Below, piece by piece: positions 1 to 64,000 of a DNA stretch of 64,000 nt. The position numbers and the translations under genes were made by a program. The notes under the pieces were generated by a model that was not told the DNA's origin, did no database searches, and saw nothing but the letters and a program-made list of their open reading frames with translations. How positions within the stretch are numbered: the stretch's first letter is position 1; the number at the start of each line of letters is the position of its first letter. The stretch covers positions 496,001 through 560,000 of the forward strand of contig OZ249436.1 in the NCBI GenBank assembly GCA_965235115.1. Reading direction: 5' to 3'. The DNA comes from Laetmonice hystrix. Lineage: Eukaryota.

Positions 1-3000
1 ATGCTCCTCGCCTGGAACCTTTCATTGCCGCTACCTCACTGTAGTGTCTGTATGGCTACTATAGGCCAGCCGGTAAGATTTAGGGACTTCTCACTCTACT
101 GGTTGGCCTCCCAGACAACTTGCCCCACAGTGTACTGTTTGGCCTCACTGTACACTTTGGCCTCACTGTAGTGTTCGCTTGGATGCTAGGCCAGCCAGTA
201 ATACCTTGTAGGGATTCCTGCCTGTACTGTTTGGCCTCCCTGTACCGTTTTCTTGTATGCAAGAGTTGCCAGTAGTATAGGGACGCCTCATGTTTCATGT
301 TTCCATGCCTTTATTGTCCAGGAGGCAGGCCATACGTTTCGTCTATCATCTACTTCCATCTAATCTGTGTCCCCTACAGACCATCTGTAAGCGTCCGACA
401 ACGTTGTCAGGTCGTCCCAATGATTGTTTGCCGTAAAGGTTTAGTTAACAATGGCAAATGACGTTGTACGCCTTTTCTATATCAGATATCTCATCCCCAA
501 GTACCAAAGAAAGAAAGAAAGAAAGAAAGAATACACAGAGATGTTGCACGCAGAAAACACCAGGGTGCAGCGCAGCTCCACTGAAGCGTGACGGCGGCGC
601 TGACTGCACTGCCGCCTTCCGTCCGGCGGTGGAATCACCACGTACACCTGCCGGGCTGGCAGGCACCTGTGGCTCTTAGGCGAGAGACAGGTTAAAGCAA
701 CGATAAGCGAAAAATGGGGTCGTCAAATTGAAACTACGCACCCCAAAATTATTATTCTTAGGCCAGATGTATAACTGTCAAGCGCATAGGTCTCGTACGT
801 TCGCTAGAGATATATGGTTGTGATGTGTACAATTCCCATTTGAGTATCTTCTCCAGATTTTAACATTAGATGCTCCTCGCCAGTACCTTTCATTTCCACT
901 ACCTCAATGTAGTGTATGCATGGCTACTATAGGCCAGCCGGTAAGATTTAGGGACTTCTCACTCTACTGGTGGCCTCCCACACTACTTGCCCTACAGTGT
1001 ACTGTTTGGCCTAACTGTACACTTTGGCCTCACTGTAGTGTTCGCTTGGGTGCTAGGCCAGACAGTATACCTTGTAGGGATTCATGCCTGTACTGTTTGG
1101 CCTCCCTGTACCGTTTGCTTGTATACAAGAGTAGCCAGTAGTATAGGGACGCCTCATGTTTCCTGTTTCCATGCTTTTATTATCCAGGAGGCAGGCCATA
1201 CGTTTCGTCTATCATCTACTCCCATCTAATCTGTGTCCCCTACAGACCATCTGTAAGCGTCCGACAACGTTGTCAGGTCGTCCCAATGACTGTTTGCCGT
1301 AAGAGTTTAGTTAACAAGTGCAAATGACGTTGTACGCCTTTTCTATATCAGATATCCCATCCCCAAGTAACAAAGAAAGAAAGAATACACAGAGATGTTG
1401 CAGGCAGAAAACACCAGGGTGCAGCGCAGTTCCACTGAAGCGCGACGGCGGCGCTGAATGCACTGCCGCCTTCCGGCCAGAGGTGGAATCACCACGTACA
1501 CCTGCCGGGCTGGCAGGCACCTGTGGCTCTTAGGCAGGAGACAGGTTAAAGCAATGATAAGCGAAAAATGGCTACATTTTTGGTACGTCAGATTTAAACT
1601 ACGCACCCCAAAATTATTATTCTTTGGCCAGATGTATAACTGTCAAACGTATAGGTCTCGTACGTTCGCTACTGATATATGGTTGTGATGTGTACACTTC
1701 TCATTTGAGTATCTTCTCCAGATTTTAACATTAGATGCTCCTCGCCTGGAACCTTTCATTGCCGCTACCTCACTGTAGTGTCTGCATGGCTACTATACGC
1801 CAGCCGGTAAGATTTAGGGACTTCTCACTCTACTGGTTGTCCTCCCACACAACTTGCCCCACAGTGTACTATTTGGCCTCACTCTACACTTTGGCCTCAC
1901 TGTAGTGTTCGCTTGGATGCTAGGCCAGCCAGTAATACCTTGTAGGGATTCCTGCTTGTACTGTTTGGCCTCCCTGTACCGTTTGCTTGTATACAAGAGT
2001 TGCCAGTAGTATAGGGACGCCTCATGTTTCCTGTTTCCATGCCTTTATTGTCCAGGAGGCAGGCCATACGTTTCGTCTATCATCTACTTCCATCTAATCT
2101 GTCTCCCCTACAGACCATCTGTAAGCGTCCGACAACGTTGTCAGGTCGTCCCAATGATTGTTTGCCGTAAAGGTTTAGTTAACAATGGCAAATGGCGTTG
2201 TACGCCTTTTCTATATCAGATATCCCATCCCCAAGTAACAAAGAAAGAAAGAAAGAAAGAATACACAGAGATGTTGCACGCAGAAAACACCAGGGTGCAG
2301 CGCAGCTCCACTGAAGCGCGACGGCGGCGCTGACTGCACTGCCGCCTTCCGTCCGGCGGTGGAATCACCACGTACACCTGCCGGGCTGGCAGGCACCTGT
2401 GGCTCTTAGGCGAGAGACAGGTTAAAGCAATGATAAGCGAAAAATGGCTACATTTTTGGTACGTCAATTTGAAACTAGGCACCCCAAAATTATTATTCTT
2501 TGGCCAGATGTATAACTGTCAAACGTATAGGTCTCGTACGTTCGCTACAGATATATGGTTGTGATGTGTATACTTCTCATTTGAGTATCTTCTCCAGATT
2601 TTAACATTAGATGCTCCTGGCCTGGAACCTTTCATTGCCGCTACCTCACTGTAGTGTCTGCATGGCTACTATAGGCCAGCCGGTAAGATTTAGGGACTTC
2701 TCACTCTACTGGTTGGCCTCCCAGACAACTTGCCCCACAGTGTACTGTTTGGCCTCACTGTACACTTTGGCCTCACTGTAGTGTTCGCTTGGATGCTAGG
2801 CCAGCCAGTAATATCTTGTAGGGATTCCTGCCTGTACTGTTTGGCCTCCCTGTACCGTTTGCTTGTATGCAAGAGTTGCCAGTAGTATAGGGACGCCTCA
2901 TGTTTCATGTTTCCATGCCTTTATTGTCCAGGAGGCAGGCCATACGTTTCGTCTATCATCTACTTCCATCTAATCTGTGTCCCCTACAGACCATCTGTAA

Positions 3001-3116
3001 GCGTCCGACAACGTTGTCAGGTCGTCCCAATGATTGTTTGCCGTAAAGGTTTAGTTAACAATGGCAAATGACGTTGTACGCCTTTTCTATATCAGATATC
3101 TCATCCCCAAGTACCA

Positions 3117-3148
<32 letters not shown>

Positions 3149-6100
3149 ATACACAGAGATGTTGCACGCAGAAAACACCAGGGTGCAGCGCAGCTCCACT
3201 GAAGCGTGACGGCGACGCTGACTGCACTGCCGCCTTCCGTCCGGCGGTGGAATCACCACGTACGCCTGCCGGGCTGGCAGGCACCTGTGGCTCTTAGGCG
3301 AGAGACAGGTTAAAGCAACGATAAGCGAAAAAATGGGGTAGTCAAATTGAAACTACGCACCCCAAAATTATTATTCTTAGGCCAGATGTATAACTGTCAA
3401 GCGCATAGGTCTCGTACGTTCGCTAGAGATATATGGTTGTGATGTGTACAATTCCCATTTGAGTATCTTCTCCAGATTTTAACATTAGATGCTCCTGGCC
3501 AGTACCTTTGATTTCCACTACCTCAATGTAGTGTCTGCATGGCTACTATAGGCCAGCCGGTAAGATTTAGGGACTTCTCACTCTACTGGTGGCCTCCCAC
3601 ACTACTTGCCCTACAGTGTACTGTTTGGCCTAACTGTACACTTTGGCCTCACTGTAGTGTTCGCTTGGGTGCTAGGCCAGCCAGTAATACCTTGTAGGGA
3701 TTCCTGCCTATACTGTTTGGCCTCCCTGTACCGTTTGCTTGTATGCAAGAGTTGCCAGTAGTATAGGGACGCCTCATGTTTCATGTTTCCATGCCTTTAT
3801 TGTCCAGGAGGCAGGCCATACGTTTCGTCTATCATCTACTTCCATCTAATCTGTGTCCCCTACAGACCATCTGTAAGCGTCCGACAACGTTGTCAGGTCG
3901 TCCCAATGATTGTTTGCCGTAAAGGTTTAGTTAACAATGGCAAATGACGTTGTACGCCTTTTCTATATCAGATATCTCATCCCCAAGTACCAAAGAAAGA
4001 AAGAAAGAAAGAAAGAAAGAATACACAGAGATGTTGCACGCAGAAAACACCAGGGTGCAGCGCAGCTCCACTGAAGCGTGACGGCGGCGCTGACTGCACT
4101 GCCGCCTTCCGTCCGGCGGTGGAATCACCACGTACACCTGCCGGGCTGGCAGGCACCTGTGGCTCTTAGGCGAGAGACAGGTTAAAGCAACGATAAGCGA
4201 AAAATGGGGTAGTCAAATTGAAACTACGCACCCCAAAATTATTATTCTTAGGCCAGATGTATAACTGTCAAGCGCATAGGTCTCGTACGTTCGCTAGAGA
4301 TATATGGTTGTGATGTGTACAATTCCCATTTGAGTATCTTCTCCAGATTTTAACATTAGATGCTCCTCGCCAGTACCTTTGATTTCCACTACCTCAATGT
4401 AGTGTCTGCATGGCTACTATAGGCCAGCCGGTAAGATTTAGGGACTTCTCACTCTACTGGTGGCCTCCCACACTACTTGCCCTACAGTGTACTGTTTGGC
4501 CTAACTGTACACTTTGGCCTCACTGTAGTGTTCGCTTGGGTGCTAGGCCAGCCAGTAATACCTTTAGGGATTCCTGCCTATACTGTTTGGCCTCCCTGTA
4601 CCGTTTGCTTGTATACAAGAGTTGCCAGTAGTATAGGGACGCCTCATGTTTCATGTTTCCATGCCTTTATTGTCCGGGAGGCAGGCCATACGTTTCGTCT
4701 ATCATCTACTTCCATCTAATCTGTGTCCCCTACAGACCATCTGTAAGCGTCCGACAACGTTGTCAGGTCGTCCCAATGACTGTTTGCCGTAAGAGTTTAG
4801 TTAACAAGTGCAAATGACGTTGTACGCCTTTTCTATATCAGATATCCCATCCCCAAGTAACAAAGAAAGAAAGAATACACAGAGATGTTGCAGGCAGAAA
4901 ACACCAGGGTGCAGCGCAGTTCCACTGAAGCGCGACGGCGGCGCTGAATGCACTGCCGCCTTCCGGCCAGAGGTGGAATCACCACGTACACCTGCCGGGC
5001 TGGCAGGCACCTGTGGCTCTTAGGCAGGAGACAGGTTAAAGCAATGATAAGCGAAAAATGGCTACATTTTTGGTACGTCAGATTGAAACTACGCACCCCA
5101 AAATTATTATTCTTTGGCCAGATGTATAACTGTCAAACGTATAGGTCTCGTACGTTCGCTACTGATATATGGTTCTGATGTGTACACTTTTCATTTGAGT
5201 ATCTTCTCCAGATTTTAACATTAGATGCTCCTCGCCTGGAACCTTTCATTGCCGCTACCTCACTGTAGTGTCTGCATGGCTACTATACGCCAGCCGGTAA
5301 GATTTAGGGACTTCTCACTCTACTGGTTGTCCTCCCACACAACTTGCCCCACAGTGTACTATTTGGCCTCACTGTACACTTTGGCCTCACTGTAGTGTTC
5401 GCTTGGATGCTAGGCCAGCCAGTAATACCTTGTAGGGATTCCTGCTTGTACTGTTTGGCCTCCCTGTACCGTTTGCTTGTATACAAGAGTTGCCAGTAGT
5501 ATAGGGACGCCTCATGTTTCCTGTTTCCATGCCTTTATTGTCCAGGAGGCAGGCCATACGTTTCGTCTATCATCTACTTCCATCTAATCTGTCTCCCCTA
5601 CAGACCATCTGTAAGCGTCCGACAACGTTGTCAGGTCGTCCCAATGATTGTTTGCCGTAAAGGTTTAGTTAACAATGGCAAATGGCGTTGTACGCCTTTT
5701 CTATATCAGATATCCCATCCCCAAGTAACAAAGAAAGAAAGAAAGAAAGAAAGAAAGAATACACAGAGATGTTGCACGCAGAAAACACCAGGGTGCAGCG
5801 CAGCTCCACTGAAGCGCGACGGCGGCGCTGACTGCACTGCCGCCTTCCGTCCGGCGGTGGAATCACCACGTACACCTGCCGGGCTGGCGGGCACCTGTGG
5901 CTCTTAGGCGAGAGACAGGTTAAAGCAATGATAAGCGAAAAATGGCTACATTTTTGGTACGTCAATTTGAAACTAGGCACCCCAAAATTATTATTCTTTG
6001 GCCAGATGTATAACTGTCAAACGTATAGGTCTCGTACGTTCGCTACAGATATATGGTTGTGATGTGTATACTTCTCATTTGAGTATCTTCTCCAGATTTT

Positions 6101-9100
6101 AACATTAGATGCTCCTGGCCTGGAACCTTTCATTGCCGCTACCTCACTGTAGTGTCTGCATGGCTACTATAGGCCAGCCGGTAAGATTTAGGGACTTCTC
6201 ACTCTACTGGTTGGCCTCCCAGACAACTTGCCCCACAGTGTACTGTTTGGCCTCACTGTAGTGTTCGCTTGGATGCTAGGCCAGCCAGTAATACCTTGTA
6301 GGGATTCCTGCCTATACTGTTTGGCCTCCCTGTACCGTTTGCTTGTATACAAGAGTTGCCAGTAGTATAGGGACGCCTCATGTTTCATGTTTCCATGCCT
6401 TTATTGTCCAGGAGGCAGGCCATACGTTTCGTCTATCATCTACTTCCATCTAATCTGTGTCCCCTACAGACCATCTGTAAGCGTCCGACAACGTTGTCAG
6501 GTCGTCCCAATGACTGTTTGCCGTAAGAGTTTAGTTAACAAGTGCAAATGACGTTGTACGCCTTTTCTATATCAGATATCCCATCCCCAAGTAACAAAGA
6601 AAGAAAGAATACACAGAGATGTTGCAGGCAGAAAACACCAGGGTGCAGCGCAGTTCCACTGAAGCGCGACGGCGGCGCTGAATGCACTGCCGCCTTCCGG
6701 CCAGAGGTGGAATCACCACGTACACCTGCCGGGCTGGCAGGCACCTGTGGCTCTTAGGCAGGAGACAGGTTAAAGCAATGATAAGCGAAAAATGGCTACA
6801 TTTTTGGTACGTCAGATTGAAACTACGCACCCCAAAATTATTATTCTTTGGCCAGATGTATAACTGTCAAACGTATAGGTCTCGTACGTTCGCTACTGAT
6901 ATATGGTTCTGATGTGTACACTTTTCATTTGAGTATCTTCTCCAGATTTTAACATTAGATGCTCCTCGCCTGGAACCTTTCATTGCCGCTACCTCACTGT
7001 AGTGTCTGCATGGCTACTATACGCCAGCCGGTAAGATTTAGGGACTTCTCACTCTACTGGTTGTCCTCCCACACAACTTGCCCCACAGTGTACTATTTGG
7101 CCTCACTGTACACTTTGGCCTCACTGTAGTGTTCGCTTGGATGCTAGGCCAGCCAGTAATACCTTGTAGGGATTCCTGCTTGTACTGTTTGGCCTCCCTG
7201 TACCGTTTGCTTGTATACAAGAGTTGCCAGTAGTATAGGGACGCCTCATGTTTCCTGTTTCCATGCCTTTATTGTCCAGGAGGCAGGCCATACGTTTCGT
7301 CTATCATCTACTTCCATCTAATCTGTCTCCCCTACAGACCATCTGTAAGCGTCCGACAACGTTGTCAGGTCGTCCCAATGATTGTTTGCCGTAAAGGTTT
7401 AGTTAACAATGGCAAATGGCGTTGTACGCCTTTTCTATATCAGATATCCCATCCCCAAGTAACAAAGAAAGAAAGAAAGAAAGAATACACAGAGATGTTG
7501 CACGCAGAAAACACCAGGGTGCAGCGCAGCTCCACTGAAGCGCGACGGCGGCGCTGACTGCACTGCCGCCTTCCGTCCGGCGGTGGAATCACCACGTACA
7601 CCTGCCGGGCTGGCAGGCACCTGTGGCTCTTAGGCGAGAGACAGGTTAAAGCAATGATAAGCGAAAAATGGCTACATTTTTGGTACGTCAATTTGAAACT
7701 AGGCACCCCAAAATTATTATTCTTTGGCCAGATGTATAACTGTCAAACGTATAGGTCTCGTACGTTCGCTACAGATATATGGTTGTGATGTGTATACTTC
7801 TCATTTGAGTATCTTCTCCAGATTTTAACATTAGATGCTCCTGGCCTGGAACCTTTCATTGCCGCTACCTCACTGTAGTGTCTGCATGGCTACTATAGGC
7901 CAGCCGGTAAGATTTAGGGACTTCTCACTCTACTGGTTGGCCTCCCAGACAACTTGCCCCACAGTGTACTGTTTGGCCTCACTGTACACTTTGGCCTCAC
8001 TGTAGTGTTCGCTTGGATGCTAGGCCAGCCAGTAATATCTTGTAGGGATTCCTGCCTGTACTGTTTGGCCTCCCTGTACCGTTTGCTTGTATGCAAGAGT
8101 TGCCAGTAGTATAGGGACGCCTCATGTTTCATGTTTCCATGCCTTTATTGTCCAGGAGGCAGGCCATACGTTTCGTCTATCATCTACTTCCATCTAATCT
8201 GTGTCCCCTACAGACCATCTGTAAGCGTCCGACAACGTTGTCAGGTCGTCCCAATGATTGTTTGCCGTAAAGGTTTAGTTAACAATGGCAAATGACGTTG
8301 TACGCCTTTTCTATATCAGATATCTCATCCCCAAGTACCAAAGAAAGAAAGAAAGAAAGAAAGAAAGAATACACAGAGATGTTGCACGCAGAAAACACCA
8401 GGGTGCAGCGCAGCTCCACTGAAGCGTGACGGCGGCGCTGACTGCACTGCCGCCTTCCGTCCGGCGGTGGAATCACCACGTACGCCTGCCGGGCTGGCAG
8501 GCACCTGTGGCTCTTAGGCGAGAGACAGGTTAAAGCAATGATAAACGAAAAATGGGGTAGTCAAATTGAAACTACGCACCCGAAAATTATTATTCTTAGG
8601 CCAGATGTATAACTGTCAAGCGTATAGGTCTCGTACGTTCGCTACAGATATATGGTTGTGATGTGTACACTTCCCATTTGAGTATCTTCTCCAGATTTTA
8701 ACATTAGATGCTCCTGGCCTGGAACCTTTCATTGCCGCTACCTCACTGTAGTGTCTGCATGGCTACAATAGGCCATCCGGTAAGATTTAGGGACTTCTCA
8801 CTCTACTGGTTGGCCTCCCACACAACTTGGCCCACAGTGTACTGTTTGGCCTCACTGTAGTGTTCGCTTGGATGCTAGGCCAGCCAGTAATACCTTGTAG
8901 GGATTCCTGCCTATACTGTTTGGCCTCCCTGTACCGTTTGCTTGTATACAAGAGTTGCCAGTAGTATAGGGACGCCTCATGTTTCATGTTTCCATGCCTT
9001 TATTGTCCAGGAGGCAGGCCATACGTTTCGTCTATCATCTACTTCCATCTAATCTGTGTCCCCTACAGACCATCTGTAAGCGTCCGACAACGTTGTCAGG

Positions 9101-12100
9101 TCGTCCCAATGATTGTTTGCCGTAAAGGTTTAGTTAACAATGGCAAATGGCGTTGTACGCCTTTTCTTTATCAGATATCCCATCCCCAAGTAACAAAGAA
9201 GGAAAGAAAGAAAGAATACACAGAGATGTTGCAGGCAGAAAACACCAGGGTGCAGCGCAGCTCCACTGAAGCGCGACGGCGGCGCTGACTGCACTGCCGC
9301 CTTCCGTCCGGCGATGGAATCACCACGTACACCTGCCGGGCTGGCAGGCACCTGTGGCTCTTAGGCGAGAGACAGGTTAAAGCAATGATAAGCGAAAAAT
9401 GGGGAAGTCAAATTGAAACTACGCACCCGAAAATTATTATTCTTAGGCCAGATGTATAACTGTCAAGCGTATAGGGCTCGCCTGGAACCTTTCATTGCTG
9501 CTACCTCACTGTAGTGTCTGCATGGCTACAATAGGCCAGCCGGTAAGATTTAGGGACTTTTCACTCTACTGGTTGGCCTCCCACACAACTTGCCCCACAG
9601 TGTACTGTTTGGCCTCACTGTACACTTTGGCCTCACTGTAGTGTTCGCTTGGATGCTAGGCCAGCCAGTAATACCTTGTAGGGATTCATGCCTGTACTGT
9701 TTGGCCTCCCTGTACCGTTTGCTTGTATACAAGGGTTGCCAGTAGTATAGGGACGCCTCATGTTTCATGTTTCCATGCCTTTATTGTCCAGGAGGCAGGC
9801 CATACGTTTCGTCTATCATCTACTTCCATCTAATCTGTGTCCCCTACAGACCATCTGTAAGCGTCCGACAACGTTGTCAGGTCGTCGCAATGATTGTTTG
9901 CCGTAAAGGTTTAGTTAACAATGGCACCTGTGGCTCTTAGGCGCGAGACAGGTTAAAGCAATGATAAACGAAAAATGGGGTAGTCAAATTGAAACTACGC
10001 ACCCGAAAATTATTATTCTTAGGCCAGATGTATAACTGTCAAGCGTATAGGTCTCGTACGTTCGCTACAGATATATGGTTGTGATGTGTACACTTCCCAT
10101 TTGAGTATCTTCTCCAGATTTTAACATTAGATGCTCCTGGCCTGGAACCTTTCATTGCCGCTACCTCACTGTAGTGTCTGCATGGCTACTATACGCCAGC
10201 CGGTAAGATTTAGGGACTTCTCACTCTACTGGTTGGCCTCCCACACAACTTGCCCCACAGTGTACTGTTTGGCCTCACTGTAGTGTTCGCTTGGATGCTA
10301 GGCCAGCCAGTAATACCTTGTAGGGATTCCTGCCTATACTGTTTGGCCTCCCTGTACCGTTTGCTTGTATACAAGAGTTGCCAGTAGTATAGGGACGCCT
10401 CATGTTTCATGTTTCCATGCCTTTATTGTCCAGGAGGCAGGCCATACGTTTCGTCTATCATCTACTTCCATCTAATCTGTGTCCCCTACAGACCATCTGT
10501 AAGCGTCCGACAACGTTGTCAGGTCGTCCCAATGATTGTTTGCCGTAAAGGTTTAGTTAACAATGGCAAATGGCGTTGTACGCCTTTTCTATATCAGATA
10601 TCCCATCCCCAAGTAACAAAGAAGGAAAGAAAGAAAGAATACACAGAGATGTTGCAGGCAGAAAACACCAGGGTGCAGCGCAGCTCCACTGAAGCGCGAC
10701 GGCGGCGCTGACTGCACTGCCGCCTTCCGTCCGGCGGTGGAATCACCACGTACACCTGCCGGGCTGGCAGGCACCTGTGGCTCTTAGGCGAGAGACAGGT
10801 TAAAGCAATGATAAACGAAAAATGGGGTAGTCAAATTGAAACTACGCACCCGAAAATTATTATTCTTAGGCCAGATGTATAACTGTCAAGCGTATAGGTC
10901 TCGTACGTTCGCTACAGATATATGGTTGTGATGTGTACACTTCCCATTTGAGTATCTTCTCCAGATTTTAACATTAGATGCTCCTGGCCTGGAACCTTTC
11001 ATTGCCGCTACCTCACTGTAGTGTCTGCATGGCTACTATACGCCAGCCGGTAAGATTTAGGGACTTCTCACTCTACTGGTTGGCCTCCCACACAACTTGC
11101 CCCACAGTGTACTGTTTGGCCTCACTGTAGTGTTCGCTTGGATGCTAGGCCAGCCAGTAATACCTTGTAGGGATTCCTGCCTATACTGTTTGGCCTCCCT
11201 GTACCGTTTGCTTGTATACAAGAGTTGCCAGTAGTATAGGGACGCCTCATGTTTCATGTTTCCATGCCTTTATTGTCCAGGAGGCAGGCCATACGTTTCG
11301 TCTATCATCTACTTCCATCTAATCTGTGTCCCCTACAGACCATCTGTAAGCGTCCGACAACGTTGTCAGGTCGTCCCAATGATTGTTTGCCGTAAAGGTT
11401 TAGTTAACAATGGCAAATGGCGTTGTACGCCTTTTCTATATCAGATATCCCATCCCCAAGTAACAAAGAAGGAAAGAAAGAAAGAATACACAGAGATGTT
11501 GCAGGCAGAAAACACCAGGGTGCAGCGCAGCTCCACTGAAGCGCGACGGCGGCGCTGACTGCACTGCCGCCTTCCGTCCGGCGGTGGAATCACCACGTAC
11601 ACCTGCCGGGCTGGCAGGCACCTGTGGCTCTTAGGCGAGAGACAGGTTAAAGCAATGATAAACGAAAAATGGGGTAGTCAAATTGAAACTACGCACCCGA
11701 AAATTATTATTCTTAGGCCAGATGTATAACTGTCAAGCGTATAGGTCTCGTACGTTCGCCACAGATATATGGTTGTGATGTGTACACTTCCCATTTGAGT
11801 ATCTTCTCCAGATTTTAACATTAGATGCTCCTCGCCTGGAACCTTTCATTGCCGCTACCTCACTGTAGTGTCTGCATGGCTACTATACGCCAGCCGGTAA
11901 GATTTAGGGACTTCTCACTCTACTGGTTGGCCTCCCACACAACTTGCCCCACAGTGTACTGTTTGGCCTCACTGTAGTGTTCGCTTGGATGCTAGGCCAG
12001 CCAGTAATACCTTGTAGGGATTCCTGCCTATACTGTTTGGCCTCCCTGTACCGTTTGCTTGTATACAAGAGTTGCCAGTAGTATAGGGACGCCTCATGTT

Positions 12101-14787
12101 TCATGTTTACATGCCTTTATTGTCCAGGAGGCAGGCCATACGTTTCGTCTATCATCTACTTCCATCTAATCTGTGTCCCCTACAGACCATCTGTAAGCGT
12201 CCGACAACGTTGTCAGGTCGTCCCAATGATTGTTTGCCGTAAAGGTTTAGTTAACAATGGCAAATGGCGTTGTACGCCTTTTCTATATCAGATATCCCAT
12301 CCCCAAGTAACAAAGAAGGAAAGAAAGAAGGAATACACAGAGATGTTGCAGGCAGAAAACACCAGGGTGCAGCGCAGCTCCACTGAAGCGCGACGGCGGC
12401 GCTGACTGCACTGCCGCCTTCCGTCCGGCGGTGGAATCACCACGTACACCTGCCGGGCTGGCAGGCACCTGTGGCTCTTAGGCGAGAGACAGGTTAAAGC
12501 AATGATAAACGAAAAATGGGGTAGTCAAATTGAAACTACGCACCCGAAAATTATTATTCTTAGGCCAGATGTATAACTGTCAAGCGTATAGGTCTCGTAC
12601 GTTCGCTACAGATATATGGTTGTGATGTGTACACTTCCCATTTGAGTATCTTCTCCAGATTTTAACATTAGATGCTCCTGGCCTGGAACCTTTCATTGCC
12701 GCTACCTCACTGTAGTGTCTGCATGGCTACTATACGCCAGCCGGTAAGATTTAGGGACTTCTCACTCTACTGGTTGGCCTCCCACACAACTTGCCCCACA
12801 GTGTACTGTTTGGCCTCACTGTAGTGTTCGCTTGGATGCTAGGCCAGCCAGTAATACCTTGTAGGGATTCCTGCCTATACTGTTTGGCCTCCCTGTACCG
12901 TTTGCTTGTATACAAGAGTTGCCAGTAGTATAGGGACGCCTCATGTTCCATGTTTCCATGCCTTTATTGTCCAGGAGGCAGGCCGTACGTTTCGTCTATC
13001 ATCTACTTCCATCTAATCTGTGTCCCCTACAGACCATCTGTAAGCGTCCGACAACGTTGTCAGGTCGTCCCAATGATTGTTTGCCGTAAAGGTTTAGTTA
13101 ACAATGGCAAATGGCGTTGTACGCCTTTTCTTTATCAGATATCCCATCCCCAAGTAACAAAGAAGGAAAGAAAGAAAGAATACACAGAGATGTTGCAGGC
13201 AGAAAACACCAGGGTGCAGCGGAGCTCCACTGAAGCGCGACGGCGGCGCTGACTGCACTGCCGCCTTCCGTCCGGCGGTGGAATCACCACGTACACCTGT
13301 CGGGCTGGCAGGCACCTGTGGCTCTTAGGCGAGAGACAGGTTAAAGCAATGATAAGCGAAAAATGGGGAAGTCAAATTGAAACTAGGCACCCGAAAATTA
13401 TTATTCTTAGGCCAGATGTATAACTGTCAAGCGTATAGGGCTCGCCTGGAACCTTTCATTGCCGCTACCTCACTGTAGTGTCTGCATGGCTACAATAGGC
13501 CAGCCGGTAAGATTTAGGGACTTTTCACTCTACTGGTTGGCCTCCCACACAACTTGCCCCACAGTGTACTGTTTGGCCTCACTGTACACTTTGGCCTCAC
13601 TGTAGTGTTCGCTTGGATGCTAGGCCAGCCAGTAATACCTTGTAGGGATTCATGCCTGTACTGTTTGGCCTCCCTGTACCGTTTGCTTGTATACAAGAGT
13701 TGCCAGTAGTATAGGGACGCCTCATGTTTCATGTTTACATGCCTTTATTGTCCAGGAGGCAGGCCATACGTTTCGTCTATCATCTACTTCCATCTAATCT
13801 GTGTCCCCTACAGACCATCTGTAAGCGTCCGACAACGTTGTCAGGTCGTCCCAATGATTGTTTGCCGTAAAGGTTTAGTTAACAATGGCAAATGGCGTTG
13901 TACGCCTTTTCTATATCAGATATCCCATCCCCAAGTAACAAAGAAGGAAAGAAAGAAAGAATACACAGAGATGTTGCAGGCAGAAAACACCAGGGTGCAG
14001 CGCAGCTCCACTGAAGCGCGGCGGCGGCGCTGACTGCACTGCCGCCTTCCGTCCGGCGGTGGAATCACCACGTACACCTGCCGGGCTGGCAGGCACCTGT
14101 GGCTCTTAGGCGAGAGACAGGTTAAAGCAATGATAAAAGAAAAATGGGGTAGTCAAATTGAAATTACGCACCCGAAAATTATTATTCTTAGGCCAGATGT
14201 ATAACTGTCAAGCGTATAGGTCTCGTACGTTCGCTACAGATATATGGTTGTGATGTGTACACTTCCCATTTGAGTATCTTCTCCAGATTTTAACATTAGA
14301 TGCTCCTGGCCTGGAACCTTTCATTGCCGCTACCTCACTGTAGTGTCTGCATGGCTACAATAGGCCAGCCGGTAAGATTTAGGGACTTCTCACTCTACTG
14401 GTTGGCCTCCCACACAACTTGCCCCACAGTGTACTGTTTGGCCTCACTGTAGTGTTCGCTTGGATGCTAGGCCAGCCAGTAATACCTTGTAGGGATTCCT
14501 TCCTGTACTGTTTGGCCTCCCTGTACCGTTTGCTTCTATGCAATAGTTGCCAGTAGTATAGGGACGCCTCATGTTTCATGTTTCCATGCCTTTATTGTCC
14601 AGGAGGCAGGCCATACGTTTCGTCTATCATCTACTTCCATCTAATCTGTGTCCCCTACAGACGATCTGTAAGCGTCCGACAACGTTGTCAGGTCGTCCCA
14701 ATGATTGTTTGCCGTAAAGGTTTAGTTAACAATGGCAAATGGCGTTGTACGCCTTTTCTATATCAGATATCCTATCCCCAAGTAACA

Positions 14788-14835
<48 letters not shown>

Positions 14836-15691
14836 ATACACAGAGATGTTGCAGGCAGAAAACACCAGGGTGCAGCGCAGTTCCACTGAAGCGCGACGGC
14901 GGCGCTGCCTGCACTGCCGCCTTTCGGCCAGCGGTGGAATCACCACGTACACCTGCCGGGCTGGCAGGCACCTGTGGCTCTTAGGCGATAGACAGGTTAA
15001 AGCAATGATAAGCGAAAAATGGCTACATTTTTGGTACGTCAATTTGAAACTAGGCACCCCAAAATTATTATTCTTTGGCCAGATGTATAACTGTCAAACG
15101 TATAGGTCTCGTACGTTCGCTACAGATATATGGTTGTGATGTGTACACTTCTCATTTGAGTATCTTCTCCAGATTTTAACATTAGATGCTCCTGGCCTGG
15201 AACCTTTCATTGCCGCTACCTCACTGTAGTGTCTGCATGGCTACTATACGCCAGCCGGTAAGATTTAGGGACTTCTCACTCTACTGGTTGGCCTCCCACA
15301 CAACTGGCCCCACAGTGTACTGTTTGGCCTCACTGTACACTTTGGCCTCACTGTAGTGTTCGCTTGGATGCTAAGCCAGCCAGTAATACCTTGTAGGGAT
15401 TCCTGCCTATACTGTTTGGCCTCCCTGTACCGTTTGCTTGTATACAAGAGTTGCCAGTAGTATAGGGACGCCTCATGTTTCATGTTTCCATGCCTTTATT
15501 GTCCAGGAGGCAGGCCATACGTTTCGTCTATCATCTACTTCCATCTAATCTGTGTCCCCTACAGACCATCTGTAAGCGTCCGACAACGTTGTCAGGTCGT
15601 CCCAATGATTGTTTACCGTAAAGGTTTAGTTAACAATGGCAAATGGCGTTGTACGCCTTTTCTATATCAGATATCCTATCCCCAAGTAACA

Positions 15692-15723
<32 letters not shown>

Positions 15724-17058
15724 ATACACAGAGATGTTGCAGGCAGAAAACACCAGGGTGCAGCGCAGTTCCACTGAAGCGCGACTGCGGCGCTGACTGC
15801 ACTGCCGCCTTCCGGCCAGCGGTGGAATCACCACGTACACCTGCCGGGCTGGCAGGCACCTGTGGCTCTTAGGCGATAGACAGGTTAAAGCAATGATAAG
15901 CGAAAAATGGCTACATTTTTGGTAAGTCAAATTGAAACTACGCACCCCAAAATTATTATTCTTTGGCCAGAAGTATAACTGTCAAACGTATAGGTCTCGT
16001 ACGTTCGCTACAGATATATGGTTGTGATGTGTACACTTCTCATTGGAGTATCTTCTCCAGATTTTAACATTAGATGCTCCTCGCCTGGAACCTTTCATTG
16101 CCGCTACCTCACTGTAGTGTCTGGATGGCTACTATAGGCCAGCCGGTAAGATTTAGGGACTTCTCACTCTACTGGTTGTCCTCCCACACAACTTGCCCCA
16201 CAGTGTACTATTTGGCCTCACTGTACACTTTGGCCTCACTGTAGTGTTCGCTTGGATGCTAGGCCAGCCAGTAATACCTTGTAGGGATTCCTGCCTGTAC
16301 TGTTTGGCTTCCCTGTACCGTTTGCTTGTATACAAGAGTTGCCAGTAGTATAGGGACGCCTCATGTTTCATGTTTCCATGCCTTTATTGTCCAGGAGGCA
16401 GGCCATACGTTTCGTCTATCATCTACTTCCATCTAATCTGTGTCCCCTACAGACCATCTGTAAGCGTCCGACAACGTTGTCAGGTCGTCCCAATGATTGT
16501 TTGCCGTAAAGGTTTAGTTAACAATGGCAAATGGCGTTGTACGCCTTTTCTATATCAGATATCCTATCCCCAAGTAACAAAGAAAGAAAGAAAGAAAGAA
16601 TACACAGAGATGTTGCACGCAGAAAACACCAGGGTGCACTGAAGCGCGACGGCGGCGCTGACTGCACTGCCGCCTTCCGTCCGGCGGTGGAATCACCACG
16701 TACACCTGCCGGGCTGGCAGGTCCCTGTGGCTCTTAGGCGAGAGACAGGTTAAAGCAATGATAAGCGAAAAATGGGGTAGTCAAATTGAAACTACGCACC
16801 CCAAAATTAGTATTCTTAGGCCAGATGTATAACTGTCAAGCGTATAGGTCTCGTACGTTCGCTACAGATATATGGTTGTGATGTGTACACTTCCCATTTG
16901 AGTATCTTCTCCAGATTTTAACATTAGATGCTCCTCGCCTGGAACCTTTCATTGCCGCTACCTCACTGTAGTGTCTGCATGGCTACTATAGGCCAGCCGG
17001 TAAAATTTAGGGACTTCTCACTCTACTGGTTGGCCTCCCACACTACTTGCCCCATAGT
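1..17058. repeat. Large tandem satellite, ~850-885 bp unit, about 20 copies, runs off the left edge
   Basis: Unit start ATGCTCCT(C/G)GCC recurs at 1, 870, 1736, 2611, 3489, 4360, 5226, 6109, 6959, 7835, 8708, 10131, 10978, 11825, 12672, 14300, 15186, 16074, 16928, plus truncated starts near 9475 and 13440. Nearly every unit carries a variable (GAAA)n tract. The array ends abruptly at ~17058. Confidence 0.99.
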
Positions 17059-17697
17059 AGACGTATCTGGTTAATGTTTAGCACACTCCCCCCCCCCCCC
17101 TGGGATTTTGAGGCAGACTACGGCCCTTGTATCGTATCGTGGCACGAGTGTATCACGAGTGTATCATTTCAACCGAGTTGAAATTGTGTCTTAATTAATT
17201 TAAATTATAGTGGTGCCCATTAAACCTTCCGATGTGCAGTGTTTAATTATTTCGCACGTTCCTAAATTACGCCTGGGACGATGGAACGTCACCTATCAGA
17301 AAGAGACCGTGTCAGAAGGTGGCAAAAAATCTTGAATGGAGTTCGTGAGTTCTGCTTAGTGTGAATGACCCTTTTAAAGGTGAAATCTAAATGAGCTGGA
17401 TGCCCTTTTGTTGATCAGAAAACACACGGCCGTATCCCGATATACATGTGAGTTATGGGTTATTCATGGCCACTTTGGCCTTGTCCTTGTTTCCATTGGT
17501 TCCTTAATGTGCGATGAAAAGAGGCAAATGGGGGAAAATACAGACGGGCAATATGCCCGCTACTGTAGGCCTCGTGTCATTGAGAAGAAATTGCTCTGCG
17601 TACAATCCCGTGCACGTAAACCCACCTATTGTCCTGCGATCAGGTACACAACAACGCCATGCAGCTCTCCCCCACACGTTTCGACTTGTCCAAAGCA

Positions 17698-17755
17698 TGC
17701 TGCTGCTGCTGCTGCTGCTGCTACTACTACTACTACTACTACTGCTGCTGCTGTT
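17698..17755. repeat. Compound trinucleotide microsatellite (TGC)n(TAC)n(TGC)n
   Basis: Read directly in sequence. Confidence 0.95.
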
Positions 17756-18440
17756 GAAGTTGCTGAGTTGAGCGCGCGCCCGTCAGGACTACCTGACGTC
17801 TGCGACGGTCCGCAGACGTTGTCAAGGTGTCGCCGACGTGCCGTCACGACTTGCACGTCTTCAACACGTCGTACGGCGTGTCAGTCATCATCCTGCAGCA
17901 GCTCAACTAGAGGTGTGACAGTGTCAGAGAGCACATCGCCATGTTGTCAGATACGAACGATGTTCACGAGGCCGGTAAGACTAGTCATCATCTCTCTGCT
18001 CACGTTTATATTGAATTTCTGCCCAGTGCGGCGCGGGACTGTTGCCATCCTGCACAAGCACTCAACAGTTGCTGGAGCTTGGGTGGGCGAGTTGAACGGT
18101 CCTCTTGATTCAAGTGATAGGTTAGTGATGCTCCCATCATACACAAATTGCGTCCATACTGGATTCGTCCTACGGTAGCAAATTAATTTTAGCAAAGGGA
18201 AGATCTACATGAAGTTGTGACGATTATGTTTTTTTTTTTTAATTCTAGACACCCCCCCACACACACACACTACAATGGTATTCATTATCGTCGTGCCTTT
18301 TGAACGGATGGCGCCTTGGGTAACCTTTGGCTTAAGCTCAGAGCCGGGCCATGATTTTTACATTTCATTTTTTCCCTTATTTTTAATTTTTGATTATATA
18401 GCTTTCATTTTATAGTTGGAACGTTGTCTCACCTTTAAAG

Positions 18441-18577
18441 ACGTTGTGATCAATCCCGAGATAGATGAATGCCATGTGTGGGCATGAGCCTATAGTACAG
18501 AATTGTTTTACGTTGTGATCAGTCCCGAGATAGATGAATGCCATGTGTGGGCATGAGCCTATAGTACAGAATTGTTG
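18441..18577. repeat. Two-copy ~69-bp direct repeat
   Basis: ACGTTGTGATCA..CCCGAGATAGATGAATGCCATGTGTGGGCATGAGCCTATAGTACAGAATTGTT occurs twice, ending just before a candidate acceptor TTGTAG at ~18580. Confidence 0.9.
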
Positions 18578-18680
18578 TAGAATAGACGACAGAACCAGGA
18601 ACTCCAAGGTTTCACCTGTTACGTGTAAAAAGGAAATAACAACATTGAAATTTCTCGGTTAACCATCTTCACACTGAGCC

Positions 18681-18744
18681 ATGTTACCGGCCAGTGACGG
18701 ATCCAACCAACTTTGGACCAGTATACATTCTGACAGCACAGTGG
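18681..18744 (+). CDS. Ankyrin-repeat protein, coding exon 1 (MLPASDGSNQLWTSIHSDSTV)
   Basis: gccATG at 18681, open frame to G|GTGAGT donor at 18745; phase 1 matches exon 2 and gives the ankyrin-like TSIH..AFAGD..LKRLI segment. Confidence 0.7.
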
Positions 18745-21013
18745 GTGAGTGATTACTATAGGCCTCTCTTTAACTTGGGACCAGTATACAGTCTGAGATC
18801 ACAGTAGATGAGTGATTACTATAGGCCTCTCTTTAACTTGGGACCAGTATACAGTCTGATACAGTGGATGAGTGATTACTATAGGCCTCTCTTTAACTTG
18901 GGACCAGTATACAGTCTGAGATCACAGTGGATGAGTGATTACTATAGGCCTCTCTTTAACTTGGGACCAGTATACAGTCTGAGATCACAGTGGATGAGTG
19001 ATTACTATAGGCCTCTCTTTAACTTGGGACCAGTATACAGTCTGAGATCACAGTGGATGAGTGATTACTATAGGCCTCTCATTAACTTGGGACCAGTATA
19101 CAGTCTGAGATCACAGTGGATGAGTGATTACTATAGGCCTCTCTTTAACTTGGGACCAGTATACAGTCTGAGATCACAGTGGATGAGTGATTACTATAGG
19201 CCTCTCTTTAACTTGGGACCAGTATACAGTCTGAGATCACAGTGGATGAGTGATTACTATAGGCCTCTCTTTAACTTTGGACCAGTATACAGTCTGAGAT
19301 CACAGTGGATGAGTGATTACTATAGGCCTCTCTTTAACTTGGGACCAGTATACAGTCTGAGATCACAGTGGATGAGTGATTACTATAGGCCTCTCTTTAA
19401 CTTGGGACCAGTATACAGTCTGAGATCACAGTGGATGAGTGATTACTATAGGCCTCTCTTTAACTTGGGACCAGTATACAGTCTGAGATCACAGTGGATG
19501 AGTGATTACTATAGGCCTCTCTTTAACTTGGGACCAGTATACAGTCTGAGATCACAGTGGATGAGTGATTACTATAGGCCTCTCATTAACTTGGGACCAG
19601 TATACAGTCTGAGATCACAGTAGATGAGTGATTACTATAGGCCTCTCTTTAACTTTGGACCAGTATACAGTCTGAGATCACAGTGGATGAGTGATTACTA
19701 TAGGCCTCTCTTTAACTTTGGACCAGTATACAGTCTGAGAGCACAGTGGATGAGTGGTTACTATAGGCCTCTCTTTAACTTGGGACCAGTATACAGTCTG
19801 AGATCACAGTGGATGAGTGATTACTATAGGCCTCTCTTTAACTTGGGACCAGTATACAGTCTGAGATCACAGTGGATGAGTGATTACTATAGGCCTCTCT
19901 TTAACTTGGGACCAGTATACAGTCTGATACAGTGGATGAGTGATTACTATAGGCCTCTCTTTAACTTGGGACCAGTATACAGTCTGATACAGTGGATGAG
20001 TGATTACTATAGGCCTCTCTTTAACTTGGGACCAGTATACAGTCTGAGATCACAGTGGATGAGTGATTACTATAGGCCTCTCTTTAACTTGGGACCAGTA
20101 TACAGTCTGATACAGTGGATGAGTGATTACTATAGGCCTCTCTTTAACTTGGGACCAGTATACAGTCTGAGATCACAGTGGATGAGTGATTACTATAGGC
20201 CTCTCTTTAACTTGGGACCAGTATACAGTCTGATACAGTGGATGAGTGGTTACTATAGGCCTCTCTTTAACTTGGGACCAGTATACAGTCTGATACAGTG
20301 GATGAGTGATTACTATAGGCCTCTCTTTAACTTTGGACCAGTATACATTCTGACAGCACAGTGGATGAGTGATTACTATAGGCCTCTCTTTAACTTGGGA
20401 CCAGTATACAGTCTGAGATCACAGTGGATGAGTGATTACTATAGGCCTCTCTTTAACTTGGGACCAGTATACAGTCTGAGATCACAGTGGATGAGTGATT
20501 ACTATAGGCCTCTCTTTAACTTGGGACCAGTATACAGTCTGAGAGCACAGTGGATGAGTGATTACTATAGGCCTCTCTTTAACTTTGGACCAGTATACAG
20601 TCTGAGATCACAGTGGATGAGTGGTTACTATAGGCCTCTCTTTAACTTTGGACCAGTATACAGTCTGAGATCACAGTGGATGAGTGATTACTATAGGCCT
20701 CTCTTTAACTTGGGACCAGTATACAGTCTGATACAGTGGATGAGTGATAACTATAGGCCTCTCTTTAACTTGGGACCAGTATACAGTCTGAGATCACAGT
20801 GGATGAGTGATTACTATAGGCCTCTCTTTAACTTGGGACCAGTATACAGTCTGATACAGTGGATGAGTGATTACTATAGGCCTCTCTTTAACTTTGGACC
20901 AGTATACAGTCTGAGAGCACAGTGGATGAGTGATTACTATAGGCCTCTCTTTAACTTTGGACCAGTATACAGTCTGAGATCACAGTGGATGAGTGATTAC
21001 TATAGGCCTCTCT
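18708..21013. repeat. 63/60-bp minisatellite, ~37 copies, unit spans the exon-1 3' end and donor
   Basis: Unit AACTTGGGACCAGTATACAGTCTGAGATCACAGTGGATGAGTGATTACTATAGGCCTCTCTTT; first copy overlaps exon 1. Confidence 0.99.
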
Positions 21014-21695
21014 TATCGACATTATCATGCGGAGTCCTCCTATAGGTTGCAGACGTGTGCATTTTCCTCGAATGGACCTGTCTGAAATTATCAGGCCCAT
21101 ACGAATCTAAACTAAAAAAGCCAGATGTTTGTTTTTCGCGTATTATAATTTCATTAGTGCAGTGTACAATTAATTGTTACTGTAATGTTTACATTAAGTT
21201 ATTGGCGAATGAACTGTCAGTAATTTAATATAAATTTTACAAGAATATTTTTACACTAATTACTGTTATTTAGCTTTTCTGTAATTGGTGTTTACATTAA
21301 AGAATTTTTACTGTAATTTTCACATTAAGTTATTGGCGAATGAGCTGCCAGTAACTTAATGTAAATATTACAAGAAATCTTTTACAGTGCACGTACACTG
21401 TATAAAGTTGGCAGAGATTGGCCCGAGTCTAGTTCATGGTGAGGTTATCCATATATAAAGATAAACATTTATAAACATATATAAACATAAACATATTTTT
21501 ATTTCGGTTACCTAGGCAACCATTCCTTTCTCTAGTACTAGTAAGGGGCCGACCCCCCCCCCCGCCTCCTGTCAGTTCAAGTCTCTCGTTAAAGGAAGGG
21601 GGTTAGGACCGTAAAGACAAATGCGAATTTGCGAATTAATGCGAACGACAGGAGGAATTGTCATGTAACTAAAGATGATTTCTTTCTTGTTACAG

Positions 21696-21748
21696 CTTTT
21701 GCTGGTGATATCCGACATCTTAAGAGGTTGATCAATACATGCAATGAG
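21696..21748 (+). CDS. Ankyrin-repeat protein, coding exon 2 (AFAGDIRHLKRLINTCNE)
   Basis: Acceptor TTTCTTGTTACAG, 53-nt exon, donor GAG|GTAAGG; phase 1 in, phase 0 out; joins exon 3 to give NTCNE-NVNLQDRVGQTPLH. Confidence 0.85.
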
Positions 21749-24066
21749 GTAAGGATGGCAAACCGGGGCAGGGAGGGGTAAGGATTGCAAACCGGGGCAG
21801 GGAGGGGTGAGGATGGCAAACCGGGGCAGGGAGGGGTAAGGATGGCAAACCGGGGCAGGGAGAGGTAAGGATGGCAAACCGGGGCAGGGAGAGGTAAGGA
21901 TGGCAAACCGGGGCAGGGAGAGGTGAGGATGGCAAACCGGGGCAGGGAGGGGTGAGGATGACAAACCGGGGCAGGGAGGGGTCAGGATGGCAAACCGGGG
22001 CAGGGAGGGGTAAGGATGGAAAACCGGGGCAGGGAGAGGTGGGGATGGCAAACCGGGACAGGGAGAGGTGAGGATGGCAAACCGGGGCAGGGAGAGGTGA
22101 GGATGGCAAACCGGGGCAGGGAGGGGTGAGGATGGCAAACCGGGGCAGGGAGGGGTAAGGATGGAAAACCGGGGCAGGGAGAGGTGGGGATGGCAAACCG
22201 GGACAGGGAGAGGTGAGGATGGCAAACCGGGGCAGGGAGAGGTGAGGATGGCAAACCGGGGCAGGGAGAGGTAAGTATGGCAAACCGGGGCAGGGAGAGG
22301 TGAGGATGGCAAACCGGGGCAGGGAGAGGTGAGGATGGCAAACCGGGGCAGGGAGAGGTGGGGATGGCATACCGGGGCAGGGAGAGGTGAGGATGGCAAA
22401 CCGGGGCAGGGAGAGGTGAGGATAGCAAACCGGGGCAGGGAGAGGTGAGGATGGCAAACCGGGGCAGGGAGGGGTGAGGATGGCAAACCGGGGCAGGGAG
22501 GGGTGAGGATGGCAAACTGGGGCAGGGAGGGGTAGGGATGGCAAACCGGGGCAGGGAGGGGTAGGGATGGCAAACCGGGGCAGGGAGGGGTAAGGATGGC
22601 AAACCGGGGCAGGGAGAGGTGAGGATGGCAAACCGGGGCAGGGAGGGGTAAGGATGGCAAACCGGGGCAGGGAGAGGTGAGGATGGCAAACCGGGGCAGG
22701 GAGAGGTAAGGATGGCAAACCGGGGCAGGGAGGGGTCAGGATGGCAAACCGGGGCAGGGAGGGGTAAGGATGGAAAACCGGGGCAGGGAGAGGTGGGGAT
22801 GGCAAACCGGGACAGGGAGAGGTGAGGATGGCAAACCGGGGCAGGGAGAGGTGAGGATGACAAACCGGGGCAGGGAGAGGTGAGGATGACAAACCGGGGC
22901 AGGGAGAGGTGAGGATGACAAACCGGGGCAGGGAGAGGTGAGGATGACAAACCGGGGCAGGGAGAGGTGAGGATGACAAACCGGGGCAGGGAGAGGTGAG
23001 GATGACAATCCGGGGCAGGGAGGGGTAAGGATGGCAAACCGGGGCAGGGAGAGGTAAGGATGGCAAACCGGGGCAGGGAGGGGTAAGGATGGCAAACCGG
23101 GGCAGGGAGGGGTAAGGATGGCAAACCGGGGCAGGGAGGGGTAAGGATGGCAAACCGGGGCAGGGAGGGGTGAGGATGGCAAACCGGGGCAGGGAGGGGT
23201 AGGGATGGCAAACCGGGGCAGGGAGGGGTAAGGATGGCAAACCGGGGCAGGGAGAGGTAAGGATGGCAAACCGGGGCAGGGAGGGGTGAGGATGGCAAAC
23301 CGGGGCAGGGAGGGGTAAGGATGGCAAACCGGGGCAGGGAGAGGTGAGGATGGCAAACCGGGGCAGGGAGGGGTAAGGATGGCAAACCGGGGCAGGGAGG
23401 GGTCAGGATGGCAAACCGGGGCAGGGAGAGGTAAGGATGGCAAACCGGGGCAGGGAGGGGTGAGGATGGCAAACCGGGGCAGGGAGAGGTGAGGATGACA
23501 AACCGGGGCAGGGAGAGGTGAGGATGACAATCCGGGGCAGGGAGGGGTGAGGATGGCAAACCGGGGCAGGGAGAGGTGAGGATGGCAAACCGGGGCAGGG
23601 AGAGGTAAGGATGGCAAACCGGGGCAGGGAGAGGTGAGGATGGCAAACCGGGGCAGGGAGAGGTGAGGATGACAAACCGGGGCAGGGAGAGGTAAGGATG
23701 GCAAACCGGGGCAGGGAGGGGTGAGGATGGCAAACCGGGGCAGGGAGAGGTAAGGATGGCAAACTGGGGCAGGGAGGGGTAGGGATGGCAAACCGGGGCA
23801 GGGAGGGGTGAGGATGGCAAACCGGGGCAGGGAGGGGTAAGGATGGCAAACCGGGGCAGGGAGGGGTGAGGATGGCAAACCGGGGCAGGGAGGGGTAAGG
23901 ATGGCAAACCGGGGCAGGGAGGGGTGAGGATGGCAAACCGGGGCAGGGAGGGGTAAGGATGGCAAACCGGGGCAGGGAGAGGTTAGGATGGCAAACCGGG
24001 GCAGGGAGGGGTAGGGATGGCAAACCGGGGCAGGGAGGGGTGAGGATGGCAAACCGGGGCAGGGAG
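21746..24066. repeat. 29-bp G-rich minisatellite, ~80 copies, starts at the exon-2 donor
   Basis: Unit G(A/G)GGT(A/G)AGGATGGCAAACCGGGGCAGGGA. Confidence 0.99.
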
Positions 24067-24442
24067 TAAGTATGTCAGTCCCAAAGATTTTACCATGTTT
24101 GATATCACTGGCGGGTCCAGGATTTCAAGAAAGGGAGGTTCCACTTTTTGGTGGATAACGTGTGCCCCTTTTTCGGGGGAGGGGGGGGGGTCTGGGGGCC
24201 CAAGTGACAGGCCAGGCCAGGACAGGACAGTGACAAGTGGCCGGTCGGACGGCCCGCTGCTGCCAGTGGCCTATCCTGACCCCACAGCCAGCCACAGATC
24301 CTAACAACTGCTGAGATGGAATGTTTCAAGCCCTGTCTTCTCGAGCACGTAATGATATATAACCTTGGTTATTACAAAGTTGTATGACTGTGTCAATGAC
24401 TATCTACATCGTTTGGCCCAGAACAGGGCGGGCCAGATCTGT

Positions 24443-25000
24443 GGTGTTATTAAATATTTGAAGTAGGCGTAGATATTTCAACCTGTTTCTTACTGTGTTA
24501 TTATTAAATATCTGAATGCTGTAGGCGTATATTTCAACCTGTTTCTTACTGTGTTATTATTAAATATCGGAATGTTGTAGGCGTATATTTCAACCTGTTT
24601 CTTACTGTGTTATTATTAAATATCGGAATGTTGTAGGCGTATATTTCAACCTGTTTCTTACTGTGTTATTATTAAATATCGGAATGTTGTAGGCGTATAT
24701 TTCAACCTGTTTCTTACTGTGTTATTATTAAATATCGGAATGTTGTAGGCGTATATTTCAACCTGTTTCTTACTGTGTTATTATTAAATATCGGAATGTT
24801 GTAGGCGTATATTTCAACCTGTTTCTTACTGTGTTATTATTAAATATCTGAATGCTGTAGGCGTATATTTCAACCTGTTTCTTACTGTGTTATTATTAAA
24901 TATCGGAATGTTGTAGGCGTATATTTCAACCTGTTTCTTACTGTGTTATTATTAAATATCTGAATGTTGTAGGCGTATATTTCAACCTGTTTCTTACTGT
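24443..25000. repeat. 56-bp AT-rich minisatellite, ~10 copies (ankyrin gene intron 2)
   Basis: Unit GTGTTATTATTAAATATCGGAATGTTGTAGGCGTATATTTCAACCTGTTTCTTACT. Confidence 0.97.
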
Positions 25001-25461
25001 AGACGGACAGGTCTCGATCCCGTGTCTGGTCCCCCACCCCTTATAAAATTATGTTGGTGTTGGTCATAATCTGTATTTCCATTGACTGTTGTTATAGAAT
25101 AACTATACCCTTAACATTTTCTCCTGACTTTAGTCTCAGTAACACCATTTTGGATACCAATTGAGATGGGAGTATTTTTATGGGGGAAACGGGTGGATTA
25201 AATCAATTTTATTATGGCATGGTGGAAATAAAAGGAGGTTGATTTTTTTTCGGATTGGCAAGACAACATTTAATATTCATATCGTTCATAACGATATCAG
25301 TATACCAGTAATTGTTATTGATATCATTAATAACGAGAGCTTAGTAAGATTTCGCATCAAGAAGGATTCCTGCTTAAATCTAGCATTTCTCTGATTGGCT
25401 GGTTCGATCAGCCAATCAGAATTCCAGAAAAACTTAAATGTTGAACGCCCGGAGCGTGAGG

Positions 25462-25962
25462 CTGATTACATGGGGTTTCTTTACTCAGAACGTCAACCTT
25501 CAGGACCGGGTGGGTCAGACGCCCTGATTTACATGGGGTTTCTTTACTCAGAACGTCAACCTTCAGGACCGGGTGGGTCAGACGCCCTGATTTACATGGG
25601 GTTTCTTTACTCAGAACGTCAACCTTCAGGACCCGGTGGGTCAGACGCCCTGATTTACATGGGGTTTCTTTACTCAGAACGTCAACCTTCAGGACCCGGT
25701 GGGTCAGACGCCCTGATTTACATGGGGTTTCTTTACTCAGAACGTCAACCTTCAGGACCGGGTGGGTCAGACGCCCTGATTTACATGGGGTTTCTTTACT
25801 CAGAACGTCAACCTTCAGGACCCGGTGGGTCAGACGCCCTGATTTACATGGGGTTTCTTTACTCAGAAAGTCAACCTTCACGACCCGGTGGGTCAGACGC
25901 CCTGATTTACATGGGGTTTTACTCAGAACGTCAACCTTCAGGACCGGGTTGGTCAGACGCCC
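25462..25962. repeat. 63-bp minisatellite, 8 copies, unit spans the exon-3 acceptor
   Basis: Unit CTGATTTACATGGGGTTTCTTTACTCAG|AACGTCAACCTTCAGGACCGGGTGGGTCAGACGCC; the last copy continues into exon 3. Confidence 0.98.
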
Positions 25963-26050
25963 CTGCACAAGGCCGCCATGAACGGATGGTTGGAATGTGT
26001 GAACCTTCTACTGGAGAAAGGCGCCCATGTGTCCTCGTCCGATATCTCAG
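25927..26050 (+). CDS. Ankyrin-repeat protein, coding exon 3 (NVNLQDRVGQTPLHKAAMNGWLECVNLLLEKGAHVSSSDIS)
   Basis: Canonical ankyrin motif G-x-TPLH-x-AA-xx-G-xxx-CV-x-LLLE-x-GA-x-V; acceptor TTTTACTCAG, donor CAG|GTGAGC. Confidence 0.93.
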
Positions 26051-26129
26051 GTGAGCCAGCCCACTATAATCTCACGCTCTGGGTTAATAGCTTTTATAAT
26101 ATTCTCCTTATTTTTTGTAAACAGACAAA

Positions 26130-26568
26130 CATGTGTATTGTCGACCTTTATAAAGGGCATGTGTGTATTGTCGACCTTTATAAAAGCCATGTGTATTGTC
26201 GACCTTTATAAAGACCATGTGTATTGTCGACCTTTATAAAGGCCATATGTGTATTGTCGACCTTTATAAAGACCATGTGTATTGTCGACCTTTATAAAGG
26301 CCATATGTGTATTGTCGACCTTTATAAAGACCATGTGTATTGTCGACCTTTATCAAGGCCATGTGTATTGTCGACCTTTATAAAGGCCATATGTGTATTG
26401 TCGACCTTTATAAAGACCATGTGTATTGTCGACCTTTATAAAGGCCATGTGTATTGTCGACCTTTATAAAGACCATGTGTATTGTCGACCTTTATAAAGA
26501 CCATGTGTATTGTCGACCTTTATAAAGGCCATGTGTATTGTCGACCTTTATAAAGACCATGTGTATTG
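26130..26568. repeat. 28/30-bp minisatellite, ~15 copies
   Basis: Unit ATGTGTATTGTCGACCTTTATAAAG(A/G)CC with internal palindromes GTCGAC and CTTTATAAAG. Confidence 0.97.
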
Positions 26569-27019
26569 ATGAAAGCCACAGAACCGGGTAGTATATCGAT
26601 ATATTTGTAGATGGAGGTCTCCACGACGGACTTTCTGTGGCCTTATTTTACCTGTCGCTGCTACACGTACCCGCCACCCCCTGCCCGGACGCCCCCACCC
26701 CCTGCCCGGACGCCCCCTCCCCGGACGCCCCCACCCCCTCCCCGACCGCCCCCTCCCTGGACGCGGATACATGATGAGTGGTCCTTTGATTAGTGACCGT
26801 TTATAGCAGAGATCAAATCCCCGTGCGCTTGGTGTTATTACAGTCCGTGACGTGTTGTAAGCGCTGCCTTCTGTACCCGCCAGTAACGTCAGCATTGATC
26901 TCTGTCACTGCAACTCTGGGTGGAGAGGGCAAAATACACAGAGCAAAAATATATAAACAACATTCAAATAACTTTTATCACTGTTGTATCTCTTTGACAT
27001 TGTACAACTGCATCTAAAT

Positions 27020-30000
27020 TGGCTACACCTAGTGTACCAGGTATATGTACCCCCCATCAACCTGTGGCTACACGTAGTGTACCCAGATATATGTACCCCC
27101 CCCCCCCATCAACCTGTGGCTACACGTAGTGTACCCAGGTACATGTACCCCCCCCCCCCATCAACCTGTGGCTACACGTAGTGTACCCAGGTACATGTAC
27201 CCCCCCCCATCAACCTGTGGCTACACGTAGTGTGCCCAGATATATGTACCCCCCCATCAACCTGTGGCTACACGTAGTGTACCCAGGTACATGTACCCCC
27301 CCCATCAACCTGTGGCTACACGTAGTGTACCCAGATATATGTACCCCCCCATCAACCTGTGGCTACTCGTAGTGTACCCAGGTATATGTACCCCCCCCCA
27401 TCCACCTGTGGCTACTCGTAGTGTACCCAGGTATATGTACCCCCCCCCATCAACCTGTGGCTACACGTAGTGTACCCAGATATATGTACCCCCCATCAAC
27501 CTGTGGCTACACGTAGTGTACCCAGGTATATGTACCCCCCCCCCCATCAACCTGTGGCTACTCGTAGTGTACCCAGGTATATGTACCCCCCCCCATCAAC
27601 CTGTGGCTACTCGTAGTGTACCCAGGTATATGTACCCCCCCCCCATCAACCTGTGGCTACTCGTAGTGTACCCAGGTATATGTACCCCCCCCTTCAACCT
27701 GTGGCTACTCGTAGTGTACCCAGGTATATGTACCCCCCCCCCATCAACCTGTGGCTACTCGTAGTGTACCCAGGTATATGTACCCCCCCCCCATCAACCT
27801 GTGGCTACACGTAGTGTACCCAGGTATATGTACCCCCCCCCCCCCATCAACCTGTGGCTACTCGTAGTGTACCCAGGTATATGTACCCCCCCCATCAACC
27901 TGTGGCTACTCGTAGTGTACCAGGTATATGTACCCCCCCCATCAACCTGTGGCTAGTCGTAGTGTACCCAGGTATATGTACCACCCCCTCATCAACCTGT
28001 GGCTACTCGTAGTGTACCCAGGTATATGTACCACCCACCCCCCCCCCCCCCATCAACCTGTGGCTACTCGTAGTGTACCAGGTATATGTACCCCCCCCCC
28101 TCATCAACCTGTGGCTACTCGTAGTGTACCCAGGTATATGTACCCCCCCCCATCAACCTGTGGCTACTCGTAGTGTACCAGGTATATGTACCCCCCACCC
28201 CCATCAACCTGTGGCTACTCGTAGTGTACCCAGATATATGTAGCCCCCCCCCCATCAACCTGTGGCTACTCGTAGTGTACCCAGATATATGTACCCCCCC
28301 CCATCAACATGTGGCTACACGTAGTGTACCCAGGTATATGTACCCCCCCCCCTCATCAACCTGTGGCTACTCGTAGTGTACCCAGGTACATGTATCCCCC
28401 CCATCAACCTGTGGCTACTCGTAGTGTACCCAGGTATATGTACCCCCCCCCCCCCATCAACCTGTGGCTACTCGTAGTGTACCCAGATATATGTACCCCC
28501 CCCCCCATCAACATGTGGCTACACGTAGTGTACCCAGGTATATGTACCCCCCCCCCTCATCAACCTGTGGCTACTCGTAGTGTACCCAGGTACATGTATC
28601 CCGCCCCCCCCCCATCAACCTGTGGCTACTCGTAGTGTACCCAGGTATATGTACCCCCCCATCAACCTGTGGCTACACGTAGTGTACCCAGGTACATGTA
28701 ACCCCCCCATCAACCTGTGGCTACTCGTAGTGTACCCAGGTATATGTACCCCCCCCCCATCAACCTGTGGCTACACGTAGTGTACCCAGGTACATGTACC
28801 CCCCCCCATCAACCTGTGGCTACACGTAGTGTACCCAGGTACATGTACCCCCCACCCCGTCCCATCAACCTGTGGCTACACGTAGTGTACCCAGATATAT
28901 GTACCCCCCCCCCCCCATCAACCTGTGGCTACACGTAGTGTACCCAGGTACATGTACCCCCCCCCCAATCAACCTGTGGCTACACGTAGTGTACCCAGGT
29001 ACATGTACCCCCCATCAACCTGTGGCTACACGTAGTGTACCCAGGTACATGTACCCCCCCCCCCCATCAACCTGTGGCTACACGTAGTGTACCCAGGTAT
29101 ATGTACCCCCCCCCCCATCAACCTGTGGCTACTCGTAGTGTACCCAGGTATATGTACCCCCCCCCCATCAACCTGTGGCTACACGTAGTGTACCCAGATA
29201 TATGTACCCCCCCTCATCAACCTGTAGCTACACGTAGTGTACCCAGGTATATGTACCCCCCCCCCCATCAACCTTTGGCTACTCGTAGTGTACCCAGGTA
29301 TATGTACCACCCCCCCCCCCCATCAACCTGTGGCTACTCGTAGTGTACCCAGGTATATGTACCCCCCCCCCATCAACCTGTGGCTACACGTAGTGTACCA
29401 GGTATATGTACCCCCCCCCCTCATCAACCTGTGGCTACTCGTAGTGTACCCAGGTACATGTACCCCCCCATCAACCTGTGGCTACTCGTAGTGTACCAGG
29501 TATATGTACCCCCCCCCCCATGAACCTGTGGCTACTCGTAGTGTACCCAGGTATATGTACCCCCCCCCCCATCAACCTGTGGCTACTCGTAGTGTACCCA
29601 GGTACATGTACCCCCACCCCCCCCATCAACCTGTGGCTACACGTAGTGTACCCAGGTACATTTACCCCCCCCCCCCCCCATCAACCTGTGGCTACACGTA
29701 GTGTACCAGGTATAGGTACACCCCCCCATCAACCTGTGGCTACTCGTAGTGTACCCAGGTACATGTACCCCCCCCCCATCAACCTGTGGCTACTCGTAGT
29801 GTACCCAGGTACATGTACCCCCCCCCCCCCCATCAACCTGTGGCTACACGTAGTGTACCAGGTATATGTACCCCCCCATCAACCCGTGGCTACTCGTAGT
29901 GTACCCAGGTATATGTACCCCCCCCCCCCATCAACCTGTGGCTACTCGTAGTGTACCCAGGTATATGTACCCCCCCCCCATCAACCTGTGGCTACTCGTA

Positions 30001-30538
30001 GTGTACCCAGGTATATGTACCCCCCCCCCCCCATCAACCTGTGGCTACTCGTAGTGTACCCAGGTATATGTACCCCCCCCCTCATCAACCTGTGGCTACT
30101 CGTAGTGTACCCAGGTACATGTACCCCCCCCCCCCCATCAACCTGTGGCTACACGTAGTGTACCAGGTATATGTACCCCCCCCCCCCCCATCAACCTGTG
30201 GCTACTCGTAGTGTACCCAGGTATATGTACCCCCCCCCATCAACCTGTGGCTACACGTAGTGTACCCAGGTACATGTACCCCCCCCCCCCATCAACCTGT
30301 GGCTACACCTAGTGTACCCAGGTATATGTACCCCCCCCCATCAACCTGTGGCTACACGTAGTGTACCCAGGTATATGTACCCCCCCCCCCATCAACCTGT
30401 GGCTACACGTAGTGTACCCAGGTATATGTACCCCCCACCCCACCCCACCCCCCATCAACCTGTGGCTACTCGTAGTGTACCCAGGTATATGTACCCCCCA
30501 CCCCATCAACCTGTGGCTACTCGTAGTGTACCCAGGTA
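27020..30538. repeat. ~48-52-bp minisatellite with variable poly-C tract, ~70 copies
   Basis: Unit ATCAACCTGTGGCTAC(A/T)CGTAGTGTACCCAGGTA(T/C)ATGTA(C)n. Confidence 0.99.
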
Positions 30539-31081
30539 CTAAGTGGTAATTCCGAGATCACCACAATTTTTTTCTCTGAACGCGATTAACTCGTAATAAT
30601 GACTTAGTGACGTCATTAAGTCGTAATAACGAGTTCATGACGTCACTAAGTGGTAATTTCGAAATCACCAAAATTTGTAGTGATCTCGAAATTAAGGTTA
30701 AGATCCAAGGTATCGTCCCATTTTACCGCATTCGCCTCTCGTTGTGTCTCTATTAATATATCTGAAATAAAAAAGAGTAAGTCTTGTAAATTGTAACTAC
30801 TCTAATGTCTGTGGCGGATGGGGGTTGAATACGAGCCGCTTTTTTCTTTTTCTTTCTTTCTTTTTTTCTTCTTTTTGTCATTTATGGGAGATCACTAGCA
30901 AAAAAGCCATGTGAAAATGATCACTTTTGACATTTTATTTGATACCTCATTTTGTGCTCCACAGCTGCAACTGCCCAAGACCATACAGGAATGGAGGATT
31001 TAAATTTATTGTGGGTGAAAATGAAGAAACGCCCCATGACATTTAGAATGAGGATGTGTTTAAAGATATCTATTGTTCCAG

Positions 31082-31252
31082 GTTGTACCGCCCTACATCT
31101 TGCCGCTGCTAACGGTTACCGCGAAACTGCTCAATTTCTGATAGAAAAAGGTCACGCCAACATGAACCATACGACAAACAAAGGTCAAACTCCTCGCTAC
31201 ATGGCCAAGTCACGAGGTCAGATGCACATGGTTGCCTTCTTCAACGACATGG
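31082..31252 (+). CDS. Ankyrin-repeat protein, coding exon 4 (GCTALHLAAANGYRETAQFLIEKGHANMNHTTNKGQTPRYMAKSRGQMHMVAFFNDM)
   Basis: Ankyrin motifs GCTALHLAA..NG and GQTP; acceptor TTGTTCCAG, donor G|GTAGGT; phase 1 matches exon 3. Confidence 0.93.
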
Positions 31253-31282
31253 GTAGGTATACAGCTAGGGGGGGGGGGGGTG

Positions 31283-31997
31283 CAGGGGCGGATCCAGGAT
31301 TTTCCCTTAGGGGGCCCTACCGGGACGGGGTTAGCCTATATTTGGCAAAGCCATGAAACTGCACATAGGACATTTGGGGGATGGGGGGGGGATTACCCTG
31401 AAGCTGAGACCTGTGAAGTACTAAAATAAATTGAAAATAATTAAAGGGGCATATTATGAGGAAACGTTAAAAAACGGTATTTCATAGAACTTTTGCTGTT
31501 TTCATAAAGGGATCCTTCATTAAAATTGCTTGGTAAACAAAGACAGACTTATCAGTTTCATTTTGCGTGAGAAATCGAAGTTTATTAAGCTCCCTTGCCC
31601 GCTTCTCTGCTGATTTCGTAAAATATTTTTTGGGTGGCATTCTGATGCCGGGCGATCGAGTGCCACTGCTGAATTGTTTACAACTAAGCAAAGCACGTGA
31701 CTAAGCACATGCAGAGAGTGCACACACAGGATGTGACACAGTATGCAATTACACGGGTTGATGGGAGGTTGTCCGCCAAATTATGGCGGGAGATGTGCTA
31801 TCGGGAGAAATCTATAGGTTTGGTCGTATAGAACCCACTTGTGCTGCATACGCAGCGAAAACACGTCGGAGGACAAAATGCTGTGGTAGGATTATTTACT
31901 TGGATCCCTAGTACACGGTCATGTTGGATAATTGCCGGAAATTAATTTTGTCCAAAATTTAGGTGGGCGGGCATCGCCCCCCCTAAATCCGCCTCTG
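31283..31997. mobile_element. Non-autonomous TIR DNA element (MITE-like), ~715 bp
   Basis: Left CAGGGGCGGATCCAGG, right CCTAAATCCGCCTCTG (imperfect inverted repeat); flanks GGGTG/GTGTG resemble a degenerate 5-bp TSD. Confidence 0.7.
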
Positions 31998-32028
31998 GTG
32001 TGTGTGCTTGGGTATAGGGATCTGGATG

Positions 32029-32215
32029 ACTGCCCCCTGCCCCTCCACGTGCTAGGTACTGCCCCCTGCCCCTCCACGTGCTAGGTACTGCCCCCTGCCC
32101 CTCCACGTGCTAGGTACTGCCCCCTGCCCCTCCACGTGCTAGGTACTGCCCCCTGCCCCTCCACCCCGTGCTAGGTACTGCCCCCTGCCCCTCCACGTGC
32201 TAGGTTTTCTGCCCT
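32029..32215. repeat. 29-bp minisatellite, ~6 copies
   Basis: Unit ACTGCCCCCTGCCCCTCCACGTGCTAGGT. Confidence 0.95.
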
Positions 32216-32218
32216 GAT

Positions 32219-32384
32219 CAGGGCCGTGCCCAGCGATTGGTGCAGGGGGGGTTACTGGTGCAGGTGAGGGGGTTACAGTGGACAGATCCAATTGTTAGGA
32301 CCTAAAAAAAACTAAAAATAAAAAAATCTTTGGCACCCAGGGGGGGTTACAGACACCCCCCCCCCCCCCCCGGGCACGGCCCTG
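32219..32384. mobile_element. Small MITE with 13-bp TIR and 5-bp TSD
   Basis: CTGAT|CAGGGCCGTGCCC ... GGGCACGGCCCTG|CTGAT. Confidence 0.85.
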
Positions 32385-32479
32385 CTGATTACTTTTTAGT
32401 TATACATCTAAATCCACACGTGTCGGCCTTTACTTCGCCAGGAGCTAATATTGACATTTATACTGGTCTGTATTTTTAG

Positions 32480-32511
32480 AAAACAAGTTAACCAATAAGT
32501 GGCTCGCCTAG
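32480..32511 (+). CDS. Ankyrin-repeat protein, probable terminal coding exon 5 (ENKLTNKWLA*)
   Basis: Acceptor TGTATTTTTAG at 32479, phase 1 matches exon 4, TAG at 32509-32511; total CDS 444 nt = 147 aa. No motif support, so less certain. Confidence 0.6.
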
Positions 32512-32760
32512 TGCGGTTGGCATGGCGACCATCAGAAGACTGTAACTCGTGGCGTTTGGACATGTCGACAAGGCACACCTACGTACGTACGAGGACGCTG
32601 ATGACGTCAGAGATGCTCAGGTGAGCGTCTCAGCGGATGGATACATGTCGTCGGTGGACGCCCGGGACTTCAAAGACCTCCTTCAAGCCGTGCTAGCGGC
32701 GGGTTGACACCAGAACGCCACTCTTTCTTCCGCCCGCCTGGTGCTAAATCTAGACATGCC

Positions 32761-33244
32761 AACATCCTTACAAAAGCTGCTAGTGGTGGATCCAGCCAAT
32801 AACATCCTTACAAAAGCTGCCAGTGGTGGATCCAGCCAATAACGTACATCCTTACAAAAGCTGCCAGTGGTGGATCCAGCCAATAACATCCTTACAAAAG
32901 CTGCCAGTGGTGGATCCAGCCAATAACATCCTTACAAAAGCTGCCAGTGGTGGATCCAGCCAATAACATCCTTACAAAAGCTGCCAGTGGTGGATTCAGC
33001 CAATAACATCCTTACAAAAGCTGTCAGTGGTGGATCCAGCCAATAACATCCTTACAAAAGCTGCCAGTGGTGGATCCAGCCAATAACATCCTTACAAAAG
33101 CTGCCAGTGGTGGATCCAGCCAATAACATCCTTACAAAAGCTGCCAGTGGTGGATCCAGCCAATAACATCCTTACAAAAGCTGTCAGTGGTGGATCCAGC
33201 CAATAACATCCTTACAAAAGCTGCCAGTGGTGGATCCAGCCAAT
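32761..33244. repeat. 40-bp minisatellite, ~12 copies, unit spans a MITE junction
   Basis: Unit AACATCCTTACAAAAGCTGCCAGTGGTGGATCCAGCCAAT. Confidence 0.97.
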
Positions 33245-33341
33245 TTTTCTTTTTTTCTCCATTGACCATGCTTAACCAACCCCCCCCCCCCCCCCCTCCA
33301 AGCAAATTTCCCCCCTTACCAAAATCGTGGATCCGCCGCTG
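33225..33341. mobile_element. Small MITE with 14-bp TIR and 5-bp TSD
   Basis: GCTGC|CAGTGGTGGATCCA ... TGGATCCGCCGCTG|GCTGC. Confidence 0.8.
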
Positions 33342-33726
33342 GCTGCATATGCCTACCTATTACTCACATTAGAGCCGTTTTGCCTTGCGTAAATAACAGG
33401 ATGTTTTCATTATCGAATGCTGTTTACTTATTAATGTGAATAATTGAGAATGGATCGGGAGATTTGTGTCAGGCGGAGGATGTTCAGATTGGCCATCAAT
33501 GACATGTGGTGCTGTGGTGCTGAAATATCAATTCTATGGGACAAATCACTCCACTCTCTTATGCAAGGGGTCATACGAGAAAGGGGCAAATGTAGATTTG
33601 CCCCATTTTTAATGATTTACGTCACTTCATTTTCAATGTTTTATGCTGCCCTCCTATCTGCCATTTAACCTTTCTTTCTTTTTGGGCTTCTTCTTTCGGT
33701 GAAATTATATGGCAAAATATTGCATT

Positions 33727-33985
33727 ATATCTGTTCCCTAGCCTATTCCCATATCTGTTCCCTAGCCTATTCCCATATCTGTTCCCTAGCCTATATCTGT
33801 TCCCTAGCCTATATCTGTTCCCTAGCCTATTCCCATATCTGTTCCCTAGCCTATTCCCATATCTGTTCCCTAGCCTATTCCCATATCTGTTCCCTAGCCT
33901 ATTCCCATATCTGTTCCCTAGCCTATTCCCATATCTGTTCCCTAGCCTATTCCTATATCTGTTCCCTAGCCTATTCCCATATCTA
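33727..33985. repeat. 24/18-bp minisatellite, ~11 copies
   Basis: Unit ATATCTGTTCCCTAGCCTATTCCC. Confidence 0.95.
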
Positions 33986-34384
33986 TTCGGACAAGTTGAA
34001 TTCACAGGTGTCGAGTATATCTGTAGAACAGTTTTTATTAACTTTATGTATACATTAGTCCATGAAGCGCCCGTGGACACAATTTGTTGATCCCTATATC
34101 TCATATTATTATACAAGTAGATGCTAATTTCGTCGGATTTCCTGGTAACAAAAATAAATATCAACACGTGGGCAAACAATAATCGCTATCCGTGCAAGGG
34201 TGTAAAACTAACTGATCGATTAAACACTTTCAAAAACTAACAATGTCTGTAACTATCAAATCTCTGATAGTCACAGCCATTCGGTATAACTGTAATAACA
34301 ACCAACTCTCTGAGACTCATTATGTAAATTCCTGATTACATGGTGAGGCACGACGGTCTCCACATGGTATGATTATAGGCATTC

Positions 34385-35438
34385 ACACCAACCTTTGGTG
34401 TGATTACAATACCAGCAATCACACCAACCTTTGGTGTGATTACAATACGATCACTCATACCAACCTTTGGTATGATTATAATACCATCACTCATACCAAC
34501 CTTTGGTGTGATTACAATACCATCCATCATACCAACCTTTGGTATGATTATAATACCATCAATCATACCAACCTTTGGTGTGATTACAATACCAGCAATC
34601 ATTCACACTGGTTGACCTTGGCGTGATTACAATTAATACCAGCAATCATACCAACCTTTGGTGTGATTACAATACCATCAATCATACCAACCTTTGGTGT
34701 GATTACAATACCATCACTCATACCAACCTTTTGTGTGATTACAATACCATCACTCATACCAACCTTTGGTGTGATTACAATACCATCAATCATACCAACC
34801 TTTGGTGTGATTACAATACCATCACTCATACCAACCTTTTGTGTGATTACAATACCATCACTCATACCAACCTTTGGTGTGATTACAATACCATCACTCA
34901 TACCAACCTTTTGTGTGATTACAATACCATCAATTATACCAACCTTTGGTATGATTAATACCCTCAATCAAGCAATCTTTGGTGTGATTACAATACCAGC
35001 AATCATACCAACCTTTGGTGTGATTACAATACCATCAATCATACCAACCTTTGGTGTGATTACAATACCATCAATCATACCAACCTTTGGTGTGATTACA
35101 ATACCAGCAATCATACCAACCTTTGGTGTGATTACAGTACCTTTGGTGTGATTCAATACCAGCAATCATTCACACCAACTTTTGGTGTGATTACAATACC
35201 AGCAATCACTCACCTTTGGTGTGATTACAATACCAGCAATCACTCACCTTTGGTGTGATTACAATGCCAGCAATCATTCACACCAACCTTTGGTGTGATT
35301 ACAATACCAGCAATCACTCACCTTTGGTGTGATTACAATACCAGCAATCACTCACCTTTGGTGTGATTACAATACCAGCAGTCACTCATACCAACATTTG
35401 GTGTGATTACTGTACCATCAATCATACCAATCTTTGGT
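34385..35438. repeat. 36-bp minisatellite, ~28 copies
   Basis: Unit ATACCAACCTTTGGTGTGATTACAATACCATCAATC. Confidence 0.96.
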
Positions 35439-35586
35439 AAAGCTTGTCAATCTTGCATCCCCAAAACACCTCCTTCAAATATGCTTACAAACATCAACTT
35501 CAACTCGATCTCTCGTTAAACATCATGTCAAACATGAGTCCTCCCATGGCAACTTTAACATTTAATTTTGTTAAACACTTTTCTGG

Positions 35587-36228
35587 CATTACTATAAAAC
35601 TAATGACCTCATGACAAGGTCATGAAACCGTTGATCTAATATTACATAAAGAATGTAATAGGTGTTGGTTATATCACAGTCAGCAACACTTACTGGTAAA
35701 TCTTTCTTTACTATCATTACTATAAAACTAATGACTTCATGGCAAGGTCATGAAACCGTTGATCTAATATTACATAAAGAATGTAATAGGTGTTGGTTAT
35801 ATCACAGTCAGCAACACTTACTGGTAAATCTTTCTTTACTATACTACATTACTATAAAACTAATGACTTCATGGCAAGGTCATGAAACCGTTGATCTAAT
35901 ATTACATAAAGAATGTAATAGGTGTTGGTTATATCACAGTCAGCAAAACTTACTGGTAAATCTTTCTTTACTATACTACATTACTATAAAACTAATGACT
36001 TCATGACAAGGTCATGAAACCGTTGATCTAATATTACATAAAGAATGTAATAGGTGTTGGTTATATCACAGTCAGCAACACTTACTGGTAAATCTTTTTT
36101 TACTATACTACATTACTATAAAACTAATGACTTCATGACAAGGTCATGAAACCGTTGATCTAATATTACATAAAGAATGTAATAGGTGTTGGTTATATCA
36201 CAGTCAGCAACACTTACTGGTAAATCTT
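35587..36228. repeat. 132-bp tandem repeat, ~5 copies
   Basis: CATTACTATAAAACTAATGAC starts at 35587, 35715, 35847, 35979, 36111. Confidence 0.96.
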
Positions 36229-36267
36229 TATTTATCACCTTCCACTAGTTCTTCCTGAAGTGGAACG

Positions 36268-36461
36268 ATACAATATCACTGCCTGGACGGTATGTATACA
36301 ATATCACTGCCTGGTCGGTATGTATACAATATCACTGCCTGGTCGGTATGTATACAATATCACTGCCTGGTCGGTATGTATACAATATCACTGCCTGGTC
36401 GGTATGTATACAATATCACTGCCTGGTCGGTATGTATACAATATCACTGCCTGGTCGGTAT
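36268..36461. repeat. 28-bp minisatellite, ~7 copies
   Basis: Unit ATACAATATCACTGCCTGGTCGGTATGT. Confidence 0.95.
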
Positions 36462-36480
36462 TATTAACAACCTGACCAGG

Positions 36481-37006
36481 ACCAAGGTCAAATCAACCAG
36501 TGGTTCCCGGGTGACCATCTCCAATTTTTTTCTTATTTGGCATGTAGTTAGATCTATATATCTGAAGTACATTTCTGAAATTTTTCTTTCAAATTCCCAA
36601 CGGTTCCCTTGTTATACCCCCATGAGTTTGGGTGGGGGTAGCCCTGAAAAAAAACACGCTTCTTTTTCGGAGCCGTTTTTAGAGGCCTGCCTTTCAGAAA
36701 TTATAAGAGCTGGCAACTTGTATTTTTCCCCACTGAAACTTCAATATGTAGAGACCAGGAAAAAGCAATAACATTTATTTTACTTCTTTGCGTATTCCTT
36801 GGAGCACCATGCCCCCCAAAATAGAAAAAAAAACACATCGGAGAAAAAAAAATTCAATATTCAAACATTTTTCATTCAAAGGTTCCTTCTTGTAACTTCT
36901 TGATCTTTGGGGATTTGATTTATGGGTATATGAGGTGCATGCAGACACCAAAATAATCTTCTAAAAATAGACACAGGTGGCGCCACTAGTGGCCATTTGG
37001 CCATGT
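36481..37006. mobile_element. Possible non-autonomous DNA element with 8-bp TSD
   Basis: TGACCAGG at 36473-36480 and 37007-37014; ends are loosely inverted (CAAGGTCAAAT..CAGTGG vs CATGGCCAAAT..TAGTGG). Confidence 0.45.
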
Positions 37007-37281
37007 TGACCAGGTGGAAGAGCATTGTGATATTTTTTTCTTGATAGTGCACATTTTTGCCAATAAAGAAAACTAAGTCCCTAATCCCTTCCATACTTCC
37101 TTCCCTGTCAAATAATTTTTCAAATAATATCCATTTTGGTAAAGTTCATGCTGTGACGAGATACGAGGTACATTATTTTTATATCATAAAATTTTTATTA
37201 TTTGCCACAGAATTCTTGAAAGTGGTAAATAGCCTAAACTTCCTATCCCTATCTTTAAATATTTGTTATGGAGATTTTTAT

Positions 37282-37441
37282 GTACAACAATGTATACAGT
37301 AATGATACTTATAAGATAGAACAAATGTTCTGGTACAACAATGTATACAGTAATGATATTTATAAGATAGAACAAATGTTCTGGTACAACAATGTATACA
37401 GTAATGATATTTATAAGATAGAACAAATGTTCTGGTACAAT
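37282..37441. repeat. 51-bp tandem repeat, 3 copies, downstream of the ADPRM stop
   Basis: GTACAACAATGTATACAGTAATGATA.TTATAAGATAGAACAAATGTTCTG. Confidence 0.93.
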
Positions 37442-37747
37442 TTAATAGAAACCAAAGATTTTGCCCAGCAGACTTTGGTAACGGTGTGTGTCATGTTTCT
37501 TCAATATCTGGGACAACCCTCTGAGAATGAATGGTACGTAAAACGGACATGAAGATTATTCTGTGTCCATTTATAGTGACATTTCTCTCTACTGAACATT
37601 TATGTCTAAGTCCTACTAAGTTCTCGTATCTTTAGTTACAGCAAAGGATAAAAAAAACTCAAGTGGCACCACATGCTGGCCAGTCTAGTAAAACATAGAG
37701 AAATAAATCTTTGGTCAGGTAAAGGATGAACAATGATATCTTTGGTA

Positions 37748-38055
37748 TTAAAATTGAGGCAGCTTCATAATAACCTTCTCTAACACATCAACTTTACTGC
37801 CAATGTTTCTCACTTCAATGTGGTCTCTGTAAACATGAGCCGTAGCATGAGACTTGGTGCCCTCTGGTGCTTCAACGACAGCTCTCATAGTAACATGGTG
37901 GACGCCATGATCATCAATGGCATACCCACCGTCATGGTCGTGTCCGGAGATATATGCAACGACACAACTGTACTTGTTTATCACAGACAGAATGTCAGGG
38001 TAGTTCCACATGAGGCACAGGCGACACGTACTGGGTTCATACAGAGGCTGGTGAC
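37748..38055 (-). CDS. ADPRM: Mn-dependent ADP-ribose/CDP-alcohol diphosphatase, last coding exon
   Basis: Minus-strand acceptor TTGTTTTTTAG; encodes GHQPLY..LMWNY..AYISGHDHDGGY..VEAP, the metallophosphoesterase H and GHxH motifs; stop ends at 37748. Confidence 0.93.
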
Positions 38056-38298
38056 CTAAAAAACAATTCGGTTTACATTATTGTCAAAATCTTTGACTCT
38101 GCATGGATTCCACGCTATCAGCTTTCCCAAATTCCCAGACTTTTTCCATGACCATAATACTATACATGATAATTTATGGTAATATATCCTATTGATTATC
38201 TAATATATTATTCTCAATGGAGGTCACACATGCTGCCAATGGTCATATTGATAGTAATATTAATAAATGATAATTAAACTGTCAAAGAAACCACTCAC

Positions 38299-39001
38299 CC
38301 ATAATGATGACCCATTCTCCTGCGTTCTGTGCCTTCATTAAAACATCGTCTAACCAGGCCAGCTGGAGCTGGCTTACAGCTCCGTTAAACATGACGTAAC
38401 GGGTATCAACACCTTCGATACCGTCAGGGGAATTCAGGTCCCGGTCCGCCTTCACAGACCGCAACAACTTCTCTGCCTGCCTGTATATAGGACTGTCTTC
38501 TGGATATCCTAGCAGGGAGAATTCATATGTGTCCAGCACAATGAAACGGGATCCTGGAAAGGGGGAGAAATCGTAGTAAGCCTTTACTTTCACAGGCGAT
38601 GAATTCAGCTCGCTCTTTAAGAGGAACTCACGACTGAAGTTGTAGTACTCATGATTGCCCCATGTATGGTGGGCTCCAGCCTGACCTTTGAACTTTCTGA
38701 AGGCATCAAGGCACTGATCCAATGCCTTCTCACTGTTCTTAGTCTTGGAGTTGAAGCCATCAATGAGGTCACCCAGTTGAAGCACAAAACTCACAGGGTG
38801 TTTAGTTTTATTCCATTCATCAATGGCTGCAGACAGTTTCCGCAAGGAATCCCTGTAGTACCTCCATGAGGTTTTCTCAAAGTTTTGTTTGTTCTCGAGG
38901 TCGGCGTACTGGATGTCAGCGATGAGACCAAAGGAGAACAAGGGCCGGGCAGGACTTTGAATGGTGCCAGTGTCAGCCTCACTGTCATCTTGGAGGTTCA
39001 T
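38299..39001 (-). CDS. ADPRM: Mn-dependent ADP-ribose/CDP-alcohol diphosphatase, first coding exon
   Basis: ATG 39001 just after acceptor TTTTACAG (exon starts 39006); motifs LFSFGLIADIQYAD, RYYRDSL, LQLGDLIDG, GNHE, FNGAVS..QL.WL; donor G|GTGAGT at 38298, phase 1. Joined CDS 1011 nt = 336 aa. Assignment from remembered family motifs, not a search. Confidence 0.93.
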
Positions 39002-39519
39002 CGTGCCTGTAAAATAATATCTGTCAATAACGGCAAAGAATATACAAAAATAATAAAAAAAAAAATTGAAAATTATCTGTTCAAACCTGAAGTTCGAAAA
39101 CACATATTCTTGAAGCCTGAATAAAACCTTCACAGGTCTACGCCCAATTTAAACGATTTATTATATCCTCTCCTGTAATATATATCCTGTAAACTGTGAG
39201 TCATTCACTCAAAATGTGGCTATGACTTCATCACAATCACAACAGTCAACAGTTGCCAGAGGAGTGCGCCACGCGAGGAGTGCGCCACTCGTTCTGCGCC
39301 ACGTTGACTCTGCCAGGCCACCGCGGCCCCTCCCCGGACCCTGTGTCCGTTAACGTGGGGCAAACCGTCCACACCGCTGACCCTCTCAGTGCACCGCTGT
39401 CCGCCGGGCTGCCACTCAGTCGGCGGCCGAGGTGGTGATGATGGTGTGTGTGTGCCGAGTGTGCTGTAGGGACCGTAGTAGGATACCGTACCAGGGGTCT
39501 GTCTGGATGGTCCGGGCCA

Positions 39520-40171
39520 CCCGCCCTCTACCCTCACCCTTCCCAGCCCGGAGCCCGCCGACCCCGGCTCCACTCCGCGGCTGCCCGCCCTCACCATTCC
39601 CTTCCCAGCCCGGAGCCCGCCGGCCGCGGCTCCACTCTGCGGCCGCCCGCCCTGACCATTCCCTCACCCAGCCCGGAGCCCGGAGCCCGCCGACCGCGGC
39701 TCCACTCCGCGGCTGCCCGCCCTCACCATTCCCTTCCCAGCCCGGAGCCCGCCGGCCGCGGCTCCATGCACTCTGCGGCCGCCCGCCCTGACCATTCCCT
39801 CACCCAGCCCGGAGCCCGGAGCCCGCCGACCGCGGCTCCACTCCGCGGCTGCCCGCCCTCACCATTCCCTTCCCAGCCCGGAGCCCGCCGGCCGCGGCTC
39901 CATGCACTCTGCGGCCGCCCGCCCTGACCATTCCCTCACCCAGCCCGGAGCCCGGAGCCCGCCGACCGCGGCTCCACTCCGCGGCTGCCCGCCCTCACCA
40001 TTACCTTCCCAGCCCGGAGCCCGCCGACCGCGGCTCCACTCCGCGGCTGCCCGCCCTCACCATTACCTTCCCAGCCCGGAGCCCGCCGACCGCGGCTCCA
40101 CTCCGCGGCTGCCCGCCCTCACCATTACCTTCCCAGCCCGGAGCCCGCCGACCGCGGCTCCACTCCGCGGC
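39520..40171. repeat. Very GC/CpG-rich ~62-bp minisatellite, ~10 copies (probable ADPRM intron 1)
   Basis: Unit CCCAGCCCGGAGCCCGCCGACCGCGGCTCCACTCCGCGGCTGCCCGCCCTCACCATT(A/C)CCTT. Confidence 0.95.
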
Positions 40172-40366
40172 CACCGGTAGACTAGACTACTAAGTTATAA
40201 CACGTTAGTGTGTAGCCTGTAGTGTAGGCCTACAGCTAGGCCAGTAACCATAGAACACTTTATCAGTCGTTTCGACGACCTTGAAGACAATGCTCTTTAT
40301 ACCAATGCTCTTTATACCTTCAACATGAAACAAAAGTCACTTTTTGTTTCATATCTTACTCTCTAA

Positions 40367-40520
40367 ACTTACCTCTATTTCGGATTTCACAACAAGATTT
40401 CTGATTGAAACGGCAAAAGTTGCTTCGAAAGAACCGTTCTATTGTGCTACAGTATTCTGACAAAAGATGGCGCTGCAAAGTCTGTTATAGTGCATACTGT
40501 ATCCAGCAGATGGCGCCAAG
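40367..40520 (-). promoter_or_regulatory. Candidate ADPRM non-coding first exon and promoter
   Basis: Consensus minus-strand donor GAG|GTAAGT (40372-40367); YY1-like AAGATGGCG at 40464-40472; CTCF-like CCAGCAGATGGCGC at 40503-40516. Confidence 0.55.
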
Positions 40521-40540
40521 TAAAGGAGCCGGGGTTAATC

Positions 40541-40589
40541 CAGTCTCGGTCACCCGACTCTCTGCTGAGGGTCTGGATGATCGAGACTG
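40541..40589. mobile_element. 49-bp hairpin micro-element with perfect 9-bp TSD
   Basis: GGGTTAATC|CAGTCTCGGTCACCCGACTCTC-TGCT-GAGGGTCTGGATGATCGAGACTG|GGGTTAATC. Confidence 0.8.
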
Positions 40590-41581
40590 GGGTTAATCCG
40601 AAGCAGCCGACGGCCTAGGCCTATCATGCCCAATAAGCATATTTGAAAGCTTCTGGGCCACATTTAGGCCCTATTAAACTACAAATATGTAAACAAGCTT
40701 GTGATTTGAGACTGTGATGGATAGACCTCGGCCTACGTAGGCCTATGTAGCCAAGGCTATAATAGGCCTGTTTAGGCCTAAAGTTAAACACGTTTGGAGC
40801 AATAGCCTAACTCGGTCAAAACGATCCCGATTTCTTTCAGATTTTGTGAAAAGAATAACCATATGAAGAGCAATGTGGGCCTATAGATTTTATGCCATGT
40901 ATTCTTGGTGCAGCGCAAATAGGGCCAATATATATCAGTCAAAATGACCGCTTTAAAAGTGGCCATCTTGGATAATAATAGGCCTAGGCCTAGGCCTAAA
41001 CATTTGGAGCAATAACTTAGGCCCTAGACTAAAAATTGTCTGAATTTCATTCAGACTTGGTGACAAGTGAAGGCATAGGCTAATGACGGGTAACAAGCGT
41101 GCCAATATATTTTATGTTCAGCTTAAATATAGGCCTAGGCCTAAGTAGGCCTAGATCTATAGCCCCCCCCCCCCCTAAGTTTCAGAACCCCCCCCCCCCC
41201 CATTCAGAAATGACGGGTTTCCCGTTTAGGCCTAATACAACGATCAGATAAATCGCCCCTCTTCTCTTTCATGTGGAATGGAAATCCTTTTTTTTCTTTC
41301 TGTTTTTTTTTAAACATCTTGCATGGTTGTGTCTCATTTAGGTAGTTGTAAGGGAATAGCCTAATCATAACTCCGATGTCAGTTTTTGAGATAGGCTTAT
41401 CGTAATGAAATTTGGGGAGGAGATGCCCACTTACATGTGGACACCTCAGCAAATCAAACAATAATTGGGAAAATAAATTGTCTTTTGAAATACTAAGCAT
41501 TTTTGCAGATATGGGTAATTGGTACTGGCCTTGGTAAGGATGGGTAATAATGACCTAATGGTAGCCTATAGATCTAATAGG

Positions 41582-41771
41582 CTACCGTTGACCCACCAAA
41601 AACGGTTTTGTTCAATGTGCTTCGAAGCGCATTGACATAGACTTCTAATATGGATGTGGTTTGGGTTCAATGCGATTCAATGCGCATTGGGAACCGTGTT
41701 TGGTGTGTCACAATATCAATGCGAATTGAAGCGGTTCGAAGCGCATTGGAGCGTCGACGTGTCAACGGTAG
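41582..41771. mobile_element. Probable MITE with ~12-bp TIR and internal (T)CAATGCG/CGCATTG sub-repeats
   Basis: CTACCGTTGAC ... GTCAACGGTAG. Confidence 0.55.
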
Positions 41772-41929
41772 GCCTATAAGGTAAGAGATGGTATAGGCCT
41801 ACTATAGGCCTATAGGGGCGAGGATCGTAACCATGCACATCGGCAGTTCCATCTATAAAGTCCGGCAGGCAATATGGAGAGCAACAATCCGGTCCTTGCT
41901 GCCTTCGTCCAGACTTTTCCTTTGACCTA

Positions 41930-42037
41930 ACTCGCTGAAGTGAGAACCAGCCACAGTCCGCTCGCTCAGTGCTGCTGTCCCACAGCGGACCGCAGCACTG
42001 AGCGAGCGAACTGTGGCTGGTTCTCACTTCAGCGAGT
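41930..42037. repeat. Near-perfect inverted repeat, ~46-bp arms, 16-nt spacer
   Basis: ACTCGCTGAAGTGAGAACCAGCCACAGTCCGCTCGCTCAGTGCTGC and its reverse complement with one mismatch. Confidence 0.95.
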
Positions 42038-45000
42038 CTGTGGGACGCGTGGCTCGGCCTGGGACAGAAGGGGGTTCTCCTGCACACTTGGCAAATCAAA
42101 AAATCGGCTTTCATGCAGCGGACTGCATTGAGTCACGTCTCGAAATGTAACCTGATTAGTCAATGCAGAGGAATCGGGAATCGCAGGGAAAATATCAAAC
42201 ATGTTTGATCTAGGGCCTACGATCGTGAATCGTAGGTGATACCCGAACCCATTGCGACAAATGCTCACGACGCCGCGGATCGTAACTAAAGAAATTGCAA
42301 GATCGCATAGTGGGTTCCCGGGAAGTAAACTCCGAGACGATCTCAGGTGGACGTCGCGACCGACGATCGCCGCTCACTGAGCCCTCTTGAGCCAGTCCCG
42401 GGGTGCCGTGTGCAATCTAAACAAGCAATCTAGCAGAAATGATACTAATCTTCGCCCACTAATACGACATCTCAGTCAATTATTTCTTATCTCGGCCTCA
42501 TGGCGCCCCCTCTCGGCCGAGCTTGTCACGTTAGGGAACGCCCTTCCTCATGCAACCCAAGTACAAGACATAGAGGCCTGGGGTCGCCGACCTGCCATGG
42601 GCAGGCCACCTCCAGCATTAATCATGATATCTTTAATAAACAGAGTCAGATACCATCGACGGCTTTCTGATTGCTCAATAAACGTAATAACAAAATTCTG
42701 TTCAGGGTGATAGATGCAAAATTATTGCAAGCCGCAATTTGAGGTACGACAAGGGATTGCAAGAGATTGGACGGCGAGAAGGACGTATGGCGGGTTTTTG
42801 TCAGCTTGTGTCGTCTGTTCGGCTGATCGGGCAGGCGGTCCGTGGCTATCAAAGCGGGAAAGTGAAGATTTGTGTCCCTACAGTTGGAGGTCTAGTATTC
42901 ACGAGGGACGATAGAATGAACTTCCCCAGTATAGAGCTTGGCCTCCTCGTTAATACAAAGACTTTAGTCATAAAACAAAGAACAAATTGTGAAGAAATTA
43001 AGATGGGGTGGTAGATTTCACCCAAGTATTGCGTCAGCGTCTGTAAAATAACAGATTTAACTGTAATGTAGGCCACTTCTCTCTTCAAGGAAAAAAATAA
43101 CACAATGATCATTATGGGATAAAATCCGATGGCGTAAAGTTTGCGAGTAAAGCTTAGGCCTAACTCCTATACGGAATCTCTAGGCCTAACTCCTATACGG
43201 AATCTCTAAGTAGTATACTAAAATGCCTCTTTTAATCGGAGTTAGGCCCTAAAGTAATATATTAAAATGGGTCTTTGATTCGGGATTAAAGTATAGTATA
43301 ATAAACTGGGTATTTAAAGCGGGCTACATTTAGATTATAGGTTGTACACCCCTACATACAGATTAATCCTGACCTACATACAGATTAATCCTGACCTACA
43401 TACAGATTAATCCTGAAGTATGGTTACTTTGGTATATTACATCAATACATACAGATTTACGAGATGAGCAACGTTGTTGACACTTTGCAATAATTTAAAT
43501 ATAAATAAGAACAGATTACTGACGTTCTGCAGATTTCGTTGGCGCCTTGAATGCAATAGTTGCAGAGTGGGCTTGGTAATCATAACCCAGACTGCCGGGA
43601 CATCGTCAAACTGAAACCAAGTCACACTTTGACATTCTCGAGCCAATCTACGGGACAAGCGTTCAGGATCTGCCCTTCAAATTGATCACTCTAGGGGGAA
43701 ATTAACAAACATTTACCGATGCAGGCCCAATCCACCCCCTCTAACCTCCCCCTCTTACCCCTTACGATGTGCCCCTCCCTGCGTCTCAGCTCGCTGGAGC
43801 ACTACAGCAGACTCGTGACATTTGCATGTATATGTGTTGACGAGTTTCATCCCCCTAACGCTAGGGGTCGCCGTTGTCGCACGTTCGTAAGCCTCTATAT
43901 TTTGTATAGACGTGGCGGTGTGGGGGATGGTCTGGCAAGAGTAGAGCCTACTCGGCATCGATTTGTCAATATGTCCGGGCCAACTAACACCCCCGCGTCC
44001 CCCATCATTCCTAGTTTACATTCTGAGTGCACATGGGACGTTGGGAAACGCCAGCCAGAGAATAAAAGGTGCCTGCGACGGGATATTGGGAAAGTCAGCA
44101 CTTAAACTGTGGCTGACTTTAAACGTGAGGCAACGCAAACAAAATATTTATTGTGGTCATACCAGAGAAGGGGAGTCTAACGTCTTAAAGCGATGACTAT
44201 CTCCGTGTTTTATTGACTGATCCAACCAGAATCCGGGCCTGGGATTGCGATACAATCCAAGTTCAGTCAGATCGCAAGGCTGATAGCGGCCAACCGAGGA
44301 CACGCAGCCACGCTGGCTCAAGTAGTCAGTAAAGAACCAATCAGTGGCTTTCTTTCATGTAGGCCCGGTCCGTGCCGGAGCGCCTGCCATTAGATAGCGT
44401 GATAGCTTCTCGCTTAAATACGAATACAAAAAAATCAGCAAGGCAGCGCTTGATTTGATCCATTTCGCCCCGATGTTGCCCATTTGGGTCGATCACGTAC
44501 ATGCCTTGCCATAATACAAGGTAGAGCTCGTTACAGCGGCATTGTGGTGGCGGCGAGTGACCGAGAGAGTGACATGGTCCGACCGCCTTCCTTGGACACG
44601 TGACTACGTCAAAACCACGGCAGGAGAAATGGTTATTTGACCATGATAACATTCACATGAGATTGAAGGTACGAGTCAGGGTTAGACTCTAAGTGCAGGG
44701 CTGGGGGACAGGGATGGGTTTTGTTTTTGTTTTGTTCTTGTTATACGCGGGGGGGGGGAGTATCTACGGACAGGGATGAGAGGGTATGATAAGTTTTGGG
44801 ACTAAGATAGAATTTAGAGAATTTAGAGATATTACCAGCAATTTCCGTGAAGATTTTGCCTTGGGGGTCACCAGAGCAGCACTCGTAGAGTCAGGAGACC
44901 TGACAGCAATCGGACTGCTCACGAACGGGCTGTGAGATTGCTACAGATCCTGGTAGGATATAGAATATCTATATTCATCCATCCTTTACCCAAAGGTACT

Positions 45001-45608
45001 TGCCATCTTCGTAGCCGTGATTTATTTCTCCTGAAAGGATAGGTGAATAAATGCATACAATAACATATTGGGGAATATAAATGAATTCAATCCCAATATG
45101 TGAATAAATAAATATTTATGTCTGCACAAAATAGCAATGGGTATCATTCTGAGAAATAATATACGGTAGCTGTATTTCATTAGTTTGAAATTCCAAAGTC
45201 AGTCATATCTAAGCCACAGTGCAGAGTTTCTGTAATATCAAGTCGTCGCTTACTGCTAAGAAAAGTCATTAAACCTCTACGCAAAATTGGTCAATATAAA
45301 ATATATGTCTGCCGTGAATATTACGGCATTCTTTGCAGGTCTGAGGAGTGGAACTATGAAGGTGTTTGTATAAATTAAATCAATTACCCGATAACCTGCA
45401 GCCTTGGCAGGTGTAATGGGGGCTTTCTTGGTCAAATTGATAGGAACCACATTGTTGATATAATTTCATCAGAGAATATTCCACTGATACATCAAACGTT
45501 TTCAGACAAATACATCAAAGTTTTAGTCCTTCCAAATGTCAAGCGTGCGGTGTTCCAACTCCGGAGTTTTCCGGATATGTTTCGTAATGAAACCAATTTC
45601 ATTATCAC

Positions 45609-46908
45609 CAACGTGGTCCAACTCTATCTGACAACGGGAATAACTGACTGGTATTGTTAACGTGGTCCAACTCTATCTCAGCACGGGAATAAACTGACTG
45701 GTATTGTCAACGTGGTCCAACTCTATCTCAGCACGGGAATAAACTGACTGGTATTGTCAACGTGGTCCAACTCTATCTCACAACGGGAATAAACTGACTG
45801 GTATTGTCAACGTGGTCCAACTCTATCTCAGCACGGGAATAAACTGACTGGTATTGTCAACGTGGTCCAACTCTATCTGACAACGGGAATAAACTGACTG
45901 GTATTGTCAACGTGGTCCAACTCTATCTGACAACGGGAATAAACTGACTGGTATTGTCAACGTGGTCCAACTCTATCTGACAACGGGAATAACTGACTGG
46001 TATTGTTAACGTGGTCCAACTCTATCTCAGCACGGGAATAAACTGACTGGTATTGTCAACGTGGTCCAACTCTATCTGACAACGGGAATAAACTGACTGG
46101 TATTGTCAACGTGGTCCAACTCTATCTGACAACGGGAATAAACTGACTGGTATTGTCAACGTGGTCCAACTCTATCTCAGCACAGGAATAAACTGACTGG
46201 TATTGTCAACGTGGTCCAACTCTACCTGACAACGGGAATAAACTGACTGGTATTGTCAACGTGGTCCAACTCTATCTCACAACGGGAATAAACTGACTGG
46301 TATTGTCAACGTGGTCCAACTCTATCTGACAACGGGAATAAACTGACTGGTATTGTCAACGTGGTCCAACTCTATCTGACAACGGGAATAAACTGACTGG
46401 TATTGTCAACGTGGTCCAACTCTACCTGACAACGGGAATAAACTGACTGGTATTGTCAACGTGGTCCAACTCTATCTCACAACGGGAATAAACTGACTGG
46501 TATTGTCAACGTGGTCCAACTCTATCTGACAACGGGAATAAACTGACTGGTATTGTCAACGTGGTCCAACTCTATCTGACAACGGGAATAAACTGACTGG
46601 TATTGTCAACGTGGTCCAACTCTATCTGACAACGGGAATAAACTGACTGGTATTGTCAACGTGGTCCAACTCTATCTCACAACGGGAATAAACTGACTGG
46701 TATTGTTAACGTGGTCCAACTCTATCTCACAACGGGAATAAACTGACTGGTATTGTCAACGTGGTCCAACTCTATCTGACAACGGGAATAAACTGACTGG
46801 TATTGTCAACGTGGTCCAACTCTATCTGACAACGGGAATAAACTGACTGGTATTGTCAACGTGGTCCAACTCTATCTGACAACGGGAATAAACTGACTGG
46901 TATTGTCA
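45609..46908. repeat. 50-bp minisatellite, ~26 copies
   Basis: Unit CAACGTGGTCCAACTCTATCTGACAACGGGAATAAACTGACTGGTATTGT. Confidence 0.98.
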
Positions 46909-47691
46909 TTGTTGGAAAGAGTAGGTATAAATCGATTGGCTCCCTGGACGCGAAGATAGCAAATATCTCGGCGTCTTTCATGTAGATAAAAGAACAATTG
47001 TCAGTGCTGGGAGATGACCTAGATCTCATTTTGGTCTCCGACACGGAACGACAACAATTAAGAGATGGTTCTTGTTTAGGATTCTCTTTCGTTTACCCTC
47101 TCCCAGCCTCGTGGGTCTCAGGACTCTGCCTGAATCTGAGGGGACTTTATACCAACAGTACACGCGGGGAGTCCACCAAGTTTATAGTTAAGGCCCTAGA
47201 TCTAGGTCCGTGATCTTCTCTTTGGGAGAGTCCCTGGAGTTTGGACCACATCATGAGTCCCCCCATTCTGAGACACAAGCATACCGTATCTTCTATCCGT
47301 GTATCTCTTGAGATTGTCCACTTCCGACAGGTGGCGCTTTCGGTAGTAATTGCCTTGTCATCTGGAAAATCTTATGCTTAATGTTTCAGACAGTGCACAA
47401 TAGGAAAAACTACTTTCATGCAAGCATTCTATTTCTATTTCATACGAACCAATTTCACCCGAGCCTTACCAGTGGCCGCCTATGACAGATTACATATCGA
47501 TGTTTTCTTAAAAGCCGTTTCAGTCTGCCGAATAGGTGCCCCTCCTGGGATATCATAAAAGGTTTTGTTCTAAAAGACCCATATATTCCGGTCAGGCCAT
47601 ATGATGTGCCCAAGAATGAACGTTAGCAGGAGTTGGGACTTTTATAAACATGGGCTAGCCAGTTTACAGACGCCATTTTCCGTGTTATAGA

Positions 47692-48443
47692 ATCAGTCGG
47701 GCTGAAAATACAACCGTTAACCCTCTGGAGTCGTATACTGGTCTACCTTCACCTTCACCCATTGAGACATGATCAGTCGGGCTGCAAATACAACCAACCC
47801 TGAGTCGTATACTGGTCTACCTTCACCTTCACCCACTGAGACATGATCAGTCGGGCTGAAAATACAACCAACCCTGAGTCGTATACTGGTCTACCTTCGC
47901 CTTCACCCATTGAGACATGATCAGTCGGGCTGAAAATACAACCAACCCTGAGTCGTTCTGGTCTACCTTCACCTTCACCCATTGAGACATGGACAGTCGG
48001 GCTGCAAATACAACCAACCCTGAGTCGTACTGGTCTACCTTCACCTTCACCCATTGAGACATGATCAGTCGGGCTGCAAATACAACCAACCCTGAGTCGT
48101 ATACTGGTCTACCTTCACCTTCACCCATTGAAACATGATCAGTCGGGCTGCAAATACAACCAACCCTGAGTCGTACTGGTCTACCTTCGCCTTCACCCAT
48201 TGAGACATGATCAGTCGGGCTGCAAATACAACCAACCCTGAGTCGTATACTGGTCTACCTTCACCTTCACCCATTGAGACATGATCAGTCGGGCTGCAAA
48301 TACAACCAACCCTGAGTCGTATACTGGTCTACCTTCGCCTTCACCCATTGAGACATGATCAGTCGGGCTGCAAATACAACCAACCCTCTGGAGTCGTATA
48401 CTGGTCTACCTTCGCCTTCACCCATTGAGACATGATCAGTCGG
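47692..48443. repeat. 72-74-bp minisatellite, ~10 copies
   Basis: Unit ATCAGTCGGGCTGCAAATACAACCAACCCTGAGTCGTATACTGGTCTACCTTCACCTTCACCCATTGAGACATG. Confidence 0.97.
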
Positions 48444-48630
48444 AGAGTCAGGGGACCCGCCTAGGCCACATCCAAATATAGGAAGGCAGGTCTGGGTGCT
48501 GACATCTGGTGGCATCAGCCCGCAGATGTATTTGTGTCCAGTCCGTATACATGTATATCCAGCTGGCGGATAGGACTGGTGGTCGAGTCTATGACGACAA
48601 CGGCCGACGGTGAGGCCTGAAATATCTCTG

Positions 48631-49365
48631 ACTGCGAGTACAGCGTGCTGGTCGCGTTGGTAAGGCTATCTGCCGACCAGAAACACAACCTTGGGTTTCA
48701 ATAAGATAGTACTGCGAGTACAGCGTGCTGGTCGCGTTGGTAAGGCTATCTGCCGACAAGAAACACAACCTTGGGTTTCCATTAGATAGTACTGCGAGTA
48801 CAGCGTGCTGGTCGCGTTGGTAAGGCTATCTGCCGACAAGAAACACAACCTTGGGTTTCCATTAGATAGTACTGCGAGTACAGCGTGCTGGTCGCGTTGG
48901 TAAGGCTATCTGCCGACCAGAAACACAACCTTGGGTTTCCATAAGATAGTACTGCGAGTACAGCGTGCTGGTCGCGTTGGTAAGGCTATCTGCCGACCAG
49001 AAACACAACCTTGGGTTTCCATAAGATAGTACTGCGAGTACAGCGTGCTGGTCGCGTTGGTAAGGCTATCTGCCGACCAGAAACACAACCTTGGGTTTCC
49101 ATAAGATAGTACTGTGAGTACAGCGTGCTGGTCGCGTTGGTAAGGCTATCTGCCGACCAGAAACACAACCTTGGGTTTCCATAAGATAGTACTGCGAGTA
49201 CAGCGTGCTGGTCGCGTTGGTAAGGCTATCTGCCGACCAGAAACACAACCTTGGGTTTCCATAAGATAGTACTGCGAGTACAGCGTGCTGGTCGCGTTGG
49301 TAAGGCTATCTGCCGACCAGAAACACAACCTTGGGTACCTTGGTACAGCGTGCTGGTCGCGTTGG
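48631..49365. repeat. 80-bp minisatellite, ~9 copies
   Basis: Unit ACTGCGAGTACAGCGTGCTGGTCGCGTTGGTAAGGCTATCTGCCGACCAGAAACACAACCTTGGGTTTCCATAAGATAGT. Confidence 0.98.
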
Positions 49366-51691
49366 AGGGGGGGGGGGTATACTCGAGAGACGGCAGCATG
49401 AGGGGGAGCCTCCACATTGGTCTTATAGATCAGTTGTCATTTCTTAAAGTGAAGCCACAGTGATTTTCTAACAAGACCCCTTTTTGTTATCATATGCTAG
49501 ATATTCCTTCAAAAAATCAATACACAAATCCTTATACCTGTGGGTGTAGGTGTTTTTGTGTCACAAAGCTCTAAATAATGTGGACATTCCATTATCCACG
49601 TCCCAGCTGGGACACCTCAATTGTTACGTTATGACGACACAGGAGCAACACATGGACCTCATTGTCAGTCCACTGTGGTGTAGGCCTACCGCCGACACTG
49701 ACTGACTCGAGGTATTATTTCTTCTGCTTTCTTCGCTCTTGTGTATTTTTCTGTGAAGACTAAACCATAATGGTCAGATGCATCGTGGCAGGCTGCAGAC
49801 CGCAGGATGGTGTAAGCCTGCATGTGTGACACAGGATAGAGATCTCGCCTGGGTGCTGCCACTGCTGGGACGTCTCGCCTATGCTATAGTATGGCTAGGC
49901 CCGAGTCCAACTCTTCCTCAGTCAGTGTACATACCGGCTCAAACATATAGGGGCATAGGCTAGGGGTGACCCCCTCCCCCCCTCCCCCCCATCTGCCAAT
50001 TCTAGCCCCGGTTCTGTGTCGGACACCCCCTCCTCAACACTTGCATAGCTTTCGGATTCCGACATTTGGAGCCTCCGCGCAGGGCCAGATTTAGTCTTTA
50101 GATCCAGGTCAAGTAAGCTAGACCATCTAATTAGCTAACGATTCATAACGTAGTAGCTTGGGGCCTCGGTTATCCAGGCTCAGGGCCTCAAATTTTCTTG
50201 TTCTTGTTTTGTTTATTTTTTTGCTTGTGGAAGTATTGGAGGAGTTACGCTTGCCATAACTTTCAGGCCTCAGCAGTGCCGGACAGTGGCAGTGGTGGGT
50301 CCAGCCCGTAAATAGCTGGTGGTGGTGGTGGGGGGGGGGGGGGGGGCTATAAAGTATAAAGTTTGAAGGGAGGCACTTGAGACGTTATATAGGCCTATTT
50401 GTTGACCAGTCATGTTGGGGTGGCTGAGGGGTGGCTAGAAAAAAATTTGGAGGGTTCAAGCCCCTCCCTAGCGCTGCCACTGGGCTGCCTCAGCAGGTCA
50501 AAATCCACCTCTAGCTGCCTTAAGCTACTCGGGTCGGCCCTCACACAATGTGTTGCTCCTGTGACGTCATGGGCCATGGATGCCACCAGGTGGCCTCTGA
50601 GTCAATATTATGCAGGATCCAGGTAGATAACAGGCAGAAAATAACGTAACTTAAGAACGCAATTTAGTAAAATATTGTAACTCGCCATATAAATAAAATA
50701 TGCTTCCCTGATTTTATAAATGGAGTTTCGAACACCTCTGATCCCTCCCTTTAACACGTCTGCATTGAAAAGGCAAACTGCAAAGCAATGTGTATGAAAT
50801 AATAAGTGTAGAAAGGTTCTCATTCAATATTCCGACTCGAATCCAGACAATTCAGAAAACGTGAGAGACGTTACGAATCGACCGGAGACGTAAGGGAAGA
50901 CACTTTGTGTTTCAGGTATTTGGAGTGGTGACCTGGCCAGTGTGAAAGTTCACAGAGGTCGGTTTGAGCCGACGTCTTCCTAAAGGGGAGAGTCAGCCCA
51001 AAATGGCCGAGCTAATCGGTTGTTTTTACGGCGAGGTCAAGGCAAGCGAGGCTGGTCGATACCGAGGGTGCTAATGGCTGTGAGATGAGTCGTTCTCTCG
51101 GTGACACAGTCATAGGGGACCACTCTGGTCGCTGCTGATAAACTGGCCACAATTCACCATGTGGACGGGAATAGTTAAAGCGTCTCTCAAACGACCAACA
51201 AAGAGGAGGGCGGCGGAAGACCTAGCTGAACCGATAGTCCCAGTGTTGGCAGCCGCTCCTTTCGTATTCAGCGCGTCTAGCGAGAATGTATGTTACGCAT
51301 GCGCAATGTGCTCGAAGCGCACCGTCTCACCGGCCGCGAGAACGTCGGATTCCACGCGGGGTTAACTACAGTACGGTAACAACGACTATAACTCGCTAAT
51401 GGAGTATTTAAGTGTTCGTTTAGTAAATATATTGACCTGAATAATGTGCCAGAAGTTTAGGCATGCACGGAAGTTTAAGTAGAAAATCCCATTCCCCTTG
51501 TTTTCTTTGACCAACTTGACCCTGGGATCTAATTCCTCATATAGTCAAGGTTAAGGGGATACGATCGGCACATTGGTAGGGTACTATACAAAGGTTCCAA
51601 GGTCATACATCTCTTAATGAAACATAATCATACCTACGCCTTGTATACCGGTAAATGCCGCCAAGTCTTCCATACATCAAGATTGAGGAAC

Positions 51692-52194
51692 TTTATGTGA
51701 GAGGGCAGACATACATTCTCCATGTGTTTTTACAAAAGCTAGAAGACGAAGATGTTTATGTGAGAGGGCAGACATACATTCTTTATGTGTTTTTACAAAA
51801 GCTAGAAGACGAAGATGTTTATGTGAGAGGGCAGACATATATTCTCCATGTGTTTTTACAAAAGCTAGAAGACTAAGATGTTTATGTGAGAGGACAGACA
51901 TACATTCTCCATGGGTTTTTACAAAAGCGAGAAGATGAAGATGTATGTGAGAGGGCAGACATACATTCTCCATGTGTTTTTACAAAAGCGAGAAGATGAA
52001 GATGTATGTGAGGGGGCAGACATACATTCTCCATGTGTTTTTACAAAAGCTAGAAGACGAAGATGTTTATGTGAGGGGGCAGACATACATTTTCCATGTG
52101 TTTTTACAAAAGCTAGAAGACAAAGATGTTTATGTGAGGGGGCAGACATACATTCTCCATGTGTTTTTACAAAAGCTAGAAGACGAAGATGTTT
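51692..52194. repeat. 63-bp minisatellite, ~8 copies
   Basis: Unit TTTATGTGAGAGGGCAGACATACATTCTCCATGTGTTTTTACAAAAGCTAGAAGACGAAGATG. Confidence 0.97.
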
Positions 52195-52514
52195 TAGCGC
52201 TCTCCCCGCAGGAGATCCGTTTTAAATGTTCAAATTTAGTAGAAATAATAAAAAACCTCCCGTTATAGCTCATAAATGAGTAAAGAACCCCGTTTTTAAT
52301 GTTGAATCAATTCCCCTTCACCCCCTGGGTACTGCAATGTATCGCTGCTCATTGGTCGGTAAACCAGTCGAAACCTTCACTGTAAACATCAACTATGCGT
52401 AAATATTAAAAAATGTAGGTTTAACCAAGCTGCATTTCTTTTTCATCAACCCGCTTAAAGGGGTTGTTTTAAAAAGCCGCTCGCAGAGAACTACCTCCAT
52501 GGCTCCTCGAGGCA

Positions 52515-55500
52515 TGTTCCTCGCTTCTCCTCCAGTACGTAATGACCTTCATCATCACACAATGTCATAACAGTTGGTGTCCTTGTGTTCCTCGCTTCTC
52601 CTCCAGTACGTAATGACCTTCATATACACGATGTCATAACAGTTGGCGTCCTTGTGTTCCTCGCTTCTCCTCCAGTACGTAATGACCTTCATCATCACAC
52701 AATGTCATAACAGTTGGCGTCCTTGTGTTCCTCGCTTCTCCTCCAGTACGTAATGACCTTCATATACACAATGTCATAACAGTTGGCGTCCTTGTGTTCC
52801 TCGCTTCTCCTCCAGTACGTAATGACCTTCATCATCACACAATGTCATAACAGTTGGCGTCCTTGTGTTCCTCGCTTCTCCTCCAGTACGTAATGACCTT
52901 CATATACACGATGTCATAACAGTTGACGTCCTTGTGTTCCTCGCTTCTCCTCCAGTACGTAATGACCTCCATCATCACACAATGTCATAACAGTTGGCGT
53001 CCTTGTGTTCCTCGCTTCTCCTCCAGTACGTAATGACCTTCATATACACGATGTCATAACAGTTGGCGTCCTTGTGTTCCTCGCTTCTCCTCCAGTACGT
53101 AATGACCTCCGTCATCACACAATGTCATAACAGTTGGTGTCCTTGTGTTCCTCGCTTCTCCTCCAGTACGTAATGACCTCCGTCATCACACAATGTCATA
53201 ACAGTTGGTGTCCTTGTGTTCCTCGCTTCTCCTCCAGTACGTAATGACCTTCATCATCACACAATGTCATAACAGTTGGCGTCCTTGTGTTCCTCGCTTC
53301 TCCTCCAGTACGTAATGACCTTCATCATCACACAATGTCATAACAGTTGGCGTCCTTGTGTTCCTCGCTTCTCCTCCAGTACGTAATGACCTTCATCATC
53401 ACACAATGTCATAACAGTTGGTGTCCTTGTGTTCCTCGCTTCTCCTCCAGTACGTCATGACCTCCATCATCACACAATGTCATAACAGTTGGCGTCCTTG
53501 TGTTCCTCGCTTCTCCTCCAGTACGTAATGACCTTCATATACACAATGTTATAACAGTTGGCGTCCTTGTGTTCCTCGCTTCTCCTCCAGTACGTCATGA
53601 CCTCCATCATCACACAATGTCATAACAGTTGACGTCCTTGTGTTCCTCGCTTCTCCTCCAGTACGTCATGACCTTCATATACACAATGTCATAACAGTTG
53701 GTGTCCTTGTGTTCCTCGCTTCTCCTCCAGTACGTAATGACCTTCATATACACAATGTCATAACAGTTGACGTCCTTGTGTTCCTCGCTTCTCCTCCAGT
53801 ACGTAATGACCTTCATCATCACACAATGTCATAACAGTTGGCGTCCTTGTGTTCCTCGCTTCTCATCCAGTACGTCATGACCTCCATCATCACACAATGT
53901 CATAACAGTTGGCGTCCTTGTGTTCCTCGCTTCTCCTCCAGTACGTAATGACCTTCATCATCACACAATGTCATAACAGTTGGCGTCCTTGTGTTCCTCG
54001 CTTCTCCTCCAGTACGTAATGACCTTCATATACACAATGTCATAACAGTTGGTGTCCTTGTGTTCCTCGCTTCTCCTCCAGTACGTAATGACCTTCATAT
54101 ACACAATGTCATAACAGTTGACGTCCTTGTGTTCCTCGCTTCTCCTCCAGTACGTAATGACCTTCATATACACAATGTCATAACAGTTGGCGTCCTTGTG
54201 TTCCTCGCTTCTCCTCCAGTACGTAATGACCTTCATATACACAATGTCATAACAGTTGGTGTCCTTGTGTTCCTCGCTTCTCCTCCAGTACGTAATGACC
54301 TCCGTCATCACACAATGTCATAACAGTTGGCGTCCTTGTGTTCCTCGCTTCTCCTCCAGTACGTAATGACCTTCATCATCACACAATGTCATAACAGTTG
54401 GTGTCCTTGTGTTCCTCGCTTCTCCTCCAGTACGTAATGACCTTCATATACACAATGTCATAACAGTTGGTGTCCTTGTGTTCCTCGCTTCTCATCCAGT
54501 ACGTAATGACCTTCATCATCACACAATGTCATAACAGTTGGCGTCCTTGTGTTCCTCGCTTCTCCTCCAGTACGTAATGACCTTCATATACACAATGTCA
54601 TAACAGTTGGTGTCCTTGTGTTCCTCGCTTCTCCTCCAGTACGTAATGACCTTCATATACACAATGTCATAACAGTTGGCGTCCTTGTGTTCCTCGCTTC
54701 TCCTCCAGTACGTAATGACCTTCATCATCACACAATGTCATAACAGTTGGCGTCCTTGTGTTCCTCGCTTCTCCTCCAGTACGTAATGACCTCCGTCATC
54801 ACACAATGTCATAACAGTTGGTGTCCTTGTGTTCCTCGCTTCTCCTCCAGTATGTCAAGACCTCCATCATCACACAATGTCATAACAGTTGGTGTCCTTG
54901 TGTTCCTCGCTTCTCCTCCAGTACGTCATGACCTCCATCATCACACAATGTCATAACAGTTGGTGTCCTTGTGTTCCTCGCTTCTCCTCCAGTACGTAAT
55001 GACCTTCATATACACGATGTCATAACAGTTGACGTCCTTGTGTTCCTCGCTTCTCCTCCAGTACGTAATGACCTCCGTCATCACACAATGTCATAACAGT
55101 TGGTGTCCTTGTGTTCCTCGCTTCTCCTCCAGTACGTAATGACCTCCGTCATCACACAATGTCATAACAGTTGGTGTCCTTGTGTTCCTCGCTTCTCATC
55201 CAGTACGTAATGACCTTCATCATCACACAATGTCATAACAGTTGGTGTCCTTGTGTTCCTCGCTTCTCCTCCAGTACGTAATGACCTTCATATACACAAT
55301 GTCATAACAGTTGGTGTCCTTGTGTTCCTCGCTTCTCCTCCAGTACGTAATGACCTTCATATACACAATGTCATAACAGTTGACGTCCTTGTGTTCCTCG
55401 CTTCTCCTCCAGTACGTAATGACCTTCATATACACAATGTCATAACAGTTGGTGTCCTTGTGTTCCTCGCTTCTCATCCAGTACGTAATGACCTTCATCA

Positions 55501-55739
55501 TCACACAATGTCATAACAGTTGGTGTCCTTGTGTTCCTCGCTTCTCCTCCAGTACGTAATGACCTTCATATACACAATGTCATAACAGTTGGTGTCCTTG
55601 TGTTCCTCGCTTCTCCTCCAGTACGTAATGACCTTCATATACACAATGTCATAACAGTTGGTGTCCTTGTGTTCCTCGCTTCTCCTCCAGTACGTAATGA
55701 CCTCCGTCATCACACAATGTCATAACAGTTGGCGTCCTT
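52515..55739. repeat. 69/71-bp minisatellite, ~46 copies
   Basis: Unit TGTTCCTCGCTTCTCCTCCAGTACGTAATGACCTTCAT(CATC/AT)ACACAATGTCATAACAGTTGG(C/T)GTCCTTG. Confidence 0.99.
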
Positions 55740-55798
55740 TGTCCGAAGTCCTACAACATCCCATTCCACTCGAAACGTGCAAATTATAATTATAACCC

Positions 55799-56078
55799 CA
55801 GGCGCGTGTCCAGAGGGGGGGGGGGTCCAGGGGGTCCGGACCCCCCCCCCTGCTCCCACAGTGCATAGATTTTTTCTAAGCATTCCCGCCGTTTTGAACC
55901 CGTTCAGCGATTTTTTCTAAGCATTTCCGCCGTTTTGAACCTGTTGATCGATGAATCTACAAAATAGAATGCCCTAAAATGGCCCCTAAATGGCGGAAAT
56001 CGCGTTTCAGAGTTTCTAATTAAAAAGAAAATCTGAGACCCCCCCCCCCCCCCGCTGAAAATCCTGGACACGTGCCTG
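55799..56078. mobile_element. MITE with 15-bp TIR and near-perfect 5-bp TSD
   Basis: AACCC|CAGGCGCGTGTCCAG ... CTGGACACGTGCCTG|AACCT. Confidence 0.8.
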
Positions 56079-57342
56079 AACCTCATACAGTAAATATTAT
56101 ACAGCGTCTTGCTTTGAAGTCTGTAACATTGTGGACGTTCTGTTGAGTCCTTTTCAACTTTTCAACTGTTTTACAATCCACTATAGTACCACTTGATGAC
56201 GCTCTGCTGGCTTCCTTATATTGTTTGTAAAGAGTACATGGAATACACCACCTAACGGCTTTCCATCCATCGACTTGTTCAGCCTCTACAGCACAGCTTT
56301 CACCAGGGCACAGGGCCTCAGAAAGCGTTCACCACGAGACGAATCATGTCTGTAATCGCCAGTGTTGTCGTACATAGATCACACCGACACCGGATTGGCG
56401 CCTGTGGCGACGCGATATTTCCTGGCGTCAAAACTTGGAACGCGCCGCCTCAGGCAACCGCGTGAGTCTTGCTGTCGCCGAGCGAGGGCGCCACTCGGAG
56501 CTTGGCCCTCATGGTGAAGTCCCGCCTTTGACGTGAAGCTCCTTCAGCGCCTGTCGGAGCCAGTTCGCAAGGAGGGCAAAAACGCATGACATTGAAAACC
56601 TTGAAGTCGGTCCAGGCAAACTCTTCCAAGCAGAACGCCCCATTAAAGTTCCTTTTGGTTCTTAAACTGTATAATCCAATCATAGTAAGTTGAAAAATCA
56701 CCTTTAGTGCTTCACTGTCGGATTATTGACCGATGAAGTAATGATGCCAACCATAATGGGGGTGGGATGGATATAAACGTATTTGTACCAAAGAATGTGA
56801 GTACCTATAATGAAGAACAGAGCAGGTATACACTATTTGACATGTATCCGAGCTTTTCACACTCCACACCACATCAATAATTTCGATAAGTAGGGTAGGA
56901 TCTGGCCCATTGTAAAATTATCGAGATACTTGTAGCAATGGCAATGAAAAAATATAGAGCTGGAAAATCAAACATTTGGTAGGTTTGAATGTTATACTAT
57001 TGGTATCAGTACATGTGTGCGAGGAGGGCTGATGTCTGTTGCTATGGAGACTGGACAGGTCAGACCTATACATGGTTCATCACCGGAAGTGTGGCAGATG
57101 ACATTTCTGCGGACGACATAGAGAACAGGTGTAAGATCGTCCATGTTTGTGGTGGTTGGGATGGCGGGGGGACATCCGCTATCGGAACACTGGCAGCAAC
57201 ACTAAAGCCAGGAAACCTTTTCGGTCAGGCCAATATAACTGAAATATAAATTTGCTTATACTAGGAAGTGCTTTCCTCTTTATTTTGTCTATAACTCGGA
57301 TCATTCAGTACGTTGCTCTCCGAGAAGGTGTGTGGAAAATGA

Positions 57343-58896
57343 AACCACTATAATTATTACTTTTAATATGTCAGGAAATACTCGTGGTGTAACCAGTAAT
57401 TATTACTTTTAATATGTCAGGAAATACTCGTGGTGTAACCACTAATTATTACTTTTAATATGTCAGGAAATACTCGTGGTGTAACCACTAATTATTACTT
57501 TCAATATGTCAGGAAATACTCGTGGTGTAACCACTAATTATTACTTTTAAAATGTCAGGAAATAATCGTGGTGTAACCACTAATTATTACTTTTAATATG
57601 TCAGGAAATACTCGTGGTGTAACCACTAATTATTACTTTTAATATGTCAGGAAATACTAGTGGTGTAACCACTAATTATTACTTTTAATATGTCAGGAAA
57701 TACTCGTGGTGTAACCACTAATTATTACTTTCAATATGTCAGGAAATAATCGTGGTGTAACCACTAATTATTACTTTTAATATGTCAGGAAATAATCGTG
57801 GTGTAACCACTAATTATTACTTTTAATATGTCAGGAAATAATCGTGGTGTAACCACTAATTATTACTTTTAATATGTCAGGAAATACTCGTGGTGTAACC
57901 ACTAATTATTACTTTTAATATGTCAGGAAATAATCGTGGTGTAACCACTAATTATTACTTTTAATATGTCAGGAAATAATCGTGGTGTAACCACTAATTA
58001 TTACTTTTAATATGTCAGGAAATAATCGTGGTGTAACCACTAATTATTACTTTTAATATGTCAGGAAATAATCGTGGTGTAACCACTAATTATTACTTTT
58101 AATATGTCAGGAAATAATCGTGGTGTAACCACTAATTATTACTTTTAGTATGTCAGGAAATAATCGTGGTGTAACCACTAATTATTACTTTTAATATGTC
58201 AGGAAATACTCGTGGTGTAACCACTAATTTTTACTTTCAATATGTCAGGAAATACTCGTGGTGTAACCACTAATTATTACTTTTAATATGTCAGGAAATC
58301 CTCGTGGTGTAACCACTAATTATTACTTTCAATATGTCAGGAAATACTCGTGGTGTAACCACTAATTATTACTTTCAATATGTCAGGAAATACTCGTGGT
58401 GTAACCACTAATTATTACTTTTAATATGTCAGGAAATCCTCGTGGTGTAACCACTAATTATTACTTTTAATATGTCAGGAAATAATCGTGGTGTAACCAC
58501 TAATTATTACTTTTAATATGTCAGGAAATAATCGTGGTGTAACCACTAATTATTACTTTTAATATGTCAGGAAATACTCGTGGTGTAACCACTAATTATT
58601 ACTTTTAATATGTCAGGAAATAATCGTGGTGTAACCACTAATTATTACTTTTAACATGTCAGGAAATACTCGTGGTGTAACCACTAATTATTACTTTTAA
58701 TATGTCAGGAAATAATCGTGGTGTAACCACTAATTATTACTTTTAACATGTCAGGAAATACTCGTGGTGTAACCACTAATTATTACTTTCAATATGTCAG
58801 GAAATACTCGTGGTGTAACCACTAATTATTACTTTCAATATGTCAGGAAATACTCGTGGTGTAACCACTAATTATTACTTTCAATAGGTCAGGAAA
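57343..58896. repeat. 46-bp AT-rich minisatellite, ~34 copies
   Basis: Unit AACCACTAATTATTACTTTTAATATGTCAGGAAATA(C/A)TCGTGGTGT. Confidence 0.99.
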
Positions 58897-60099
58897 CAAT
58901 CTTTTGCCAGACGTACACAGAAAGACTACGGGTATTTGGTATTTAATGAAAGTCAGACTTGAAAGTGACACAGACTTTATGCTGGAATCCATAACCTGGC
59001 ATTATCTCCATATCTTTACTCGGCACTTGGGGTGACAGGAACATGGGGGAAATGCCCGTAAAAACGTCCTGGTCCTTAGCTGAATGAAGGGGCTTTAAAA
59101 CAAAAGACGTCAGCGACGAAGTGACATATCTTCCAGGTCAGTTGGCTGGTGTTGAGACCGACAATAGATGTCAAGATCAGCCATTCCACCATTCGATATG
59201 ACCGCGGCGTGAGCGCCATGCCGTGAAGGTTACAGTAAGATGGATTTTGCCTACAACGCCCTCACTGTTTCGTGTGATTAGACACTTAGTGACGTATATC
59301 ATTCATGGCCGGGCACTGACACCGACGCGGAACGCCGCGGAACGCCCAGCAGACGCAGTCAGCAGACGAGACTCGTACAACGGGCGCCATTTTGAAAGCA
59401 ATTGCTGTATTGCGTGACGCACACCTCCGGGAAAGGAGAAGCTGTGAGTAAAACAGGCGCCAAGCAGGCGACCATAGCAGGGTAACGGCATACAACAGCC
59501 TGGGAAATGATGCAGGGAAACTCGTGGCTACTGAACGCTGAGGAGTTCTACAAGCCCTGGACCCCGGTGGTGGCCTTTCTAAGGTGTCAGTTGGCACGTT
59601 TCTCAAGAGTGTTTGCCACGCTGTAAACGGCAGCGGATCCCGTCTGTAATCCATCTTAGTGTCACACCACACCTCCGTGAATGTTGTACGTCAATAACAC
59701 CAAGATAGATTAACGAAAAGAGTAGCAAAACTAAATACTGATAGGAAAAGATACGCAACAGTTTCTGGAATTAAAGAAAAAAAAAAGTCAACTTCTTTGA
59801 TGCCCTTAACAGCAGTAGGCCGTGTGTAGTCAAACATTTTCTTGTTATCTAAGTCTTTTTTCATGTTACTGTTATTATTTGTTTATTACTGTTAATTATA
59901 AAGTGAAGATCGCAAATAAGTTCAACAAATTGTGTTGCTTTTGTTTTCCAGCATATTTCTTTAACATTTCAGTCTTGTATTGCATGGATCTATGATTTTA
60001 GTTCTGATTAAGGCAGACCTATATTATGGGGAAACCCAGCAGCGCCAAAAATAAATATAAACTCCAAAATAAAAAACACATACATACTAAGTAGGACCT

Positions 60100-60517
60100 A
60101 TATCTATACGCACATACAGGAATCTAATTAAACAACCAAACTGTGATATCTATACGCACATACAGGAATCTAATTAAACAACCAAACTGTGACAGCTATA
60201 CGCACATACAGGAATCTAATTAAACAACCAAACTGTGATATCTATACGCACATACAGGAATCTAATTAAACAACCAAACTGTGATATCTATACGCACATA
60301 CAGGAATCTAATTAAACAACCAAACTGTGATATCTATACGCACATACAGGAATCTAATTAAACAACCAAACTGTGACAGCTATACGCACATACAGGAATC
60401 TAATTAAACAACCAAACTGTGATATCTATACGCACATACAGGAATCTAATTAAACAACCAAACTGTGATATCTATACGCACATACAGGAATCTAATTAAA
60501 CAACCAAACTGTGATAT
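60100..60517. repeat. 46-bp minisatellite, ~9 copies
   Basis: Unit CTATACGCACATACAGGAATCTAATTAAACAACCAAACTGTGATAT. Confidence 0.97.
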
Positions 60518-60770
60518 AATCGGTGTCTTTCGTTTTTGTAAAATGCCATCAAACCTGTAGCACAGAATGTCAGAACTGTAATACATGATAATCAATCAGG
60601 AATATCGGCCATTATATAACGTCAGGCATTCCTGCGACGACAGGCTGCATGCGTATCGCCAAGTTCGAAGATGTTATGTCACAAAGTGGTCTAACATCGA
60701 AGGAATTATATCACGAACGCGTCATGACTATACTCTGTGCTACTCGGATCATGTCAGGCGCCTTCTGGAT

Positions 60771-60893
60771 TAAGTTAATGCCAGCATTAGCCCCTCTAAC
60801 CTTGACGAGATAAGTTAATGCCAGCATTAGCCCCTCTAACCTTGACGAGATAAGTTAATGCCAGCATTAGCCCCTCTAACCTTGACGAGATAA
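60771..60893. repeat. 40-bp tandem repeat, 3 copies
   Basis: TAAGTTAATGCCAGCATTAGCCCCTCTAACCTTGACGAGA x3. Confidence 0.95.
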
Positions 60894-61572
60894 TTAAGTA
60901 TATTACAAGGATGAATACAACCTCCCCAGTTGTTATACAGTCTACAGGGCCCGCAATGTACGACGCTAATTGTGTCTAAATTAGTGGAAACTTCATTTTC
61001 TTGTAATGTACGCAGAAAGGCAGACGGCAGTTTCCTGAGCTAGGTCCCTTTAATATAAACAAGGCGGATCTGGTATTTGAGATGGGGAGAACAGCAAAAG
61101 GAAACATTAACAAGCAAAAAAAATAAGATGGCCCAGAGATTGATGGAGAAGGTCAAAGAGAATTATTAGTTTGTGGGGGTAAAGGAATATTGTGGGGGTA
61201 AAGGAATATTGTGGAGGTAAAGGAATATTAAAGTGTTTGAGTGTGGGGTAGGGGGATCTCGGGATGTGTGTGTGTGTGTGGGGGGGGGGGGGTGGAGGGC
61301 TTGAATCCACCCGCCAAATGCATGCCTTTGGCGGCAACTGTCGGAAGTTAGAGGTGGCGACGTTGCGTTTGTTGAAAGGATGACGTATATTGTGGCGTTC
61401 AGTATACGTCCTTTGTGTGTGTGTCAGTCTGAAGAAGTCCGGAGCCCGTATCTTTGAACTGTCTTCGCCGCGATCAAAGTCTCGGTCCATGCACTTACTC
61501 ACCTCACTCTCACACTTCCCTCCTCGTGCCCGAGAAGTAGAGAGAGATAGTGAGACACAGGGAGAGAAATAT

Positions 61573-61578
61573 GAGAGA

Positions 61579-61619
<41 letters not shown>
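61573..61619. repeat. (GA)n microsatellite
   Basis: Read directly in sequence. Confidence 0.95.
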
Positions 61620-61815
61620 TTGGCGGCGACCCCGAGGCTGACTCAGATTGATAGGGAGTTGGTAATCAGCGAGTTATTAGACAGACCCCAATCCCCTCTG
61701 ATCCATGCGATTTAACACGTAATACATGTACCGACACATGCATGACGGTACTCCCATCCGTCTGAGATTAAACAGGGAAGCCATGTCGTGACCTTTGTGG
61801 ATTTGTAACCATAAA

Positions 61816-64000
61816 ACGGGGAGTGGCTTCCTCTACATGTTCCCGTTAACTGAGACCCACATCCGTGAGTGTATCCACACGGGGAGTGGCTTCCTGCTCC
61901 CGTTAACTGAGACCCACATCAGTGAGTGTATCCACACGGGGAGTGGCTTCCTCTACATGCTCCCGTTAACTGAGACCCACATCAGTGAGTGTATCCACAC
62001 GGGGAGTGGCTTCCTCTACATGTTCCCGTTAACTGAGACCCACATCAGTGAGTGTATCCACACGGGGAGTGGCTTCCTCTACATGTTCCCGTTAACTGAG
62101 ACCCACATCAGTGAGTGTATCCACACGGGGAGTGGCTTCCTCTACATGTTCCCGTTAACTGAGACCCACATCAGTGAGTGTATCCACACGGGGAGTGGCT
62201 TCCTCTACATGTTCCCGTTAACTGAGACCCACATCAGTGAGTGTATCCACACGGGGAGTGGCTTCCTCTACATGTTCCCGTTAACTGAGACCCACATCAG
62301 TGAGTGTATCCACACGGGGAGTGGCTTCCTCTACATGTTCCCGTTAACTGAGACCCACATCAGTGAGTGTATCCACACGGGGAGTGGCTTCCTCTACATG
62401 TTCCCGTTAACTGAGACCCACATCAGTGAGTGTATCCACACGGGGAGTGGCTTCCTCTACATGCTCCCGTTAACTGAGACCCACATCAGTGAGTGTATCC
62501 ACACGGGGAGTGGCTTCCTCTACGTGCTCCCGTTAACTGAGACCCACATCAGTGAGTGTATCCACACGGGGAGTGGCTTCCTCTACATGCTCCCGTTAAC
62601 TGAGACCCACATCAGTGAGTGTATCCACACGGGGAGTGGCTTCCTCTACATGTTCCCGTTAACTGAGACCTACATCAGTGAGTGTATCCACACGGGGAGT
62701 GGCTTCCTCTACATGTTCCCGTTAACTGAGACCCACATCAGTGAGTGTATCCACACGGGGAGTGGCTTCCTCTACATGTTCCCGTTAACTGAGACCCACA
62801 TCAGTGAGTGTATCCACACGGGGAGTGGCTTCCTCTACATGTTCCCGTTAACTGAGACCCACATCAGTGAGTGTATCCACACGGGGAGTGGCTTCCTCTA
62901 CATGTTCCCGTTAACTGAGACCCACATCAGTGAGTGTATCCACACGGGGAGTGGCTTCCTCTACATGTTCCCGTTAACTGAGACCCACATCAGTGAGTGT
63001 ATCCACACGGGGAGTGGCATCCTCTACATGCTCCCGTTAACTGAGACCCACATCAGTGAGTGTATCCACACGGGGAGTGGCTTCATGCTCCCGTTACCTG
63101 AGACCCACATCAGTGAGTGTATCCACACGGGGAGTGGCTTCCTCTACATGTTCCCGTTAACTGAGACCCACATCAGTGAGTGTATCCACACGGGGAGTGG
63201 CTTCCTGCTCCCGTTAACTGAGACCCACATCAGTGAGTGTATCCACACGGGGAGTGGCTTCCTCTACGTGCTCACGTTAACTGAGACCCACATCAGTGAG
63301 TGTATCCACACGGGGAGTGGCTTCCTCTACATGTTCCCGTTAACTGAGACCCACATCAGTGAGTGTATCCACACGGGGAGTGGCTTCCTCTACATGCTCC
63401 CGTTAACTGAGACCCACATCAGTGAGTGTATCCACACGGGGAGTGGCTTCCTCTACATGCTCCCGTTAACTGAGACCCACATCAGTGAGTGTATCCACAC
63501 GGGGAGTGGCTTCCTCTACATGTTCCCGTTAACTGAGACCCACATCAGTGAGTGTATCCACACGGGGAGTGGCTTCCTGCTCCCGTTAACTGAGACCCAC
63601 ATCAGTGAGTGTATCCACAAGGGGAGTGGCTTCCTCTACATGTTCCCGTTAACTGAGACCCACATCAGTGAGTGTATCCACACGGGGAGTGGCTTCCTCT
63701 ACATGCTCCCGTTAACTGAGACCCACATCAGTGAGTGTATCCACACGGGGAGTGGCTTCCTGCTCCCGTTAACTGAGACCCACATCAGTGAGTGTATCCA
63801 CACGGGGAGTGGCTTCCTCTACATGCTCCCGTTAACTGAGACCCACATCAGTGAGTGTATCCACAAGGGGAGTGGCTTCCTCTACATGTTCCCGTTAACT
63901 GAGACCCACATCAGTGAGTGTATCCACACGGGGAGTGGCTTCCTCTACATGTTCCCGTTAACTGAGACCCACATCAGTGAGTGTATCCACACGGGGAGTG
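61816..64000. repeat. 63/57-bp minisatellite, ~35 copies, runs off the right edge
   Basis: Unit GGGGAGTGGCTTCCTCTACATGTTCCCGTTAACTGAGACCCACATCAGTGAGTGTATCCACAC. Confidence 0.99.

Follow-up and report, generated by a model that had tools for sequence, protein, structure and literature searches.

Two boundary minisatellites in an ankyrin-repeat gene

The arrays A2 and A3 in intron 2 of a small ankyrin-repeat gene of Laetmonice hystrix are quite probably minisatellites of the mirage type, generated as a by-product of very high local tandem duplication near a chromosome end. Repeats of this kind are known already, and they are probably harmless. Both are arranged head to tail, with a terminal unit that extends across an authentic exon-intron boundary, as judged by homology (3/3 orthologs). 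The gene lies near a chromosome end, within the window, i.e. the whole stretch of 64,000 nucleotides that was analysed, and possesses five coding exons according to three orthologs aligned blind. The features are as follows:

17941..17974, plus strand: true first coding exon, 11 codons plus 1 nt; donor CCG/GTAAGA (9.5 bits); outside all arrays; ortholog motif [LI]-[HQ]-[ED]-A-A-F-[ST]-G
18681..18744, plus strand: first exon of the preliminary description, not conserved, at most an alternative first exon; cryptic donor TGG/GTGAGT (4.7 bits) in unit 1 of A1
18709..21014, no strand given: array A1, 63 bp x 37.0, wholly within intron 1
21696..21748, plus strand: exon 2, 53 nt; donor GAG/GTAAGG (10.8 bits) in the first unit of A2
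21746..24066, plus strand: array A2, 29 bp x 80.0; unit of 3 exonic and 26 intronic nt, with the exon-2 donor in the first unit
24463..25000, no strand given: 56 bp x 9.6 array, wholly intronic (intron 2)
25462..25962, plus strand: array A3, 63 bp x 8.0; unit of 27 intronic and 36 exonic nt, with the exon-3 acceptor in the last unit
25927..26050, plus strand: exon 3, 124 nt, ankyrin repeat; acceptor inside the last unit of A3
31082..31252, plus strand: exon 4, 171 nt, ankyrin repeats; both junctions outside arrays
32480..32511, plus strand: coding part of exon 5, to the TAG stop; acceptor outside arrays

Gene model and the first coding exon

Blind spliced alignment recovered the acceptor at 21696 and the junctions 21748/25927, 26050/31082 and 31252/32480 in all three orthologs, in agreement with the preliminary description, but placed the first donor at 17974 instead of 18744. 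Among 163 ATG...GT candidates between 16900 and 21695, the best first exon is 17941-17974, which matches the ortholog N-terminus ungapped with a score of 24; the stretch 18681-18744 reaches a score of 3 and requires 10 gap positions. The five-segment frame proposed earlier does translate without a stop (64+53+124+171+32 = 444 nt), while the corrected reading frame has 414 nt (137 aa). No paralog with the same exon was found in the genome, which gave one weak other match, and the ankyrin gene is single-copy. The runs listed for 31040-32760 are three from one sample, none of them RNA. Short-read contigs over 17850-18770 from these DNA runs continue through intronic sequence and are hence uninformative on splicing.

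The three arrays that the preliminary description had reported at 18709-21014, 21746-24066 and 25462-25962 are real. An assembly artefact is extremely improbable: nothing speaks for it directly beyond the fact that none of the short-read contigs spans an array, and the units hold interspersed variants. Moreover, contigs of the A1 unit reach depths of 408, 883 and 2004-2577 in the three DNA runs, where single-copy contigs have 23-61 (A1 only, in one sample that is possibly the assembly's own).

It had been claimed that three consecutive splice junctions of the gene are amplified within arrays. Two of them, the A2 donor and the A3 acceptor, indeed are; the third falls away because exon 1 had been wrongly chosen, and A1 is hence situated deep in intron 1. 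It begins 734 nt past the true donor at 17974 and stops 681 nt short of the acceptor at 21696, so that the conserved donor is outside the array and no boundary is spanned. In the donor register claimed for A1, GT is found in 1 of 37 units and AT in the other 36; A1 is no ladder of competing donors. It may be regarded as an ordinary intronic minisatellite in which a weak GT happens to sit in the first, most diverged unit.

Alternatively, 18681-18744 could be a genuine alternative first exon (1b), with A1 as a donor mirage in which the GT had been lost from the unit that was amplified. The confinement of GT to the exon-side unit (1/37) would fit this, as would an upstream ATG, in frame with no intervening stop and in a GCC-ATG context, and one dynein array, in which all 12 decoys are dead, offers a precedent. 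Elsewhere, 101 array-strand tests on intronic arrays yielded only two first-copy-unique donors of this strength, but a 2% event is not rare given seven intronic arrays in the gene. None of the three orthologs supports the exon, which would displace the beginning of the first ankyrin helix, a conserved stretch; its donor is weak (4.7 bits), and CpG o/e is 0.31 at 18500-19000 compared with 0.80-0.99 at 17500-18500. A cassette exon ending at 18744 is ruled out for the six best upstream acceptors, none of which gives a stop-free in-frame version. We consider exon 1b quite unlikely, and keep A1 as an intronic minisatellite.

Splice sites and decoys in A2 and A3

For both the A2 donor and the A3 acceptor, homology supports the exon-proximal terminal copy as the functional site, as had been proposed. 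All 79 decoy donors of A2 retain GT and all seven decoy acceptors of A3 retain AG, against 0 of 36 in A1. Ten A2 decoys score at least as high as the real donor (10.8 bits), and the one at 22271 is a full donor consensus; the three nearest decoys are weak (6.9, 5.1 and 6.9 bits). The first unit of A2 carries the true exonic flank, and in A3 it is the last unit that stands apart, with variants of its own and a pyrimidine tract that is shorter; both are unlike the homogenised interiors. A2 closes with a G-T-A-A-G motif similar to the donor with which the array begins.

The predicted outcome of decoy use is a premature stop for 79/79 A2 donors and 7/7 A3 acceptors, in line with the earlier suggestion; each A3 decoy acceptor is in frame yet runs into a TGA. 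Most likely, splicing relies on the exon-proximal copy, and leaked transcripts would be degraded. However, the real exon-3 acceptor scores only 2.7 bits, less than the 5th percentile for true acceptors (3.2) and less than any of the seven A3 decoys (nearest 6.2), so that a substantial leak is possible at this site.

Among the decoys counted, 459 of 510 keep GT or AG. Selective silencing of decoys, which A1 had suggested, is rejected, since no excess loss was seen at the decoy dinucleotide (4/62 vs 52/841 positions, Fisher P 0.79). Likewise, unit length is a multiple of three in 10 of 31 arrays, equal to the chance expectation.

The preliminary description further proposed that the length of an array or the type of its variants could shift the balance between productive and NMD-targeted splicing, which would be most plausible at the weak exon-3 acceptor. 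Tuning by length or variant order would draw on the premature stop behind every decoy, on the real acceptor being the weakest of eight, and on the human ABCA7 VNTR, whose length influences isoform levels (PMC5954066). However, such arrays occupy 17.6% of end-proximal dynein sites and show signs of selection neither on their decoys nor on their frame, which fits a by-product, and the decoys of F7 (PMC1557585) and lancelets (PMC3087553, PMC3902484) are reported to be silent. We regard tuning as very unlikely.

Array frequency near chromosome ends

Of the 182 splice sites in a pair of end-proximal dynein genes, 32 lie inside arrays, compared with 0 of 174 in two interstitial dynein genes. Arrays make up 0.50 and 0.65 of the gene span in the former, 0.67 in the ankyrin gene, and 0.06 and 0.02 in the interstitial dyneins, a density measured on four dynein loci and the 64-kb window. 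With a background of 17.6% in end-proximal dyneins, two of eight sites in arrays are unremarkable (P = 0.42 for at least two of eight; P = 0.15 for at least three). By arrays, 2 of 9 in the ankyrin gene span junctions against 0.5-0.7 expected (P 0.09-0.15).

Once arrays are collapsed, the median introns of the end-proximal dyneins (220 and 251 nt) are similar to the interstitial ones (202 and 243 nt). Boundary arrays do add intron length, as proposed earlier: they account for 21.3 kb out of the 44.5 kb by which arrays have enlarged two dynein stretches. Not a single wholly exonic array was seen, where about 14 were expected, although one that breaks the alignment could be missed. In a quick dynein tree, with paralogs mixed and no lancelet row, the dynein gene of this genome shares an unresolved fork with molluscs and a flatworm and is placed outside the clade of tunicates and vertebrates.

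Do duplications nucleate at exon edges?

Splice-motif microhomology, or effects of chromatin or transcription, could cause duplications to nucleate preferentially at or near exon-intron boundaries, in which case boundary arrays would outnumber those of random seeding even once selection is allowed for. This is the direction in which the first two dynein stretches point, with 29 of 70 arrays against 10.0 ± 2.8 under the pooled null and 19.7 ± 2.9 within introns (matched by 0 of 200 simulations each), as do the long collapsed introns (6/31 vs 2.1-2.7 expected, P 0.01-0.04). The donor-like terminal G-T-A-A-G of A2 is what a microhomology origin would predict. The replication set, however, gave 3 of 28 against 2.8-5.6 expected and differs from the first (Fisher P 0.004). 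Combined, the pooled ratio is 1.9-2.6 at a minimum of 1 exonic nt, and the pooled null is still significant with the replication set added (1.5-2.7x); but a few long stretches of intron that are free of arrays dilute this null, and the within-intron ratio is 1.14 (P 0.18) with partial copies counted and 0.9-1.14 at a minimum of 10 exonic nt. Overall, boundary arrays exceed expectation by a factor of 0.9-1.4 when compared within host introns and of 1.5-2.7 under the pooled null, for a test base of only two genes from one family. The claim of preferential nucleation is hence null-dependent, its excess being absent in the replication set, and is not established; we regard it as rather unlikely.

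Proposed origin of the boundary arrays

A by-product of local tandem duplication, our preferred explanation, may be pictured in five steps. Arrays are dense close to contig ends and sparse in the interior. Duplications of 20-120 bp would arise at almost any position of a gene, whose ancestral introns were presumably short (~200-250 nt), and would be amplified afterwards. No seeds are seen wholly within coding exons, and junction-straddling seeds persist, probably because the exon-adjacent unit preserves both exon and site while the extra units go to the intron. The spliceosome would then take the exon-proximal site, via exon definition or 5'-3' scanning, as the F7 and lancelet data suggest, and with such a choice decoys need not be mutated. 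Finally, any leak to a decoy leads to a premature stop and presumably to NMD.

Several observations run counter to this scheme, namely the real excess at boundaries in the first dynein set, the significance that the pooled null retains with the replication set added, the weak exon-3 acceptor with its possible leak, and the human 6-16 and CBS arrays, which do employ nearby pseudo-sites (PMC1557585).

The single locus adds little, since its kind has been described in lancelets and humans and the count of three came from a mis-called exon. The useful part is the measurement that ~18% of end-proximal dynein splice sites are in arrays, against none of the interstitial ones, with decoys that show no selective silencing. 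Together these suggest that exon-proximal choice is robust enough, acceptor side included, for the ladders to be nearly neutral. With RNA, the host genome could be used to address site choice on the acceptor side; the F7 work covered donors only. A bolder picture, in which about 1 in 6 end-proximal splice sites has decoy ladders, exon-edge-biased duplication makes boundary arrays a main driver of intron growth in these genes and array alleles at sites weaker than their decoys, such as the exon-3 acceptor, set a measurable NMD leak, seems unlikely; if it were true, the genome would be a natural library of thousands of donor/acceptor competition experiments.

Boundary arrays can also mislead gene prediction. 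Two further candidate mirages in the window did not hold up, namely the 28-bp array at 36268-36461 as the last acceptor of an ADPRM-like gene, whose frame ends at 37748, and the 62-bp array at 39520-40171 with minus-strand donors of 6.7 bits, for which a 12.4-bit donor lies outside the array at 40373. Inspection by eye revealed no evident open exon-like frame bordering the arrays at 48631, 52515-55739 and 61816.

Comparison with known systems

Boundary arrays had been proposed as a possibly undescribed source of intron growth, but there are precedents in lancelets (PMC3087553, PMC3902484), human F7 (PMC1557585) and human ABCA7 (PMC5954066). The lancelet mirages (Adh3, troponin C, globins BflGb6/BflGb9, PGBD5) are minisatellite-like duplications of exon-intron boundaries of 5' and 3' types, with units of 10-160 bp, many of which carry splice signals, and with boundary copies that escape homogenisation. 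They are reported to leave splicing undisturbed and have been proposed as a route to intron change (PMC3087553, PMC3902484). A2 and A3 resemble them in the boundary duplication, the occurrence of both types, the retained signals, the divergent exon-side unit and the unit size, and differ in the higher copy number of A2 (80) and the strong dependence on chromosome-end distance found here. Mirages were first named in cephalochordates; A2 and A3 are known from DNA sequence and homology.

In humans, variable internal tandem repeats occur at exon-intron boundaries of segmental duplications (PMC2812944). As here, these boundary minisatellites extend introns and may create alternative splicing, but they belong to young paralogs while the ankyrin gene is single-copy in its genome. 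The 25-bp VNTR in ABCA7 intron 18 (PMC5954066) is similar in starting at the donor, in the frameshift and premature stop that follow unit retention, and in a severalfold larger intron; its length effect on splicing has been measured, whereas the ankyrin gene is known from its sequence.

The anatomy of A2 is identical to that of the 37-bp VNTR in F7 intron 7, where the first unit holds 4 exonic bases (3 in A2) and the authentic donor, followed by 4-8 pseudo-donors; 6-16, CBS, LMNB2 and PDGF are named beside it as comparable human cases. In the F7 experiments the most upstream donor was used unless a decoy was a perfect consensus (PMC1557585). A2, by comparison, has 79 pseudo-sites of varied strength, one of which (22271) is a full consensus, and intron 2 of the ankyrin gene bears an acceptor-side array as well.

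Gene model and the first exon

Three tandem arrays were detected with Tandem Repeats Finder at the ankyrin-repeat gene:

A1, 18709-21014: 37 copies of a 63-bp unit
A2, 21746-24066: 80 copies of a 29-bp unit
A3, 25462-25962: 8 copies of a 63-bp unit

They are among 27 arrays that together cover 24.1 kb of window 17000-64000. On its contig (73.8 Mb, in a genome of 627 Mb and 35 contigs) the window sits 0.5 Mb from the start. Upstream, window 1-17060 holds ~20 head-to-tail satellite copies (unit ~850-890 bp, each with an AAAG microsatellite inside), which stop ~900 nt before the ankyrin start codon.

Exons 3 and 4 give hits to ankyrin models in Pfam. With exon 4 as query we found a full-length ortholog (P0007), and from this P0011 and P0012 (Owenia), giving three full-length orthologs, one of them from Owenia fusiformis. 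The ankyrin protein (window 17941-32511) belongs to a small, conserved and unnamed invertebrate family of 137-146 aa with an invariant C-terminal motif, and the N-terminus in all three orthologs reads [LI]-[HQ]-[ED]-A-A-F-[ST]-G.

A spliced aligner, run over 16500-33500 and blind to repeats, recovers the same four introns with each of the three orthologs (17974/21696, 21748/25927, 26050/31082 and 31252/32480). All three thus place the first donor at 17974, against the preliminary description, which had exon 1 at 18681-18744. Of the 163 ATG...GT candidates that precede exon 2, the best first exon against P0007 is 17941-17974 (score 24; runner-up 10), while the exon proposed earlier scores 3 and requires 10 gap positions. 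A splice-site matrix trained on 87 introns from the host genome gives 9.5 bits for the donor at 17974 vs 4.7 bits for that at 18744. The five segments first proposed do translate without a stop, as claimed, but judged on homology they include the wrong exon 1; with 17941-17974 in its place the ORF measures 414 nt.

Because the first donor is 17974, A1 lies entirely inside intron 1. Nor is A1 a ladder of near-identical donors, since 36/37 units have AT at the claimed register. A G at 18745 is found in the first unit only (1/37), creating a weak donor 3' of an in-frame ATG. First-copy-only donors as strong as this one occur in 2/101 other intronic array-strand tests, and the isolated G is compatible with chance, though unexplained. 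That 18681-18744 is an alternative first exon seems very unlikely. A (TGC/TAC)n triplet run (17698-17753) precedes the true start codon by ~190 nt, and the CpG-rich stretch around it is likely promoter or 5' UTR.

Further downstream is a metallophosphoesterase gene (37748-39006, minus; Pfam Metallophos match), which we take to be ADPRM-like:

about 39006-38299 and 38055-37748, minus strand: coding exons
40373, minus strand: donor of a putative non-coding exon

None of its four splice sites lies inside an array.

The boundary arrays of intron 2

Of the three junctions said to lie within arrays, two stand, and the true boundary arrays are A2 and A3, on both sides of intron 2. The first unit of A2 includes 3 exonic bases and the donor, and GT is kept in all 79 further units; 10/79 decoy donors match or outscore the real site, the three nearest being weak. 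The last unit of A3 includes 36 exonic bases, and AG is kept in 7/7 upstream units. The real acceptor (2.7 bits) scores below all seven decoys (nearest 6.2) and below the 5th percentile of true acceptors; its pyrimidine tract (25900-25926) is 3 nt shorter than theirs. Any leak into decoys is best sought at the exon-3 acceptor.

A premature stop follows from any decoy (79/79 donors, 7/7 acceptors). NMD is expected to degrade leaked transcripts carrying such stops, and leaked decoy transcripts of A2 and A3 would accordingly be lost by this route. The exon-proximal copy is the conserved one in both arrays, by homology and also by geometry, since no other arrangement would keep the protein intact; the preliminary description took this copy as the functional one.

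Boundary arrays in dynein genes

Dynein heavy-chain genes of the host genome were found with PF12774, and 4 of about 18 loci were picked by position, 'end-proximal' denoting position near a contig end and not telomere repeats. Homologs were aligned to these loci with a spliced aligner to map the introns, and introns with conflicting or weak support were excluded (36/36 kept on contig C18, 32/45 on C13, 47/61 on C29 and 40/49 on C1). Arrays span a splice site in 16/42 and 13/32 cases in the two end-proximal genes vs 0/6 in the two interstitial ones, and splice sites lie inside arrays in 32/182 (17.6%) vs 0/174 cases. At the end-proximal rate, two of eight sites in one gene has P 0.42; for the ankyrin gene, 2/9 arrays are at junctions (P 0.09-0.15 against its own introns).

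Several local features were also observed. In the C18 gene (loci L012-L016, L021-L023) boundary arrays number 16/42 in the central 50 kb vs 3/28 in the flanks, and one acceptor array has AG mutated in 12/12 decoys. Four 407-bp satellite blocks lie within a 19-kb dynein intron (G000:C13:1140001-1155139, L003-L004). Two matches to part 81-117 of the dynein AAA_6 profile, 1.2 kb apart (G000:C6:15670526-15671838), suggest a tandemly duplicated exon.

Seeding at exon edges

For the null models the four 407-bp blocks were excluded, leaving 70 arrays, which were collapsed and re-seeded before TRF was rerun (n=200 per null). The original set has 29 boundary arrays, vs 10.0+-2.8 for gene-wide seeding and 19.7+-2.9 for seeding within host introns (0/200 simulations reach the observed count in either). 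The within-intron excess fades when at least 10 exonic nt are required (26/200 reach), and with partial copies counted the expectation rises to 22.6 (P 0.03). An identical pipeline on 23 further introns of the C18 gene gives no excess (3/28 vs 2.8-5.6 expected). Combined, 32/98 arrays span a site, 1.9-2.6x the pooled and 1.14-1.33x the within-intron expectation (P 0.18 and 0.018), or 1.5-2.2x and 0.9-1.14x at >=10 exonic nt. The two sets, from two genes of one family, are heterogeneous (P 0.004). Preferential nucleation at exon-intron boundaries, as first proposed, is not shown by these counts, and we consider it rather unlikely.

Site choice and intron growth

With arrays collapsed, median introns are 220 and 251 nt in the end-proximal genes, similar to the 202 and 243 nt in the interstitial ones, and in such short introns a 45-bp seed would often reach a boundary. 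Wholly exonic arrays are absent (0 vs about 14 expected), consistent with purifying selection against those alone.

Across 31 boundary arrays (the original dynein set, A2 and A3), GT/AG is kept in 459/510 decoys, and 251/510 equal or exceed the score of the real site. Differences between array consensus and real unit fall on 4/62 dinucleotide positions and on 52/841 others; with no excess at the dinucleotide, decoys are thus not selectively silenced. Site choice may then be set by position and not by sequence, in agreement with F7 experiments (PMC1557585). Edge-biased seeding combined with length-dependent leak at weak authentic sites we consider unlikely.

Boundary arrays do contribute to intron growth, as the preliminary interpretation had it, but as part of a general minisatellite expansion: they account for 21.3/44.5 kb of array-added length in the original two dynein stretches and 2.7/9.4 kb in the ankyrin gene. 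The interpretation is partly supported, like the observation behind it.

Comparison with known systems

Our search of the literature, which took in few subscription journals and no supplements, returned no study that tests genome-wide whether boundary arrays are enriched, and so points only weakly to a gap; a genome-wide catalogue of splicing-associated repeats exists (PMC10078293), and boundary repeats are described in segmental duplications (PMC2812944). Human boundary arrays include F7, 6-16, CBS, LMNB2 and PDGF; in F7, experiments show use of the most upstream donor alone, except where a decoy has a perfect consensus sequence (PMC1557585). In ABCA7 one retained unit gives a premature stop and array length affects isoforms (PMC5954066). 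The name 'mirages' was coined on lancelet Adh3 for tandemly duplicated exon-intron boundaries, which are described also for globins, troponin C and PGBD5, on donor and acceptor sides; splicing is reportedly undisturbed and a route to intron gain is suggested (PMC3087553, PMC3902484), so that this source of intron growth is not undescribed. A2 and A3 belong to this known kind; A1 does not.
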